A stretch of DNA of 64,000 nt, taken from positions 45,262,001 through 45,326,000 of the forward strand of contig CM059432.1 in assembly GCA_030390025.1 (NCBI GenBank). The letters are read 5' to 3'. Every line of letters begins with the position of its first letter. Within the stretch, counting starts at the first letter, position 1. The notes under the pieces were generated by a model. That model made no database searches, was not told the origin of the DNA, and saw only the letters and a program-made list of their open reading frames with translations. Both the position numbers and the translations under genes were made by a program. Shown piece by piece: positions 1 to 64,000 of this stretch. The stretch is from Squalus acanthias. Its lineage: Eukaryota.

Positions 1-2356
1 GGTTGGTTGACATAAAGGAGAATTATGGTGGTAATAAATAGTCATAGATAGTGAATGTTTTTGTTGGCACCTCTTGATTAATATTTTTGTGCAAAATAAT
101 ATCATTTGACTGCACTGAGTTTATTTCTGTGTAGGCCTGCTTGCGTTTTGGACATGGGAAAGATAGACATCTATCTTATGAAGGAAATTGGCCAAAGTCT
201 TTGACAGTAAAGGACTTTGAGAGGGGAAAGAGCAGGCAGGTATGAAGTGACCTTACTTGATGTATCAATTTTTATTCATTTAATCACTAAGTTGTGTCCT
301 TTTCTCTTGACTTGCTACCTCTGGCTGTCCTGCTTGATCTCCTCTTCTCCCTGTGCACCCTCCTCATGCTGTAGGGAGGAAGCTCCTTCCACCCCCTATT
401 CATCATCATCACCTTTAGCTTATGAAAGCAGCAAGCCTTTCTTCATTGTGATGTTATGCAGTGTACATCAAGCTACAATGATTGTGGAGACCCGCCTGTG
501 CCTTATTAAAAATCGCAGCAAAACCCCTGAGAGAATATCTAAAGTACCAAAGAGTTCGATATGCAGGCAAAGTAACATCAACCTTCAGTTGCAGCAAAAC
601 AAAATGGCATCCTTAATGCAGTATCTACTTCAGGATACTTTAATGTTGCTCATACCGCCACTTATACAGTGGCAGTAACTATTTAGAGTGGAAGTTGTAG
701 AAAATGGGTCGGAGGGGTTAGCCACACCAGATGACCCCATTTAAATGTAGTAGGGTAGGCTCCCAACAGACATTAAAGGAGACTGGTGACTTTTTTGGCA
801 GGATGATACTGGTGTAATTTTAAACCAGCGGTTTTGAGGCAAGAGGCATTACTGCATTTCATTTACTGCCCCAAAATTGCCAGAAAATTGACAGTAATTC
901 AGAGGAAAATCCAGTCCTGATGTCATTATGCTGCTTGTATAAGGGGGTCTTACATCATCCATAACATTTTCCATGTCTTGATTCTGAGATACAGGAACTG
1001 AAAGCTTGTGGGTCTGACTTCCCACTGCTGGAAACCTCCATCCCTGGACTTTCTGGAGTGAGTGGGAGGCTCCCTCATTTGCATTTCGATGAGGAGCACC
1101 TGTGACACAATGGGCACATCTCAAGCACCACCAGAAGAAAGGAGACAGGAAATGAGGAATTAGCCAGCCAATTGGTCTTTAGCAGACAGCCTGAGTGCCA
1201 CGGGAACCAATTCATTTCTTTACCTTGGGCTGATTTTTCATCCTAAATGTAGATTTTCTTCGTGGTCTAGACCTGGACCCAGGTCTGGATGCCAGGTGGC
1301 CTCTGCTCAACCTGTGTACCATCTGCTAGCAGTTCCCAGATCTGGGACAAGGAAACTCCTGGACTAGGAGTCCCCTCCCCTGGCCATGCCTGCTCCATCG
1401 TGAGTAACCTTGTTTGGGACGGGGTGGGCGGCCAGGGGTTTCTGTTCTAAACAAGGCCCAGCGGATACTGGCATCGCAGACCAGGACCTGGCATATCCAG
1501 GTCCTGGTCTAATTCCAAGACCTTCTGCCACACTCTTGACAGTCTTCTACTTAGAGTGCATCAGAAAAGATTTTGCACATTTGAGGCCATGCTTTTCAAA
1601 ATTTGACTGGGAAAAAGGGAATTTAAATATATATCCCTTGAGCTCAAATAGAGTTACTAATCAAGCATATATTCAAACGAAACCCACAATGTAATATATT
1701 TGAATTAACTGATTTGGCTTCTCCCTTGGGCACCTGTTACAGACATCGGGGCAATTTTCTGATTTTACTGGTGGGAAGCCCTATCTTCAAGCAACGGTTA
1801 GAGGAAAATCAGGCACACACTGTGGCTGGAACTAATCCGTATTAAAATTACCTGATCCTTTTTCTGTGAGTAAACTTGTTTTTTAACTATGTATGTATCC
1901 TCACAGAAAGATAAAAGCCAGGAACAGGATGCATCACACTTTGGGCTGGATTTTGCGGGGGTCAGTGGGCGCGATCGGTGGTGGGTCGGGTGGGAAAGTG
2001 TTTTTTTTTTCCCCAGCGGGTCGGGACAGGATACTTTGCACAAATTTAAACATCTGTTGCAGAAAACCATGCAATCTTTTAATGTAAGTCGGTCCTTTGA
2101 GGTCCGAATCCCAAGGCTTCTCAGCTGAGAAGGATGCAAGTTAGCACCCTAGCCACCACTGTTCCAACTGCCCTCATCATTTATATGGCAATATGTGTGT
2201 GTTGGTGCTGTACTTTAGTGTATACTTGTGTGACAGTGAGTGATTGAGTGAGTATGGGGACAAGACATAACAAAAGAAAGGTATCAGCTCTCAGAATGGG
2301 GGAAGCCTCTGGCATACAGTGGTTGCATCAGTAGGATTTTTAGTGTGAAGACATCA

Positions 2357-3106
2357 GCCTAGAAATTTGGTAGCGTCCATTTTTGGGCATCCTACCCACG
2401 GAGTGCTAACAGCCTGCGCTCAAATGGGAAGGTCTGAGGAGCCCGGGATTTTGGGCCTCGAACCTCATTATCATGCAGATGGTGCAACGGTAGGAGCCCG
2501 CACAGGTTCCTGCGCCAATTTTCAGATAAGTGAATGGGGAAGAAGATCGTGGGGGTCTGGAAGAGGAATGAATGGGCCTTGGAGTGTGATCGGAGGGCTG
2601 TCGCGGGTCGGGAAGAAACTTGCAGGGGCATGGAGAATTGTTGGGGGGTCGGGAGTGCTGTCATGGAGGGGTGGGGCTAGGCGGTCGGGGTCGGGGCCAG
2701 GGCCAGGGGGAGATCGGGGGGCTTGGAGGTCAGAGTCGGGAGTGAGGTCAGAGATCTCAGGACCAGTGATTATGGTAAGTAGTTACCTTTTTAATTCCGT
2801 GCTGTTTAGCGTTGTTGTTCCCGGGAGCAAACAGCACTGGTGCTGGCTGCCTCAGACGCAAACCAAAGTTGCAAGAGGGAGCAGAAGCAGGCGTTAGGCA
2901 CCTTATGTTAATACATATGCATATGTTAATGGCCTAACTCCTGCTTCAGACGTGGGTAAAGGATGCCTCTTGTTTGGGCTTCACCAATATGGCTGCCAGC
3001 GCGGCCCGCACCAGAATTGTGCACACGCTGCTTGGACATCATTTAGGATACAAAACGGCCCCCGTAGCACTGAAAAACCGGGCGCTACGGGGCCCAATTT
3101 CTAGGC
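2357..3106. mobile_element. Non-autonomous DNA transposon (MITE), PIF/Harbinger-type
   Basis: Terminal inverted repeats GCCTAGAAATT(TGG) ... (CCC)AATTTCTAGGC, flanked by TCA/TAA; no credible ORF. Confidence 0.6.
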
Positions 3107-3164
3107 TAACCAGTTGTAAGTTGTAACTTGAATGTGTGCTCTGCTGTAGTGTTTGGCATTTAGG

Positions 3165-3585
3165 TGGCAGGCGTGGCTCAGTGGGTAGCCTCTGAATCAG
3201 AAGGTTGTGGGTTCAAGCCCCACTCCAGCGACTTGAGCACAAAATCTAGGCTGATGCTCCAGTGCGGTGCTGAGGGAATGCTGCACTGTCAGAGGTGCCG
3301 TCTCTCAGATGAGACGTTAAACCAAGGTCCCTTCTGCCCTCTCAGTTGGACGTAAAAAATCCCAAGGCACTATGTCGAAGAAGAGCAGGGGAGTTTATCC
3401 CTCCACCAATATCACTAAACAGATTATCTGGTCATTATCACATTGCTATTTGTGGGACATTGCTGTGCGCAAATTGCTGCCGCATTTCCTACATTATAAC
3501 ATGTCAAAAGTATTTCATTGCTAAAGCACTTTGGGATATCCTGAAGATGTGTGAAAGGCGCTATATAAATCCAAGTCTTTCTTCT
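3165..3585 (+). mobile_element. tRNA-derived DeuSINE (SacSINE1-like)
   Basis: Head with A box TGGCTCAGTGGG and B box GGTTCAAGCCC; central domain shared with copies at 50648 and 56453; L2-type tail AAAGCACTTTGGGA...GGCGCTATATAAAT. Confidence 0.8.
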
Positions 3586-4244
3586 ATTCATGGTAAGCAA
3601 TGTAGCAGCTGTAATAGATTGACAAGCAACACCTGTGGGATACATACTTGAGCTATCTACCTGGCATATGGTACTATTGAGAAGACCTACCATGGCACCA
3701 TTCTTAAGTTCTTCCATCTTTTTCTGTGGGTTGAGACACAGCATTGATCCGAGCTGCCACCTCCTCCCAGACATGCGGCACTGCTCTCATCCAGGGAGAG
3801 TACCTGGGAGTGCTAAACAGAGCAGCCCTATCTTGCACTCCAAAGCAAACACCTCAGGGGATATCAGTATGGCATGGCTGGGAGGAGTTGGTGATTAGCA
3901 GAATTGTTGCATCCAGTATTTCCAAATCACATGCATACACCTTTGCAGTAGTACCTGCACTTTGTCATCTGTAAATCATGGGGTTCATCTGCTGCAGCAC
4001 TCTATCACTTTTCCACATACTCCATTTACTGGCTAAGTATTTTTTTCTACCAATGGTCCCTTTCCTTTAAATGGCTGCTGTAGTCCTATAAATGTCTACA
4101 ACGGCACAGGAAGTTCTGTCTCCCTGTGTAAGATCCCAGAGGCAGCCCTCTGTGCGGAATAAATGATGAGGGCCGGATCCAGAAGTTCAGATTGGACCAG
4201 ATGTCCCAATGCGCAATGTTCATACCTGATTATCGCCCATTCTA

Positions 4245-5384
4245 GAGTAATACAATACAGAAGGAGGCCATTCAGCCCATCGCGCCTGTACTGGCTCTTT
4301 GAAAGAGCTATCGAATTAGTCCCACGCCCCAGGTCTGTCCTGATAGCCCTGTAAATTTTTTCCCTTCAAGTATTTATCCAATTCCCTTTCGAAAGTTACT
4401 ATTGAATCAGTTTCCACCATCCTTTAAGGCAGTGCATTCCAGATCATGACAACTCACTGCGTAAAAAAAATTCCTCATGTTGCCTCTGGTTCTTTTGCCA
4501 ATCACCTTAAATTTATGTCCTCTGATTACTGACCCTTCTGCCACTGGAAACAGTTTTTCCTTATTTACTCTATCAAAACCCTTATGATTTTAAATACCTC
4601 TATCAAATCTCCTCTTAACCTTCTCTGCTCTAAGGAGAACAACCCCAGCTTCTCCAGTCTATCCAGGTAACTGAAGTGCCTCATTCCTGGTACCATTCTA
4701 GTAAATCTTTTCTCCGACATTCTTCCTGAAGTGTGGTGCCCAAATTTGAACACAATACTCCAGTTGAGGGCTAGCCAGTGTTTTATAAATGTTTAGCATA
4801 ACTTCTGTGCTTTTGTACTCTATGCTCCTATTAATAAAGCCAAGGATCCCATATGCATTTTTTTAAAAGTCTTTTCAACTTGTCCTGCCACTTTCAAAGA
4901 TGTGTATACATACACCCCCAGGTCTCTCTGTTCCTGCACCCCTCCCATTAAAATTGTAACTTTCAGTTTATATTGCCTCTCTTTCTTCCTACCAAACTGT
5001 ATCACTTGACACTTCACTACGTTAAATTTCAACTATGTGTCTGCCCATTTCACCATCTGTCTATGTCTTCCTGAAGTCTGTTACTATCCTTCTCATTGTT
5101 TACTACATTTCAGAGTTTCGTGTCATCTGCAAACTTTGAAATGATGCCCTATATACCCAAGTCCAGGTCATTAATATTTATCAAAAAGAGCAGTGGTCTT
5201 CATACCCACCTCTGGGGAACACCACTGTATGCTTCCCTCTAGTCTGGAAAACAACCATTCACCACTACTCTCTGCATTATGTTCTTTAGCCAATTTTGTA
5301 TCCATGCTGCCACTGTCCCTTTAATCCCATGGGCTTTAATTTTGCTTTCATGTCTATTATGTGGTACTTTGTCAAATGCCTTTT
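4245..5384 (-). mobile_element. CR1 LINE, 5'-truncated, decayed RT C-terminal part and 3' UTR
   Basis: Minus-strand peptides KAFDKVPH..., KFNVVKCQVIQFGRK, RFTRMVPGMRHFSYLDRLEKLGLFSLEQRRLRGDLIEVFK. Confidence 0.85.
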
Positions 5385-5460
5385 TTTGGTCCACACGAGC
5401 CTCCTCCCACCCTACTTCATCAAACCCTATCAGCATATCCTTCTATTTCGTTCTCCCTCA

Positions 5461-8400
5461 TCCTCATGTCGGACAGGTTGCACCTGAACCGGAACGGGAC
5501 CAACATCATTGCGGGGAGGTTTGCTGTTGGGGGGGTTTAAACTAACTTGGCAGGGGGATGGGATACGGAGTGGAGCTATAGTAGGCGTTGATGCACAGCC
5601 AAATATAGAGGAAAAAACAAGTCAGTCTGGAAGGCAGAGCAAATACGTAACGGCACAAGGGAGTATGGCAAGGCTGGATGGCATTTATTTTAATGCAAGG
5701 AGTCTTGCGAGTAAGGCAGATGAATTGAAGGTGTTGATGAACACATGGGTGTATGATATTGTTGCAATCATAGAGACATGGTTGAGGGAGGAGTAGGACT
5801 GGCAGCTCAATATTCCGGGGTATAGAATCTTCAGACGAGACAGAGGGGGGTGTAAAAGAGGAGGGGTGTCGCAATATTAATCAAGGAGTCAATTACTGCA
5901 GTAAGGAGGGATGATATCTTAGCAGGTTCCTCTAATGAGGCCATATGGGTAGAACTTAAAAACAAAAAGGGGGCAAGCACTTTGCTGGGAGTGTACTATA
6001 TGCCCCAAACAGTCAGGGGGAGATAGAGGAACAGATATGTAGGCAAATCTCAGAGAAGTGTAGAAATAATAGGGTAATAATAGTAGGGGATTTCAACTTT
6101 CCCAATATTAACTGGGATAGTCAGAGTGTGAAAGGCTTAGAGGGTGCGGAATTCTTAAAGTGCATCCAGGAGAGCTTTTTGAGCCAGCATGTAGAAAGTC
6201 CTACAAGAGAGGGGGCGGTACTGGACCTAATTCTAGGGAATGTAGCCAGGCAAGTGGTAGAAGTGTCAGTAGGAGAGCATTTTGGTGACAGTGACCATAA
6301 TTCGGTGAGATTTAAGGTAGTCATGGAAAAGGACAAAGATGGACCGGAAATAAAGGTTCTAAATTGAGGGAAGGCCGATTTTAATATGATAAGGCAGGAT
6401 CTGGCCAAAGTGGACTGGGATCAGCTACTTGTAGGAAAATCCACATCAGAGCAGTGGGAGTCATTCAGAAAGGAAATAGAGAGAGTACAGCGCCAACATG
6501 TTCCCGTAAAGGTCAAGGGTGGGACCAACAAGTCCAGGGAACCCTGGATGTCAAGGGATATACAAGAATGGATTAAGAAAAAAAGGGAGGCTTTTGGCAG
6601 ATGCAAAGGACTAAAAATAGTGGAAGCCCTAGAGGAGTATAGAAAGTGCAGGGGGGTACTTAAAAAAGAAATTAGGAGAGCGAAGAGGGGGCATGAAAAA
6701 CACTGGCAGGCAAAAAAAGGAAAATCCCAAGGTGTTTTATAAGTATATTAAGGGCAAGAGGATAACCAGAGAAAGAGTAGGGCCCATTAGGGACCAAAGT
6801 GGCAATCTGTGTGTAGAGCCGGAAGATGTAGGTAAGGTTTTAAATGAATATTTTGCATCTGTGCTCACTATGGAGAAGGACGATGTAGGCATAAAAATCA
6901 GGCAGGGGGATTGTGATATACTTGAACAAATTAGCATTGAGAGGGAGGAGGTACTAGCGGTTTTAGCGGGCTTAAAAGTGGATATATCCCCAGGCCCAGA
7001 CGAGATGTATCCCAGGCTGCTGTGTGAAGCAAGGGAGGAGATTGCTGGGGCTCTGACACAAATTTTCAGAACCTCTCTGGCCACAGGGGAGGTGCCAGAG
7101 GACTGGAGGACAGCTAACGTAGTACCATTATACAAGAAGAGTAGTAGGGATAAACCAGGGAATTACAGGCCAGTGAGCCTCACATCAGTGGTAGGGAAAT
7201 TATTGGAACAAATTCTGCGGGACAGAATTAGTCTCCACTTGGAGAGGCAAGGATTAATCAAGGATAGTCAGCATGGCTTTGTCAGGGGGAGATCATGTCT
7301 AACCAATTTGATTTAATTTTTCGAGGGGGTGACTAGGTGTGTGGATGAGGGTAGTGCAGTTGATGTAACCTACATGGACTTCAGTAAGACTTTTGACAAA
7401 GTCCCACATGGGAGACTGGTCAAGAAGGTAAGAGCCCATGGGATCCAGGGTAATTTGGCACATTGGATCCAAAATTGGTTTAGTGGCAGGAGGCAGAGGG
7501 CGATGGTCGAAGGTTGTTTTTGTGACTGGAAGCCTGTGTCCAGTGGTGTACCGCAGGGATTGGTGCTGGGTCCCTTGCTGTTTGTAGTGTACATTAATGA
7601 TTTAGATATGAATGTAGGAGGCATGATCAGTAGGTTCGCAGATGACGCGAAAATTGGTGGAGTGGTAAATAGCGAGGAGGGAAGCCTCAGGCTACAGGAT
7701 GATATAGATGGGTTGGTCAGTTGGACAGAACAGTGGCAAATGGAATTTAACCCTGAAAAGTGTGAGGTGATACATTTTGGGAGGACTAACAAGGCAAGGG
7801 AATACACAATGAATGGTAGGACCCTAGGAAGGACAGAGGATCAGAGGGACCTTGGTAGCGTGTACATAGATCCCTGAAGGCAGCAGGACAGGTAGATAAG
7901 GTGGTTAAAAAGGCATACGGGATACCTGCCTTCATTAGCCGAGGCACAGAATATAAGAGCAGGGAGGTTATGATGGAGCTGTACAAAACGCAAGTTAGGC
8001 CACAGCTGGAATACTGTGTGCAGTTCTGGTTGCCACACTATAGGAAGGATGTGATTGCATTGGAGAGGGTGCAGAGGAGATTCACCAGGATGTTACCTGG
8101 GCTGGAGCGTTTCAGCTATGAAGAGAGACTTGACAGGCTGGGGTTGTTTTCCTTAGAGCAGAGAAGGCTGAGGGGGGACCTGATTGAGGTGTACAAAATT
8201 ATGAGGGGCATAGATAGGGTAGATAGAAAGGAACTTTTCCCCTTTGTAGAGGGGTCAATAACCAAGGGGTGTAGTTTTAAGGTTAGTGGCAGGAGGTTTA
8301 GAGGGGATTTGAGGAAAAACTTTTTCACCCAGAGGGTGGTTGGAATCTGGAACTCACTGCCTGAAAGGGTGGTAGAGGCAGGAACCCTCACAACATTCAG

Positions 8401-8576
8401 GAAGCATTTAGATGAGCACTTGAAATGCCATAGCATACAAGGCTACGGACCAAGTGCTGGAAAATGGGATTAGAATAGACAGGGCTTGATGGCCGGCGCG
8501 GACACGATGGGCCGAAGGGCCTCTTTCTGTGCTGTATAACTCTATGACTCTTTGACTCTATCTATGATTCTATGAC
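5461..8576 (+). mobile_element. CR1 LINE: end of ORF1 (SGNH esterase-like) plus degenerate ORF2 (APE endonuclease + RT) and 3' tail
   Basis: (D)RLHLNRNGTN ORF1 end; GIYFNARSL, GDFNFP and FGDSDHN (APE); SPGPD, NYRPVSLTS, SGVPQG, RFADD (RT); (ACTCTATG)n-like tail; several stops and frameshifts. Confidence 0.95.
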
Positions 8577-8893
8577 TTATCTAGCTTCCCCTTAAAGGTA
8601 TCTATGCTGTTTGTCTCAACCACTCTATGTGATAGTGAGTTCCACATTCTAACCACACTCTGCATAAAAAAGTTTCTCCTGAATTCCTTCTTGGATTTGT
8701 TAGTGACTCTCTTATATTTATGGCCCCTGGTTTTGGACTCCTCCACAAGTAGAAACATCTTCTCTACATCTACTCTATCAAACCGCTCCATAATTTTAAA
8801 GACCTCTGTTAGGCCACCCCTGGAGAAAAGAGCTCCAATCTGTTCAGTCCTTCCTGCTAGTTATATCCTCTCAGTTCTGGTATCATCTTTCTA
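8577..8893 (-). mobile_element. CR1 LINE 3' fragment (its 3' tip lies at ~5385-5460, split by the + strand CR1)
   Basis: FDRVDVEKMFLLVEESKTRGHKYK...RRNFFMQSVVRMWNSL...FKGKLDK. Confidence 0.8.
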
Positions 8894-8904
8894 AAAGATG
8901 TGCA

Positions 8905-9165
8905 CCCCCCACATCCTTTACCCCACCATTGGTGGCCATGCCGTCAACCATCTAGGCCCTAAACTCTGGAATTCCCTCCCTAATCTTCTCTTCTCCGCCT
9001 CTCCACCACTCTCCTCCTTTAAAACGCTCATTAAAACTTATCTTTTTGACCAAGATTTTGGTCACCTTTGGTCATTCTTTGGCTTAATGTCAATTGTTTT
9101 TCTGATTACGCTCCTGTGAAGCATCTTGGAACATTTTTCTACATTAAAGGCGCTTCTTGTTGTAA
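8905..9165 (+). mobile_element. L2 LINE 3' fragment
   Basis: TIGGHAVNHLGPKLWNSLP...SSFKTLIKTYLF, then an L2-type tail; similar to 19025-19795. Confidence 0.75.
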
Positions 9166-10637
9166 AGTAACAGATAGAACTAAACGGACAGGTGGAATAT
9201 AATGAACACAAATGTTTATTCTTAGAGGACTGCAGTGTTGTTTCAGCTATAAATATTGAAATGCAACTTGTAAATTTTATTCAGAGATTACAACAAGAAG
9301 TTGCATTTATATAGTGCCTTTAACAGTTGCACACTCAGCAGGACTCATCATATGATTCTTTCCACTGTTCCCACAAAGCGTTGTGGTCTGAGCTACATTG
9401 ATCGAGATAGAGCTTCAGTTGAAATGAAAGAAACAGGTCAAAATCAGACGATTTCCAGTAATAGATGCATGTTTATTTCTTTTCTTACTTTGGCATTCAG
9501 CTCTATGTTTTTTTGAAAGAGGGAGCAAAGGAACAGCTCAAGGACACTGCATGTTTAGGGTTTTAATGATAATTTGATCTGAACAATCACAGCTGAAAAA
9601 ATATTTGAAAAATGACATGACTGAGGTCCAAACGATAAGAAGAAGGAGAAAAAGACTGGTAGCCAAGGTAACTGCACCTGTGTTAAACTATGGTGAAGAC
9701 AAAAATATGAAATGGAGCAAGCAGTTTTAAATTCAGTATCACGTCCACATTAATGTCACTAGACGAGCTCTATATATCCTGCCTGGAGTTAATTTCACTG
9801 TAAGTAAAAGTGTCTCTAAATGTGTTTTTAATTCAAATTCTTAAACTAAAGTGAAAGTAAATATAAGGAGCCAAGGAGTCAATTCTGGGCAATAAAATAT
9901 CAAACTATGAACAGCTATTGAATTCCCTTTAACCTTTTGATCAATTTATTGTGTTAATTAGTGAGCAATTAATTTTAGTACATTGAAATAATTTTTATTC
10001 AGACAGTTCCTTTGTTAGAATGATAGATAGGAACACCGTGGAACCTTTTCTCTGCACACGATGTGTAACAGAATCGTAAACCTGCTTATAAACAACATTT
10101 TGTTACACCTAACAATAGAGGAAATTTCATTGTTTCAACTTTAATGCATATTAACAGATTTACATGAAAAAACAGGTTTACAATTATCATATAACCCATA
10201 ACCCATAAATGTGTCTTTCTTGTTTAAATTCATAGCACAGTACACCAGTCTAATTTTATCCACAGTCCTGCACTCCATTCCATTACTTCAACATTATCAG
10301 GTAATGTGAATGGCCCGACTCATCAGCCAACTACGACTGTTAGCTAAGCTATGCATGAGGCTATTTGTTAGGGGTTTCTTGAGATCCAGACATCTGAACA
10401 ATACAATAAATATTCTAGCCATTGGCAAGTTAAGAACCTGGGGCTCTGACCTTTCTATGAGCACATCAAACTTAATTAATGTAAATATGAGAGTGAAAAA
10501 TTATTTTCAAATAAATTTCAACAAAGTATCAAAATAATCTTTCTCATTTTTTACCTGGAAAATTAATTTCTCATCTGTTCCATTAATCTCAGCTGATTCA
10601 ACGCACTCTTTTATGAACAGCAATTGAAAAAAAAATA

Positions 10638-11511
10638 GGGCCAGGATTTGCTGTCAAAATAATGGCAAGGCATAGAAACATAGAAAAATAGGAGTAGGCC
10701 ATCCGGCCCTTCGAGCCTGCTCCGCCATTCAATATGATCATGGCTGATCCTCTATCTCAATACCATATTCCCGCTCTCTTCCCATACCCCTTGACGCCTT
10801 TTGCGTCTGGAAATCTATCTATCTCTAAGGCTAATGGCCCCTGCCATTATTTATGGGTAAATGGTACAGCAACTTCAGGTGAGGAGCAGCTGCGCGGTTA
10901 AATGTGAATATCCAAAAGTTGCTGTCCGAATTGCACCGCTCCACCGTTAGCTTCGCGCAAATGGCATCTTGCCCTTGGCCTCACTGTTTTTTTTAGGAAC
11001 TTGCTGTATTTGCCCATTAAACGTGCCACAGAAAGTCTAGTAAATACCCTTTTAATGACGTGATAAGAGTTAATGACTGCCAATCAAACTCTCTGGCACC
11101 AAAAATTAACTATTACAAGTGTGAAGTCTCATTCCTTCAGGTTTTGAATTTTTTGGAGAGCTTTTAAAAATGCCATTTTTTTTTACTTTTCATTTTAATC
11201 TTTTTTTCTCGCTCTCTTAATCCAATCTTTCTTTCTCTTTATTTCTCTTTCTGTACATGATTTGGCATTGAATTGACCCCCTTTAATTTACCCTCCTTCT
11301 CAGTCCTTCCTGTGTTTATTTCCCAATACTTAAATCTCATTGGTTGCCCTGTTCACTCAGGTCCCTGATGCCCTGTTTCCCTCGCTGTGCCGTTATCAGC
11401 TCGCACTTTCAGCAACTTAGTGGGCACATTTTTTTTGAGCTGCAGAGTGCAAGGGCAAGTCTAACTAATGGCAGACGTCATTAGATGCCCTGCTACAGCA
11501 AATGCTGGTCC
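10638..11511. mobile_element. MITE (Harbinger-type TIRs) carrying an inserted minus-strand CR1 3' tail at ~10672-10826
   Basis: TIRs GGGCCAGGATTTGCTGT / ACAGCAAATGCTGGTCC; related internal sequence at ~16410-16515 and ~56150-57310; CR1 tail flanked by AAGGC duplication. Confidence 0.65.
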
Positions 11512-11726
11512 ATTATTTTTGCTGTCTACATTATTCCCTGGATTTTTTTTGGTCTGTCTGGCTTTATGCTTCTACTGCTGAGAATGTGTACTTCAAAAGT
11601 AATTAATTATGTGAAGTGCTTTCAAACATTTCAATGTGATAAGCTGTTATAGTAACTGAAATATTATTATAATGCCTCTTTTGGTTAGGTGGAAGGATTG
11701 TAAGTTACCATCTAGACTGGCAGGAA

Positions 11727-12032
11727 ACACGGTGGCATTGTGGTTAGCACTGTTGCCTCACAGCGCCAGGGACCCGGGTTCGAATCTGGCCTCGGGTGAC
11801 TGTCTGTGTGGAGTTTGCGCATTCTCCCCGTGTCTGCGTGGGTTTCCTCCGGGTGCTCCGGTTTCCTCCCACAGTCCAAAGATGTGCGGGTTAGGTTGAT
11901 TTGGCTATGATAAATGGACCCTTAGTGTTAGGGGGGATTAAATACGTGGGGTTACAGGGATAGGGTGGGATATGTGTCGGTGCAGGCTCCATGGGCCGAA
12001 ATGGCCTCTATCTGCACTGTGGGGATTCTGTG
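11727..12032 (+). mobile_element. V-SINE (HE1-like, elasmobranch)
   Basis: tRNA head GGTGGCATTGTGGTTAGCACTG...GGTTCGAATC; V-domain CTGTGTGGAGTTTGCGCATTCTCCCCGTGTCTGCGTGGGTTTCCTCCGGGTGCTCCGGTTTCCTCCCACAGTCC; CR1-type tail. Confidence 0.9.
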
Positions 12033-12294
12033 AAATTTTACCTTATTTTTACCTCCCAATCCTTAAGATTCCTTACATTCTTCAGTTCTGCAGTAATGTA
12101 CACAACCACAATGTGGCCTTAGCTTGACATTTCCCTGGTTGCTACACTTCAGATTGAGGAAGTAAGAAGAAAGTGGGAACAAAACTTTTTCCTCCCACTA
12201 TGTGGTACTGTGTATCAGTGCTTGAGAACAATCTTTCTGCTTCACAAGTAGGGTAATGGATAATATTACGTCAAAGAAGAAAATCATCTAATAA

Positions 12295-14098
12295 TGAGTG
12301 TGTCGCTATTCAAGAAAGGGGAGAGAGAAAACAGGGAACTACAGGCCAGTTAGCCTGAAATCAGTCATCGGGAAAATGCTGGAATGCATTAATAAGGAAG
12401 TGGTAACAAGGAACTTAGAAAATCATAATATGATTAGGCAGAGTCAACATGGTTTTATGAAAGGGAAATTGTGCCTAACAAATTTATTCGTGTTTTTTGA
12501 TGATGTACCTAGCAGAGTAGATAAAGGGGAACCAGTGGATGTAGTATATTTGGATTTCCAAAAGGCATTCAATAAGGCATCACATAAAAGGTTGCTACAC
12601 AAGATAAGGGCTCAGGGGGTTGGGGATAATATATTAGCATGGATAGAGGATTGGTTAACGGACAGAAAACAGAGAGTAGGGATAAACGGGTCATTTTCCG
12701 GTTGACAGGCTGTAACTAGTGAAGTGCCACAAGGATCAGAGCTTGGGCCTCAGCTATTTACAATCTATATTAATGACTTCGATGAAGGGACTGAGTGTAA
12801 TGTATCAAAGTTTGCTGATGATTCAAAGCTAGATGGGAAAGTAAGCTGTGAGGAGGACACCAAGAGCCTGCAAAGGGATGTAGACAGATTAAGTGAGTGG
12901 GCAATAAGGTGGCAGATGGAGTATAATGTGGGGAAATGTGAGGAAGATGGTTGTGGTAATTGAAGGTCAATCATCACAGCCCCAGGACATCACTGCAGGA
13001 GTTCCTCAGGGCAGTGTCCTAGGCCCAACCATCTTCAGCTGCTTCATCAATGACCTTCCCTCAAATATAAGGGCAGAAATGAGGATGTTCGCTGATGACT
13101 GCACAGTGTTCAGCGCCATTCACAACTCCTCAGATAATGAAGCAGTCCATGCCCACATGCAACAAGACCTGGACGACGTTCAGGCTTGGGCTGATAAGTG
13201 GCAGGTAACATTTGCGCCACAGAAGTGCCAGGCAATGACTAACTCCAACAAGCGAGAGTTTAACCACCTCCCCTTGACATTCAATGGCATCACCATCGCC
13301 GAATCCCCCACCATCAACATCCTGGGGGTCACCATTGACCAGAAGCTTAACTGGACCAGCCATATAAATACTGTGGCAACAAGAGCAGGTCAGAGGCTAG
13401 GTATTCTGCGGCGAGTGTCTCGCCTCCTGACTCCCCAAAGTCTTTCCACCATCTACAAGGCACAAGTAAGGAGTGTGATGGAAGACTCTCCACTTGCGTG
13501 GATGAGTGCAGCTGCAACAACACTCAAGAAGCTTGACACCATCCAGGACAAAGCAGCCCATTTGATTGGCACCCCATCCACCACCTTAAACATTTACTCC
13601 CTCCACCACCAGCGTACTGTGGCTGCAGTGTGTACCATCTACAAGATGCACTGCAGCAACTCATCAAGGCTTCTTCGGCAGCATCTCCCAAACCCGTGAC
13701 CTCTTCCACCTAGAAGGACAAGGGCAGCAGACGCATGGGAACACCACCACCTCCAAGTTCCCCTCCAAGTCACACCATCCTGACTTAGAAGTATATCGCC
13801 GATCCTTCATCATCGCTGGGTCAAAATCCTGGAACTCCCTACCTGACAGCACTGTGGGAGTACCTTCACCACATGAACTGCAGCGGTTCAAGGCGGCTCA
13901 CCACCACCTTCTCAAGGGCAACTAGGGATGGGCAATAAATGCTGGCCCAGCGACGCACAGATCTCATTAGCAAATAAAAAAACCATATATTCACTTTGGT
14001 AGGAAGAGTTCGAAGATTAGCTATGATCTTATTGAATGGCGAAGCAGGCTCGAAGGGCCATATGGCCTACTCCTGCTCCTACTTCTTATGGTCTCATA
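12295..14098 (+). mobile_element. CR1 LINE RT fragment (12295-12943 and 13985-14098), interrupted by a second LINE family
   Basis: GNYRPVSL, QHGFMKGK, YLDFQKAF, KFADD; resumes with ATTCACTTTGGTAGGAAG and a CR1 3' UTR after 13984. Confidence 0.85.
12944..13983 (+). mobile_element. CR1/L2-group LINE 'family B' 3' fragment
   Basis: AGVPQGSVLGP, MFADD, KLNWTSHINTVATRAGQRLG; ends GGGCAATAAATGCTGG...AATAAAAAAA; same family as 27901-28563 and 46323-48983. Confidence 0.9.
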
Positions 14099-14106
14099 AA
14101 TTTAAC

Positions 14107-14216
14107 GGCCTGGAATTTGCGGTCAGCAGGGAAGTGAAGGCATTCGCTGCTGGCCCCGAAGTTGTGGTCAGTTTCAAAGGAGGAATCGCCGTCATCCCAA
14201 CTGCAAATTCCGGGCC
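14107..14216. mobile_element. Very short MITE (~110 bp)
   Basis: TIRs GGCCTGGAATTTGC / GCAAATTCCGGGCC. Confidence 0.55.
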
Positions 14217-14221
14217 AATAT

Positions 14222-16316
14222 TATAAGAACATAAGAACATAAGAAATAGGAGCAGGAGTAGGCCAATCGGCCCCTCGAGCCTGCTCCGCCATTCAATAAG
14301 ATCATGGCTGATCTGATCCTAACCGCCAATCTACTATCTATCACAGAACCATCTCCTGCATCTAACAGAATTGCACACACGAAATAGGAGCAGAATCAGG
14401 CTACACAGTCCCTGGGCCCGCTCCACTACCCACAGGGCCATGACCGATCCGAACCTAGACTCATGTCCAAATTCCTGCCCGCTCCCCGTAACCCTTAATG
14501 CCCTTTACTTCTAGGAAACTGTCTATTTCTGTTTTAAATTTAATTAATGTTGTAGCTTCTACAGCTTTTTGTGGCAGCATATTCCATGGACCTACCACCC
14601 TCTGAGTGAAGTAGTTCCTCCTCATCTCAGTTTTGAAAGAGCAGCCCCTTATTCTAAGACTATGTCCCCTAGTTCTCGTCTCACCCGTCATCGGGAACAT
14701 CCTTCCCGCATCCACCCGATCCAACCCCTTCACAATCTTATATGTTTCAATAAGATCGCCTCTCATTCTTCTGAACTCCAATGAGTAGAGTCCCAATCTA
14801 CCCAACCTCTCCTCATATGACCACCCCCTCATCCCCGGGATTAACCGAGTGAACCTTTTTTGCACTGCCTCGAGAGCAAGGATGTCTTTCCTTAAGTAAG
14901 GACACCAAAACTGTATGCAGTATTCCAGGTGCGGTCTCACCAATACCTTGTACAACTGAAGCAATACCTCCCTATTTTTATATTCTATCCCCCTAGCAAT
15001 GAAAGCCAACATTCCATTTGCCTTCTTAATCACTTGCTGCACCTGCATACTAACCTTTTGAGTTTCGTGCACCAGGACCCCCAGATCCCTTTGCACTTCA
15101 GTACTCTCCAGTTTCTTGCCATTAAGATAATAAATTGCTCTAGGATTTTTCCTGCCAAAGTGCATCACCTCACACTTTCCAGTGTTGTATTCCATCTGCC
15201 AAATCTCTGCCCACTTACTTAGCCTGTCTATGTCCCCTTGCAGGTTTTTTATGTCCTCCTCACTCACTACTTTCCCTCCCATCTTTGTATCATCTGCAAA
15301 TTTTGATATGTTACACTTGGTCCCTTCCTCCAAATCGTTAATATAGATTGTGAAGAGTTGGGGACCCAGCACTGACCCCTGTGGAACACCACTAGTTACT
15401 GATTGCCAGTCTGAGAATGAACCATTTATCCCAACTCTTTGCTTTCTGTTAGATAGCCAATCCTCTATCCATGCCAGAATATTACCCCCAATCCCGTGAT
15501 TTTTTACCTTAAGCAATAATCTTTTGTGTGGCACCTTGTCAAATGCCTTTTGGAAGTCTAAATACACTACGTCCACTGGTTCCCCTTTATCCACTCTATA
15601 TGTTACTTCCTCAAAGAACTCCAGCAAATTTGTCAAACATGACTTCCCCTTCGTAAAACCATGCTGACTTTGTCCTATTAAATTATGATTATCCAAATGT
15701 CCTGTTACTGTTTCCTTAATAATGGACTCCAAAATTTTACCTACCACAGATGTTAGGCTAACCGGTCTATAGTTACCAGCCTTCTGTCTACTGCCCTTTT
15801 TAAATAAGGGTGTTACATTAGCAGTTTTCCAGTCTGCCGGGACCTTAGCGGAATCCAGGGAGTTTTGAAAAATTATTACCAATGCATCTACAATCCCTAC
15901 CGCCACTTCCTTCAAGACTCTAGGATGTAAGCCATCAGGTCCAGGTGATTTATCCGCCTTGAGTCCCATTATTTTACCGAGTACCACTTCCTTAGTGATT
16001 TTGATCGTGTTTAGCTCCTCTCCCCCTATAGCCCCCTGTTTGTCCAGTGTTGGGATATTCTTAGTGTCCTCTACTGTAAAGACTGATACAAAATATTCAT
16101 TCAGTGTTTTTGCCATCTCCATATTTCCCACCATTAATTTCCCGGTCTCATCCTCTAAGGGACCAACATTTACTTTAGCCACCCTTTTTCTTTTTATATA
16201 ACTATAAAAACTCTTACTATCTGTTTTTATATTTTTTGCTAATTTACTTTCATAATCTATCTTCCCTTTCTTAATCAATCTTTTTGTTATTTTTTGCTGC
16301 CTTTTAAAGTTTTGGT
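14222..16316 (-). mobile_element. Young 5'-truncated CR1 LINE with uninterrupted RT reading frame
   Basis: ORF 14461-16398 has full RT (SPGPDG, NYRPVSLTS, YLDFQKAFD, SGVPQGSVLGP, KFADD) with no stops; (TTCTTATG)n tail at 14222-14245. Confidence 0.95.
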
Positions 16317-16820
16317 AGATAATGGCAGCTGTCACTGATACAGAGGGGTCAAATAAGGCAATGGTGATATCACACCAAGAAGAGATGGAATGCAGCAAGT
16401 TCTTAAAAAAACAGTGAGGCTAAGGGCAAGATGCCATTTTCGCTAAGCTAATGGTGGAGCGGTGTAACTCGGACAGCAATTTTTGGATATTCACATTTAA
16501 CCGCACAATTGCTCTAAATGATGATTAATACTGTCGCTCAGAATTTTTCCAATAATTTTCCTACCACCGAGGTTAGGCTGACTGGCCTGTAATTGCTCGG
16601 TCTATCCCTTTCTGTCTTTTTCAACAATGGGTGCAACGTTAGCAGTCCTCCAGTCCTCAGGTACCACACCTGTAGCCAGAGAGGATTGGAAAATGATGGT
16701 CAGAGCCTTCGCTATTTCCTCCCTTGCTTCTCTTTACAGCCTGAGATGCATTTCATCCAGGCCTGGCAATCTATCTACTTTCAAAAATACTAAACCCCTT
16801 AATATTTCCTCTCTCACTAT

Positions 16821-18230
16821 GGAAACCCGCCGCAAACCCGTCTCCGTGTGAGTTTCAAGAGTGTCGGGTCTGCGATTTCACAACAGACCCAACACCAAGC
16901 GACAGGTAAGGGATTTAAGGCAGTTAACTCCTTGTTAAGTGCTTGTTAACTGCTATTTTGAGAGCCTTTTCCAATTTACCAAGATTTTATTCAGATTTCA
17001 CGACGTTCAGAGATCACGCCAGGTAAGTATGTTGGGAGAACCAACGAGCTGGAAACTTCACAGTTGCAACTGCAGTCTAAAAGTTGCACTCTCAAATCTG
17101 CTTAATTTCAAATGTCAGAGGTTGCTGATTTAACGATTTGGGAGACCTTCTGTCTTGAGGCCGTAAGTGTCTGGTGTTAACTCTATATCCACTGTCACCT
17201 GCATTGCTGGATATAAAAGGCGCCCTCACCCTTCACTGTGCCACCTCAAATTGTGAGCACACAAATGGCAACGATGTCAAACGTTCATACTAAATTAATT
17301 TATTCCAAAATAATAAAAGAAAAGAAACTTAACATTGAATTCTATCAGAACAACCAAGTGAGTACCCTTGTGATCATTTATGTGTCAGCTTTCTCTTACG
17401 CGTGCTTCTACGTTGTGCTACCCCTGTGGCTTCAGCAGATGTAGAGATAGGCTGCTCACTTCCCTGCTGCGCCTGCTTCAACACTTTGGCGGTCGTCCTC
17501 TGGGTTTTGGAGCCTTTGAAGACCCCACCAAAGTCTGCTCCTCCTGCGACTGCACAGGCTATCACTGCTCGGGCAGTGCTCATCTGGGGCTCTGACTGAG
17601 GGGTTGGCAAGGGGATGGAAGTTGGAACACTTTGAGAGGAGCCCGCACTTGCATGTCGCCTCCCACCATCATCCCTCTCATGGGCCACCGCACTTCTCTG
17701 CTAGCATGTAGCTGGAGAGCACCTTGCTGCACATCAGTGGGGCCATGAGGACCCGTCTCTGTACTGACAGTCCTCATAATGGGGATGTTCATGCACCTCT
17801 GGTTCCTCTCCATGATGGATGCCCATCTATCCTCCATAGCTGACCATCTATTTAGAAGAGTCACCATGTTCATTTGAGTCTGGTGATTTATGTCCTCCAT
17901 GGAGGTTGCCATCCTTTCCATGGCGGTACCTACATTTGCCACAACGGGGAGCTGTCTTTTGTTTCTCTGCAGACATCGTGGTGAGAAGCATCAGTCAGAA
18001 GCACCAGAAACGACCTGAGATATAATTGTGAAATGGCCCCCGTAAATGCATCAGCATATCAGCTGAACAGACCCACACCTTGTGATCAGGGCAGGCAACC
18101 CACATGGCGGCTTAATTAGCCCAATTAACCAAAAATTGTGTCAGTAGGCCGGCTGGAGCCGGCAGCGGGACCGGAACCCACCGAGTACCGTTCCCAATGC
18201 CAACCCACCTCCACGCAGAAAATTGCCGCC
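16821..18230 (-). mobile_element. Harbinger-derived non-autonomous element (3' part of Myb/SANT gene)
   Basis: 17374-17942 is homologous to the last exon of the Myb gene at 26100-26675 (QGSEQPISTSAEA..RRSTRKRK); right TIR-like AAAATTGCCGCC. Confidence 0.7.
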
Positions 18231-19020
18231 AAAGTATTCATTAAGAACCATACCCATGTCTTCCACGTCAACACACAGGTTACCTTTCTGGTGTCTAATA
18301 GGCCCTACTCTTTCTTTAGATATCCTCTTGCTCTTTATGTATTGATAAAACATCTTTGGGTTTTCCTTGATTTTACTTGCCAATATTTTTTCATGCCTTC
18401 TCTTTGCTTTCCTATTTTCCTTTTTAATTTCAACCCTGCAGTTTCTATACTCCTCTAGGCTTTCTGCAATAGTGAGTTCTCGGTATCTGACAAAAACTTC
18501 CTTTTTTTGCCTTATCCTACCCTGTGTGCCCCTTGACATCCAGGGGGCTCTAGATTTGGGAATCCCACCCTTTTTCTTCATGGGAACATATTTTCTCTGA
18601 ACCCTCACTATCTCCTCCTTGAATGCCTCCCACTGCTCTGACCCTGATTTACCTTCAAGTAGCTGTTTCCAGTCCACTTAAGCTAAATCACATCTCAGCT
18701 TAGTAAAATTGGCCATTCCCCAATTGATAACTTTTACTCCTGGTGTATCTTTGTCCTTTTCCATAACTACACTAAATCTAACTGAATTATGATCACGACC
18801 ACCAAAATGCTCTCCCACTGATACCCCTTCTACCTGCCCAGCTTCATTCCCTAAAACTAAGTCCAGGACCACCCCCTCTCTTGTTGGGCTTGCTATGTAC
18901 TTGCTAAAAAAAGTTCTCCTGAATGCATTCTAAGAATTCTGTGCCCTCTATACCTTTTACACTGATTTTATCCCAGTTAATATTAGGGTAGTCGAAATCC
19001 CCTACTATTACTGCCCTATT

Positions 19021-19795
19021 ACTGACTCCGGCCCTCTCCCTAACATCTGTCTGAGGCTGAACCACACTGTTCGCAACCTTGGTGTCATATTTGACCCTGA
19101 AATGAGCTTCCGACCACATATCCGCAGCATAACAAAGACCGCCTACTTCCAGCTCTGTAACATTGCCCGTCTCCGCCCTTGCCTCAGCTCATCCGCTGCT
19201 GAAACCCTCACCCATGCCTTTGTTACCTTTAGACTTGACTAATCCAACGCACTCCTGGCTGGCCTCCCACATTCCACCCTACGTAAACTTGAGGTCATCC
19301 AAAACTCAGCTGCTCGTGTCCTAACTCGCACCAAGTCCCGTTCGCCCATCACCCCTGTGCTCGCTAACCTACATTGGCTCCCGGTTAAGCAACACCTCGA
19401 TTTCAAAATTCTCATCCTTGTTTTCAAATCCCTCCATGGCCTCGCCCCTTCCTATCTCTGTAATCTCCTTCAGCCCCACAACCCCCCGAGATATCTGCGC
19501 TCCTCTAATTCTGCCCTCTTGAACATCCCTGATTATAATCGCTCAACCTTTGGTGGTCGTGCCTTCTGTTGCCTAGGCCCTAAGCACTGGAAATCCCTCC
19601 CTAAACCTCTCCGCCTCTCTACCTCTCTTTCCTCCTTTAAGACACCTACCTCTTTGACCAAGCTTTTGGTCACCTGCCCTAATTTATCCTTATGTCGATT
19701 GGTGTTAAATTTGTTGTCTTAAAATATTCCTGTGCAGCGCCTTGGGACGTTTTACTGCGTTAAAGGCGCTATATAAATTCAAGTTGTTGTTATTA
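19021..19795 (+). mobile_element. L2 LINE 3' fragment inserted into the CR1
   Basis: RNLGVIFD, RLD*SNALLAGLP, LANLHWLPVKQHLDFKIL; tail GGCGCTATATAAATTCAAGTTGTTGTT. Confidence 0.9.
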
Positions 19796-20009
19796 TTGTT
19801 TTTGCACTTCTCAGAAATTTGCCTACATATTTGATCTTCTATCTCTCTCTGACTATTTGAGGGTCTATAGTACACTTCCAGCAGTGTGATTGCCCCTTTG
19901 TTGTACATGATGTCCATGTTGTATATGCAGTTTTTACTGTCTACACTGTAGTTCACTCCATTTAAAGTTGAGATGAATTGGGATTAATGTTTCACCTTCC
20001 AAAGTACCT

Positions 20010-20250
20010 TTTTTTTTATTTGTTCCTGAGATGTGGGCATCACTGGCAAGACCAGCCTTTATTGCCCATCCCTAGTTGCCCTTGAGAAGGTGATGGTAAG
20101 CTGCTGCACCGCTGAACCGCTGCAGTCCCTGTGGTGAAGGTACTCCCATAGTGCTGTTAGGCAGGGAGTTACATGATTTTGAGCCAGCGACGATGAAAGA
20201 ACGGCGATATATTTCCAAGTCAGGATGGTGTGTGACTTGATGGGGAACTT
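20010..20250 (-). mobile_element. LINE family B 3' end
   Basis: Reverse complement of the 13770-13983 tail; poly(T) at ~20010. Confidence 0.85.
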
Positions 20251-20819
20251 ATTTGATTTTGTAAATATTATACTTTCTATCTCAGTATTTTATTTAACTT
20301 TTTTGTTTCTTTTCCAAATACTTTGCTCATGTAAAATAATTATTTTGCTTGTTAGCTGAATTTGCTTTCTTTCCCCAAAACTTTGATACTAAACTGATTA
20401 CTCAGTGCTGCTCAGTCTTTGGGCCAAGTAGCTCCAAGATGCAACATTTGGAAATGGAAGATAATGGGCTAGAAATTTGTTATAGCCAAGAAATGGGCAG
20501 TGTTTAGATTAAAAAAGGTTAAGCTGCGCCATCTGAAAATCATCTAGGATGCACACATAAATTCGTGCTTACTCCTCATTAACATGATTGCAGTCATGAT
20601 TCTAGTCTAAAAGCTCAAGCTGATTGGCGTTACACTGAAAAGCTGGACCAATATCGGGAGCAGTCTAATTGCAATTCATGATAGCCATAGGCTTTTTCCA
20701 CTACGTAAAGGGGAGGTTCATTGATGCTGCAGCAACTCATTCTCAGGATTGTCAGCTGTGCTGCCCCAACAGCAAACCAAACACTAGTTAGAAGACATCC
20801 GTTAGAACCAAGGCAGACA

Positions 20820-21702
20820 GGAGAAGCAGGGAAAGAGCCCGGAGGTTCTTGGATGACACTCTGGAGGCATTAGCTTTCGTGGTTGAGAGAAGGTGGGCGG
20901 TCCTGTACCCGCCAACTGGCAGGAGGCCCTCGCCTCAAGTCTGCCGCACTATGTGGAGGGAGATAGCAGACCACGTCACGTGGTCCCACACCCAGTGCAG
21001 GAAGAAGTTTAATGACCTCACACGGGTGGTTAGGGTGAGTGAAGGCTTCAACAAATGTTACATACCACCATCTGTACCACAAGCTTCACACACTGCTCAA
21101 TGCACCACACCCCCGAGCATGGTGAGCAATGTCGCAGCTTCCATTGCAGCACAGGCAGAAGCGACCCAACATTTTAGTGCTGCAGCAGAAGCTCAGACTG
21201 CTGTCATGCAGTCACTGCTTGGTGGCATCCAAGCTCAGACTGCTCTCAGGCAGTCTCGGCTTGAAGACTCCCAAGCTCAGACTGCTGCCATCGTGGCTGG
21301 GTTTACCACTGTCAACTGGGACTTTCATGGTGTCACTGCAGGCCAGCAATCTGTGCTCCAACAGATGGCTAGGAATGCTGAGGCACCACCCCGGGGGAGT
21401 GGCAGTGGCTCCATGGTGCAGGAACCTGCTGTCCTCTCTCAGGATGACAGCATTCCTTCTCCCACCCCTGCCACTCCACCATTGCCCTTGCAGTTGCCTC
21501 CCAGCCAGCCAGCCTAATCTGCTGCTGCACATGCCGATGTGGTGCAGTTTACAGCCGGGCCTTCTAGGGGCAGAGCTGGTCGAGGTCGTTCTGCAAGGCC
21601 ATCTGAAGTCTCCTGCAATGAAACTCAGCAGTCTTCCACCAGCCGTACTGCAGCCACTGGGGGAACACTGCGTAGGAGCACTAGATCAGAAAAGGGCACA
21701 TG
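20820..21702 (+). pseudogene. Harbinger Myb/SANT-like DNA-binding protein, internally deleted
   Basis: LEALAFVVERRWAVLYP...MWREIADHVTWSHTQCRKKFNDLTR trihelix motif; donor AGG|GTGAGT at ~21035. Confidence 0.8.
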
Positions 21703-21899
21703 AAAGACAGACACTAAGGGATTGCACAGGGGTGATTAGTTAATAGTATTCATGTAAATTTGTGTCAGATGATTATAGATAAATTTATTAATTGTATTGC
21801 AATCTTTTGTGCTGTCTCTCATTTCAGCTTTGCACCCAGGAGGACGCTGTGATATGGTGTGAGACAGGGATGGTATGATGGGGATGTGGTGAGCTACGG

Positions 21900-22965
21900 G
21901 GATCTGGGGTTTCATTTATACAAATCGGAGCCCATCTGGAAGGCCAATTTTCTGGCTGCCTCCTCCCTCCCTCCTGTTCCTCCTCCTCCTCGTCCTCCTC
22001 CTCGTCCTCCTCCTGAGGTGGTCCCGCAATCTCGGGTGGCAAGGGCTGCGCCCTCATGGTGGGCAAGTTGTGGAGCATGCTTCAGTAGGCTGATGATCTG
22101 CTCGATGATATTCTTGGTGGCAGCATAGCTCTCATTATATGAGTGCTGGGCATGAGTGTTGGGATTGCGGAGGGGAGTCATGAGCCAGGTGCAGAGCGGA
22201 TAGCCCTTGTCTCCGTGCAGCAACCCTTGAGCTTGATGTGGTGGCTGGAAGAGTGCTGGCACACCGAAGTGTTGGCACAGGATGAAGGCACCATGACTGC
22301 TGCCAGGATAGTGGGCATTGACATTGACGATTCACTGTGTGTGGTCTCACACCAACTGTACATTAAGTGACTGGTAGCCTTTGCGGTTACGGAAGATCTC
22401 ATGATTGGTATACGGTGCCCGCAAAGCCACGTGGGTGCAGTCGATAGCACCCTGCAGCATGAGGAAGCCTGCTATTCTGGCAAAGCCACATGCACGCTAG
22501 TCCTGCTTCTCTCTGGTCACCGGGAAGCCAATGTCGTTCCTTCTCCTGGTGTAGAGAGCCTGAGTGACCTCTCGGATGCAGCGATGGGCGGCGAACTGTG
22601 GGATGTTAGCTATGTCTCCTGCTGCAGACTGGAAGGATCCGCTGGCGAAGAAATTGAGGGCCACGTGACCTTGACTGCCACTGGAAGAGCCGTGGTTGCC
22701 CTGCTCTGAGGCTGCAGGTCTGGTTGCAGGAGGTGGCAGAATTCTGTGACCACCTCATTGGTGAAGCGGAGCCTCCTAAGTTACTGCTCCTCACTTAATT
22801 GAAGGTAGGAGAAGTGCTGTTGGAAGACCCTAGGAGGGTAAGGCCTTCTGTTGAGTGCCCTGATGGCCCTCCTCCTCTGTGCACATGTTCCCATTTTTCT
22901 CGCTGAATCTGCTCCCTCTGCTGTAGATCCTGGAGGGTGAATTCGACTGCCAGTACAGCCCCCAT
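21900..22965 (-). pseudogene. Harbinger transposase (HARBI1-like DDE), frameshifted
   Basis: RRPYPPRVFQQHFSYL, GAIDCTHV-like, [18 protein letters not shown]...YNESYAATKNIIEQIISLLK, LHNL, acidic tail. Confidence 0.9.
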
Positions 22966-24706
22966 GACTTTTAGCGAGTGTTGTAGGTTGAAGCATTTCA
23001 AAAATACTGTTAAGGTTTTATACTTGCTAGAACACTCCCTGATACCAACTAACCTTGAAATGAAACTCTTGCAGTTGCAGGAAGTAGCACACAGTCACTC
23101 AAACTGCAAAACCCTTTCCGGTGCGAGTGATTGATGATGATCCCTTTAAATAGTGTTGCTGGAGCCAGCTTCCTGCTGCTGCATGCCACCTCTACCTGTT
23201 GTTGCTTTCTCCAGCCAATAAATGCAATGGCCACAACAAAGTTGGGAGATCGGGCGTCAAGTAAGCGTTGCATACTCACTGATGTCATGATTTCCGTGAT
23301 TGCGATGTCCCCGGCGAGCGAGTTCTGCGGCTGCGCTACCGGCAACTCGGACATGGTGTGCGCCACTGGAACCTCCATCAGCTGGCGGTAGAGTACCAAC
23401 TGGCGTTTTAGCGCCATTTGTACTAGTAAGCTGAACAATTTTAGCTGGTTAAGCTTCAGCCCTATCTCTGCGCACACTAGGGGATCCCTAAGCCACTATG
23501 GGCGCATCTCCAGCGCTAACCTGCTCCTTATATCTGGAAAATCCAGGGCCTACCCGCTATGGGGTGGGGGCTGCTCAGGCCCCACCTCCGAGACCCCATT
23601 GTGGCCTGTGGTCTCCCTGTACAAGGGGGCTAAACCAATTATCTTTTACAGAAACCTACCTTTTCTTCAGAGGTCCAGGCCATTTCCCTGCCCTGGACAC
23701 CCATTGGTGGGACCCACAGGCACCCTTCTAGAGACTGGCATGTCTCATCAGGTGTACCAGCCTTCAGTAATGCTCTAGATCCCTGCTGAGCTGGGAAAGC
23801 AGGAACTACCAGAGGAGGGAGACACCACTGTGGATCCACTCCCTTGGTGTCATAGACCTTGTAAGGGGCAGGTGGAGTTTCCTCCCCTTAACAAGACCGA
23901 CAGCAAAATTTCACAACCAGGTTCCTGTCTTTATCCAGTGGGTTCCACCGAGTTAAGGCAGGAGTCCAGTGGAACCCTTGAGGAAATTCAGGGTCTGTGT
24001 GGATTTCTCAGTTTCTTGGTTGGGCAATTTCTGAATATATTGATGGGTTTCGATGTGCGTCAGACTCCCAGCTGACCCAAAAGAAAAACTGCTGCTGGAA
24101 GTGTTTCTGCATTTTTTCTGACTTGTTGCTCTCTGCTGAGGCCATTGCAGCAGTTTGCTGACCTCCCTATTGATTGTCTTTGTTCTTAGAAGATCCCACT
24201 TCTGTGAACAGCATAAGACCAACTGTTGGGTTTTAATCCAATAAGTGGTTTACTCAGTAATGTTCGAAACCCTTTCGGTAAATTAAAATATATCGGCTCT
24301 GGCCATGTGGAGGAGCATAGGCCTGTGGATCTGCTAACTGGACTGTTGGCTGGATATCCAGGCTTTTTCCCTGCTTCAGTTGTCACAAGTACTGTATTGC
24401 AACCTTACAATGTGAGTGGGTTCAGGTGCAGGGGGGCCGCATAGCAGGTAGGCATCACGAACTTTCAGTCTGTGTGTTTAACTTAACTAGATCAATTGAT
24501 TGAGTCATGCGGGTTTTCCGGCCAATTAACTAGAGCAGGTCTGATGACACCACAGGTGACTTGCCTTCAGTTCGCCTATTTAAAGGAGCCTTGCACACAT
24601 CAGAGTTGAAGGTTGCTGTAGGAGGGTCTGAGGTGGTTGTGAGAGGTGCCTGTTGCTGTTACATCCAATACTTTGACTGTGAGGGTGCAAGCATTTATAG
24701 CCAACG

Positions 24707-26675
24707 ATGCAGTGTCAGCACCAGAAGGCTGTGCCCAGGTTTTCTGATTCCTCCCTGGACATCCTGCTCCAGGGAGTGAGAACATGGAAGGAGGTCCTCT
24801 TCCCTGGTGACGGCAGGAAGAGGCCAGCCAGTGAAACAAAAAGGGCATGGCTGGAGATCGCCCATGAAGTGAGCAGCAGGGGTGTTGTGCGCTGCTCCTG
24901 GATGCAGTGTAGGAAGAGATTTAATTACCTCATAAGGTCAGGAAAGGTGAGTATAATGCCACATTTAACTACCTCTTGATGTGTGTATCACCCCAACCCC
25001 ATCACTCTGCCTTTCCAAGCCTACTCCTGCATGTCACTCACACCAACCTACCTTGCAGGTGCACCCATCCCTCACTGTCTATGCACCTACTCACATCCCC
25101 ATCTGACCATCCACCACTGACACTCACCCTCATCCTAATGCAATCATAGAAAGTAAAGCCACAGAAGGAGGCCATTTGGCAATGTCACGCCACTCCCTCA
25201 TAGTCACCCTCTACAGATGTAGCCCATCCATCCCCAATACTCATTCCATCACTCTCACTCAAAGGTCTCTTCTTTCCCTCCTTGCAGGAGAAGAGAGCGC
25301 GGAACAACAGGGAGAGACAGAAAACCGGAGGTGGACCTCCAATTTACAGTACATTGACACCAGCAGAGGAGGGGGAGATGGAAACAAGCGGAGTGGCAGA
25401 GCTGCTGGCGGTGGGAGAGAGGGGGAGCTCCCAGCAACCTGGTGACTGAATTAAATATCATACAGTCACATGGCATACAACAGTCACTCATGGTGACTTG
25501 ATGTCAGCAGCCAGTGAAATATGATCACGTGATTAATGGTAACTTAAAACATTCTTATCATAAGAGTTCTAATTCATGTCTTTACTCTCCCACAGGTCCA
25601 TCAAGTGCCCCCCCCCCCCACTGTTCAGCTGGAGGAGGAAGACGACTCCTCAGAGGAAGCTGCAGTCTCTGAGTGTGCACCGTCACATGACCCATGCTCA
25701 CCCAGCACCAGCGCAGATACGTACACGTCGGTGGGTCCTGCGAAACATAGAGTAGTGTTGTCATCTAGTGTCTCACACATCACAAGTGAGCAAGAGCAGA
25801 TGGTGGAGACAGGGACGGCAGTGGAGAGTCCTCGCCGGAGGGCACAGGCTGCTCCAAGCTCTGCTCAGCTGGATGCAGATGCTGAACCTCGGGAGCCGTC
25901 GACAAAGAGGTTGATCTTGGAGGAGACAATACCCCTGCTGCTCAGTTCATGGGCAATCTCCAGCCATGCCCTCTTTGTTTCACTGGCTGGCCTCTTCCTG
26001 CCGTCACCAGGGAAGAGGACCTCCTTCCATGTTCTCACTCCCAGGTGCAGGATGTCCAGGGAGGAATTAGAGGCTCTGGCAGCTTTTCCAGCTGCGATGT
26101 GCATGACCTCCAACATGAGCAGCATGAGGTCGCAGGCGATGGCGACGATGTGCTCTTCCATGGAAAGAATGGCCACCTGCATGGAGCAGCTAATGCACCA
26201 GTCAAAGGAGCTCATGCTTGCTGTGAACAACAGCTTGCAGACTCTGATTGCAGTCAACTCTAGGAAGGATACAAACATAGACTTAGGCGTTCATCACCCC
26301 ACTGATCTGCACAAGGTGCTCTCCAGCTCCTTGCTAGCAGGTAAGTGCGGGTGACCCATGAGAGGGATGATGGTGAGAGGGGACATGGAAGTGGGGGGCG
26401 CTGCTCAAAGCACTCCCACCTCTCCCCCGTTGCCTCCCGCTCAGTCAGAGCCCCACATGCTGCCTCAGCTCCCGATGGCCGAGTCTGCCCCTGTACAGTT
26501 TCAGGAGGAGCAGTCTTTGGCGGGGCCAGCACATGCTCCAAAACCCAGAGGACGTCCGCCAAAAGTGTCTAAGCAGTCAGAGCAGGGAAGTGAGCAGCCT
26601 GTCTCTACTTCTGCTGAAGCCTCAGTGGGTGCACCTTGTAGAAGCACTCGGAAAAGAAAAATAACACAATCGTAG
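24707..26675 (+). pseudogene. Harbinger Myb/SANT-like gene, 3 exons (24707-24946, 25288-25441, 25596-26675)
   Basis: PRFSDSSLDILL...AWLEIAHEVSS...SWMQCRKRFNYL; splice sites AAG|GTGAGT, CCTTGCAG|G, CTG|GTGACT, CCCACAG|G; last exon disrupted. Confidence 0.8.
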
Positions 26676-26760
26676 CTGCACAAGAGTATGTACATGGGTG
26701 TTTGCCAAAATGTTAGTGTTAAGTTTCAGTTCTATTTATGACCCACATAAATTTATTTCT

Positions 26761-27753
26761 TTACACCACTTTCCCGTCTTGTCCATTTTTGCCTGCTACC
26801 TGGAAAGTGGCCTCGTCAGTTGCAGTGAATGGTGAGACATTACTTAACCTCGAGCAATGGATGTGTGTGTGTGACAGGATTGGTTTGGTAACCTTCAGCT
26901 TGCCGATTGTTTGCTTTATTACACATCTGGTCATCATGTGGCTTTCATTATAGTGCTCCTCGGGCTCATTGCTTGGCCTCCTCAAGGGTGTCATCAGCCA
27001 CGTCTTTAGTGGATAGCCCTTGTCTCCAAGCAGCCAGCCAGTAAATCTGTTTGGAGGTGTGAAGAGCTGAGGGAGGGTGAACTGGCACAGGATGAAAGAG
27101 TCATGACAATTCCCTAGGAATCTGGGACACACATGCATGATGATCTTTTTGTGGTTGCAGACGAGCTGCACATTGAGGGAGTGGAAGCCCTTGCGGTTCA
27201 CAAACATTCCTGGGTGATCTGGGTGTGCCTTGATGGCCACATGTGTGCAGTCAATGATGCCCTGCACCTGTGGGAAGCCAGCCAGAGCTGCAAAGCCGAG
27301 CGCCCGCTCAGTCACGTTGGCTTCATCTGTGGCAAAGTGTACACAAGTGTCTGGCTTGTGAAAAATGGCATCGGTCACCTGGAGTGAGCCTGAGGCGAAG
27401 ATTTTGAGGGTGGTGCTGACTTTGACAGCTACTGGTAAGGCATGTCCACCAGGTCCTCTGGGCAGCAGGTCTTCTTCCAGCAAGCTACAAATGTCTGCCA
27501 TGACCTGGCGCGATAGCCTGAGCCTCCTGAAGCACTGCTGCTCATTCAGATCCGGGAAGCTCATCCTCTGCCTGTATACCCTGTGTTGGGAGTATCGCCT
27601 CCGGCGAGGTGCACCCCTATGCTGATCCCCTCTCTCTTGTGGAGCATCAGGTCGGTGAGGAGAAGGCTGCTGCTGCTGCTGGTGTTGTTGGTGCTGGGGC
27701 TCATCTTGGTCCGAATCTGAGGTCCAAGGTGAAACAGCATAAGCGGCAACCAT
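26761..27753 (-). pseudogene. Harbinger transposase (HARBI1-like), C-terminally truncated
   Basis: [56 protein letters not shown]; similarity is lost after QTIGKLKV. Confidence 0.9.
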
Positions 27754-27900
27754 GCTGATCTGATCAATGCCAGGTAAAGTGGAGATCAGAGGCACAATCC
27801 TCCAATGTAGTGAAAGTGGCTTCATAGGTTGCAGAAACCACCTGCAAACTCCTGATAACAAAATCTCTGCACAAAATAGGCAAGGAAGGAGGTGTAAGAT

Positions 27901-28563
27901 TTTTTTTTTTTTATTCGTTTATGGGATCAGGGCGTCGCTGGCAATGCCAGCATTTATTGCCCATCCCTAGTTGCCCTTGAGAAGGTGGTGGTGAGCCGCC
28001 TTCTTGAACCGCTGCAGTCCGTGTGGTGAAGGTACTCCCACAGTGCTGTTAGGTAGGGAGTTCCAGGATTTTGACCCAGCGACGATGAAGGATCGGTGAT
28101 ATACTTTTAAGTCAGGATGGTGTGTGACTTGGAGGGGAACTTGGAGGTGGTGGTGTTCCCATGCGTCTGCTGCCTTTGTCCTTCTAGGTGGAAGAGGTCG
28201 CGGGTTTAGGAGGTGCTGCCAAAGAAGCCTTGGCGAGTTGCTGCAGTGCATCTTGTAGATGGTACACACTGCAGCCACGGTACACCGGTGGTGGAGGAAG
28301 TGAATGTTTAAGGTGGTGGATGGGGTGCCAATCAAGTGGGCTGCTTTGTCCTGGATGGTGTCGAGCTTCTTGAGTGTTGTTGGAGTTGCACTCATCCAGG
28401 CAAATGGAGAGTATTCCATCACACTCCTTACTTGTGCCTTGTAGATGGTGGAAAGGCTTTGGGGAGTCAGGAGGTGAGACACTCGCCACAGAATACCTAG
28501 CCTCTGACCTGCTCTTGTTGCCACAGTATTTATGTGGCTGGTCCAGTTTAGTTTCTGGTTAAT
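27901..28563 (-). mobile_element. LINE family B 3' fragment
   Basis: NQKLNWTSHINTVATRAGQRLG...GSKSWNSLPNS; poly(T) at 27900-27912. Confidence 0.9.
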
Positions 28564-31500
28564 GGTATGAGTATTTATGTGCTTTTTCCAGCTGTCAATT
28601 AATGAACTTGCACAATGGCTGCTGAGCTCTCGCCTTGCCTTCACAGGCGAGCTTCAGGAAGTCTGTGAATCCTGTGCACAAGCAGTAAAAGCTGAAACCT
28701 CAGGTTAAAAAGCTTCTTAAGGTTCTGTCAACGAGCTGTTAAATCCTTCAATGAGGTCGCCCGCCTCTCCCGAGCGGGAAACATGCCTTTGTTAAAGGCG
28801 GATGTCGGCGGGTTCCCGAAGCGCAGTCAATTTTGGCGCTTTTAACTGCTGACTCTTTCGCAAACCTGCTCTCTCTGCAATGTAAACATTCCAGCCAGCC
28901 TGTCCAGTTCAAAATCACCCTGAGCATAGCTATGGGAACTGGGAAATACAACAAAATAAATTCGGATATATGAAAATTTTAAGCCAATAATTGAGGAAAG
29001 CATTTTACTGTGGGTCAATAGATTGAGCTTATTCATCTTTGACCGTCAATTCAAATTGCCAAATTGAATTTTAAAGTTGCAGGTCTATAAAATGATCTAT
29101 ATCATAATTCTATACACTTTCACGGTTACATAATGATGAACCCACTTTTTTTAGGCTGATCACCCAAAACACGCTAAGTACTATGATGATAAAAGGCTCT
29201 ATGAGTCATTCTACCAGTATGAATCATTGCAACAAGATAATTATATTGTGAATTTTAGCCTGTGCTTAGAAAGTAAGAGAAACATTACCTGTGTGGGAGG
29301 TGGAAGTGTAGGTCCAAAGTGGGAGACTCTCACTCAGAGTGGGAGTATTAGCATATGTGTATATTTGACAATAAAATTGAAAGGACATGTTCAAGATTTG
29401 AGTATTATCATTTTAATATAGGACCCATTACTTGTCAGAATTTGCAATGTTGCCTTTTATTAATAAAGGTTAAAAATTCACTTTAAGTATAAAGCTTTCC
29501 AGTCCATACATACAAGCATTATTTTAATGGCAGATGACTCAGATCACACTCTTAGAAAGTCTAATCAGTTAATTATATATGTACATGTCTCAGTTTAATG
29601 CCTCATTATTCACCTTAGAATCTAGTTACTAAAAATCTTTTTAATTTCTTTAACCTGTTTTTGTAAATATGAAATATACTTTTATTAAATATTGTTGTTT
29701 TGGTTAAAAAACACATTTCACCCGTACATTGCAGGCAGCCAATCAGTTGTCACGAGTAACTCTAGTAATGTATTACTAGTGTTACATATTAAAATTGATA
29801 CTTTAGAATTAAAGAATAGTAAAATGCTTTAAATTATTTCAGCTGTACCTGACTTCTATTTTTTCTTCTATTTTGACTTCTTTATCATTCTCACCCTTCT
29901 AGTTTTACTACTTTAGCTTTAATTTCACTTTATTTCTTTTAAGTTTAAATATTTGGGCCCTGAATTTTCTTGCATTTTGCAACAAGTTTGGGCATTAGTA
30001 CAGAGTACCAGCAATATTTATGATGCATTTTAGGGTACGACCCATTCCTGCTGGGTTTTAGGACATTTTTTCTACATTAAAGACAATGAGGGTAATTTTG
30101 ACTTTGTGCGACTGTGTAAAACAGCTGATAGCAAGTCGGCAGCCCATTTCACATCTCTCCTGATTTTTAGTTCGATTCACTTCTAAATTACCCCCACTAT
30201 ATAAATGTCGAGTAGTTTATGACATGATCAGGAGTTCCACAATGATATTACTGCCTTGTAATTGTTCCCAGGCATCCCCTGCTCACTAAAGAATTTTGTG
30301 AAATATCAGTTAAATAGATGAGCTTTGAGTCAAAGGGCTTTCTCTGCATACAAAATACAGGGTGGAAATTGGTTAGGACCCGTTGGCAGGTCAATAACCA
30401 GCGTCGTGCCGACAGCAGATGCCCCAACCGGGAGGCTTGAGGCCGGCTGGAAATTGGTGCTCTGGCTTCATTATCATTTTCTGCACAAGCTGCCAGCATC
30501 TGTCGCGCCTCCACAGGCAGCTTGTCCATTTGAAGAGGGCAATTGTAGGGCCGCTTGCCTTGCTGGCAGCTGACCAAAGATAAGTCCTGGGAGGAGGGTT
30601 GGAGTGGGTAACTTGGTGGCGGGGGTGGTTGGGGGCGGGGGGGTGGCGGTGGTGGCACGAGGACTGTGGAGTCAGAAGAACACAGGAATGCTTTTTAAAA
30701 TCTCTTTTTTAAATTTAATCTTTTAATCTTACTTTTGTTGCTGACCACTGAAGAATCCTGAAGCTGAAGCAGGCCTGGCACCTGTTCCTCCCATCGGAAA
30801 AAGAATTCCCAGAGGGGGTCCTTAAATAGGCGATATGCCCCTAATCTACATTTTCAAGGCGCCTATGCCTGTTTTATGCAGTCGCCCGGAACACCTAAAA
30901 AATGCGCCCGCCGATTTTAACAGTGGTCCGAATGCACACGCAGATTAGACGCGTCCCTTCCCACTGCAGAATTTCTATTCCGCTTGTCTTTTTCATGTCT
31001 TCTACAAAAATTATTTTCTTTACACTTCTAGTGACAAACATTATAAAGTACATGCATTTCTAATGCTTAAGTATGAGCAAACAGTTAAACATTGAAAGCA
31101 ACTAAACATCACAGTGATACCAAGTACCATTATTATAGCTGATTAGTTGAAAATTCCAATATTTGATTACTGCCTTCATTCATAGAAATAACAGATGTTC
31201 ATCACACATAATACTTATTAATAATTATGTGCATGGTTATTTTATTCTGAAATAAAAATGCTTTATTACAGTATAAATCTTTATGTGAAATATTGCCTGT
31301 CGTCACCTGAATGGGCTTCTCACTGGAGAGGGATGGACCATTAAATAGCCAAAATGCAATTTAACATTCAATTTTATACTATGGGGTAATTTTAACCCTA
31401 CCCACCTGGCAGAAACTGGGCGGGTAGTTAAAATTGGCTGAGAGACTTACCCGGCAATGTCTGCTCCATTCCTGTGGTCTGGATTTTAACCTGCTCTACT

Positions 31501-31576
31501 GAGAAGGTGGCAAGGGCACCCATCTGAAACCAGAGGGATCCATCTTTAAATATGGAGATCAGGCTCCAATGATGTC

Positions 31577-32300
31577 CAATGACAGGGCACTTAGAAAATA
31601 ATAATAGGATTGGGCAGAGTCAACACGGATTTATGAAAGGGAAATCATGTTTGACAAATCTGTTAGAGTTTTTTGAGTTTGCAACTAACAGAATAGATAA
31701 GGGGGAACCAGTGGATGTGGTGTATTTAGATTTTCAGAAGGCATTCAATAAAGTGCCACACGAGGTTATTAAACAAAATTAGGGCTCATCGGATTGGGGG
31801 TAATATATTAGCATAGATTGAGGATTAGTTAATGGACAGAAAACAAAGAGTAGGAATAAATGGGCCATTTTTGGGTTGGGAGGCTGTAACTAGTGGGGTA
31901 CTGCAAGGATCAGTGCTTGGGCCTCAACTATTCACAATCTATATCACTGATTTGGATGAGGGGACCAAATGTAATATATCCAAGTTTGCTGATGATACAA
32001 AGCTGGGTAGGAATGTAAGTTGTGAGGAGGATGCAAAGAGGCTTCAAGGGGATATTGACAGGCTACGTGAGTGGGCAAGAACATTGCAAATGGAATGTAA
32101 TGTGAAGTTATCCACTTTGGTAGGAAAAATAGAAAAGCAGAGTATTTTTGAAATGGTGAGAGATTGGGAAATGTTGGTGTTCAGAGGGACCTGGGTGTCC
32201 TTGTACACGAATCACTGAAAGTTAACATGCAGGTACAGCAAGCAATTAGGAAAGCAAATGGTATGTTGGCCTTTATTACAAGAGGATTTGAGTATAAGTG
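31577..32300 (+). mobile_element. CR1 LINE RT fragment
   Basis: QSQHGFMKGKSCLTNLLEFF, SGVLQGSVLGP, KFADDTKLG. Confidence 0.9.
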
Positions 32301-32306
32301 TCTTAC

Positions 32307-32562
32307 TTTTTTTTTTATTTGTTCATGGGATGTGGGCATCACTAGCAAGGCCAGCATTTATTGCCTATCCCTAATTGCCCTTGAGAAGGTGGTGGTGAGC
32401 CGCCTACTTGAATTGCTGCAGTCCGTGTGGTGAAGGTACTCCCACAGTGCTGTTAGGGAGGGAGTTCCAGGATTTTGACCCAGCGACGATGAAGGAACGA
32501 CGATATACTTCCAAGTCAGGTTGGTGTGTGACTTGGAGGGGAACTTGGAGGTGGTGGTGTTC
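32307..32562 (-). mobile_element. LINE family B 3' end
   Basis: Poly(T) followed by the reverse complement of the family B tail. Confidence 0.85.
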
Positions 32563-34168
32563 CACAAGAACATAAGAACATAAGAAATAAGAGCAGGAAT
32601 AGGCCATACAGCCCCTCAAGCCTGCTCGGCCATTCAATAAGATCATGGTTGATCATCGACCTCAACTCCACTTTCCCGCCCGACCTCCATATCCCTTGAT
32701 TCCCCTAGAGTCCAAAACTCTATCTATCTCAGCCTTGAATATACGCAAAGACTCAGCATTCACAGCCCTCTGGGGCAGAGAATTCCAAAGATTCACAAGC
32801 CTCTGAGTGAAGAAATTCCTCCTCATCTCAGTCTTAAATGGCCTACCGCTTATCCTGAGACTATGCCCCCTAGTTCTAGACACTCCAGCCATGGGAAAAA
32901 ACCTCTCAGCATCTACCCTGTCAGTCTCCTTCAGAATCTTGTAGGTTTCAATGAGATCACCGCTCCAGAGAATATAGGCCCATTCTTCTCAATTTCTCAT
33001 TATAGGACAGCCCTCTCATCCCAGGAATCAATCTAATGAACCTTCGTTGCACCGCCTCCAAGGCAAGTATATCCTTCCTTAGATAAGGAGACCAAAACTG
33101 TGCACAGTACTCCAGGTGTGGTCTCACCAAGGCCCTGTACAATTGTAGCAAGACTTCCTTACTCTTGTACTCCAACCCCCTTGCAATAAAGGCCAACATG
33201 CCATTTGCCTTCCTTATTGCTTGCTGTACCTGAATGCTAGCTTTCTGTGTTTCTTGCACGAGGACAGCCAAATCTCGCTGAACACCAACATTTGAAAGTT
33301 TCTCACCATTTAAAAAATATTCTGTTTTTCTATTCTTCCTACCAAAGTGAATAACCTCACATTTCCCTACATTATACTCCATCTGTCACCTTACTGCCCA
33401 CTCACTTAGTCTATCTATACCCCTTTGCAGACTCTTTGGCTGGATTTTGTCTTGGGGTCGGGTTGGGGTCGTGTGATCCACATTTTGTGTTGCCCCCCCG
33501 ACTCCAGATTAATGTGGATGAATGATGCAATTTTCACTTAATTGGGCAATTGAGTTCCAGCATGTGGGAACCCATGAACCAATTAGTGGTTTCAGTCTGA
33601 AAGTCGCCTCTGATGATGTCATCATTGCAGAGACTGCCTGGTCTCAGAGATTGCCTGGCCTTTGCTGTGAGTGGACCTGCCTGGCTTTTGGTGGACCTGG
33701 ATGCAAAATGAGCAAAGGAGAGAGAGAGAGAGCGAGAGAGAGTGAGAGTGAGAGAGAGAGAGCGAGAGATAAACCTAATACTACTACGTTCATCACATCT
33801 CCATTGTAAAAGTGGACCTGTAACTGATAGTCAGCTACCCACTTGTGCTCCCGCCAGGTTTCACTGGAGTGTTTCACATCAGGCGTACTTCACGTCGGAA
33901 AAGGGTTAAACTAGCTAAAACGTTTCAAAATGGCATTACAGAGCCAATTTAGGGCTTGTTAAGGGCTTTAATAGCCTTTCCCGCCTCTTGGGGACGGAGT
34001 CGGGAACCCCGCGACTGATTTTGTCAAAATTGCGTGGAGGCGGGATGGGGTCGGGACCCCCGTCTGCAACTTTAACCCCCCCCACACGCCTCCAAACCCG
34101 ACTCTACGGGTCATTGAAAATCCAGCCCTATGTGTTCTCCTCACAGCTTACTGTCCCACCTAGCTTTG
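32563..34168 (-). mobile_element. CR1 LINE 3' part, interrupted by a MITE at ~33438-34128
   Basis: MEYNVGKCEVIHFGRKN...VRPHLEYC; (TTCTTATG)n tail at ~32565-32590; resumes at 34129. Confidence 0.9.
33438..34128. mobile_element. MITE (Harbinger-type TIRs) with internal (GA)n
   Basis: GGCTGGATTTT ... AAAATCCAGCC; cleanly interrupts the CR1; related sequence at ~1943. Confidence 0.7.
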
Positions 34169-34722
34169 GCTTGAAAGGGTAGATGCAGGGAGGATGCTTC
34201 CCCTGACTGGGGAGTCTAGAACCAGGGGTCACAGTCTCAGAATAAGGGGTCGGCCATTTAGGACTGAGGTGAGGAGAAATTTCTTCACTCAGAGGGTGGT
34301 GAATCTTTGGGCTGTGGAGGCTCAGTCATTGAGTATATTTAATGGCCATGATGCGGAGATGCTGGTGTTGGACTGGGGTGGACAAAAATGAGAAGTCGCA
34401 CAACACCAGGTTATAGTCCAACAGTTTTATTTGAAATCACGAGCTTTTGGAGCGCTGCTCCTTCGTCAGGTAAAGACGAAGGAGCAGCGCTCTGAAAGCT
34501 CGTGATTTCAAATAAAACTGTTGGACTATAACCTGGTGTTGTGCGACTTCTCATTTGAGTATATTTAAGACAGATCGATAGATTTTTGGATATTCAGGGA
34601 ATCAAGGGATATGGGGATAGTGCAGGAACGTGGAGTTGAGGTAGAAGATCAGCCATAATCTTATTGAATGGCGGAGCAGGCTTGAGGGGCCGAATGGCCT
34701 AATCCTGCTCCTATTTCTTATG
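34169..34722 (+). mobile_element. CR1 LINE 3' end, interrupted by a fold-back element
   Basis: GESRTRGHSLRIRGRPFRTEVRRNFFTQRVVNLW; 3' UTR ...CCTGCTCCTATTTCTTATG. Confidence 0.85.
34343..34554. mobile_element. Penelope-like (PLE) terminal fold-back element
   Basis: ~80-bp inverted arms; 14-bp TSD TTGAGTATATTTAA (34329-34342 / 34555-34568); degenerate hammerhead cores; same family as 60267-60937. Confidence 0.7.
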
Positions 34723-36394
34723 CCATCAGGGGCCAACTTCTATTTTAACCAGTGCCTTAGCGACAAATCATGGAGTGGAAGGAGCTGGACCAGAAGAGGC
34801 CCAAAGAGTTAAGTTTTTTAAAACTTTTTTGACTTTCCTTATGGGGCCAGAAGGAGCAGGAATGCTCCTCCGGGCCTTGCATGGAAACCTTAGGTCTCCC
34901 CTGTCCTGGGCTTCGCCCCTTCCTGATCACGAGACCCCTCCTGAAACCTCCTCCCCGTGACTGACATGAGTGCCAGGTACCATTCCTTTGGTGGCCTCCA
35001 GCTGTCCAACATTCTACTCTCGCCCACCAGCCAGCTGCAACTTCCTACAGATTTTTGACATGCGACTGATCAATGGTATACTTATGAAGCCCAGGAATTA
35101 AAAACTCCAGGCCTCACACTGCCTTGGCCCCTACCCACCCTATTCCCACTCCGGGTTAATATCGGGCCTCATATTTCAATCCCACATAGGATAAATACAT
35201 TTGCAGTAAAATGTATGCTGTACAGTGTGTGTTTATTAAAACATTTAACAAAGGTTAAATTGAAGTTGCCAGTTCTCTTTATGAGTTTTGGGTTTATTCC
35301 AGAGTAAAATTTGGAATGATAAACACTGATCATTAATTTTATATTTCTTTTTGGCAAGGATCCTCTTACTGAAAGAAAGAAATGTCAATAGCTGCTCCCA
35401 GATATAATATTTATCTTCTTGATCGCAAGAAGAATGATTTGACGGCCTGGGAAGTCATATCACATTCTTTTCCCTCTCCTCTACTGGATTGACTCAATAT
35501 TAGATTGACTCCCTGTGGAACACCAGTCCTATAATTTGAGAGAAAACACAATTAGCAGCACATGATTATGTTTTCAAACAGGGATAATTAACTAGAACTA
35601 AATAGCATTGTCTTGTCACCTTTTTGTTTATTACTCTCTAAGTGTACATCAAAGATAAATTTTACAACATTGTTTTGAAAATCTACAGTCGCATATTGGG
35701 CATATTACAGTCCCTGTGTTTCTCCACAGGTGCTATAAATATATAAAGCTCTTTTATGTTAACACCAGATGTAAAACCAAGTGCAATGTGCTTTCATGAG
35801 AGTGTTGCATGATTGAAGTGGTAACTTGGTGGAGTGGCACTGGTGAGTAGATATAGGTTCACACTCGTGATTCTGTTCCTGTTGAGTTTTCAGTCTTGGT
35901 CCATGTTGTCAGGAAGAGGTAGAACTTTCTAGCTGTTACTCCAGAGAGAAATGTGGAGAAAACCAAAAGGTTTAACCATGGGTTTATTTCATGTCCCTTC
36001 AGGTGTTTGGTTATAGAATATCTGTAGAAATTATCTGGGAGCACAATGCCTGTCAATATCATGACATTGAATATGCTATGTAGGGCAGAAATTGAAAAAA
36101 AATTACTGGAACAATTGGGGGTGATACTCAATGACTGCGAGAAACAACAATAAGTGCAAACAACTACAAATGTATGCAAAGATCTGGGGGAGAGTGTCCC
36201 CCAACTCATGAAAGTTTATTTTCTTTTTTCTGCTTTAGGTTTTAAACCACCTAATAAGGAAGGACACTTGGGTAAATATTCTGAATTGAAGGTAGCTCAT
36301 CTGCCACCATCAGATATTGGAAAATCGCAGGTATGTTGCTCACGATTTTCCAAACGTTCTGTACCTTGCCACTAGTGCTGACTTGGAAGATTTA

Positions 36395-37176
36395 GGGGGC
36401 TAAATTCAGTTACGCCCCGTTTGGGAGCGGTAACCAAATTAGCACCTCATATTTAGCGCCCGGGGTGGGAGTACTGCCCCGGCTGCTAAATTGGGCTTAC
36501 TGCCCCAGCGAGGAAGCGGAGCGCTATCTCGGGAGCTCCATTTCCTCTCGGGGCAGTGCGTGGGGCGCAAAGCGCGGTAGCGTCGGAGTGCTACGCAGCC
36601 GCTCCGCATAGCACTGATGTGTTTCAGCGCCCCTCCCCTTCCGTAAAAGGGGAGGGCCACTGCGCACCCTGCAGGCTGTTTGATGGCCTCCACTAGCCCA
36701 CCAGCGCGGCGTGGTGCCGCGACCACAGCCTGGCACCGAGACACTGTGCTGGACGGCGCGATGGCGGCCACAGACCACGCCAAGGGCCGCCACGAGGGGC
36801 CAAAATAAAAAATATCGGCGGGGGCGCAGCTGGACCGCCCCTTTAATTTGCGCCCTGCCAGCGGTGTGAGGCCCAGCTCGCAACCCATAAGGTTGTCGCT
36901 GACATCGCCCGCAGCAGCCTTGCAGGGCACAGCTGAATTTCGGCGGTCGAGCGCTAAGGGGTCGTGTCACTCGGCGATTACGTCATCGCCGGCGGCGCAG
37001 CAACCCGGGGCTCTACTGGCGGGGGCGCGCCGCTATCAGATAGCCCCTCAGTAGCACCTCGCCGAATTTCTCGGCGGGCGCTATTAGCGCCCCCGCCCAG
37101 GCGATAAATCCTTTGCGCCCCGATAGCACCCCCGGAGGCATTAACAGTGGGCGCAAAGGAGGCGAAGTTCGCCCCC
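36395..37176. mobile_element. CpG-rich MITE, PIF/Harbinger type
   Basis: TTA|GGGGGCTAAATTC ... GAAGTTCGCCCCC|TAA. Confidence 0.7.
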
Positions 37177-37375
37177 TAATTAATCTATCTTATCAGGGGT
37201 ACAGTAGCATCGTGGTTATGTTATTGGCTGAAAGGTATGTTTCTGTGAGTATGACTATGTCAGGCTGTTGCTTGACTAGTCTGTGGGACAGCTCTCCCAA
37301 TTTTAGCACAAGTCCCCAGATGTCCCCAGTAATCCAGAGGCTGGGACTAAAAATCCGAAGACATGACCTATATGT

Positions 37376-37772
37376 TTTTTTTTAATTCATTCATGGGATG
37401 GGGACACCACCGGCAAGGCCAGCATTTATTGCCCACCCCTAATTGCCCCGAAAAGGTGGCAGTGAATATGACTGAGAGGCTTGCTAGACCATTTCAGAGG
37501 GCAGTTAAGAGTTAACCACATTGCTGTGGGTTTGGAGTCACATACAGGCCAGACCAGCAGATTTCCTTCCCTAAAGGACATTAATGAACCAGATGGGTTT
37601 TTACAACAATCCGGTAGTTTCATGGTCACCATTACTGTTAGTAGCTTTTTATTCCAGATTTATTGAACTGAATTTAAATTCCCTAGCTGCCATGGTGGGA
37701 TTTGAACTCATGTTTCTGGATCATTAGTCCAGGTCTCTGGATTACTAGTTCAGTAACTGTGCTACTGTACTC
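37376..37772 (-). mobile_element. tRNA-headed short element (SINE-like) sharing 5' UTR and 3' tail with LINE family B
   Basis: Minus strand: GTACAGTAGCAC...GAGTTCAAATCCC head, segment matching 37786-37823, then the family B 3' tail and poly(A). Confidence 0.7.
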
Positions 37773-38066
37773 TATATGTGACACACAGCAATGTGGTTGA
37801 CTCTTAACTGCCCTCTGAAATGGACACTCAGTTGTACCAAACCACTACCAAGAAGTATACTAAGAATAAAACCGGACGGATCACCCGGCATCAACCTAGG
37901 CACCGGACATGACAAAGGCACACCCAGCCAAGTCGACCTTGCAAATTCCTCCTCACTAACATCTGGGGACTTGTGCTAAAATTGGGAGCACTGTCCCGCA
38001 GACCAGTCAAGCAACAGCCTGACAGTCATACTCACAGAAACATACCTTTCAGCCAATGTCCCAGAC

Positions 38067-39733
38067 TGTAAGGGATTCCTGACCCTGCGTGTCTCGCAGC
38101 CTGTGAGATTCACGCGGCTCTGTGCAGCCTGTATGTCAGTGCGGGTCTAGGCCTGGTTGCCTGTTCTGGTCTCCAGCCAGTCTGGGAACACTAGACACAC
38201 CTGTGAGTGGTTCGAATCACTCTCCCTTACGGTTCTAGACACTGGACTTAGATGCGAGAGCAGTAATGGAGATAAAACTCATGTAGACTCGGTTTGAATG
38301 GTACGAAATGGAAAATCTTTATTGCATGATACTTAAAATTATGAAATACATGTCATAAGCACAGATTAATGACAGTACAATCTTACAAACAGTCATATAG
38401 TCGATCTTAGGGAAACGAGGAACGAACGGCACAAAGTAAATAGGGGCACACATTACAAATATCCTTAATCCTTAAACCCTCCCCTATCAATATCTATCCT
38501 AAACTAGATTCGTAGGATCTCGAGACTCATGCTCACCACTCGTGATAACTCGGAGAAATTCCGAATAGCTGATCGGATGTTTTTCACCGCAGCACCCACG
38601 TGTCGGTCAGGAGATCTCCTGGTCCCACTTGTTTACTTGCTTCTGCTGCTTCGGCTAGTAGGCTGGACCGTCTGCTGTGATGAAGACCTCTGTTGGTGGG
38701 TTTCACAGATCAGTCAATATCTCAAAGGAGAATCTTCCGGGGTCCGTTCTTTAAAGTTCAAAGAAGTCTTCCTGGCAAGGAGAAACTTGGCTGATCGACC
38801 TACAGGCGCGGTCGGGATTTACTGACCGTGGCGATGGATATGGTCTTCTTCTCTTCTCCTCTCATCTCATCTCATCTCATCTCATCTCGGGCCTTTGGTT
38901 CCGCTGCCAGTTACCAACATAGGTCTTCGTTACGCGACACGAGGTAGATCCGAACGGATCAGAAAGTTCAACAGTCTTTTCAGAAGAGGCAACAGGCAAG
39001 CAGAAGCCCAACTACGAGTACACAGGAGCAGCCACGAGGTTACGAATCGACCGGATAAAACACAGGAGCAAGCGAGCGAACGCAGGAGCAAGAGCAAGAG
39101 AGAGAATGGACGGTTTGGAGCCTGCAATTATAATGCAAAAATCTTCCGTTTCCCGCCCAACTATAATGTCCATTCTTTTGTTTAGGGTTTGGCGCCCAAA
39201 TGTCTTGTATGGGTGATCTCCGTTCTTAATGGGTTTCGGGGCTACTCATGAATGTTTGAGTACCTGTTAATATTTCTCCCATTGTTAAATCGGTCGGTGT
39301 TCTCCCTGGAGGGGTTTGGGGCTTCCAAGTGTCCTGTATAACTACCTGCTAACGGCTCTCTCATCGTAGAGTCGTTGGGAGTTTACATATTAATGTCCTT
39401 TGGATGGGCCCTTGAGTACTCGGTACAATGGCTTTCCTTTGTACCTGGGAGACCGATTCCAGTATCTATGTTTATACTGCAAACCCATAATGTCTCGTGT
39501 ATTATCTTCACTGTGCTGAATCGTTATCGATCTTGCACAAATGTTTAATGGAACGCCATCTTGTCTGCCTGTTGAAAAGTCTAGAATGTTCTGTCACGAG
39601 GTGCGGCGGCCATTTTACAGGCTGCTTGTGTCCAATTTAAACCTGCCAGCATTCTGCTGAAATAAAAGCTGTTTGAACGAAACTTTGTGTTTTCTCCTTA
39701 TTAATCAAATCGCGATATATTGCGAATTCTACA
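38067..39733 (-). repeat. 3' LTR (1,667 bp)
   Basis: Direct repeat of 44656-46322 (constant offset 6,589); TGTA...TACA ends; (TCTCA)n inside; minus-strand AATAAA at 38318-38323. Confidence 0.97.
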
Positions 39734-39745
39734 GTCCCTCCTGTT
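39734..39745 (-). other. Polypurine tract (plus-strand primer)
   Basis: Minus strand AACAGGAGGGAC directly abutting the TGT of the 3' LTR. Confidence 0.75.
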
Positions 39746-40159
39746 GATGCGAATAACTCCGCTTATCGTATCAAAAATCACAGTGGTGAGCAATCTTATC
39801 TCGATTTCACTCCGAATCCAGTAAATTAATCCCATAATTTTTAACTTAACTAGGGTCTCTGTGTCGTCCTTATTTCCCAAGAAAATCACATTTTATATCA
39901 CCGTAGGCATCATTTGCCCTTAAACTTACACCACTTGTTTTCCTTCCCGGCGTAACCAGGCCGATACCTCACGCATCACCTGTATATTTGTCTTTTATTC
40001 AGGGAAAGGAAAAAAAACAAAACCCAAAACCAAACAATCAACACCATCACCAAAATAATCAAACCCCAACTCTTAAAACATGTCGAGTTTCCAACGTATT
40101 TACAATGAGTACAAACTTCCGCGGCGCACGCGGCGAGCGGGAGTGACGCCATTTTCCGA

Positions 40160-41416
40160 TTACACGGTGCTCTCATCGTGCACGCGCACGTAACGTTCTC
40201 GCCACTCTCCCGTGTTTTCATGCTTGGTGAGGCGCTTGTCTCTTTTACAATGTATGACCAATAGGTACACTACAATAAACACTTGACAGACGACTAAAAT
40301 GTGGGAGGCTATTCTGATCCATGAAGGCACTTCAATATTCGTGAACAGATTCCACCACGGTGGAACCACTATGTCCAGAATGTCTGTTCCTATTTCGACA
40401 GTTTTCTGCTCTAATGTATAAAAATGTTTCTGTGATACCGCGACGGCTTTCAGAAGTTTGGTTAAATGCTCAGGGAGAGGGGGAATGAGGTAAAAGCAGT
40501 GAACGCATCGTTCACCAAACCCCTTCTTTGCCTCCCTACTTGATCCAAAACTTCCTGCGGTGCGGTGTACAAACTTGTAACATCTTGGTCAACAGGACCT
40601 GATACAACTGTTCCGTCTTTTTGGGGCACCACTCTGGTAACCGCACCTCAGTGAGATTTAAAATCACCGAGGCCACCGCGTAATGTACCCCCTGAAATAG
40701 TATCTGGTCTGTGGGGACCAGTACCAAACCGTTCCCGGGTCCCTTACTAGTTTTAGGGCACCCTTCTTCCTCAGCTAGAACCACCGGAATCGTGGGCGGG
40801 GCTTTGCGTGGGCGCGTAATGAGCTCAGTGGCATTTACTGGGATCGGGGAGAATGGGGCTCCGCACCCCCTGGTGCTCGCATCCCACCTCATCCCCTGTC
40901 CGTTATCCTGCCATTGATTACATAAATCCCCTCATCCGGTTCCCACCATTTGTCCCAACAGACTTTCACTTGTCCGTCTGTCCCCGTAATTGTCCGATGG
41001 GTATTATTACCCAGTCGTTCCCACTCGACCGAAGAGTTTCTCATAGTTTTGCTCAGCTTTCGCAGCCACCACCATCGGCTCAATGGGACATTCCCACTAC
41101 AGGTCAAACAAATCCGTTTGCCGACGGTGACGCTGATCCTGGGTGCGATGATCCTTACTTTGGGGCACATTAAAGAAGTCTCTTTGTAGGCAAACCCCGA
41201 TGTGCTGGAATACTCCGTTGAGTTCGTTCCCAGCCATCCTGGCCACCTTCCCTTGTGGAAATAGGTGCTGGTCCCCTCTGCCTTCCGTCTTCCGGTCCCA
41301 TCCACCGCGATGGGGGCCGTGTCCCCGGAACATCCAAACACCACGACATCCTTGGTGTGGCCTCGATAGGCCAATCCACATCCGATTGCCACGAGCAATA
41401 CTAGAATTCGTTCCAT
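40160..41416 (-). pseudogene. env: Envelope glycoprotein remnant (signal peptide, Ig-like domain, furin site, fusion peptide, TM); two frameshifts and an internal deletion
   Basis: MERILVLLVAIGCGLAY signal; N-glycosylation sequons NST, NSS, NNT, NAT, NLT; RQRR|GLVNDAFTAF at 40533-40492; PPWWNLF followed by ILVVCQVFIVVYLLVIHC and a basic tail; located just before the PPT. Confidence 0.8.
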
Positions 41417-41589
41417 CCTTCCTTGGTTCCTGTGATCAGATAGAATGAGGTAGCCAGCCTCGCAAAAGTCTCTGGCTTTTGTGAAGGGTGAGCGGGTCCC
41501 CTGACCTCGCCTCACGTAAACTTCAACGTTTGCTGCATAGACTTCCTCTAAACCTAGCCTTAAAACTCCCATCATTTTATCGTTTTCTG

Positions 41590-41700
41590 TTAAAAAACAC
41601 TACAAACTTAGCCTTATTAAAACTTAAAACTTAACCTTGACACTACAAACTTAAACTTAACCTTGAACTATAAACTTAAAACTTAAAACTAATAACTTTA
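41590..41700. repeat. Imperfect AAACTT(A)-based tandem repeat between ORF-X and env
   Basis: Repeated AAACTTA / AACCTTGA units. Confidence 0.8.
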
Positions 41701-41729
41701 CAGTGCCGCCCGTTCTCAGGGCGGCCCCT

Positions 41730-42839
41730 TTAAACTCTGAGAAGGCTGCTGCGAGCTCTTCCCGACGGTGGGAGGGCACTGACCCTTCCCTCTGATCTGC
41801 CGCAGCCTGTTACTGCTGCGATGTGGCCTGTCTGTACCCGGGTTATCTTAACCTGAAGTCTACGCCTTGGGGCAGTCTGGGGACATGACCACATCCTCCT
41901 GGGCTGGGGTTCTCTACTTGACCTACGGGGAGTTGCTATGGGCGGGGGTTCCGTGACGGACGGACCGGGTTCCGAGACCTCCAACGGGATGACCTGGGGT
42001 TCCATCACAGTCGCCGGCTCCGCCTCCGCTGACTCCGCCTCCCTAACCTCGGGGCTGGCAGTTCGTGGCTCCGCCCTGCTCGGCCCAGCAGGCGGCCCTT
42101 CACTCGTGATCTCTGCCTCCCCTGAGGACTGGACGTTCAAAGCGGGCGGCCACATCTCTGGGAGCCACATTGGTACTCTCTGTGCTCCTATAGCGGCTGG
42201 CCCTGCCTCCTCTAGCTCCTCCCTCCTGTCCTCGGGACCTGCAGCTTGTGTGTCCACCCTGTGTGGATCTCTACCTATAGGCCCCATTCCCCCCAGACCG
42301 TTCCTCAGGAACCACCCGTCATCATCACTATGCTCATCTGCACTATCCTCATCTGACCAGGGTACCCTGGGTTCTTCCTCATCTAACCCCCAACTCCAGA
42401 AAAACGCTGCATGATCGTCCGGGATGTCCCTTCCCCTGATGCAAGCTGCTATGCCTGCCTGTGTGCCTTGTGGTCCTACCTGGGGCTGTGCTTTCCCACT
42501 GGCGGGGTTTACCCCTGTAGTTTTCCCTTGCGCACCTGGCTGGTACAGTTTGCATTGGTTTACATCCTCATACTCCCGGCTTTTGGCTACCCTGTAGGCT
42601 GCTTTTATCTCACTAAGCTGCGCTTCTAGCCTGAGCACGTCTAACTTTCCCATTGATCGGGCGTTCTCCTCCCGCAGGGTCTGCTCTCTAAGCTGCCCTT
42701 CCAGCCCATCTATTTTCCCTATTAAGCGGGCGTTCTCCTCCCGCAGGGCCTGCTCTTTTAACCTGGCCTCCTCACCGCAGACCCCCTCCTGTGCGTGTCT
42801 TTTAAAAGGACACAGGTAGGCAGGCTGCGTGGGCTCTAG
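41730..42839 (-). CDS. ORF-X: 369-codon frame continuous with gag after its stop; coiled-coil repeat, acidic patch, Pro/Glu-rich region; function unknown
   Basis: Manual translation shows no stop from 42839 (LEPTQPAYLCPFKR...) into track ORF 41730-42653; no protease, RT, RNase H or integrase motifs. Confidence 0.65.
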   Translation of the reverse strand, partial: LEPTQPAYLCPFKRHAQEGVCGEEARLKEQALREENARLIGKIDGLEGQLREQTLREENARSMGKLDVLRLEAQLSEIKAAYRVAKSREYEDVNQCKLYQPGAQGKTTGVNPASGKAQPQVGPQGTQAGIAACIRGRDIPDDHAAFFWSWGLDEEEPRVPWSDEDSADEHSDDDGWFLRNGLGGMGPIGRDPHRVDTQAAGPEDRREELEEAGPAAIGAQRVPMWLPEMWPPALNVQSSGEAEITSEGPPAGPSRAEPRTASPEVREAESAEAEPATVMEPQVIPLEVSEPGPSVTEPPPIATPRRSSREPQPRRMWSCPQTAPRRRLQVKITRVQTGHIAAVTGCGRSEGRVSALPPSGRARSSLLRV

Positions 42840-44651
42840 TCATTGGGTACTATTAGACGGTCCTGCGGCACCTACGGGGCCGGTTGCGACCGCCACCTGT
42901 CCACGCGCATTCAAAACCAGCTTGCGCATGGCTCCTAACACTGCTTCGAGGTCGTCGGGAGGGGTGGGTGCCTTGGCTTCCTTAGCCGGGACAGGCGCCT
43001 GGGCTCGGACCGCGGGATTTTTATCCTTGGAATCCTTCCAAGGGTTCCTGCAGTGCTTGCGCCAGTGCCCTGTCTTCCCACACCCGTAACAAGCATTACT
43101 GGCTTGTGGGACGCGATTTCCCTCCTGATGCCACTCCTTTTGAGCCGGGGCTGCGGGTCGTACCTCATGTACTCTTCCCTTAAAGGGACGTGTCGTCATA
43201 CCCCTTATATTACGATAACCTAACGTGAGTCGATTCAAGACCGACTCTTCCGTAAGGTTGAGGTCATTGGGATCGAACCAGGCTTTTGCCTGCTCTCTAA
43301 CGGCTGGTAAACTGTTGGCTATTATGCACCTAAGCCAATGAGTTAGAGCGGCGCCTTCCACATCTTCGCGCTCGGGCGCACCTAGACAGCTGCGCTCATA
43401 TACTGGCCACAGCCTGTCGGCAAAAACCTTCGGGGGTTCTCCCTCCATCTGCACTGTCTGTCCCACTCTAGCAAACGGACCTCCGTCGTTCGCCCCCAAC
43501 ACTTCTAGGACCTCATTTTTTAATTCCTCATAACTTTTGTTTCCCCTCTTGCTCTCGCCTGAGAGACACTGAAGGACCGAGCTGTCTAATGAGAACAGCA
43601 GCATTTTTGCTGTCTCCCCATCATCGCAGCCGTTAATGGCTGCGGCTTGCTCAACTTCCCTGAAATGTACGGAAGGGTCGTCTATCTCGGTCAGCTTCCG
43701 TACGTGATTTATCATAGCTCTCAGCTGATGTGAACTGTGAGGCAACACCAGCTGTCCGAGGAGATCCCCCGGTTCTTCCCCACCGTTTCTGCTTGGGCCC
43801 CTTTTAATACCCGTTACTGGATACAACGATCCCTTTTCTGCTTCCTTTTCAATGGGCTTTTTCGTTTCTTCCATTGCTTCCTCCCTAACCCAGGTTTCTG
43901 AATAGCTGGGTGGCGCGGAGGGCGCAGTGGCTACTACTTCTTCTGCTTTACTTGGTGGGGATTTTCTAAATCTCTCATTTACTAGCGGCTGGTGCGCCGA
44001 CGGATTGATAAGGCACACCATGCCGTTCGCATTGTTCACGGCCTTTTTGAGGCTCTCTATCTCCCTTTGGCAGGCGCTATGGTCGGCTCCCTGAAACTTA
44101 TCCTCAAGGGCCAACTTATACGCCGACCTAACCCCCATTAAGCTCTCTTCTTGAGTTCTTATCTGGGCAGCTTGGCGGTTACATCTTTCCTTTAACCTGC
44201 TCTCATTCAATTTTGCCTCAGTGACCTGGCACTTGAGATAATCTATCCTTGTCTTAAGGTGACTGGAGACTTCCTGGCTTTCCTGGTGTAACTCATTTAA
44301 ATTCTTAATGAGCACCTCCCCTCCAGAAACCTTCTCCTCCATTTCTCCCTCTAAATGACTGATTCGAGCTGTTAGCGCTGTAATGGTCTGGTTTGAAATC
44401 TGAACCTGCCTTTTGTAGCACATAAGCCAGACTGCTTTCTCAACTGTCTTTTTATGTTCCTTACTATCTGTCCACCTTTCAGCTGCCTCTAGTGGGCTCT
44501 TATCCGCTAACAATTCACTTATCCACTTCTTAGTTAGATTAACCTTTCCAAACACATAATCCGCTATCTTTTCCTGCATAACATTTCGTACAGTCATTCC
44601 AAAATCTAACACACTACCCTCTCGCTGCCAGTGTCCTGCCGCGGTCGCCAT
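42840..44651 (-). CDS. gag: Gag polyprotein (~603 aa from the ATG at 44651)
   Basis: Intact ORF directly after 5' LTR/PBS; N-terminal coiled coil; PSAPPSY; capsid-like helical region; CYGCGKTGHWRKHC CCHC knuckle at 43050-43091. Confidence 0.92.
   Translation of the reverse strand: MATAAGHWQREGSVLDFGMTVRNVMQEKIADYVFGKVNLTKKWISELLADKSPLEAAERWTDSKEHKKTVEKAVWLMCYKRQVQISNQTITALTARISHLEGEMEEKVSGGEVLIKNLNELHQESQEVSSHLKTRIDYLKCQVTEAKLNESRLKERCNRQAAQIRTQEESLMGVRSAYKLALEDKFQGADHSACQREIESLKKAVNNANGMVCLINPSAHQPLVNERFRKSPPSKAEEVVATAPSAPPSYSETWVREEAMEETKKPIEKEAEKGSLYPVTGIKRGPSRNGGEEPGDLLGQLVLPHSSHQLRAMINHVRKLTEIDDPSVHFREVEQAAAINGCDDGETAKMLLFSLDSSVLQCLSGESKRGNKSYEELKNEVLEVLGANDGGPFARVGQTVQMEGEPPKVFADRLWPVYERSCLGAPEREDVEGAALTHWLRCIIANSLPAVREQAKAWFDPNDLNLTEESVLNRLTLGYRNIRGMTTRPFKGRVHEVRPAAPAQKEWHQEGNRVPQASNACYGCGKTGHWRKHCRNPWKDSKDKNPAVRAQAPVPAKEAKAPTPPDDLEAVLGAMRKLVLNARGQVAVATGPVGAAGPSNSTQ
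44633..44650 (-). promoter_or_regulatory. Primer binding site, tRNA-Arg(TCG)-type
   Basis: Minus strand TGGCGACCGCGGCAGGAC, 5 nt after the 5' LTR; complementary to the 3' 18 nt (GTCCTGCCGCGGTCGCCA) of vertebrate tRNA-Arg(TCG), recalled from memory. Confidence 0.85.
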
Positions 44652-44655
44652 TTTC

Positions 44656-46322
44656 TGGAAGGGATTCCTGACCCTGCGTGTCTCGCAGCCTGTGAGATTC
44701 ACGCGGCTCTGTGCAGCCTGTATGTCAGTGCGGGTCTAGGCCTGGTTGCCTGTTCTGGTCTCCAGCCAGTCTGGGAACACTAGACACACCTGTGAGTGGT
44801 TCGAATCACTCTCCCTTACGGTTCTAGACACTGGACTTAGATGCGAGAGCAGTAATGGAGATAAAACTCATGTAGACTCGGTTTGAATGGTACGAAATGG
44901 AAAATCTTTATTGCATGATACTTAAAATTATGAAATACATGTCATAAGCACAGATTAATGACAGTACAATCTTACAAACAGTCATATAGTCGATCTTAGG
45001 GAAACGAGGAACGAACGGCACAAAGTAAATAGGGGCACACATTACAAATATCCTTAATCCTTAAACCCTCCCCTATCAATATCTATCCTAAACTAGATTC
45101 GTAGGATCTCGAGACTCATGCTCACCACTCGTGATAACTCGGAGAAATTCCGAATAGCTGATCGGATGTTTTTCACCGCAGCACCCACGTGTCGGTCAGG
45201 AGATCTCCTGGTCCCACTTGTTTACTTGCTTCTGCTGCTTCGGCTAGTAGGCTGGACCGTCTGCTGTGATGAAGACCTCTGTTGGTGGGTTTCACAGATC
45301 AGTCAATATCTCAAAGGAGAATCTTCCGGGGTCCGTTCTTTAAAGTTCAAAGAAGTCTTCCTGGCAAGGAGAAACTTGGCTGATCGACCTACAGGCGCGG
45401 TCGGGATTTACTGACCGTGGCGATGGATATGGTCTTCTTCTCTTCTCCTCTCATCTCATCTCATCTCATCTCATCTCGGGCCTTTGGTTCCGCTGCCAGT
45501 TACCAACATAGGTCTTCGTTACGCGACACGAGGTAGATCCGAACGGATCAGAAAGTTCAACAGTCTTTTCAGAAGAGGCAACAGGCAAGCAGAAGCCCAA
45601 CTACGAGTACACAGGAGCAGCCACGAGGTTACGAATCGACCGGATAAAACACAGGAGCAAGCGAGCGAACGCAGGAGCAAGAGCAAGAGAGAGAATGGAC
45701 GGTTTGGAGCCTGCAATTATAGTGCAAAAATCTTCCGTTTCCCACCCAACTATAATGTCCATTCTTTTGTTTAGGGTTTGGCGCCCAAATGTCTTGTATG
45801 GGTGATCTCCGTTCTTAATGGGTTTCGGGGCTACTCATGAATGTTTGAGTACCTGTTAATATTTCTCCCATTGTTAAATCGGTCGGTGTTCTCCCTGGAG
45901 GGGTTTGGGGCTTCCAAGTGTCCTGTATAACTACCTGCTAACGGCTCTCTCATCGTAGAGTCGTTGGGAGTTTACATATTAATGTCCTTTGGATGGGCCC
46001 TTGAGTACTCGGTACAATGGCTTTCCTTTGTACCTGGGAGACCGATTCCAGTATCTATGTTTATACTGCAAACCCATAATGTCTCGTGTATTATCTTCAC
46101 TGTGCTGAATCGTTATCGATCTTGCACAAATGTTTAATGGAACGCCATCTTGTCTGCCTGTTGAAAAGTCTAGAATGTTCTGTCACGAGGTGCGGCGGCC
46201 ATTTTACAGGCTGCTTGTGTCCAATTTAAACCTGCCAGCATTCTGCTGAAATAAAAGCTGTTTGAACGAAACTTTGTGTTTTCTCCTTATTAATCAAATC
46301 GCGATATATTGCGAATTCTACA
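44656..46322 (-). repeat. 5' LTR (1,667 bp)
   Basis: Near-identical to 38067-39733; putative minus-strand TATAAT at 45716-45721 with a GC/GT box ~25 nt upstream. Confidence 0.97.
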
Positions 46323-49300
46323 AGACTCCTCCATCAACATCCCTGGGTATGTCCTGTGATGACGGCACAGGGTGTGTCCCTGGAAGTCCTCAACATTGAC
46401 TCCGGACCCCATGAAGTCTCATGGCATCAGATCAAACATGGGCAGGGAAACCTCCTGCTGATTACCACCTACCACCCTCCCTCAGCTGATGAATCAGTAC
46501 TCCTCCGTGTTGAACACCACTTGGAAGAAGCACTGAGGCAAGGGCACAGAACGTACTCTGGGTGGGAGGACTTCAATGTGCATCATCAAGAGTGGCTCGC
46601 TAACACCACTACTGACCGAGCTGGCTAAGTCCTGAAGGATATAGTTGCCAGACTGGGCCTGTGGCAGGCGGTGAGAGAACCAACACAAGGGAACTAGACC
46701 TTATCCTCACCAATCTACCTGTCACAGATGCATCTGTCCATGACAATATTGGTAGGAGTGACCAACACACCGTCCTTGTGGAGTCGAAGTCCCGTCTTCA
46801 CACTGAGGACACACTCCATCGTATTGTGTGGCACTACTACTGTGCTAAATGGGATTGATTCATAATAGATCTAGCAGCTCAAAACTGGGCATCCATCAGG
46901 CACTGTGGGCCATCAGCAGCAGCAGAATTGTATTCCACCACAATCTGTAACCTCATGGCCCGGCATATCCCTCACTCTACCATTACTATCAAGCCAGGGG
47001 ACCAACTGTGGTTCAATGAAGAGTGTAGAAGAGCTTGCCAGGAGCAGCACCAGGCGTACCTAAAACTGAAGCTACAACACAGGAATACATACATGCTAAA
47101 CAGCATGCTATAGACAGAGCAAAGCGATCCCCCCACCAATAGATCAGATCAAAGCTTTGCAGTCCTGCCACATCAAATCATGAATGGTGGTGGAAAATTA
47201 AAGAACTAACGGGAGGCGGAGGCTCCATGAATATCCCCATCCTCAATGATGGGGGAGCCCAGCACGTGAATGCAAAAGACAAGGCTGAAGCATTCACAAC
47301 CATCTTCAGCCAGAAGTGCCGAATAGATAATCTATCTCAGCCTCCTCCTGAGGTCCCCACCATCACAGAAGCCAGTCTTCAGCCAATTTGATTCATTCCA
47401 TGTGCTATCAAGAAACGGCTGAGCGCACTGGATACAGCAAAGGCTATGGGCCCCAACAACATCCCGGTTGTCATGCTGAAGACTTGTGCTCCAGAACTAG
47501 CCGCACTTCTAGCCAAGTTGCTCCAGTACAGGTACAACACTGGCATCTACCCGACAATGTGGAAAATTGCCCAGGTATGTTCCGTCCACAGAAAGCAGGA
47601 CAAATCCAATCTGGCAAATTACCACCCCATCAGTCTACTCTCAATCATCAGCAAAGTGATGGAAGGTGTCGTTGACAGTGCTATCAAGCAGCACTTACTC
47701 ACCAAAGCTCACCAATGCTCAGTTTGAGTTCCGCCAAGACCACTCGGCTCCAGACCACATTACAGCCTTGGTCCAAACATGGACAATAGAGCTGAATTCC
47801 AGAGATGAGGTGAGAGTGACTGTCCTTGACATCAAGGCAGCATTTGACCGAGTGTAGCATCAAGGAGCCCTAGTAAAATTGAAGTCAATGGGAATCGGGG
47901 GAAAACTCTACACTGGCTGGAGTCATACCTAGCACAAAGGAAGATGGTTGTGGTTGTTGGAGGCCAATCATCACAGCTCCAGGACATCAGTGCAGGAGTT
48001 CCTCAGAGCAGTGTCCAGGCCCAACCATCTTCAGTTGCTTCATCAATGACCTTCCCTCCATCATAAGGTCAGAAGTGGGGATGTTCGCTGATGATTGCAC
48101 AGTGTTCAGTTGCATTTGCAACTCTCAGATAATGAAGCAGTCCGTGCCCGCATGCAGCAAGATCTGGATGACATTCAGGCTTGGGCTGATAAGTGGCAGG
48201 TAACATTCGTACCACACAAGTGCCAGGCAATGACTATCTCTAACAACAGAGAGTCTAACCACTTCCCCTTGACATTCAACGGCATTACCATCGGCGAATC
48301 CCCCACCATCAACATCCCGGGGGTCACCATTGACCAGAAACTTAACTGGACCAACCACATAAATACTGTGGCTACAAGAGCAGGTCAGAGACTGGTTATT
48401 CTGCGGCAAGTAACTCACCTCCTGACTCTCCAAAGCCTTTCCACCATCTACAAGACACAGGTCAGGAGTGTGATGGAATACTCTCCACTTGCCCGCATGA
48501 GTGCTGCTCCAACAACTCTCAAGAATCTCAACACCATCCAGGACAAAGCAGCCCACTTGAATGGCACCCCATCCACCACCCCAAACATTCATTCCCTCCA
48601 CCACTGGCACACTGTGGCTGCAGTGTGTACCATACAAGATGCACTGCAGCAACTCGCCAAGGATTCTTCAACAGCATCTCCCAAACTCGTGACCTCTACC
48701 AGCTAGAAGGACAAGGGCAGCAGGCACATGGGAACACCATCACTTCCAAGTTCGCCTCCAAGTCACACAGCATCCTGACTTGGAAATATATCGCCATTCC
48801 TTCATCGTCGCTGTGTCAAAATCCTGGAACTCCCTCCCTAACAGCACTGTGGGAGTACCTTCACCACACGGACTGCAGCGCTTCAAGAAGGTGGCTTACC
48901 AATGCCTTCTCAAAGGCAATTAGGGATGGGCAATAAATGCTGGTGGTGCCAGCGATGCCCTCATCTCATCAACGAATAAAAAAGACATAAAAGTCAATGT
49001 TGCAGCATTATTTAAAATGTTTGCTTGTGTATGCAATGTACCCCATCACTCATTTAATTACTTGTTTTAATTACAAACTCTCTTCCATATAGCATTTTTA
49101 ACAGCTGCCAATGGATAGCCGACAGCAATTCCAAGAACTTCCATTTACGATAAAGATATTGTGAAATTATTTTTATATACAAATTACCTGCACTTGTTAA
49201 TCCTGTACATGTTAATCCTTTAAATGTAAATTTGTATTTACAGGGACAGTTGCTTGGAGTGTGGCAAAGTATTCAGCATATGTACAAACAGGGAAATAAT

Positions 49301-50647
49301 AAACCGTGGTTCAGCGCCACTGAAAACAACAGTGCTGGGAAGTCAAAACAGCTTCAATGGGAATTGAATAAAATTAAACGTCATTATTGACTGTAAATAG
49401 GCCAGTATATAGTGTTGTTCCTTATCAGATACAACCTTACTCCACTCTTTGTTATTAGTTCAAGAACACAAATGACAAAAAAATGAGAATTAGTGGTGGT
49501 GAAAAGCCTTGATCTATGTTTACTGCATATTATAACAAACTCACATTACACATTGCATGTTAATCCACACCCCAGCTCCCCCCTCCCCCAAGTGAGACAG
49601 TAATTAGGTGTGATATCACTATGCATCCTTGTTAAAATAGAGCTTATTTGTGATCAAATACTGCACACAACTATGGTTCCGTGCTTTTGGGGCTAGGAGC
49701 AAAATGTTATCTATTTGGGCAGTGGGCCAGAGCTGAAAAGCAGCAATGTGACAAAATGAATATTCTGTAATTTTACTTCATTACCTTTGAAAATTAAGAG
49801 ATGAAATGCATGAGGTAGAATCTATGGTTTATTATATGTGGTCTGTGAAAGGAGCAGGCTTGATGGGCCGAATGACTTTTTCTTGCTCCAATCTTTCTTG
49901 TGTACTAATTTATTCCTGTTCGCTGAATAACATCCAACCATTCAGCCATTGCTGTAAAAGTCCAACCATGATTCAAGGCAATTTACCCCTGTGATGAAGG
50001 AATGGTAGTATCTCAGTGCCTGACCTATTAGGCAAGCACAATGTTTTTCAGACACTATTCAGCTATCAGAGGCACCGGACAATACAAGATAATAAGTGAG
50101 AAATGTGTGTCATTACTCAAGCTACCCATAGGAGACTTTCAACAGCAACCATTGACAAGTTGTTCGATATATGAGGTTCAATGTCAGACAGGTATTCCCT
50201 GCAGTCAAGCAAAAACACCTGACATTAAAGGGTTTATAGCTGATTACATTTCCTCCATTTTCAACAGATAACACCTCAGTTCTCTTTTGAAGGCTTTTTT
50301 TTAGCTTCACAGCAAAAGCAAGGAAATAGCTCAGATCAAATTATCATTTGTCTCTGGTAGTGGAGCCTATATTACTCCAAACATTTTCTTGCCATATATT
50401 TTCTTTCCCTATGATGTTTTCAAGTTATTTTCCCTTTGTGAAATTAAGAGGAATTTTGGTGAGGTATGGGGGCAACAGACCAGTTAGCTTGCCCAATCTC
50501 TTTTTTGGGTACATCTAGCTGGTGAAACATTCCTTGTTTGTGAATGACGAAGTTGCCCCCATATAGCTTGTGTGATCCTCTGCCACCTCCTTATATAATC
50601 TCTGTGTACCCCACCATCCAATTAGTGTCTGGTAATCTGAGCTAGGT

Positions 50648-51005
50648 GTCCGTCATGGCTCAGTGGTAGCAGTCTCACCTCTAAATCAAAAGGTTGTATG
50701 TTCACGCCCCACTCTGGAGACTTGAACACATAACCTAGCCTGATACTTCAGTGTAGCACTGGGGGAAGTCCAACCTGCCTGCTTATATAGATGTAAAAGA
50801 TCCCATGGCACTATTCAAAGAGGAGCAGGGGTTTTCTCCTGTTGTCCTGGCCAACCTTTATCTCACTGCTGTTTATAAAACCTTGCTGTTCACAAATTGG
50901 CTGTCATGTTTCCTTACATTACAACAGTAACTTTACTTCAAAATACTTCATTATCTGTAAAGTGCTTTGGGATGTCCTGAGGTACTAAATGCAAGTTATT
51001 TCTAT
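50648..51005 (+). mobile_element. DeuSINE (SacSINE1-like), diverged
   Basis: TGGCTCAGTGGTAGC head; GATGTAAAAGATCCCATGGCACTATT core; L2-type tail. Confidence 0.8.
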
Positions 51006-53814
51006 TTTATATCTAAACTTTAAGTAAAATAATCTCATCTGGTTGTACAATGCTGCAGTCTTCAAAAAAAAAGGATTGCTAGGTGAATCAGTTCAATAGG
51101 AATCATACTATCCTAATCAGGGACTCTGTCCAAGAACCAGGAAATTTGGGGGAAAATTCCATCCAGAATATTACCATAGTCTTCTTACCCTACCTCAAAC
51201 TATTTAAAGTCAAAACTTGGTTCTAGCATAGTACAAACACATCAGTTAAATTCAATTCGCATTATTATTCCGTAAATCATTAGAACCTGGATTCATGCCT
51301 ACAATTTCCCACATGGTGAGATCCTAATTGGAACTTAACCATCTGAGGAAGGTGCAAATGGAAACAAGAAGCATGTCAATCCAGGTTACTGATTATAGAG
51401 TTGCATTGGCAGAGTCCTGGAAACTAGTCACTTGTCTGCCATGTCAAATGGGGAATGGTGCACAGCATAGAGCATCTTAAAAGGGGGAGATAAAATTTAA
51501 AAAAGGATGGACCAAATTATTTTTCCAACTGTACTTTCTTAAATCCAGATCAATGTTTATCCCTACCCTCTTTTTCTGCAGATCCATCACAGCCATGGGG
51601 TACAAAAGATGATGAACTGGAGAAGATGCTGAAGAGGAAGTGGAGCGAAGAAGAGGGTAGATATTTCCTCCTCACAGATTATGATGATAAGCATGATAAC
51701 AATGTGAATGATGATGAGGATGATAAGGAACAGCACAACCAAGAGTACCTTGATCAAGATCGACCCCTTTTCCTCTACGCCAACCCCCATGGACATCCTT
51801 CCCCCCTGTGTCACTTGTTTTCTCACTCCTATAGAAAGGCGTACATGGAAGGCATGAAGGAGCCAGAGGAGTGGGAAGTGGACAAGAATGTGCCAAAGTC
51901 CCAGGGAAGGCTGTGGAGACAGCTGCCCTTGGTTACAGAGTCATAGGACTCTGATGTCATGAGCCCATGATTCTTGTTGCTACAGTTTAAAAGGACATCA
52001 CATCTATTAGGCTGTTTATATAGCCAAAGAAAATTCTTGCAGTCTTTCTAAGTTCTGTGATGTATTCAGTTCCACTAAAATATCCTAGAAATGCTCAGAG
52101 CAGCACTAAACTTGGATGAATCATCCAGTGAAGCTCTCTCCTGATATTCTACTGCTCTTTACTCACACCTACTTTTCCAGCAAGATTATAAAATACAGGA
52201 ACTTCAGGTCCTAAACTCTTATGATTTCAACTTTGTGAGGCAAAATTACATTTTATTATTTGAATTTTTGACTGTTCTAGGACATTAATAGAATGTTTTT
52301 CTGCTCTAAACTCTCTAAAGAGTTACAAATCACATGATAAAACCTGGCAATGCATTTGGTTGGAATGCATTCTATTTCTAGAACAACATATCTGCATCAA
52401 TTAAAATTTGATTCTTTGAAAATCAAATAATAATGATGATTAGGGAATGAAGTCCAAATTATTAAGCATGATCTTTTTTAATTATCTCATTAAGAATTGT
52501 CAAATTAACGGCTTGTTATTTCAAGAGGGTCATTCCAGCTACTAGAATTCAAACCATGCTCCCAGAGCAATATCTGAGAAACAATGCTGGAAAATTTATC
52601 TGGTGTAGATCGGTACATTAAACAATTTTTTACAATAAAATCAAATCCCTAAAGAATACAAGCAAAATTAATGTTCTGCAAGAATCTTCTGATGTTGATT
52701 TTATTTTTGATGTGTGAAGTTTCTGTTGATAACCATTTGGGATGTAATTATATTCACTTAAGCTTTAACGGATGTCTAAGTGGCTGTGCTATCATATGAT
52801 TTGCTGTGTGGTCTTAGCGTTGGAGGGGCAAAATTAAATTATCCAGCAATAGCAATGAGAGTGCTTTAACTATCAGTTATCTTCCATGGACATTTGAATT
52901 ATGTAACCCTCGGGTGATTTACATATTTATATTATTATCAAGGTTTATCCACATTTCTGCTGTGGAGCCAGTGTACACAAATATGATGTTCATTCTTGTA
53001 GAATTAAAATGGTTACAGGCATTAACACCAAGGACACCAAATGAAGGTACAGCAAAGGGAAAGCGGAAACAAATTAGAGGCCGAGAAAATGTAGATTGGA
53101 AATAAGTGATATTTGAAAGTGCTGAGCTATTTGGGATCATCCTAATGACTACGCCTCTGCTTGTTGGTTTAAATGCAACGGAAGCTAAGCTTACTGCAAT
53201 ACAGCATCTACTTGGCTTACAATAAAAACAGTGATTTTTCACTTCTTAATTAGAATAATGATCCAACAGGATGGCAATAATCAGAATAAAATGCATTATA
53301 CTGCTGACTGGGAATAATGCAACAATGCTAGAGTTTGCAAAAAAACCTCTTATATGCTGCTCAATTTCTGCCTCTTAATAAGACCACTCTATTTAAGTAC
53401 AATTATTAGAATTGAGATAGATGTTTAAAATACTTTACACAAAACTATTTTACTTGTAGCTTTGGGACAAATTTTAGCCGAACTAACATTCATATCATAT
53501 TCCATTAAGTCTGTTGAATCTTGATACAATGTCAGAGTAAATGCTTATAGCAACCTGGTAGAGCAAGATGCTTTAGTATATTGTACAGTACTGACATATT
53601 TGATTATTTTGGCTAATTTTAGAATCAAATGTTTAAAGAATATTAGATTTCCCATGCTGTTGCTCACTGATTATCGGAGAATATGTTGGAGCAGAATTTT
53701 CTGTCCCTGCACTTGGACATATTGGATTGCCTGGGTTCAGCGCATTGAGGAAAATGAGGTGGGAAGGGTCACATGCCCCATTTTTCGCCCTTTGTGTTGT
53801 CTTGCTATTTTTAT

Positions 53815-54049
53815 CTGGGATATTGGGGAGCGGGCTGGAAATTGGACATGAGTTTGAGTTCGGATCGGTCAAGGCCCTGTGGGTGGCGGAGCGGGCCCAG
53901 GGGCCGAGTGGCCTGGTCCTGCTCCTACTTCTTGTGTTCTTCAGAGTTGAGGTTGGATCAGATCAGCCATGATCTCATTGAATGGCGGAGCAGGCTCGAG
54001 GGACCGATTGGTCTACTCCTGCTCCTATTTCTTATGTTCTTATGTTCTT
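53815..54049 (+). mobile_element. CR1 3' end with tandem double 3' UTR
   Basis: Matches the reverse complement of 14222-14495; (TTCTTATG)n tail. Confidence 0.85.
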
Positions 54050-56151
54050 ATTGTGGAACCCACCACTTAAGAATTTCCTCTTTTAAATTTCAGATCTGAT
54101 GTACAGTCAGCCATTTTCTCATTCTTTCCTTTGGGTGTGTCCTCACTGCTTTAGCTATTCACATATTCTTTGCTTCTCTAATGTTTTTAATGCTTCCTTC
54201 CATTGTCTGCTATAAAAATCATCTCAGTCATCGAGTAATCTTTAAGCAGGTTACCGGTCATTCCACCAATATTTCCTGTTTGTTTTTCCCTCTTGCCCCT
54301 CTTCATTCTCAATCTATTAAAATACTTGTTCAGCTTTCAGCTGTTTGCCCTGAAATATTAAGTGGTCTGTTTTCTCCCAGATGCTGGCTGGCCTGCTGTG
54401 TGTTTCTAGCATTTTCTGTTTTTCTTTGAAATTTACAGCATCTGCAGTATTTTGCTTTTAAATGTGCATGATATGTTTATCACCTTACCTCTCTATGTTG
54501 GCTCCATGTGATGTGATGTCGGTGTGTCCTCTTCTAGCTCTCTCTGTTTTTATGTTTTTTTCTGGTTATCTCTCTGTGCTATTTTGCTTCTGCCTCTCTT
54601 TTTCTTCTTTTGTTGGTTCTTTTCTTTGTGCTCTTCTTTCTCTTTACTTTCTTCTTTTGTGTTCCTACAGGGGATGGGAGACATGTTGCTAAGGTTCAAA
54701 GTGGTAGACGAAAGCAAAGTTAGGGGATGGTGGTCGCCAAACCCACACCTCTTTGCCCCATGACCTCCTCTCATACTCAAGCACCTACTCCCCTGCACCT
54801 CATGTGCTCCTGTTCCCCTTCGCTGCAACACCATCGTTTGCTACCCCCTTCCATGTCTGCTCAACCTGTCCTGTCTGCTGCCTCTGTTTGCTCCTTCTAT
54901 TCTTCCCTGATCCCTGACATTCTTCCCGTCAATGGTTTCCCTCCCACTCCCCTTCATCCGCTACCACTGCTGCTACTCCCCTTTCTCCATTCCTGCTCTT
55001 TCCCTCTTATTTTCACTCACATGTTCTAAAACCTGTGATCCATTTTCTTGGAGCAAAAAATAAAGGAGGTGAAATTGGTGCTCACCACACCCAGTTTTGG
55101 GCACAAAATTCACATCAGGGGGAACCAATTTCGGGGTGAGTTCTCCATGCCCCGAATCCCCCCCTAAAAACTGGTAAGTTTCTTAGTTTTTACTTACCCT
55201 ATTGTGGAACCCGGATGAGCAGCAATACTGCAGGCTGCTGCCGACCTGCACACGTCCACTTTCCATTCACCTCTTCTCCCAGACTTACCTGCTGGCTGAC
55301 TCTCAGTTCAGACATGGCCAGGTCTCGTGGAATTTCCTCAACTGTAAAGGATTTCCTGGAATTTCAAATCCTAATATCCACTTGTTGTGAGTTGGTACTC
55401 TGGACCAAGAAGGCTTACAGTAAATCCAGAATGCAGGCAGGAGGGAACTATTCTGATTTAAGGAGCCTACGGTATTGGCAGTGGGTGCAGCTTTCATTCA
55501 GTGTGATTTCTCAGGATATTCTAGCAGTATCTTAGATTACATGTTATGTTGATTGTGTTAAGCAATAGAGCTGCAGACAGCAACAACAATTTGCACTTCT
55601 GTAAGGCTACTCACATGCAGAATATGTCTTAGAGCACTAAAGGAGGAGAAACAAATATCAGGAACAAAGAACGGTTACAAGAGGGTGATGTTTTGTCAGC
55701 ATTATGGCTTTCTTGAGGATTATGTAGATTTTTCCATCCTTGGGTGATCTCTTTGTAGGCCCAGTTTTGTGCACAAGCATTCTGAATATCTTCCAGATTA
55801 GTTCTGATGCAGCTACCAATACCTAGAATATCATTGAGAGTATTTATTCCTTTCTATTTATTTTTAACCTTGTTTGAATAAAGCTTGATAACTGAAAATG
55901 AAATGCTAAATCCTAGAGAGGAAATTTAGCCCAGAAGCCGTATATATGCAACAACCTCGTCAACCACAGCTAGTCGAGGTTAAAATTCCACAACCAATTG
56001 AAGTGTCCAAATCAAAGCTATCTGTATATTGGATCACATTATAAAGGAGAGGGCACAGGAATAAGCTGACGTCTAAATGTTTCTTTTCTTTAGCTTACTT
56101 TGTATCTCCTTTTTCTTCTGAATAAATTTTGCTCTCTTCTACTCCTGGAGA

Positions 56152-57320
56152 TAGGCCTGCATTTTGCAGTCAGCAGCGAAGGGACAGCGCTCGCCGCTAA
56201 CCTTGAAGAAAGCTGCCCACAAAGATTTAGTGGGCTCTGTGGCATCAATTTTCCCTATTCCAATGCGACTCTTAATCTGGTGTCATCTATAGGGGATCTG
56301 TGGTGTTCTGGAACAGTGAAGTCATCAAACAGGCTGAGCAGCCAATCAGATTGAAGAATTCTCACAGACAGCAAACCAGGAAGTAAAAGGCAGGTTTTAT
56401 CATTCACTTTTTAATCATTTTACAGAAAGCAAAATAAAGATTGGGACACCAGTGTCAGCTGTGGCTCAGTTGGTAGCACACTTGCCTTTGAGTCAGAAGG
56501 TTGTGGGTTCAAGTCCCACTCCAGGGACTTGAGCACATAAAGCTAGGCTGACACTCCAGTGCAGTACTGAGGGAGCGCTGCACTGTCAGAGGTGCTGTCT
56601 TTTGGATGAGACTTTAAACTGAGGTCCCATCTGCTCTCTCATGTGGATGTAAAAGATCCCATGGCACTATTCGAAGAAGAGCAGGGGAGTTATCCCCGGT
56701 GTCCTGGCCAATACTTAACCCCTCAACCAACATAACAAAAAACAGATGATCTGGTCATTATCACATTGTTGCTTGTGGGAGCTTGCTGTGTGCAAATTGG
56801 CTGCCGCGTTTCTCACATTACAACAGTGCTTCATTGGCTGTAAAGTGCTTTGAGACGTCCGGTGGTTGTGAAAGGCGCGATATAAATGCAAGTCTTTCTT
56901 TCTTTCTTTTATACACATGGGATTAAGGTAGAAACTGAAATATCATAAAAAACAAATTAGTTTTTATTATTTTAAAAATCTATGGAATTTTAATCATGGA
57001 ATGGAGGAAATGACACACCATACTTATAAAATTAGTTTTTCAGGGCTAGAGAGGTTGTTCAGCAGTAATTATGACTTAGTACACTGTTAAAAACTCAGTT
57101 ACACCTCATTCAACACAGCTTAACATTTCGAGTGTTTTTTTCAGCAAGAATCGTCCATAAAAAGTTGAAGTTCACGCCAAATTACTGATTCTGTTTTGAT
57201 TGCATTTGCGAAGACTGCAAAAGTGCACGTTATGGAGGAGCAGGGTATCACTGATAGCAACTTCTGGATTTCCATGTTTAACTGTGCATGTGCAAACGCC
57301 TGAACTTTCTGTCACTTTTA
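56152..57320. mobile_element. Old MITE-like element related to 10638-11511, interrupted by a SINE
   Basis: Left TIR-like GGCCTGCATTTTGC; internal AGCAACTTCTGGATTTCC..TTTAACTG motif shared with ~10895-10925. Confidence 0.5.
56453..56909 (+). mobile_element. DeuSINE (SacSINE1-like), full length
   Basis: TGGCTCAGTTGGTAGC A box, GGTTCAAGTCCC B box, Deu-type core, L2 tail ending (TTTC)n; flanking ACAC direct repeat. Confidence 0.88.
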
Positions 57321-57544
57321 CACAGTTTTATTTTATATAGCTAGGTTTAAAATTTTTAGAGGGAACACGCTGGTGATATAGTAACACTAATTAAAGAGTC
57401 TGAAAGTTACCAAAATATCTACTTGCTGGGTGCTCCAAGTCAATTTGGTTAGAAATCTGTCACACCAAGAGGAGCAAACCGATCATTGGGAACTGTCACA
57501 GAACAATGTGGAAAATGAGGAAACTGACATGGATTATTTTGAAC

Positions 57545-57865
57545 AAATAATAAGTGGAGAAAGAGAAGCTGCTAGTTATGGGAGGATTTAATTACCCTAA
57601 TTTTAAATTAAATGACAAAAGGGATCCCTGAAAAAGGGGAGGTGAGTTAATGCAGGACTGCTTCTTGGCACAGCAAGTTTCAACAGGGATTAGCAATGGC
57701 ATCAGACTTGATTTAGTGTTTACCGCTGAGCCAGAAAGTCAGCTCATTTTGGAGATAGGTGAATACTTGAGCAGTAGTGATCATAATATCATTAAATCTC
57801 ATGTGGTGACATGGACAGTAGCAAGAAATAAGAAATGAAGATTCTAGATTTCAGGAAAGTCATTT
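57545..57865 (+). mobile_element. Ancient CR1 endonuclease fragment
   Basis: MQDCFLAQQV...RLDLVFT...GEYLSSSDHNII. Confidence 0.7.
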
Positions 57866-58320
57866 TTTACCCTTCCACATCATGAATGATTTTACTCATC
57901 CAGGTATGAAAAGGCTCTGAGGATTGTTGACAAGTTTACTCATCATTCTTTCTGGGTTTCATATGTCTTAACACACGAGGGACTAATTCTTTGGCTGGGT
58001 TTTTGGCCTAACCCTCACTGCTGTAGGCAATAAACCTGGTGAAGTGGAAATTCAGTTTCTCTGTCAGCTCCAGCTACATGTGAATGAGGCATTGTTACTA
58101 ATCAGCAAACAGAGTTAGCAGGTCATTCCCACAATCTTCAGTTGGCACTGTTGAAATATTGAAGAGGGAAATGGTGACTGTCCCTTCTGCCTGTCCTTTG
58201 CACTGTTGTTGCTGAACTGCAGCTTCTAAGAAACGAGTGGTCCCATCTTGGAGTTCATGGCTACCAAGTGTTTGCCAACAATGGGAGGTAACATTCTTGT
58301 GGTATAGTACTGATCTCATT

Positions 58321-59963
58321 GGCCGGAATTTTGCCAGCACTCAGAGGGCGGATTTGGAGGGGGGTCTGCTGTCAAAATAGCAAAGATTGACAGCGGGTAG
58401 GAAACCCGCTTCCACACGAGTCTCCCAGGTGTCGGGTCTATCAGCGGAGAACTGATCCGACACCAAGCAGCGGGGGATACAATTTAGCTAAGTAAATTAC
58501 TTGTTAAGAGCCAATTTAATGCTATTTTGAGGCTGCCTTTCAATTTTACGTTCTCCACCACGGGTTACCTGCTGCTCGGGGAACACACCAGCTCACACTG
58601 GCGTGAGTTGAGTGTGCTCTGATGTATCTGATAAGCTGACAGCTGCAGAAGTGGTTTAAAGGATGCCATGTTGCAGATGGTCAGATTCAGAGCACAGAAA
58701 CTTTTGGTTACTTCATTTGTCATACATATAGAAATTTCTTTAGCTTGCAAGTGTTTAGAGGTAACTGTATGTCCAATGCCACCTCATGGGAACAACCTCT
58801 CTCACCATTGACAGATCGCTTCTGTCATCTCAACTGCAGCTGCCATCTATTGCAGCAACATCGGTGCCCTTGAAAAAATCTCACCTTGGTCCTCTGAATC
58901 CTTCCATGATCAGCCCCAACATCATCATCACCAGGCACACCAACATCACCAACAACACCACCAACCTTCTCTGCCATCACCTGATGCTGCACAGGACACA
59001 GGGCATCAGCCCCAGACAACATTGCTGGCTGGGAGGCCAGCAATGGCATCACCATGGCCAGATTTACTTCACTTGACACTGTTAACCCTGGCTGCCACAT
59101 GATGCGCCAGGTTGACACCATCCCACAACAACACCATCTGTCCAATAAGGGGCAGTGTTGGAAAAATAGATTTCACTGTATGACAACACATTACCAGAAA
59201 CTTCACATGGACATTGGCTAAACCTCTCAAGTACCTACCCTTGTGTGTTGTTAGTTGGTATGCTTGCAGTAGGATGAGGGTGAGTGTGAGGGGTGGCTAG
59301 TGAGATAGGGAAGTGATAAAGTAGATAGAGAGGGTTGGATGGAGGTGCAAGGTAAGTTGGTGTGAGTAAGGATGTGCAGGAGAAGGGTATGGAAGGCAGA
59401 GTGATGGGGATGTGTTGAGTGGCACAGCAGGGTGAGTTTGAGTGTGGCTTTGCAGTAACGTTTCGTGATCCACTGAGATCATTGAAAGGTTAGCACCACT
59501 GCAGCCAGGGACCCCTGAAAACATCCCTGCTTTTGCCCTCCTGTGTATTGTGCAACCAGGCTGCGTTGGTGTCCTGGGGAGGTCTCTTCCGTCCTTGGAA
59601 GGGAAGAGAACCTCCCTGCGTGCTGTGACTCCCTCCATAAGCATATGGAGGGAGTCATTGGAGAGCCTGGGTGCAAGTGTCCACCTTTGTGCAGCGCTTG
59701 TCAGTGTTTGCAGCACCTCAATGCTGTAAAACACTGACCGAACAAATGTGGCTGTGGTCCCTTTAAGGAAACCAGCTGATGACGCGTCATCAAATGAGGT
59801 CATCAGACCTGCTTCCTGTTAATTGGCCGGGAAGCCCGCAGGGCTTAACAAGGCCAATCAAGGGAAAATCCCGTTTACAGAGCTGCTGCAGCTAGGATCA
59901 TGACTGGAACCTGGAACCCAGCTCTCCCGTCACCATCCCGACACCGCTGATAAAATCGTGGCC
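58321..59963. mobile_element. Internally deleted Harbinger element with Myb/SANT exon remnant (-)
   Basis: ATT|GGCCGGAATTTT ... AAAATCGTGGCC|ATT (3-bp TSD); APRLSNDSLHMLMEGVTARREVLFP. Confidence 0.8.
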
Positions 59964-60266
59964 ATTGTCTTTTGGTTGCCTTTAAGAGGATCAACACACA
60001 AAACCAGTGCATCATGCAATTTATCATATACGGTGACTATAGATAATGTGCAGGTGCTAACGTATGTTATTAGAGACAAGTTAGGGGTAAACCTCTGTGG
60101 GGGTTCTCCCAATCGTCTGCCATAACTTCGGTGGAAGAGCAGTGCAAACTCCGAAAAGATTGAAAATTAGTTGATGTTGATCCAATCTATAAAGAAGGTC
60201 AAGCGCATGACCTCAGGGGACTGCTGGTTTAACATTAGGAAGAAAATGTGATTCTATTATAAAAGA

Positions 60267-60937
60267 TGCGGAGATGCCGGTGTTGGACTGGGGTGGACAA
60301 AAGTGAGAAGTCGCACAACACCAGGTTATAGTCCAACAGTTTTATTTGAAATCACAAGCTTTCGGAGCTGCTGCTCCTTCGTCAGGTGAAGTGAAGGAAT
60401 ACGAATCGGCAAAGCATATATAGACAGAGAACAATGCCTGTGCAGCGTACAATGTCAGACGACTACAGTTAATCTTTCTGACTGCCTTTTATCACACCTC
60501 GGCAGAGAGACAATCAGGTCAGTCAGGAAGGCACCACATCAAAGACATAGCAAGATACAACTAAGACAATGAGGTGGGGTCTCAGGGGGTCTAATGTGTC
60601 AAATGCTGCAGTCTGTATGGAAAACCATAAACTGTGATTTCCAGTAAAAAAAAGTAAAAAGTTTAAAGTTTAAAGACATATCTTGCTATGTCTTTGATAT
60701 AATGCCTTCCTGACTGACCTGATTGTTTCTCTGCCGAGGTGTGATAAAAGGCAGTCAGAAAGATTAACTGTAGTCGTCTGACATTGTACGCTGCACAGGC
60801 ATTGTTCTCTGTCTATATATGCTGCGCCGATTCGTATTCTTTCACTTCACCTGACGAAGGAGCAGCAGCTCCGAAAGCTTGTGATTTCAAATAAAACTGT
60901 TGGACTATAACCTGGTGTTGTGCGACTTCTCACTTTT
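60267..60937. mobile_element. Penelope-like fold-back element with 259-bp inverted arms
   Basis: Arms 60299-60557 and 60679-60937, 121-bp spacer; TSD-like TTATAAAAGA (60257-60266 / 60936-60945). Confidence 0.75.
60847..60884 (+). ncRNA. Minimal type I hammerhead ribozyme (mirror copy on - strand at ~60352-60389)
   Basis: TCAC-CTGACGA-A-GGAGC(AGCA)GCTCC-GAAAGCTT-GTGA: CUGANGA and GAAA core, stem II, stem I TCAC/GTGA, palindromic AGCT in place of stem III. Confidence 0.75.
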
Positions 60938-61334
60938 ATAAAAGAAGCCTTGATTTGTTCCTGTGCCCTCACTCCAAATCAGATATGCTTCAGGGGCTGG
61001 GTATACATATTTGTGTTTGCAGGCAAATATCAGTGGAGCTTAAGCCTCTCCAACCTCACCCCCTCACCTGCACTCCCAACACCACTACCAGTTTTTCCCA
61101 GCTCAGTTCTACCCTGGGGCTCCTACTTAAGGCCTCTTCCTATAAAGCGAAGCAGTTAAATGTGGCTGCAAACTGGGGACATGAACTCTGACAGGTACAG
61201 GAATTCCTGGCCACAGAACACAGCCACGTTCAATTGTTTCAACTTTTACAGCAGCAGCAACAACAACATTTGGGAGAAATCAGGAGCGGTGCTGGAATTT
61301 AAAGGCTGTGGTAGATATGCAAGACAGGAGGATA

Positions 61335-62437
61335 GACCTTAAGAATGGGAGAGCATTGTTTCCCCAAAATGCTGTGGATTACTGGGTTAATTGAAATTTT
61401 CAAGGTAGAGATTGATAGATTTTTGTTCGGTAAGGATACTCTGGTATATGGATCAAAGGTGGGTAAATGAGTTGAGGTACAGATCAGCCATGATTTAATT
61501 GAATGGCTGAACAGGCTTAAGGGGCTCAATTGACTACTCTTGTTCCTATGGGAAAGTAAGCTGTGAGGAGCACACAAAGAGCCTGCAAAGGGATTTAGAC
61601 TGGTTAAATGAGTGGGCAATAAGGTGGCATATGGAGTATAATGTGGGGAAATGTGAGGTTATTCACTTTGGTAGAAAGAATAGAACAACAGAATATTTTT
61701 TAAATGGTGAGAAACTATTAAATGTTAGTGTTCAGAGAGATTTAGGTGTCCTCGTACAGGAAACACAGAGAGTTAGCGGGCAAGTACAGCAAGCAATTAG
61801 GAAGGCAAATGGCATGTTGACCTTTATTGCAAGAAGTTTGGAATACAAGAGTAAGGAAGTCTTGCTACAATTGTACAAGGCTTTTGTGAGACCACACCTG
61901 GAGTACTGTGCACAGTTTTGGTCTCCTTATCTGAGGAAGATATACTTGCCTTAGAGGCGCTGCAACAAAGGTTCACTAGATTGATTCCTGAGATGAGAGG
62001 GTTTTTCCTATGAGGAGAGATTGAGAAGATTGGGCCTATACTCTGGAGTTTCGAAGAATGAGAGGTGATCTCTTAGAAACATATAAGATTTTGAGGGGGA
62101 TTGACAGGGTAGATGCTGAGAGATTGTTTCCCCTGGCTGGAGAGTCTAGAACTAAGGAGCATAGTCTCAGGATAAGGGGTCGGTCATTAAGATTGAGATG
62201 ATGAAGAATTTCTTCACTCAGAGAGCTGTGAATCTTTGGAATTCTCTACTCCAAAGGGCTGTGGATGCTCAATCATTGAGTATATTCAATGTTGAAATAG
62301 ATAGCTTTTTGGATTCAAGGGGAATCAAGGGATATGGGAGTCGGGCGGGAAAGTGGAGTTGAGGTTGAAGATCAGCCATGATCTTATTGAATGACAGAGT
62401 AGGCTCGAGGGCCTGCTCCTAATTCTTATGTTCTTAT
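61335..62437 (+). mobile_element. Two tandem CR1 3' fragments (61335-61549 old; 61550-62437 younger)
   Basis: MEYNVGKCEVIHFGRKN...VRPHLEYCAQFWSPYLRK; 3' UTRs with TTCTTATG tail. Confidence 0.9.
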
Positions 62438-63064
62438 ATTATGTATTATCAGCTCCTGAAAACAATCTGTGCAACTCTAGTGGCAACAGATCACTTTGGT
62501 CATACTGGATCTTAATAAACTGCCTACCATTCTGTTATGCAGAAAACAAGAGGGCAATAATTTAGCTTCTCTCCAATTATTATGCAAAGGGATAATCAGT
62601 ATGGTCTGTTGTTGATGGTGCAGCTAGTTCATAGGAACTATATAGTACATAAATAACAGGAACAGCATTATACATTGACAATAATACACTCACCTCTAAA
62701 TAACATGCATCAGGAACCAATGCAGTTGTGTTCCTCAGACAGCATATTATCAGTTTCCTGAGACCATGCTGTACAAAACCATTAGCAACAGACTACTGAA
62801 AATGCTGTATTTTTAATAATCTATCAACCATTTTTTCAGCAGTGAGATACTAAGTTAGGTAAAACAAAACCTATTGTTTGATTTACGCTCTTTCTAGTGA
62901 TTAGATTATGGCATCATCAATGTTTTGCAGCTACACAGTAGGATCCCAGCAGCAGCTAATGTGTAGGTGACAAAATGGTGTAATTGACGGATTTGGATTG
63001 ATCATTTCGAGGTTTTCACTTCTAAATAGCATTTTAGTTATTTTGAAACCACAACAGACATTTT

Positions 63065-64000
63065 GGCCGGAATTTTTCCTACCTGGGCGGTTCTGGTGCG
63101 GGCGGTGTCCGTGGCAGGTCGCGACCCCGCTGCTGGCTCCATCCCGCTGTTGAAAATGAGCTTGCCTTAATGGGGCTTATTAAGCCTGGCCAGCACGTTA
63201 CCCGGCCCTATTAGATGGAGCGTGTCTGGTGATGTCATTCATGACGCGTTTTCAACCGGGATCTTTAAAGGGACCATGGCCACATTAGATTTGAAGTTTA
63301 ATCTAACATTGTGCTGTCAGTGCACTACAGCATTGGAGTGCTGCAAACAGTGACAATGACTGCACAGAGGCTGCACCCAGGTTCTCCGATGACTCCCTCC
63401 ATAAGCTTATGGAGGGCGTCACAGCACGCAGGGAGGACCTCTTCACTTCCGATGGGCAGAAGTGACCACCCCAGAAGACCAAGACAGCCTGGTTGCACAT
63501 TGCAGAGGAGGTCACAAGCAGGGATGTCGTCAGGAGGACCTGGGTGCAGTGCCGCAAACGTTTCAATGATCTCAGTAGATCACAAAACGTTAGTACAAAG
63601 CAACGCTCTACCTCATCCTGCTGTGCCTCTCATCACATTCCCATCACTCTGCCTTCCCTACCCTAGTCCTGCACATCCTTACTCACACCAACTTACCTTG
63701 CACCTTCACCCATCCCTCTCTCTCTATCTTCATTATCACATCCCCATCTCACGAGCCACCCCTCACATTCACCCTCATCCTAGTCCAATCATACCAACTA
63801 ACAACACACAAGGGTAGCCACTTTGGTGTTTTATCCACTGTTTATGTAAAGTTTCTGTTAATGTGGTGTCAAACATAAAAGTCTTTATATTTTCAACACT
63901 TTGCGTTCTTGGACAGATTTGTGTGCACCTTTGGAAGTGTCTTAGTGAGTTGCAGTGAATGGTGAGACATAACGGTATCCCCCGCAATGGTGATGAGTGT
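63065..64000 (+). mobile_element. Harbinger-derived element (Myb/SANT exon 1 remnant), runs off the window
   Basis: TIR GGCCGGAATTTT; AWLHIAEEVTSRDVVRRTWVQCRKRFNDL; close relative of 59200-59800 in opposite orientation. Confidence 0.8.

Follow-up and report, generated by a model that had tools for sequence, protein, structure and literature searches.

A damaged, pol-less copy of a young, high-copy endogenous retrovirus family with a predicted F-type envelope in Squalus acanthias

What kind of retrovirus leaves behind a provirus with complete cis signals and an intact gag, an open reading frame of its own (ORF-X) in place of pol, and the remnant of an envelope gene? The question is raised by an insertion in a 64,000-nucleotide stretch of the Squalus acanthias genome (assembly GCA_030390025.1, contig CM059432.1, positions 45,262,001 to 45,326,000), referred to here as the window and numbered from its first letter. 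A preliminary description, made from the sequence alone, had seen in it a possibly undescribed chondrichthyan virus family with a non-canonical layout, closer to lokiretroviruses or to env-bearing Ty3/Gypsy elements than to classical endogenous retroviruses (ERVs). The reading favored here, to which a probability of roughly 0.8 is given for the account as a whole, is that the insertion represents a damaged member of a gag-X-env subfamily that is non-autonomous and belongs to a young ERV family of high copy number, of class III/snakehead retrovirus (SnRV) grade and with a predicted F-type envelope protein (Env). The copy itself is ordinary, being a damaged family member.

In the proposed mechanism, autonomous copies would make Gag and, via UGA-CUAG readthrough, Gag-Pol; they would prime reverse transcription by tRNA-Arg(TCG), integrate with a 4-bp duplication, and encode a furin-cleaved Env of 783 aa with a predicted F fold behind an N-terminal module of ~230 aa. 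The pol-less subfamily would go back to a single event in which a short coiled-coil insert took the place of most of pol and preserved the frame; the subfamily would have kept its cis signals, gag, and env while being copied in trans by the Pol of autonomous copies, and both subfamilies would have spread in enveloped particles reinfecting germ-line cells.

The provirus and its family

The youth and the complete cis signals ascribed to the provirus were borne out, as were its intact gag and its lack of pol (Table 1). Both LTRs have TG...CA termini, and a putative TATA-like site lies at LTR position 602; the 3' LTR has a single AATAAA, at LTR position 1411 (about 38318-38323). Divergence of the LTR pair is 0.18%, corresponding to an insertion age of ~4 My at the rate assumed for sharks in the accessible part of Han 2015 (2.2e-10 per site per year; PMC4422223) and ~0.4 My at a mammalian rate. 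The target site duplication (TSD) measures 4 bp in 11 of the 16 pol-less copies with both ends located, 3 bp in two, and 0 bp in three. The flanks of the insertion translate as two halves of what we take to be a LINE endonuclease motif, such that the provirus presumably splits a host LINE endonuclease frame. The host tRNA whose 3' end complements the primer binding site (PBS) is tRNA-Arg(TCG); a combined T-loop and PBS pattern has 431 genomic matches, and ARAGORN called tRNA-Arg(tcg) at both of the two such loci examined.

Table 1. Positions of the proviral features within the window
Feature	Position	Strand	Remarks
Whole element	38067..46322	-	
5' LTR	44656..46322	-	1,667 bp
3' LTR	38067..39733	-	1,667 bp; 3 mismatches vs 5' LTR
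TSD, left copy, AGAC	38063..38066	+	
TSD, right copy, AGAC	46323..46326	+	
PBS, tRNA-Arg(TCG)	44633..44650	-	5 nt downstream of LTR
gag	42840..44651	-	603 aa, with a coiled coil at the N-terminus, a capsid-like region, and a single CCHC knuckle
gag stop, UGA-CUAG context	42836..42842	-	ORF-X (pol in autonomous copies) continues the frame; putative readthrough site
ORF-X part 1	42807..42839	-	11 codons homologous to pol start
ORF-X part 2	42563..42807	-	~245-nt insert common to pol-less copies; resembles Gag coiled coil of related family
ORF-X part 3	41730..42562	-	acidic, Pro-rich post-integrase tail of Pol
env remnant	40160..41416	-	retains signal peptide, furin site, and TM, possibly an Ig-like domain; disrupted by three deletions
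Furin-type cleavage site RQRR	40522..40533	-	precedes putative fusion peptide
Short polypurine tract	39734..39745	-	directly before 3' LTR

The first gag ATG overlaps the first two PBS bases, an arrangement found in 28 of 30 sampled PBS loci; in 23 of the 30 the frame stays open from this ATG through all of the sequence retrieved. Two divergent homologues likewise start with MAT, precisely 24 codons ahead of a conserved second Met, so the gag frame is maintained with either start. No match to the capsid sequence was obtained in the PDB.

Searching the 3.7-Gb genome with the capsid region, as had been proposed for finding pol-containing relatives, yielded 6,379 candidates, and all 150 scored matches among them are 98-99% identical. 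The sought relatives were found: of 20 fetched copies, nine have an in-frame pol following the gag stop, and the other 11 share the pol-less junction. The Pol of autonomous copies consists of PR-RT-tether-RNase H-IN and a long tail (Pfam RVT_1, RT_RNaseH, RNase_H, rve, and protease matches). Counted as exact matches in an assembly of 3,882 contigs, figures that divergence lowers and haplotype duplicates may raise, the pol-less junction occurs 974 times, the pol-start junction 2,015 times (reversed-pattern controls, 0), and the LTR start 4,627 times. The junction sum of 2,989 compares with the 2,994 PBS matches that are left when 431 tRNA genes are deducted from 3,425. Openness of the frames was sampled by position, using the first 20 entries per list on one contig and skipping three pol-less places already fetched: among the pol-less copies gag is open in 15/20, ORF-X in 18/20, and env in 13/20, and among the pol-start copies gag is open in 13/20, pol in 11/20, and env in 8/20. 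Intact cis signals, a single pol-deletion junction shared by many dispersed copies, and the presence of an autonomous partner together characterize the pol-less group as a non-autonomous subfamily.

ORF-X is not the unknown gene for which it had been taken, and its standing as a novel gene was ruled out by alignment to pol-bearing copies, which resolves it into the pol start, a Gag-like coiled-coil insert, and the Pol tail. The insert occupies the place of the ~3.6 kb of PR-RT-RH-IN found in autonomous copies, and the final ~277 codons of ORF-X correspond to Pol's C-terminal tail in pol-bearing copies. In a related family, the coiled-coil part of Gag resembles the insert (35% over 57 aa, pairwise E 4e-5), which serves as a lead only because coiled coils match easily. 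The supposedly non-canonical layout reduces to a non-autonomous derivative with private deletions, the autonomous copies having the canonical gag-pol-env order. Compared with two sister copies, env of this provirus lacks 55 bp (~40920), 40 bp (~40578), and 1,000 bp (~40492), and the junction of the 1,000-bp deletion has one exact genomic match, namely the locus itself. The short Env segments that had been regarded as a lineage trait are not a family trait, as the deletions are private to this copy; judged from its sequence, env function in this copy has been lost through them. The cleavage motif RQRR|GLVND and the TM segment are present, as previously described.

The gag stop has the UGA-CUAG context in all 20 copies of a first set and in 37 of the 40 in a second. 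UGA-CUAG is a readthrough motif of alphaviruses and cellular genes, and its conservation here points to gag-pol readthrough; as the reading frame is kept through ORF-X, readthrough in pol-less copies would yield a Gag-X protein. A hairpin 3' of the gag stop was considered as a readthrough stimulator and rejected, for although predicted it has z values of -1.5 to 0.05 and is absent from divergent pol-bearing variants. In the excerpted text of a 2026 review, retroviral readthrough contexts comprise UAG, UGAAGA, UGACGA, UGAAGU, and UAGGGC, and UGACUAG is cited for efficient readthrough in cells with no retrovirus listed for it (PMC13517186); UGA-CUAG would accordingly be a new readthrough context for retroviruses.

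Near-identical gag occurs in sequencing runs of five organisms from eight studies. The closest named homologues are those of the skate Rhinoraja (Gag 51%, Env 75%), followed by Env of Mustelus, Chiloscyllium, and Heptranchias. With its closest named relatives in cartilaginous fishes and no published description of the family or its expansion found in the literature searched, which lay mostly outside subscription journals and Repbase, the element fits the undescribed chondrichthyan family that had been suggested.

Placement among retroviruses

A phylogeny of reverse transcriptase (RT) plus tether, of the kind called for in the preliminary description, was run in careful mode on 27 rows hand-picked from about 140 to span groups other than ERV-L, beta, lenti, Odin, and CmiERV I. 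Three Loki-type RTs and the known retroviruses were named by matching rows of the Wang and Han supplement, one simian foamy label was assigned by similarity, and the SnRV record was identified by RT match to the SnRV row of that supplement. Canonical retroviruses, including the element, foamy viruses, class I, and SnRV, form a 100/99 clade, with Loki as sister outside it. The element lies outside the class I (100/97) and foamy (100/100) clades, and SnRV branches with both of these at 91/94; the element lies in an unresolved basal grade. In approximately unbiased (AU) tests a clade with Loki was rejected (p-AU 0.0007); a clade with SnRV and neighboring rows was not (p-AU 0.22), the same clade being absent from the 27-row tree. 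Over RT and tether, identity to the element is 37% for SnRV, 36% for Loki, and 50-52% for amphibian and coelacanth ERVs. The RT motif reads LPQG (LPQGF) where the Loki rows read have CPFGY, and the RT motif ISNGFWS occurs at least three times in the Wang and Han supplement, each time in the SnRV row. A single exact pattern for the Loki RT motif, a weak probe, had no match in the genome. Autonomous copies thus combine an RT inside the canonical clade with an LTR-PBS-gag-pro-pol-env-PPT-LTR order and a PR-RT-tether-RH-IN Pol. The element is most fairly called a canonical retrovirus of class III/SnRV grade.

That the element should instead be a lokiretrovirus of cartilaginous fishes, or a Ty3/Gypsy element that carries env, is very improbable. 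An F-type Env and a dual RNase H are both Loki traits, the nearest named Pols are annotated 'NYNRIN-like' and Loki integrase is reported to be close to CGIN1, and the capsid region carries Retrotrans_gag-like features; against this stand the 100/99 support, the rejection by the AU test, RT motifs unlike those of all Loki rows read, and the fact that an F-type Env is not specific to Loki, given that the Envs of foamy viruses, SnRV, and walleye viruses show such matches too. The Ty3/Gypsy option is excluded by the tree and by the tether and second RNase H of the autonomous copy, a feature common to all retroviruses. Lokiretroviruses share with the shark family an F-like Env with a furin site, a dual RNase H, and an LTR-gag-pol-env order, according to the portion of Wang and Han 2021 available (PMC7947760), and differ from it in RT clade and motifs; unlike them, the shark family has no separate smc gene. 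The same portion reports no lokiretrovirus in 6 chondrichthyan genomes (PMC7947760).

Within the canonical retroviruses, SnRV is one of the closest parallels: gag and pol share one frame split by a stop, Gag is a coiled-coil protein with one knuckle, RT is 43% identical, the Env core is homologous, and the PBS begins TGGCGA. The SnRV PBS is presumably that of tRNA-Arg. SnRV differs in its stop (UAG-GGC as opposed to UGA-CUAG) and in its leader of ~250 nt, where gag of the shark family starts at the PBS; the shark family further differs from SnRV and related class III ERVs in its 1.67-kb LTRs and its shorter Env N-terminus, and it is not sister to SnRV in the 27-row tree. SnRV-like ERVs were reported in the elephant shark (CmiERV lineage I) in the accessible text of Han 2015 (PMC4422223), and the SnRV-related class III clade Huo spans all vertebrate groups according to the part available of Xu et al. 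2018 (PMC6001957). CmiERV I, compared here by description only, was dated to 75 My (PMC4422223), in contrast to the ~3,000 young copies and pol-less subfamily of Squalus; a motif search of the CmiERV supplement gave no match. The nearest named Pols (50-53% over RT) belong to 'NYNRIN-like' ERVs of Pyxicephalus, Rhinophrynus, Xenopus, and Latimeria. These frog and coelacanth relatives have F-type Env homologues and are known as database gene models; no account of the frog, coelacanth, or skate relatives as a virus lineage was found in the literature searched.

Selection and mode of spread

Omega was approximated by counting distinct shared variants against one reference (kappa 3, no tree), and on this basis is 0.06 for RT, 0.09 for the F part of Env in both subfamilies, 0.18-0.21 for the N part of Env, and 0.37-0.39 for gag. 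Singletons give higher values (0.22-0.40), the pattern predicted where selection operates during replication and copies decay once inserted. Shared env variants comprise 154 synonymous and 37 non-synonymous changes in pol-less copies and 200 and 50, respectively, in pol-bearing copies; none of the shared variants is a stop. That env is under purifying selection in both subfamilies suggests spread by reinfection, and it is fairly probable that the family spread through Env-dependent reinfection of the germ line. Pol-less genomes would then receive Pol in trans. The env signal could, however, reach pol-less copies by recombination with autonomous genomes, without use of their own Env. No LTR-to-env splice joint was seen among the 15 joints listed for contigs of three presumed-RNA runs, in which all 30 bins are covered, a result that speaks neither for nor against expression.

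Intracellular amplification by retrotransposition, with env conservation owed to an exogenous ancestor and recent recombination and with gag, ORF-X, and env of the pol-less copies inert, would account for several of these features but is considered less likely. The family is young (among 19 pol-less copies with an LTR pair, 5 have no mismatch over the aligned length and 16 are at least 99% identical), and there has consequently been little time for decay. ORF-X, furthermore, is not clearly open more often than gag or env once length is allowed for, and its tail evolves neutrally, with an approximate omega of about 1.05-1.12 (0.59 for the insert, on 18 shared variants); a tail omega near 1 offers no indication of a role for the ORF-X protein. 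Indel frame counts in the Pol tail were set aside as probable artefacts of aligning repeats. Retrotransposition is opposed, however, by the excess of synonymous over non-synonymous shared env variants in both subfamilies and by the failure of the 1,000-bp env deletion to spread beyond its one locus. In the usual ERV pattern, as given in the excerpts of the literature available, env-less ERVs spread most; a young, high-copy, env-retaining expansion in a shark runs counter to it.

The envelope and its origin

The suggestion that Env resembles the F proteins of paramyxo- and pneumoviruses was upheld by modeling of the family protein, which is 783 aa long in sister copies. A single-sequence fold was unusable (pLDDT 34); the model from a 44-sequence alignment is of moderate quality (pLDDT 63, pTM 0.48), with residues 240-310 and 420-650 for the most part confidently predicted. 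Foldseek placed paramyxovirus F first (hPIV3 F, E 2.1e-12), VIA aligned 291 residues with Nipah F at Z 12.2 and rmsd 4.9, and a Foldseek-independent search of 48,161 chains returned F proteins in all of its top 9 rows (Z 9.9-11.6), followed by foamy Env (Z 7.5, 7.3). ESM features scored Fusion_gly at 0.93. In BFVD, a collection of predicted viral structures, the best matches are lispivirus-type glycoproteins, and the top rows also include baculovirus F and the Envs of the walleye epsilonretroviruses WEHV-1 (E 2e-13) and WDSV (E 3.6e-10). The family Env is hence predicted to have the paramyxo/pneumovirus F fold. At the level of sequence profiles it matches SnRV Env (E 7.5e-6, probability 84%, 334 columns) and, weakly, foamy gp130 (E 0.012); the search that gave gp130, read up to E 10, contained no F protein of a paramyxovirus. 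Env is not of the gamma type (ISD, CX6CC): in place of that architecture it has the predicted F fold, its translation contains no CX6CC, and no retroviral TM Pfam family turned up among the 39 members scanned.

Foamy viruses share the F-type fusion core and form a separate RT clade; unlike them, the shark family has gag and pol in one frame, a CCHC knuckle in Gag, and an extra Env module N-terminal to the F core (model residues < 240). On the predicted fold, the family would enter cells much as Loki and foamy viruses do, without belonging to either group. An F-like Env was published for foamy viruses by Fernandez et al. 2024, the accessible portion of which makes no mention of snakehead or Loki (PMC11468914), and Viro3D, in its available text, expects further F-like cases in Retroviridae (PMC12583693). 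Chen et al., as far as their text was accessible, surveyed gamma- and beta-type Env only, epsilon Env being neither (10.1101/2021.11.23.469661). No paper on an F-like Env in SnRV or SnRV-grade ERVs was found in the literature searched; the Env sets of 10.1101/2021.11.23.469661 and 10.1101/2023.10.26.564294 could contain relatives.

The F-type protein may be the ancestral retroviral envelope, a proposal that falls somewhat short of an even chance. Held just as tentatively is a joint reading in which the ancestral F Env would have been kept by Loki, foamy, and epsilon viruses and, in sharks, coelacanth, and frogs, by a lineage of SnRV grade that has been overlooked, gamma- and beta-type Envs having taken its place later elsewhere, and in which the present family would still be spreading by reinfection as ~3,000 copies, a third of them satellite-like (with Gag and Env of their own and a borrowed Pol), Pol being made by UGA-CUAG readthrough. 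Separate capture of the F-type Env by the shark lineage from a negative-strand RNA virus, as opposed to inheritance from an ancestral retrovirus, is a credible if lesser possibility: the Env model matches paramyxo/pneumovirus F (Z 10-12) better than foamy Env (Z 7.5), its best BFVD matches are lispivirus-type, and Env swapping is common among retroviruses in the parts of the literature available. Capture is less easily reconciled with profile searches, in which the viral relatives are retroviral, with the distribution of Env homologues across sharks, skate, coelacanth, and frogs, or with one frog Pol relative that continues into an env start of this type. In the accessible part of their 2022 paper, Wang and Han favor separate origins for the Envs of Loki and of canonical retroviruses, on the ground that no Env but that of Loki looked F-like (PMC9040795). 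An early-branching canonical lineage with an F-type Env, together with the signal in SnRV, walleye virus, and foamy Envs, weakens that argument and makes a single ancestral F-type Env testable.

The ~230-aa module ahead of the F core is presumed to be the receptor-binding part of Env. Of the previously described env remnant with an Ig-like domain, the remnant stands and the Ig-like domain has motif-level support only: Pfam Ig_3 matches the region below cut-off (E 0.033-0.58), pLDDT there is mostly < 50, and a profile search returned no Ig structure, its only matches being zinc fingers from unrelated fused gene-model ends. As a separate observation on a homologue, the N-terminus of a frog Env is V-set-like at E 0.045.

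Env similarity in retroviruses of fish and an amphibian

In a BFVD search, the Env models of two walleye retroviruses matched the F-type model of the shark family, namely those of Walleye epidermal hyperplasia virus 1 (WEHV-1; E 2e-13) and of walleye dermal sarcoma virus (WDSV; E 3.6e-10); these matches suggest that epsilonretrovirus Env is likewise of the F type. In the record taken as snakehead retrovirus (SnRV; L051:6131-9379), the C-terminal half of Env is homologous to the F core of the shark family, and SnRV Pol carries an additional segment that separates RNase H from integrase. The frog Mantella aurantiaca carries sixteen clustered Env homologues, most of 677 aa (P0056, P0061-P0074), and these represent a young amphibian expansion of an endogenous retrovirus with F-type Env, in parallel to that of the shark family.

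Primer tRNA and arrangement of copies

The primer tRNA of the family, tRNA-Arg(TCG), is encoded by long tandem gene arrays with a spacing of 1,623 bp at approximately 39.0-42.2 Mb of host contig C26, with tRNA-Ser(GCT) additionally present at one tRNA-Arg(TCG) locus. Five of the 30 primer-binding site (PBS) loci (L052-L081) have no match to the element across the PBS, and three others are 72-74% identical to it; more divergent families thus employ an identical PBS. In the host genome, several family copies form tandem arrays with common LTRs, spaced at about 7.7 kb (pol-less copies) or 11.1 kb (pol-bearing copies).

Candidate splice signals and neighbouring elements

Candidate env splice signals and the other mobile elements of the window are collected in the table. 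The ORF listed beside the transposase resembles a Myb/SANT-type partner; its Pfam search returned no match.

Features in and around the provirus (window positions unless stated)
Feature	Position	Strand	Basis or remark
One candidate splice donor	LTR position 1197		upstream of PBS
AT-rich short repeats	41590-41700		between ORF-X and env
Candidate env splice acceptor	near 41588	-	pyrimidine tract and AG, closing the repeats
DDE_Tnp_4 transposase ORF, PIF/Harbinger-like	26764-27918	-	Pfam, E 1.4e-21
Putative partner ORF	20792-21514	+	
LINE reverse transcriptase remnant	14464-16419	-	RVT_1 confirmed, E 3.9e-31
LINE reverse transcriptase remnant	6633-8470	+	by appearance
LINE reverse transcriptase remnant	12908-13696	+	by appearance
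LINE reverse transcriptase remnant	48095-48703	+	by appearance
Inverted duplicate of LINE fragment	37223-37323 and 37959-38057		immediately left of provirus insertion

Follow-up and report, generated by a model that had tools for sequence, protein, structure and literature searches.

The window analysed, 64,000 nucleotides of a Squalus acanthias contig (CM059432.1), contains an 8,256-bp endogenous retrovirus (ERV) on the minus strand, running from 46322 to 38067. Its features, in proviral order and in window coordinates, are as follows.

46323..46326, plus strand: target-site duplication AGAC, right copy, at which the host LINE frame restarts.
44656..46322, minus strand: 5' LTR, 1,667 bp, with a single AATAAA at LTR position 1411 (44912) and a third-last base unlike that of the 3' LTR.
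44633..44650, minus strand: primer-binding site, overlapping the gag start codon.
42840..44651, minus strand: gag, 603 aa, open, with a helical N-terminal region, a capsid-like middle and one CCHC knuckle.
41730..42839, minus strand: ORF-X, 369 codons, in frame right behind the gag TGA, with its first Met at residue 63.
42609..42769, minus strand: in-frame tandem repeat, period 75 nt, 77% identity, within the Gag-helix-like part of ORF-X.
41417..41729, minus strand: T-rich spacer with short repeats and no pol, between ORF-X and env.
40919..41416, minus strand: env piece 1, signal peptide and Ig-like region (Ig_3 at only E 0.12), ending at deletion 1.
40575..40916, minus strand: env piece 2, 75% identical to residues 178-291 of skate protein P0035, ending at deletion 2.
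40486..40584, minus strand: env piece 3, basic cleavage motif RQRR and the start of a fusion-peptide-like stretch, ending at deletion 3.
40160..40489, minus strand: env piece 4, which covers the membrane-proximal region, the transmembrane segment and the tail (73% identity to P0035 residues 406-511).
39734..39745, minus strand: polypurine tract, abutting the 3' LTR.
38067..39733, minus strand: 3' LTR, 1,667 bp.
38063..38066, plus strand: target-site duplication AGAC, left copy, within the host LINE reading frame.

The provirus has TG...CA ends, is flanked on both sides by the 4-bp target duplication AGAC, and carries a primer-binding-like site 5 nt downstream of the 5' LTR and a purine tract upstream of the 3' LTR. 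The cis signals of a non-autonomous LTR element (both LTRs, primer site, purine tract and target duplication) are intact. A plus-strand orientation was rejected since the primer site and purine tract fit the minus strand only. Beyond the AGAC duplication the reading frame of the interrupted host LINE resumes; together with the TG...CA ends and the 4-bp duplication, this continuous frame gives the insertion marks of the integrase type. The LTR pair (38067-39733 and 44656-46322) was aligned ungapped at an offset of 6,589, giving 3 mismatches and 0 gaps over 1,667 bp, at 38069/44658, 39133/45722 and 39155/45744, the same three sites that had been counted by eye in the initial annotation. A repeat search returned an LTR match of 1,668 bp at 99.82%, including 1 flanking base alike by chance.

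Because the family is of high copy number with many near-identical LTRs, the LTR identity might be an artefact of assembly, or the element a chimera of two proviruses. Both are disfavoured because the AGAC duplication matches and the host LINE frame is continuous; the LTRs are, moreover, not identical, and we consider this explanation extremely improbable. LINE contigs of one public run, X13, depart at 38067 with letters resembling the right flank.

Some further observations concern the LTR ends and the surroundings. The mismatch at 44658 versus 38069 is the third-last base of U5, the 5' LTR ending in TTCCA and the 3' LTR in TTACA; it breaks the terminal inverted repeat that would pass to progeny of the present copy. 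Host LINE copies lie at 12941-13987 and 47938-48989 with 88% identity, the right one continuing the LINE interrupted by the provirus. Two inverted repeat pairs, 60299-60557 / 60679-60937 (259 bp, 97%) and 24743-24888 / 25926-26071 (146 bp, 95%), are possibly small DNA transposons.

The primer-binding site is one that we take to be of the tRNA-Arg(UCG) type. A search for a matching tRNA gene found the 15-mer in 34 viral loci, of which 1/34 held a tRNA, with no type assigned, and a literature search returned no match for the primer tRNA. The gag start codon lies inside the primer site (44633-44651), and the first Gag residues consequently track the primer tRNA. The Gag N-terminus reads MATAAG in the present element and in proteins P0006 and P0019, and MATTKG in skate P0001; the two forms presumably match two tRNA-Arg(UCG) isodecoders.

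The gag product was 51% identical (E 4e-183) to skate P0001, whose cluster has 4 members at 4 gene loci, and Gag proteins of the present family, 564-588 aa long, are encoded at three skate loci. A library-wide Gag search gave 29 hits, 20 of which were looked up (including 2 env hits); these 20 comprised 10 from catshark, whale shark and horn shark, 1 from Xenopus and 1 plant zinc-knuckle chance match among others, which points to a cartilaginous fish as the probable host. The Gag profile matched retroviral nucleocapsids strongly and MLV capsid weakly (E 0.12-0.22). The frames of gag (603 aa) and ORF-X (369 codons) run uninterrupted, as had been claimed, there being no stop in their 972 codons except the gag TGA. 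A codon-position test for selection gave no signal: among the variant sites listed (40 of 360), third positions accounted for 4/10 in gag and 2/7 in ORF-X, and neither frame showed a sign of purifying selection. Among the shark relatives, parts of gag and env are fused in whale shark gene models, and env sequence forms the end of a sawshark zinc-finger model (P0016, P0017, P0031, P0036); these fusions may be prediction artefacts over decayed copies.

The statement that pol is gone was borne out. No Pfam pol domain was found in the 7/7 ORFs scanned, and protease, RT-catalytic and integrase zinc-finger motifs were absent from the three sense frames, where matches of 3-4 letters occurred at chance level only. 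ORF-X occupies the place behind gag, and a 369-codon frame is expected there by chance, at local composition, with P ~1e-6. The gag stop stands in the sequence CAA TGA CTA G, a read-through context. ORF-X would be best reached by read-through of this stop, because its first Met comes only at residue 63. An in-frame gag-TGA-pol arrangement is described for XtERV-S (PMC8278194).

Residues ~41-100 of ORF-X resemble the Gag helix of relatives, and the remainder is rich in Pro, Glu, Ser and Gly and of low complexity. Residues 47-100 matched a profile of 18 related Gag proteins with E 2.4e-7 (16.2 bits, against 3.2 bits for the reversed sequence, and 0 of 500 shuffles as high); hhalign gave the Gag-helix match a probability of 22%, and the match is partly one of coiled-coil composition. 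Protein searches returned no ORF-X homologue. A copy of the element's own gag was rejected as its source (best DNA match 25 nt, BLASTP E 2.2), as was the loki 'smc' gene, which sits N-terminal to Gag. An RRSSR motif occurs at 41927 and is, we assume, of the kind found in integrase tails. We read ORF-X as the likely remnant of a read-through pol frame that has been patched and includes a stretch of gag-like helix; a second gene retained for its own sake is less likely. The proposal of a lineage that keeps ORF-X open stands as to the open frame and is overstated if it implies a separately retained gene. Towards its end, at 41779-41816, ORF-X lacks a 39-nt in-frame repeat that was present in 4/4 runs examined, with contig depths of 700, 1,425, 24 and 17, the first two far exceeding the 15-35 common among contigs.

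Other copies of the family were sought in public sequencing runs, of which 24 were listed; contigs of four (X1, X2, X8 and X13, the last with organism label D, a second organism label) were aligned to 37900-44700. The provirus interior was present in 20 runs from 8 studies under five organism labels, not necessarily of as many species, and 19 of these 20 runs contained half or more of the interior words. No RNA run was found among the listed runs bearing the interior, X8 being RNA by guess only. Contigs covered 30/30 bins in all four aligned runs. Record 27 of X8 (42623-42874) bridges the gag/ORF-X join, the env start and the spacer are tiled by records 2-5 of X1 (41319-41610), and the ORF-X stop is spanned by an X13 contig with at least 82 letters on each side of 41735. 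Depths of 457-1,425 were reached by individual contigs lying in ORF-X or the spacer, and of 15-35 by many others, depth not being copy number. On these contigs the loss of pol is evidently a family trait, the pol-less layout being common to other copies. The alignment of X2 record 21 breaks off at 41437, a short way upstream of env; some copy apparently has a different sequence there, and the layout is not universal. No record among those listed bridged flank and LTR as a sign of insertion polymorphism, the flank being itself a repeat.

The shared layout bears on the possibility that an intact autonomous virus was inserted long ago and decayed in place, its LTRs being made alike later by gene conversion. 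One locus cannot tell conversion from youth, and divergence of the interior from the family seems to exceed that between the two LTRs. The pol-less layout is nonetheless common to other copies and to a second organism label, and decay in place is largely refuted by the shared gag/ORF-X join. It is also opposed by the absence of stops throughout gag and ORF-X apart from the gag TGA, and by a CpG observed/expected ratio of 0.75-0.81 in LTR, gag and env versus 0.26-0.52 in the flanks. We regard this history as very improbable.

Identity of the env remnant was 71-73% with two proteins of skate and 54% with one of sawshark. The remnant was measured against skate P0035, a gene model that may itself be shortened. 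Three deletions were found. The first, at ~40918, removed P0035 residues 159-177 (~19 codons); the second, at ~40580, removed residues 292-301 (~10 codons); and the third, a large one at ~40488, joined the fusion-peptide region to the membrane-proximal part. The large deletion had been noted in the initial annotation together with two frameshifts, which proved to be the ~19- and 10-codon deletions. The env layout comprises a signal peptide, RQRR, a hydrophobic stretch and a transmembrane segment. Atlas leads were haemagglutinin and F0 at 0.87, below 0.9; a Pfam search including Mononegavirales F (PF00523) gave no hit, nor did a comparison with PDB sequences. Visual comparison with the Loki Env sequences printed in the supplement of PMC7947760 showed a resemblance in the region preceding the cleavage site. 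The motif layout, with the Atlas leads and this resemblance, suggests that env may be an F-type fusogen. An Ig-like region (40919-41416) stands ahead of the fusogen-like part and is conserved in the skate and sawshark proteins. A small minus-strand frame after env (39976-40269), Cys-rich and then hydrophobic, could have arisen by chance in a T-rich sequence.

None of the records listed (32 of 32,900 pieces, 24 of 1,056 loose ends and 15 of 48 joints) bridged the env junctions. At 40920 three X1 contigs and two X2 contigs read differently, and the alignments of X13 contigs end at 40492, 40579 and 40929. The search for copies with identical deletion junctions, proposed earlier, thus succeeded at the gag/ORF-X join and returned nothing at the env junctions among the records listed. 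A lineage sharing the env deletions is unproven, because the deletions are missing from other copies among those listed; contigs drop rare variants, and a small env-deleted sub-lineage could stay invisible.

The 3 substitutions and 0 indels of the LTRs in 3,334 bp predict ~4 substitutions in the interior. Large deletions expected after insertion number 0.05-0.3 versus 3 seen (P 2e-5 to 0.004), if 1-2 large deletions arise per 100 substitutions; a rate of 10 per 100, combined with the LTR clock at its upper bound, raises P to 0.2. All three large deletions fall in env (P ~0.05 if uniform), and the sole other length difference seen, the 39-nt ORF-X repeat, keeps frame. On this statistic the three env deletions, each of ~30 nt or more, probably arose before insertion. 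The proposal that the damage predates integration is therefore supported for pol, whose loss is common to other copies, and probable for env, where it depends on the LTR clock with an assumed deletion rate. At the epaulette shark rate of 7e-10 per generation (PMC10587355), a rate taken from another species, the three LTR differences put the insertion ~1.3 million generations back (0.27-3.8), which is 6-26 My with generations of 5-20 years; an assumed rate of 1e-9 per year gives 0.9 My. The helper's description as 'recently active' was overstated, for at shark rates the LTR clock could stand for millions of years, and in sharks a pair of near-identical LTRs is no sure sign of recent activity.

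The pol loss may alternatively have been inherited and the env deletions be private to the present copy, dating from its one round of reverse transcription or from later time in the chromosome. In keeping with this, the other copies listed lack the deletion at 40920, each of the three junctions is a stopping point of X13 contigs, none is bridged among the records listed, and the LTR clock may exceed a million generations. Such private damage would, against this, require three separate deletions of ~30 nt or more, all in env, versus 0 indels in the 3,334 bp of LTR, and the loss of rare variants from contigs would hide any small sub-lineage. The best run also lacks 24% of the present copy's words, or ~40 differing sites versus ~4 expected since insertion, a weak comparison as runs may derive from other individuals. 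Damage private to this copy is unlikely in our judgement, while retaining some weight.

The open gag could also reflect use of the protein by the host, as with zebrafish Bhikhari Gag (10.1101/2024.03.25.586437), and not a cis need of the element; the 564-588 aa Gag proteins of this family at three skate loci would fit. Young age, with only ~4 interior substitutions expected, accounts by itself for the open frame, and host use seems to us distinctly improbable.

The element is best explained as one insertion of a multi-copy, pol-less ERV family, likely copied and integrated by the enzymes of a pol-bearing relative (probability about 0.78). Mobilisation in trans is likely because the loss of pol is a family trait, and that reading of the initial annotation is likely right as to pol: the shared pol-less layout and the integrase-type insertion agree with it, and the helper itself was not found in viral contigs or metagenomes, four scans of which gave no locus related to gag or env. 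The element retains all its cis signals (LTRs, primer site and purine tract) together with gag; its transcript would be co-packaged in particles that also hold helper Gag-Pol, and the gag stop would be read through into ORF-X. The env deletions would form a second, later layer, after the loss of pol. With good probability they accumulated before insertion, in a small env-less sub-lineage copying within germ cells, where env may be dispensable.

A bolder version, which we find rather doubtful, makes the parent family a true satellite retrovirus that kept gag and an Ig-headed F-type env, borrowed only Pol, favoured its own RNA by means of read-through Gag-X and moved between cartilaginous-fish species in this way; the present copy would then be a second-tier derivative that dropped env for intracellular copying. 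Trans-mobilised defective ERVs are a well-known kind, and for that reason the present copy alone is ordinary. Its value lies in a snapshot of stepwise loss, pol first and env later, in a cartilaginous-fish family. Literature searches found no earlier description of such a family with a fusion-protein-like env.

Comparison was made with known systems. SnRV, with an Arg primer site, a coiled-coil Gag and an in-frame gag-pol, may be alike in these traits. The SnRV clade consists of ERVs with members in fish, amphibians, reptiles and birds (PMC12193657). No description of such a shark family was found in the portions available of PMC9040795, PMC12440569, PMC10435555 and 10.1101/2023.10.26.564294, nor in literature searches covering sources other than subscription papers and repeat databases.

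Lokiretroviruses are alike in the Env signal peptide, basic cleavage site, fusion-peptide-like stretch, transmembrane segment and helical Gag N-terminus; the present env differs in an extra N-terminal ~230 aa with an Ig-like part, and the element is without RT (PMC7947760). Six chondrichthyan genomes were found in the lokiretrovirus screen table, in the part available, and none was marked positive (PMC7947760). Plain membership was rejected; a place in the clade would show in pol (RT grouping, a tether plus RNase H and a CGIN1-like integrase), which the present copy lacks.

Zebrafish Bhikhari (Bik-1, Bik-2), non-autonomous relatives of lokiretroviruses, share a ~600-aa open Gag with a helical N-terminus, the lack of pol and near-identical copies, and their partner was likewise inferred and not found (10.1101/2024.03.25.586437). 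Bhikhari has gag only, with a glycine-rich Gag end, whereas a CCHC knuckle, ORF-X in frame behind gag and the remains of env are present here; on the env remnant and the knuckle, membership was rejected. Closer Gag relatives may be contained in the supplements of the Bhikhari paper (10.1101/2024.03.25.586437).

Bovine ERVK[2-1-LTR] D-type elements, ETn/MusD and recKoRV are alike in a replaced central segment, kept flanking cis parts and mobilisation by competent relatives (PMC10924933), and ETn/MusD is described as working alike (PMC6466679). The bovine D-type has no intact ORF, and its helper and new insertions were observed (PMC10924933), unlike those of the present element. Mouse IAP 1Δ1 is alike in an internal deletion that leaves an open gag-pol-derived fusion frame, with proteins needed in trans, and its fusion is reported to help in cis (PMC6466679). 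It is betaretrovirus-like, without env and with a direct gag-pol join, whereas ORF-X of the present element sits behind an intact gag stop (PMC6466679).

Follow-up and report, generated by a model that had tools for sequence, protein, structure and literature searches.

Probable inheritance of a UGA-CUAG gag-pol readthrough signal by a pol-less retrovirus-like element of Squalus acanthias

The gag gene of a young, non-autonomous retrovirus-like element in the cartilaginous fish Squalus acanthias ends in UGA-CUAG, and the account that we lean towards is that this context is the ancestral gag-pol readthrough signal of its family, carried along by a helper-dependent element lacking pol, in which it would give rise to a minor Gag-X by-product. 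On the unspliced RNA most ribosomes would stop at the UGA and thereby free Gag, while a small share (on the order of 1% to a few %) would decode it with a near-cognate tRNA and proceed. In enzyme-bearing relatives this would produce Gag-Pol; here, the protease-RT-RNaseH-integrase core appears to have been swapped in frame for 245 nt that encode coiled coil of the Gag type, and readthrough is predicted to yield a Gag-X of 973 residues that carries two additional helices and the long, disordered tail of the integrase but no enzyme. The element would have to borrow Pol from its relatives, Gag-X would most likely be a by-product, and inheritance within a young family would be the main reason why the signal and the open frame behind it have persisted.

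Architecture of the element

All positions refer to the window, i.e., the complete 64,000-nt stretch of DNA that was analysed, and all features lie on its minus strand. The 8.3-kb LTR element is a young copy: its two LTRs, each 1667 nt long, are identical except at 3 sites. The 5′ LTR (44656..46322, TG...CA) and the 3′ LTR (38067..39733, with AATAAA at 38323) are flanked by the target-site copies GTCT at 46326-46323 and 38066-38063, respectively. The primer-binding site (44633..44650), which we take to match tRNA-Arg, lies 5 nt behind the 5′ LTR and overlaps the gag ATG, and a polypurine-tract-like stretch (39734..39745) precedes the 3′ LTR. In this copy the env region (40160..41599) is disrupted, its sequence falling into three overlapping frames (41599-40889, 40931-40536 and 40588-40160); with env broken, its three pieces did not match PF00523 (paramyxovirus F), and one piece searched against the PDB gave no F-type match. 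No pol family was matched by any of the six element proteins, and all hallmarks of a non-autonomous LTR element are present (two LTRs, target-site duplication, primer-binding site, polypurine tract and zero enzyme domains).

The upstream protein (42840..44651, 603 codons ending in TGA) consists of an N-terminal coiled coil, a capsid and one CCHC knuckle, and is identified as Gag by the knuckle and the capsid-like fold. Three Gag relatives of full length stop at roughly the same alignment column as this protein. Coiled coil and capsid are not specific to the lokiretroviruses discussed below, the best Foldseek rows being walleye-virus and toad ERV Gag at 12-16% identity.

The gag stop and the open frame behind it

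The minus strand reads ...ACC CAA TGA CTA GAG... with the TGA at 42842-42840, so that the readthrough context occupies 42836..42842; the properties of this motif are those described in PMC4132726 and PMC13517186. The gag frame measures 631 codons from stop to stop and 603 from the ATG at 44651, and is followed in the same phase by 369 sense codons (42839-41730, here ORF-X). A sequence-only reading of this locus had pointed to the UGA-CUAG, the 369 open codons and a fusion of ~970 aa; the predicted Gag-X has 603+1+369 = 973 codons, in agreement with it.

The arrangement is rare in the window, where CTA follows 18 of 2458 TGA triplets and CTAG only 4. Among the 95 frames of at least 100 codons (stop to stop), one, the gag frame, ends in TGACTA, and it is also the sole one with an open frame of at least 200 codons behind it. 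In 3000 dinucleotide shuffles, the X DNA never remained open over all 369 codons; 234 was the longest open stretch. A candidate stem-loop (42770..42833, -28.0 kcal/mol) starts 6 nt behind the gag stop; its 5′ arm lies in the pol leader and its 3′ arm in the filler described below. It is statistically weak, with a z of -2.3 in a tailored 70-nt window and of -0.8 to -1.9 in longer ones, and ranks 6th among 70 sliding windows. Decoding of the UGA as selenocysteine was rejected, as no SECIS was found among six weak Rfam matches in 38000-46400.

ORF-X is composed of pol ends and a Gag-like filler

By its make-up, ORF-X is evidently the pol frame itself and not a separate gene, consisting of 11 leader codons, a 245-nt filler and 277 tail codons. 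The leader (codons 1-11, 42808..42839) is common to related contigs, which diverge after ...AYLCP at codon 11, position 42808 (junction J1). Loose contig ends at this position were observed in three of the four runs (X8, X11 and X10) among the matches listed (24 of 159 rows). Beyond J1, within the 30 letters seen per end, these contigs run on in the X frame without meeting a stop, and where the X8 and X11 versions differ, the change is synonymous or conservative. The W-x-R-P in this continuation presumably resembles the strand with which retroviral proteases begin; when locus L001 was scanned for W-x-R-P, no match was obtained. At the second junction (J2, 42562/42563), loose ends were again seen in three of the four runs (X2, X11 and X10), entering in the X frame and, as judged by eye, completing K-W-x-H-x-N-Q-x-K-x-Y, the closing motif of the Loki-Pma integrase. 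Judged from the 30 letters seen per end, the diverging contigs presumably derive from pol-bearing helpers; the J1 and J2 contigs may stem from different elements.

Codons 12-92 (42563..42807) form the filler, which contains an internal 75-nt tandem duplication and two predicted helices (residues 20-60 and 65-93, both confident in a single-sequence model) and resembles the Gag coiled coil. Against a profile of 14 Gag homologues it scored 23.3 bits, a value reached by none of 1000 shuffles and none of 1000 heptad-block shuffles (best 21.0), and its best pairwise matches were P0010, P0039 and P0012. A BLASTP comparison of X with the element's own Gag gave nothing significant, and as the filler could not be matched at the DNA level to the gag of this element, its donor would have been another Gag or an old copy. 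Codons 93-369 and the TAA (41730..42562) comprise the end of the integrase C-terminal motif followed by a P/E/G/A-rich tail without a confident fold; this tail is predicted to be 277 codons of disordered integrase tail, the single-sequence model placing 262 of the 369 X residues below a pLDDT of 50.

Searches for relatives of X and its DNA returned little. No X homologue was found among 8000 candidates, the ESM Atlas held just low-score unnamed clusters, and a weak search of proteins of 1100-3140 residues revealed no long Gag-Pol form. DNA relatives were absent from the metagenome contigs, from the viral contigs except for one 13-residue knuckle match, and from the genome contigs except for one 17-residue chance match.

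These results bear on the proposal, made in the sequence-only reading, that an in-frame deletion shortly after the stop rewired an old Gag-Pol signal to ORF-X as a separate, pre-existing downstream gene rather than to pol. That X is long, open and without a pol family match would fit such a gene, which we nevertheless regard as hardly credible: related contigs join at codon 93, in frame, out of the integrase C-terminal motif, identifying codons 93-369 as a pol tail, codons 12-92 are Gag-like, and nothing hints at an independent gene. The older part of the proposal holds up, in that this is very probably an old gag-pol readthrough site joined in frame just after a short pol leader, with divergence setting in three codons before the 'FKR' at which the junction had been placed. 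The in-frame nature of the event stands as well, but the entry of the integrase motif at codon 93 and the Gag-like codons 12-92 argue that the enzyme core was replaced, and not that a plain deletion ran into another gene.

Copies, variants and constraint

Copies were compared through contigs of four runs (X2, X8, X10 and X11), whose RNA nature is a guess and whose contig depths were not taken as copy numbers. The junction, which the sequence-only reading needed to be shared among copies, is bridged together with the intact stop by contigs in two runs (X8 record 29 and X11 record 14), each with two differences, at 42680 and 42746. The filler was covered in all four runs and is present in a contig about 12% diverged (X8 record 30), so that the pol-less form predates this copy. 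In X2, rare deleted copies lack the readthrough site (joints 42416-43031 and 42416-43271).

The variant test comprised 34 coding rows among the variants listed (40 of 178 rows). X carried 5 synonymous and 13 non-synonymous variants, with a pN/pS of 0.86-1.09 at low power, and the 3′ part of gag 8 and 8, with a pN/pS of 0.33-0.42; the contrast between the two was not significant (Fisher p 0.29). At this low power, the variants listed do not point to constraint on X as a protein, and just three of them fall in the filler itself. The rearrangements within X keep the frame: neither the filler with its 75-nt duplication, nor a 39-nt duplication found in all four runs, nor a 3-nt deletion shifts it, and the listing has no uncompensated 1-nt indel for X, compared with five indel rows for the spacer that follows. 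Both observations argue against a pure passenger status. Further joints of 58, 68, 125, 614, 850 and 854 nt are not multiples of three but have undetermined letters between them, and were not scored as frameshifts. The 58-nt joint (X11 and X10) possibly reflects a stretch in which relatives have diverged.

The conserved frame raises the possibility that Gag-X is a selected product acting in cis, e.g., by co-assembling with Gag through its extra helices and thus promoting the packaging or mobilisation of the pol-less RNA, comparable to the gag-pol fusion of the mouse IAP 1-delta-1 element (PMC6466679). Consistent with this, all common X rearrangements keep the frame, and the filler occurs in every run, lies in a Gag-like reading frame and is predicted to form two confident helices. 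On the other hand, pN/pS in the listed variants is near 1 (low power), most of X is predicted to be disordered, some deleted copies do without the site, and the IAP fusion is made at full level whereas Gag-X would be a product of 1% to a few %; we consider selection on Gag-X doubtful, if with a real chance of being correct. Selection might instead act on the RNA, if the occasional transit of ribosomes past the gag stop shielded the unspliced RNA with its 4.5-kb 3′ region from nonsense-mediated decay. This appears unlikely to us, as 3408 nt still remain behind the X stop and any protection would be partial; moreover, the absence of stops among the 18 X variants is uninformative (0.7-0.8 expected), and the indel-rich spacer, being AT-rich and repetitive, serves poorly as a neutral control. 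Persistence of the signal mainly by inheritance remains the reading that we prefer.

The same stop context in lokiretroviruses

Lokiretroviruses have been placed as sister to all retroviruses sampled, and their pol is annotated as a separate gene (Wang and Han 2020, PMC7947760). Of the seven gag genes annotated separately in the consensus sequences of the supplement to that paper, six terminate in UGA-CUA(G/A), mostly in frame with pol, and Loki-Cne likewise has a TGA-CTA(G/A) between gag and an in-frame pol. In Loki-Pma, gag and pol are continuous without a stop, and thus the signal is not universal in the group. Readthrough at UGA-CUA is, on this evidence, quite likely at the gag-pol border of teleost lokiretroviruses. 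No report linking lokiretroviruses to stop-codon readthrough, and no mechanism for the expression of their Pol, was found in the literature searched.

It could be argued that no meaningful readthrough occurs, that pol and X are expressed through splicing or from a start codon of their own, and that UGA-CUA is kept for another reason, e.g., a leader peptide. The annotation of pol as a separate gene, the ATG at codon 63 of X and the weakness of the hairpin are compatible with this. However, the annotated pol starts are mostly TTG or CTG and are scattered 2 to 43 codons behind the in-frame TGA-CTA, and the same stop TGA and the same Leu codon CTA recur in seven consensus sequences and in the shark element, as fits a nucleotide-level signal, while TGA-CTA is found at only 18 of the 2458 TGA sites of the window. 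This makes the alternative very unlikely, and the published TTG/CTG starts are probably annotation artefacts.

The shark element is itself likely to be a lokiretrovirus, and the extension of lokiretroviral readthrough to it carries lower confidence than for the teleost elements. Both have a Gag with coiled coil and capsid and a TGA-CTA(G/A) gag-pol border, and Loki-Pma and Loki-Dcl share the integrase end K-W-x-H-x-N-Q-x-K, a supporting feature and not a published criterion. In contrast to lokiretroviruses, the shark Gag has a CCHC knuckle, its pol leader sequence is unlike theirs, and ~270 codons follow the integrase motif compared with ~10 in Loki-Pma; cartilaginous fishes are not among the hosts reported in the parts of PMC7947760 consulted.

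The conserved UGA-CUA(G/A), shared with the shark element, points to stop-codon readthrough using a motif known in alphaviruses and in genes of vertebrates, and is relevant to the question of which retroviral route to Pol is older: readthrough, frameshifting or splicing. A bolder scenario, which we regard as rather doubtful, would make UGA-CUA readthrough the ancestral loki-type Gag-Pol route from sharks to bony fish, with the pol-less shark family keeping the signal under selection, the 3′ arm of its hairpin lying in the filler, for a minor cis-acting Gag-X that gives it an edge over its helper. At the locus itself, what had been proposed as a new Gag-X gene is reduced to a remnant of pol, and it would matter only if selection acts on the fusion or on its translation, a point on which the large young family allows a direct test.

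Comparison with known systems

The type II UGA-CUA(G) signals of alphaviruses and of vertebrate genes such as OPRL1 and AQP4 have the identical 7-nt context and a possible 3′ stem-loop as here; the hairpin spacer is 6 nt here versus 8 or more in the characterised type II structures, and the site here lies at a retroviral gag-pol border (PMC4132726 and PMC13517186). UGA-CUA alone gives 1.5% readthrough in HEK-293T cells (PMC4132726). Gamma- and epsilonretroviruses, SSSV, snakehead retrovirus (SnRV) and fish and frog ERVs resemble the shark element in that gag and pol share a frame, with one leaky stop between them that follows a nucleocapsid knuckle. The retroviral contexts given in the consulted parts of PMC13517186 (UAGGGA, UAGGGC, UGAAGA, UGACGA and UGAAGU) differ from UGA-CUAG, and UGACUA is listed there for alphaviruses, triatovirus, PSIV and cellular genes and for no retrovirus. 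SnRV, with which elephant-shark lineage I groups by Pol phylogeny, has UAG-GGC at its gag-pol border in place of UGA-CUAG.

The zebrafish BHIKHARI elements (Bik-1 and Bik-2), pol-less relatives of lokiretroviruses, are likewise young, encode a Gag of ~600 residues with an N-terminal coiled coil and need the enzymes of a partner; they differ in having a single gag ORF and a glycine-rich patch instead of the CCHC knuckle, and no pol remnant, env or readthrough is described for them in the parts of PMC12067270 consulted. The mouse IAP 1-delta-1 element is similarly a non-autonomous, internally deleted and helper-needing successful family with an in-frame gag-pol remnant (PMC6466679). It has lost part of gag and fuses the remainder without a stop, whereas the shark element has kept gag whole and its leaky stop, and carries a Gag-like filler in place of the enzyme core.

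A pol-less LTR element with a readthrough-type gag stop

The gag stop lies in an 8256 nt-long, pol-less LTR retrovirus-like element on the minus strand. The element's LTRs (46322-44656 and 39733-38067, both minus) show 3 differences over 1667 sites, its target-site duplication is GTCT, and it also has a primer-binding site and a purine tract. The upstream protein is a Gag: its knuckle matches retroviral nucleocapsids, its structure model is capsid-like with retroviral Gag proteins as best matches (12-16% identity), and named relatives occur in skate (51%), catshark, horn shark and Xenopus, a range that suggests a cartilaginous-fish host; three full-length close relatives stop at approximately the same column. 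None of the six element proteins matched the protease, RT, RNase H or integrase families, and the ~1.4 kb env region (41599-40160, minus strand) is broken into three overlapping frames in this copy, the first piece giving a weak Ig-domain match (E 0.12). The gag ATG has a strong start context and overlaps the beginning of the primer-binding site 5 nt past the LTR (44651-44633, minus strand); this Gag shares an M-A-T start with two close relatives. In a skate annotation, several copies of this Gag family (P0003, P0005-P0007) are entered as uncharacterized host genes. Elsewhere in the window, a 652-codon open frame in a repeated region (14461-16419, minus strand) is probably a retroelement frame, and an inverted repeat at 60299-60937 has 259-nt arms, 97% complementary and 121 nt apart.

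The gag frame (603 codons, ATG at 44651) ends with TGA at 42842-42840, followed by CTAGAG, which bears out the UGA-CUAG context of the sequence-only reading; CTAG follows 4 of the 2458 TGA triplets in the window. The length of ~970 aa proposed for a fusion likewise holds, with 369 open codons in phase downstream (ORF-X) and 973 codons in total; when the downstream DNA was shuffled 3000 times, none of the versions gave so long an open frame. Among the 95 long frames in the window, only gag ends in TGACTA and only gag is followed by an open frame of ≥200 codons. Judged by its sequence, the stop, which stands at a retroviral border between gag and pol, is predicted to behave as type II UGA-CUA readthrough sites do, and it is very unlikely that no real readthrough occurs here. 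UGA-CUA alone yields 1.5% readthrough (PMC4132726), and CUAG gives more in some contexts (PMC4132726; PMC13517186 section 10).

ORF-X as a pol remnant

Contigs from 4 of 24 sequencing runs were compared with the window over 41300-43500 (X2 and X8, label A; X11, label B; X10, label C), and the loose contig ends described here are among the 24 listed of 159. Among these, contigs of X8, X11 and X10 depart from the window at 42808, inside codon 11 and after the pol leader (J1). Beyond J1 they keep the X frame with sense codons only, over 30 letters each by eye, and the X8 and X11 continuations differ by synonymous or conservative changes only; both contain W-x-R-P, which may be a likeness to the first strand of retroviral proteases. 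At 42562/42563 (J2), contigs of X2, X11 and X10 among those listed enter at codon 93, again in the X frame, and complete, by eye, the integrase closing motif of the lokiretrovirus consensus Loki-Pma, K-W-x-H-x-N-Q-x-K-x-Y; the J1 and J2 contig sets may belong to different elements. Against a profile built from 14 Gag homologues, the 245 nt between the junctions (filler) reach 23.3 bits. None of 1000 plain and none of 1000 heptad-block shuffles did so, but the best had 21.0 bits, which leaves a modest margin over a generic coiled coil. A single-sequence structure model of ORF-X gave two confident helices (20-60 and 65-93) and little else. The junction frames, the integrase motif and the Gag profile score point to a pol leader, a Gag-helix filler and an integrase tail. 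The earlier interpretation was right in part: the site is very probably an old gag-pol signal, as it proposed, but ORF-X, the downstream gene to which a deletion was suggested to have rewired that signal, is a pol remnant and no separate gene, and its origin as a captured gene is highly improbable.

In a predicted, statistically weak hairpin, which starts 6 nt after the stop, the pol leader pairs with the filler start (z -0.8 to -2.3 depending on the window; rank 6 of 70 windows). In this region (42833-42770, minus strand), the filler opens with 40 nt that repeat the pol leader imperfectly in inverted orientation. They may be original protease sequence retained when the loop was shortened, or the rearrangement may have produced them by fold-back.

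Sharing among copies and selection

The in-frame junction postulated earlier is common to copies, as X8 record 29 (42623-42874) and X11 record 14 (42672-42878) each bridge the stop and J1 with 2 differences, which rows 42680 and 42746 account for, leaving the stop context unaltered in the two. Filler was covered in all four runs, and X8 record 30 contains it with 19 differences in 163 letters, which shows that diverged variants of the pol-less form exist. At, e.g., 41466, 41735, 41896, 42746, 43111 and 43346 (within 41300-43500), this copy departs from nearly all contigs, more than its near-identical LTRs would lead one to expect; it may be a member of a minor subfamily. Runs with half or more of the 39700-44700 words span five organism labels, and label A and label B contigs are identical over ~200 nt of the filler region, which may reflect closely related species, samples under changed labels or a recent transfer.

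The variant test used 34 gag/X rows among the 40 listed of 178, 6 env and spacer rows being excluded. Among them, X had 5 synonymous and 13 non-synonymous variants and 0 stops (pN/pS 0.86-1.09), versus 8 and 8 in the gag 3′ part (pN/pS 0.33-0.42; p 0.02-0.056 against neutrality), a contrast that falls short of significance (p 0.29) and pools differences of three kinds, private, family and helper, helpers being the presumed pol-bearing relatives. Counting against pure neutrality, the frame survives the filler with its 75-nt duplication, a 3-nt deletion in X and a tandem duplication of 39 nt near the X end (41816-41779), which is in frame and occurs as a variant in all four runs. The only 1-nt indels listed in X, at 41910 and 41913 in X8, cancel each other; the AT-rich spacer behind X has 5 indel rows. 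Six joints have lengths not divisible by three, the letters between being undefined; two of them, rare and in X2, delete the stop site.

Most ribosomes would release Gag at the stop and a few would carry on, so that helpers would obtain Gag-Pol, and this element an enzyme-less Gag-X while borrowing Pol in trans. We consider it somewhat more probable than not that Gag-X is a by-product of the inherited signal. A selected cis-acting fusion would have a precedent reported for IAP 1-delta-1 (PMC6466679), and seems unlikely on the present analysis. Somewhat less likely again, translation past the gag stop could have been selected to protect the RNA from NMD, a role taken from PMC5360307; AATAAA lies 4518 nt from the gag stop and 3408 nt from the X stop.

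The UGA-CUA signal of lokiretroviruses

Among retrotransposons, a Candida element is known to use readthrough of UGA at its gag-pol junction. The available portion of the PMC7947760 supplement, read by eye, holds at least 14 lokiretrovirus pol headers for 24 species, and at least seven gag or smc-gag genes annotated apart from pol. TGA then CTA ends 6 of 7 such gag genes, counts that are not independent since the consensus sequences are related: CTAG follows in Ofa, Pyo and Sau, and CTAA in Bsp, Dcl and Lro. In the seventh, Tfu, the corresponding position carries an X, then Leu-Ser; Cne lacks a gag header and has TGA-CTAG at that position. In Ofa, Pyo, Sau, Cne, Dcl and Lro the annotated pol start comes 2 to 43 codons after the TGA, and no stop interrupts the frame up to it; Bsp has the shared leader motif in frame with the stop, and its annotated pol start is in a different frame. 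For Pma and Pfl the annotation is one continuous gag-pol; the border was located in the named records alone.

The main text of PMC7947760 contains neither 'readthrough' nor 'stop codon', and no link between lokiretroviruses and stop-codon readthrough was found in the open literature accessible to us, a search outside which lay subscription papers, Repbase notes and preprint supplements; the one 'read-through' mention in the papers searched concerns transcripts. In the portion seen, a 2026 review of animal-virus readthrough does not contain 'loki' and gives other retroviral contexts (PMC13517186). The UGA-CUA signal of loki-type retroviruses, conserved and so far apparently unreported, is the part of interest here, the 'new gene' being explained as a pol remnant.

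The element is likely a lokiretrovirus, to judge from the context of the stop and the motif of the integrase. This membership is not established: the element lacks RT, its three env pieces gave no match to the paramyxovirus F family (PF00523), with none in the PDB for the one piece compared there, a CCHC knuckle is present in its Gag, and cartilaginous fish carry snakehead-type ERVs too (PMC4422223).
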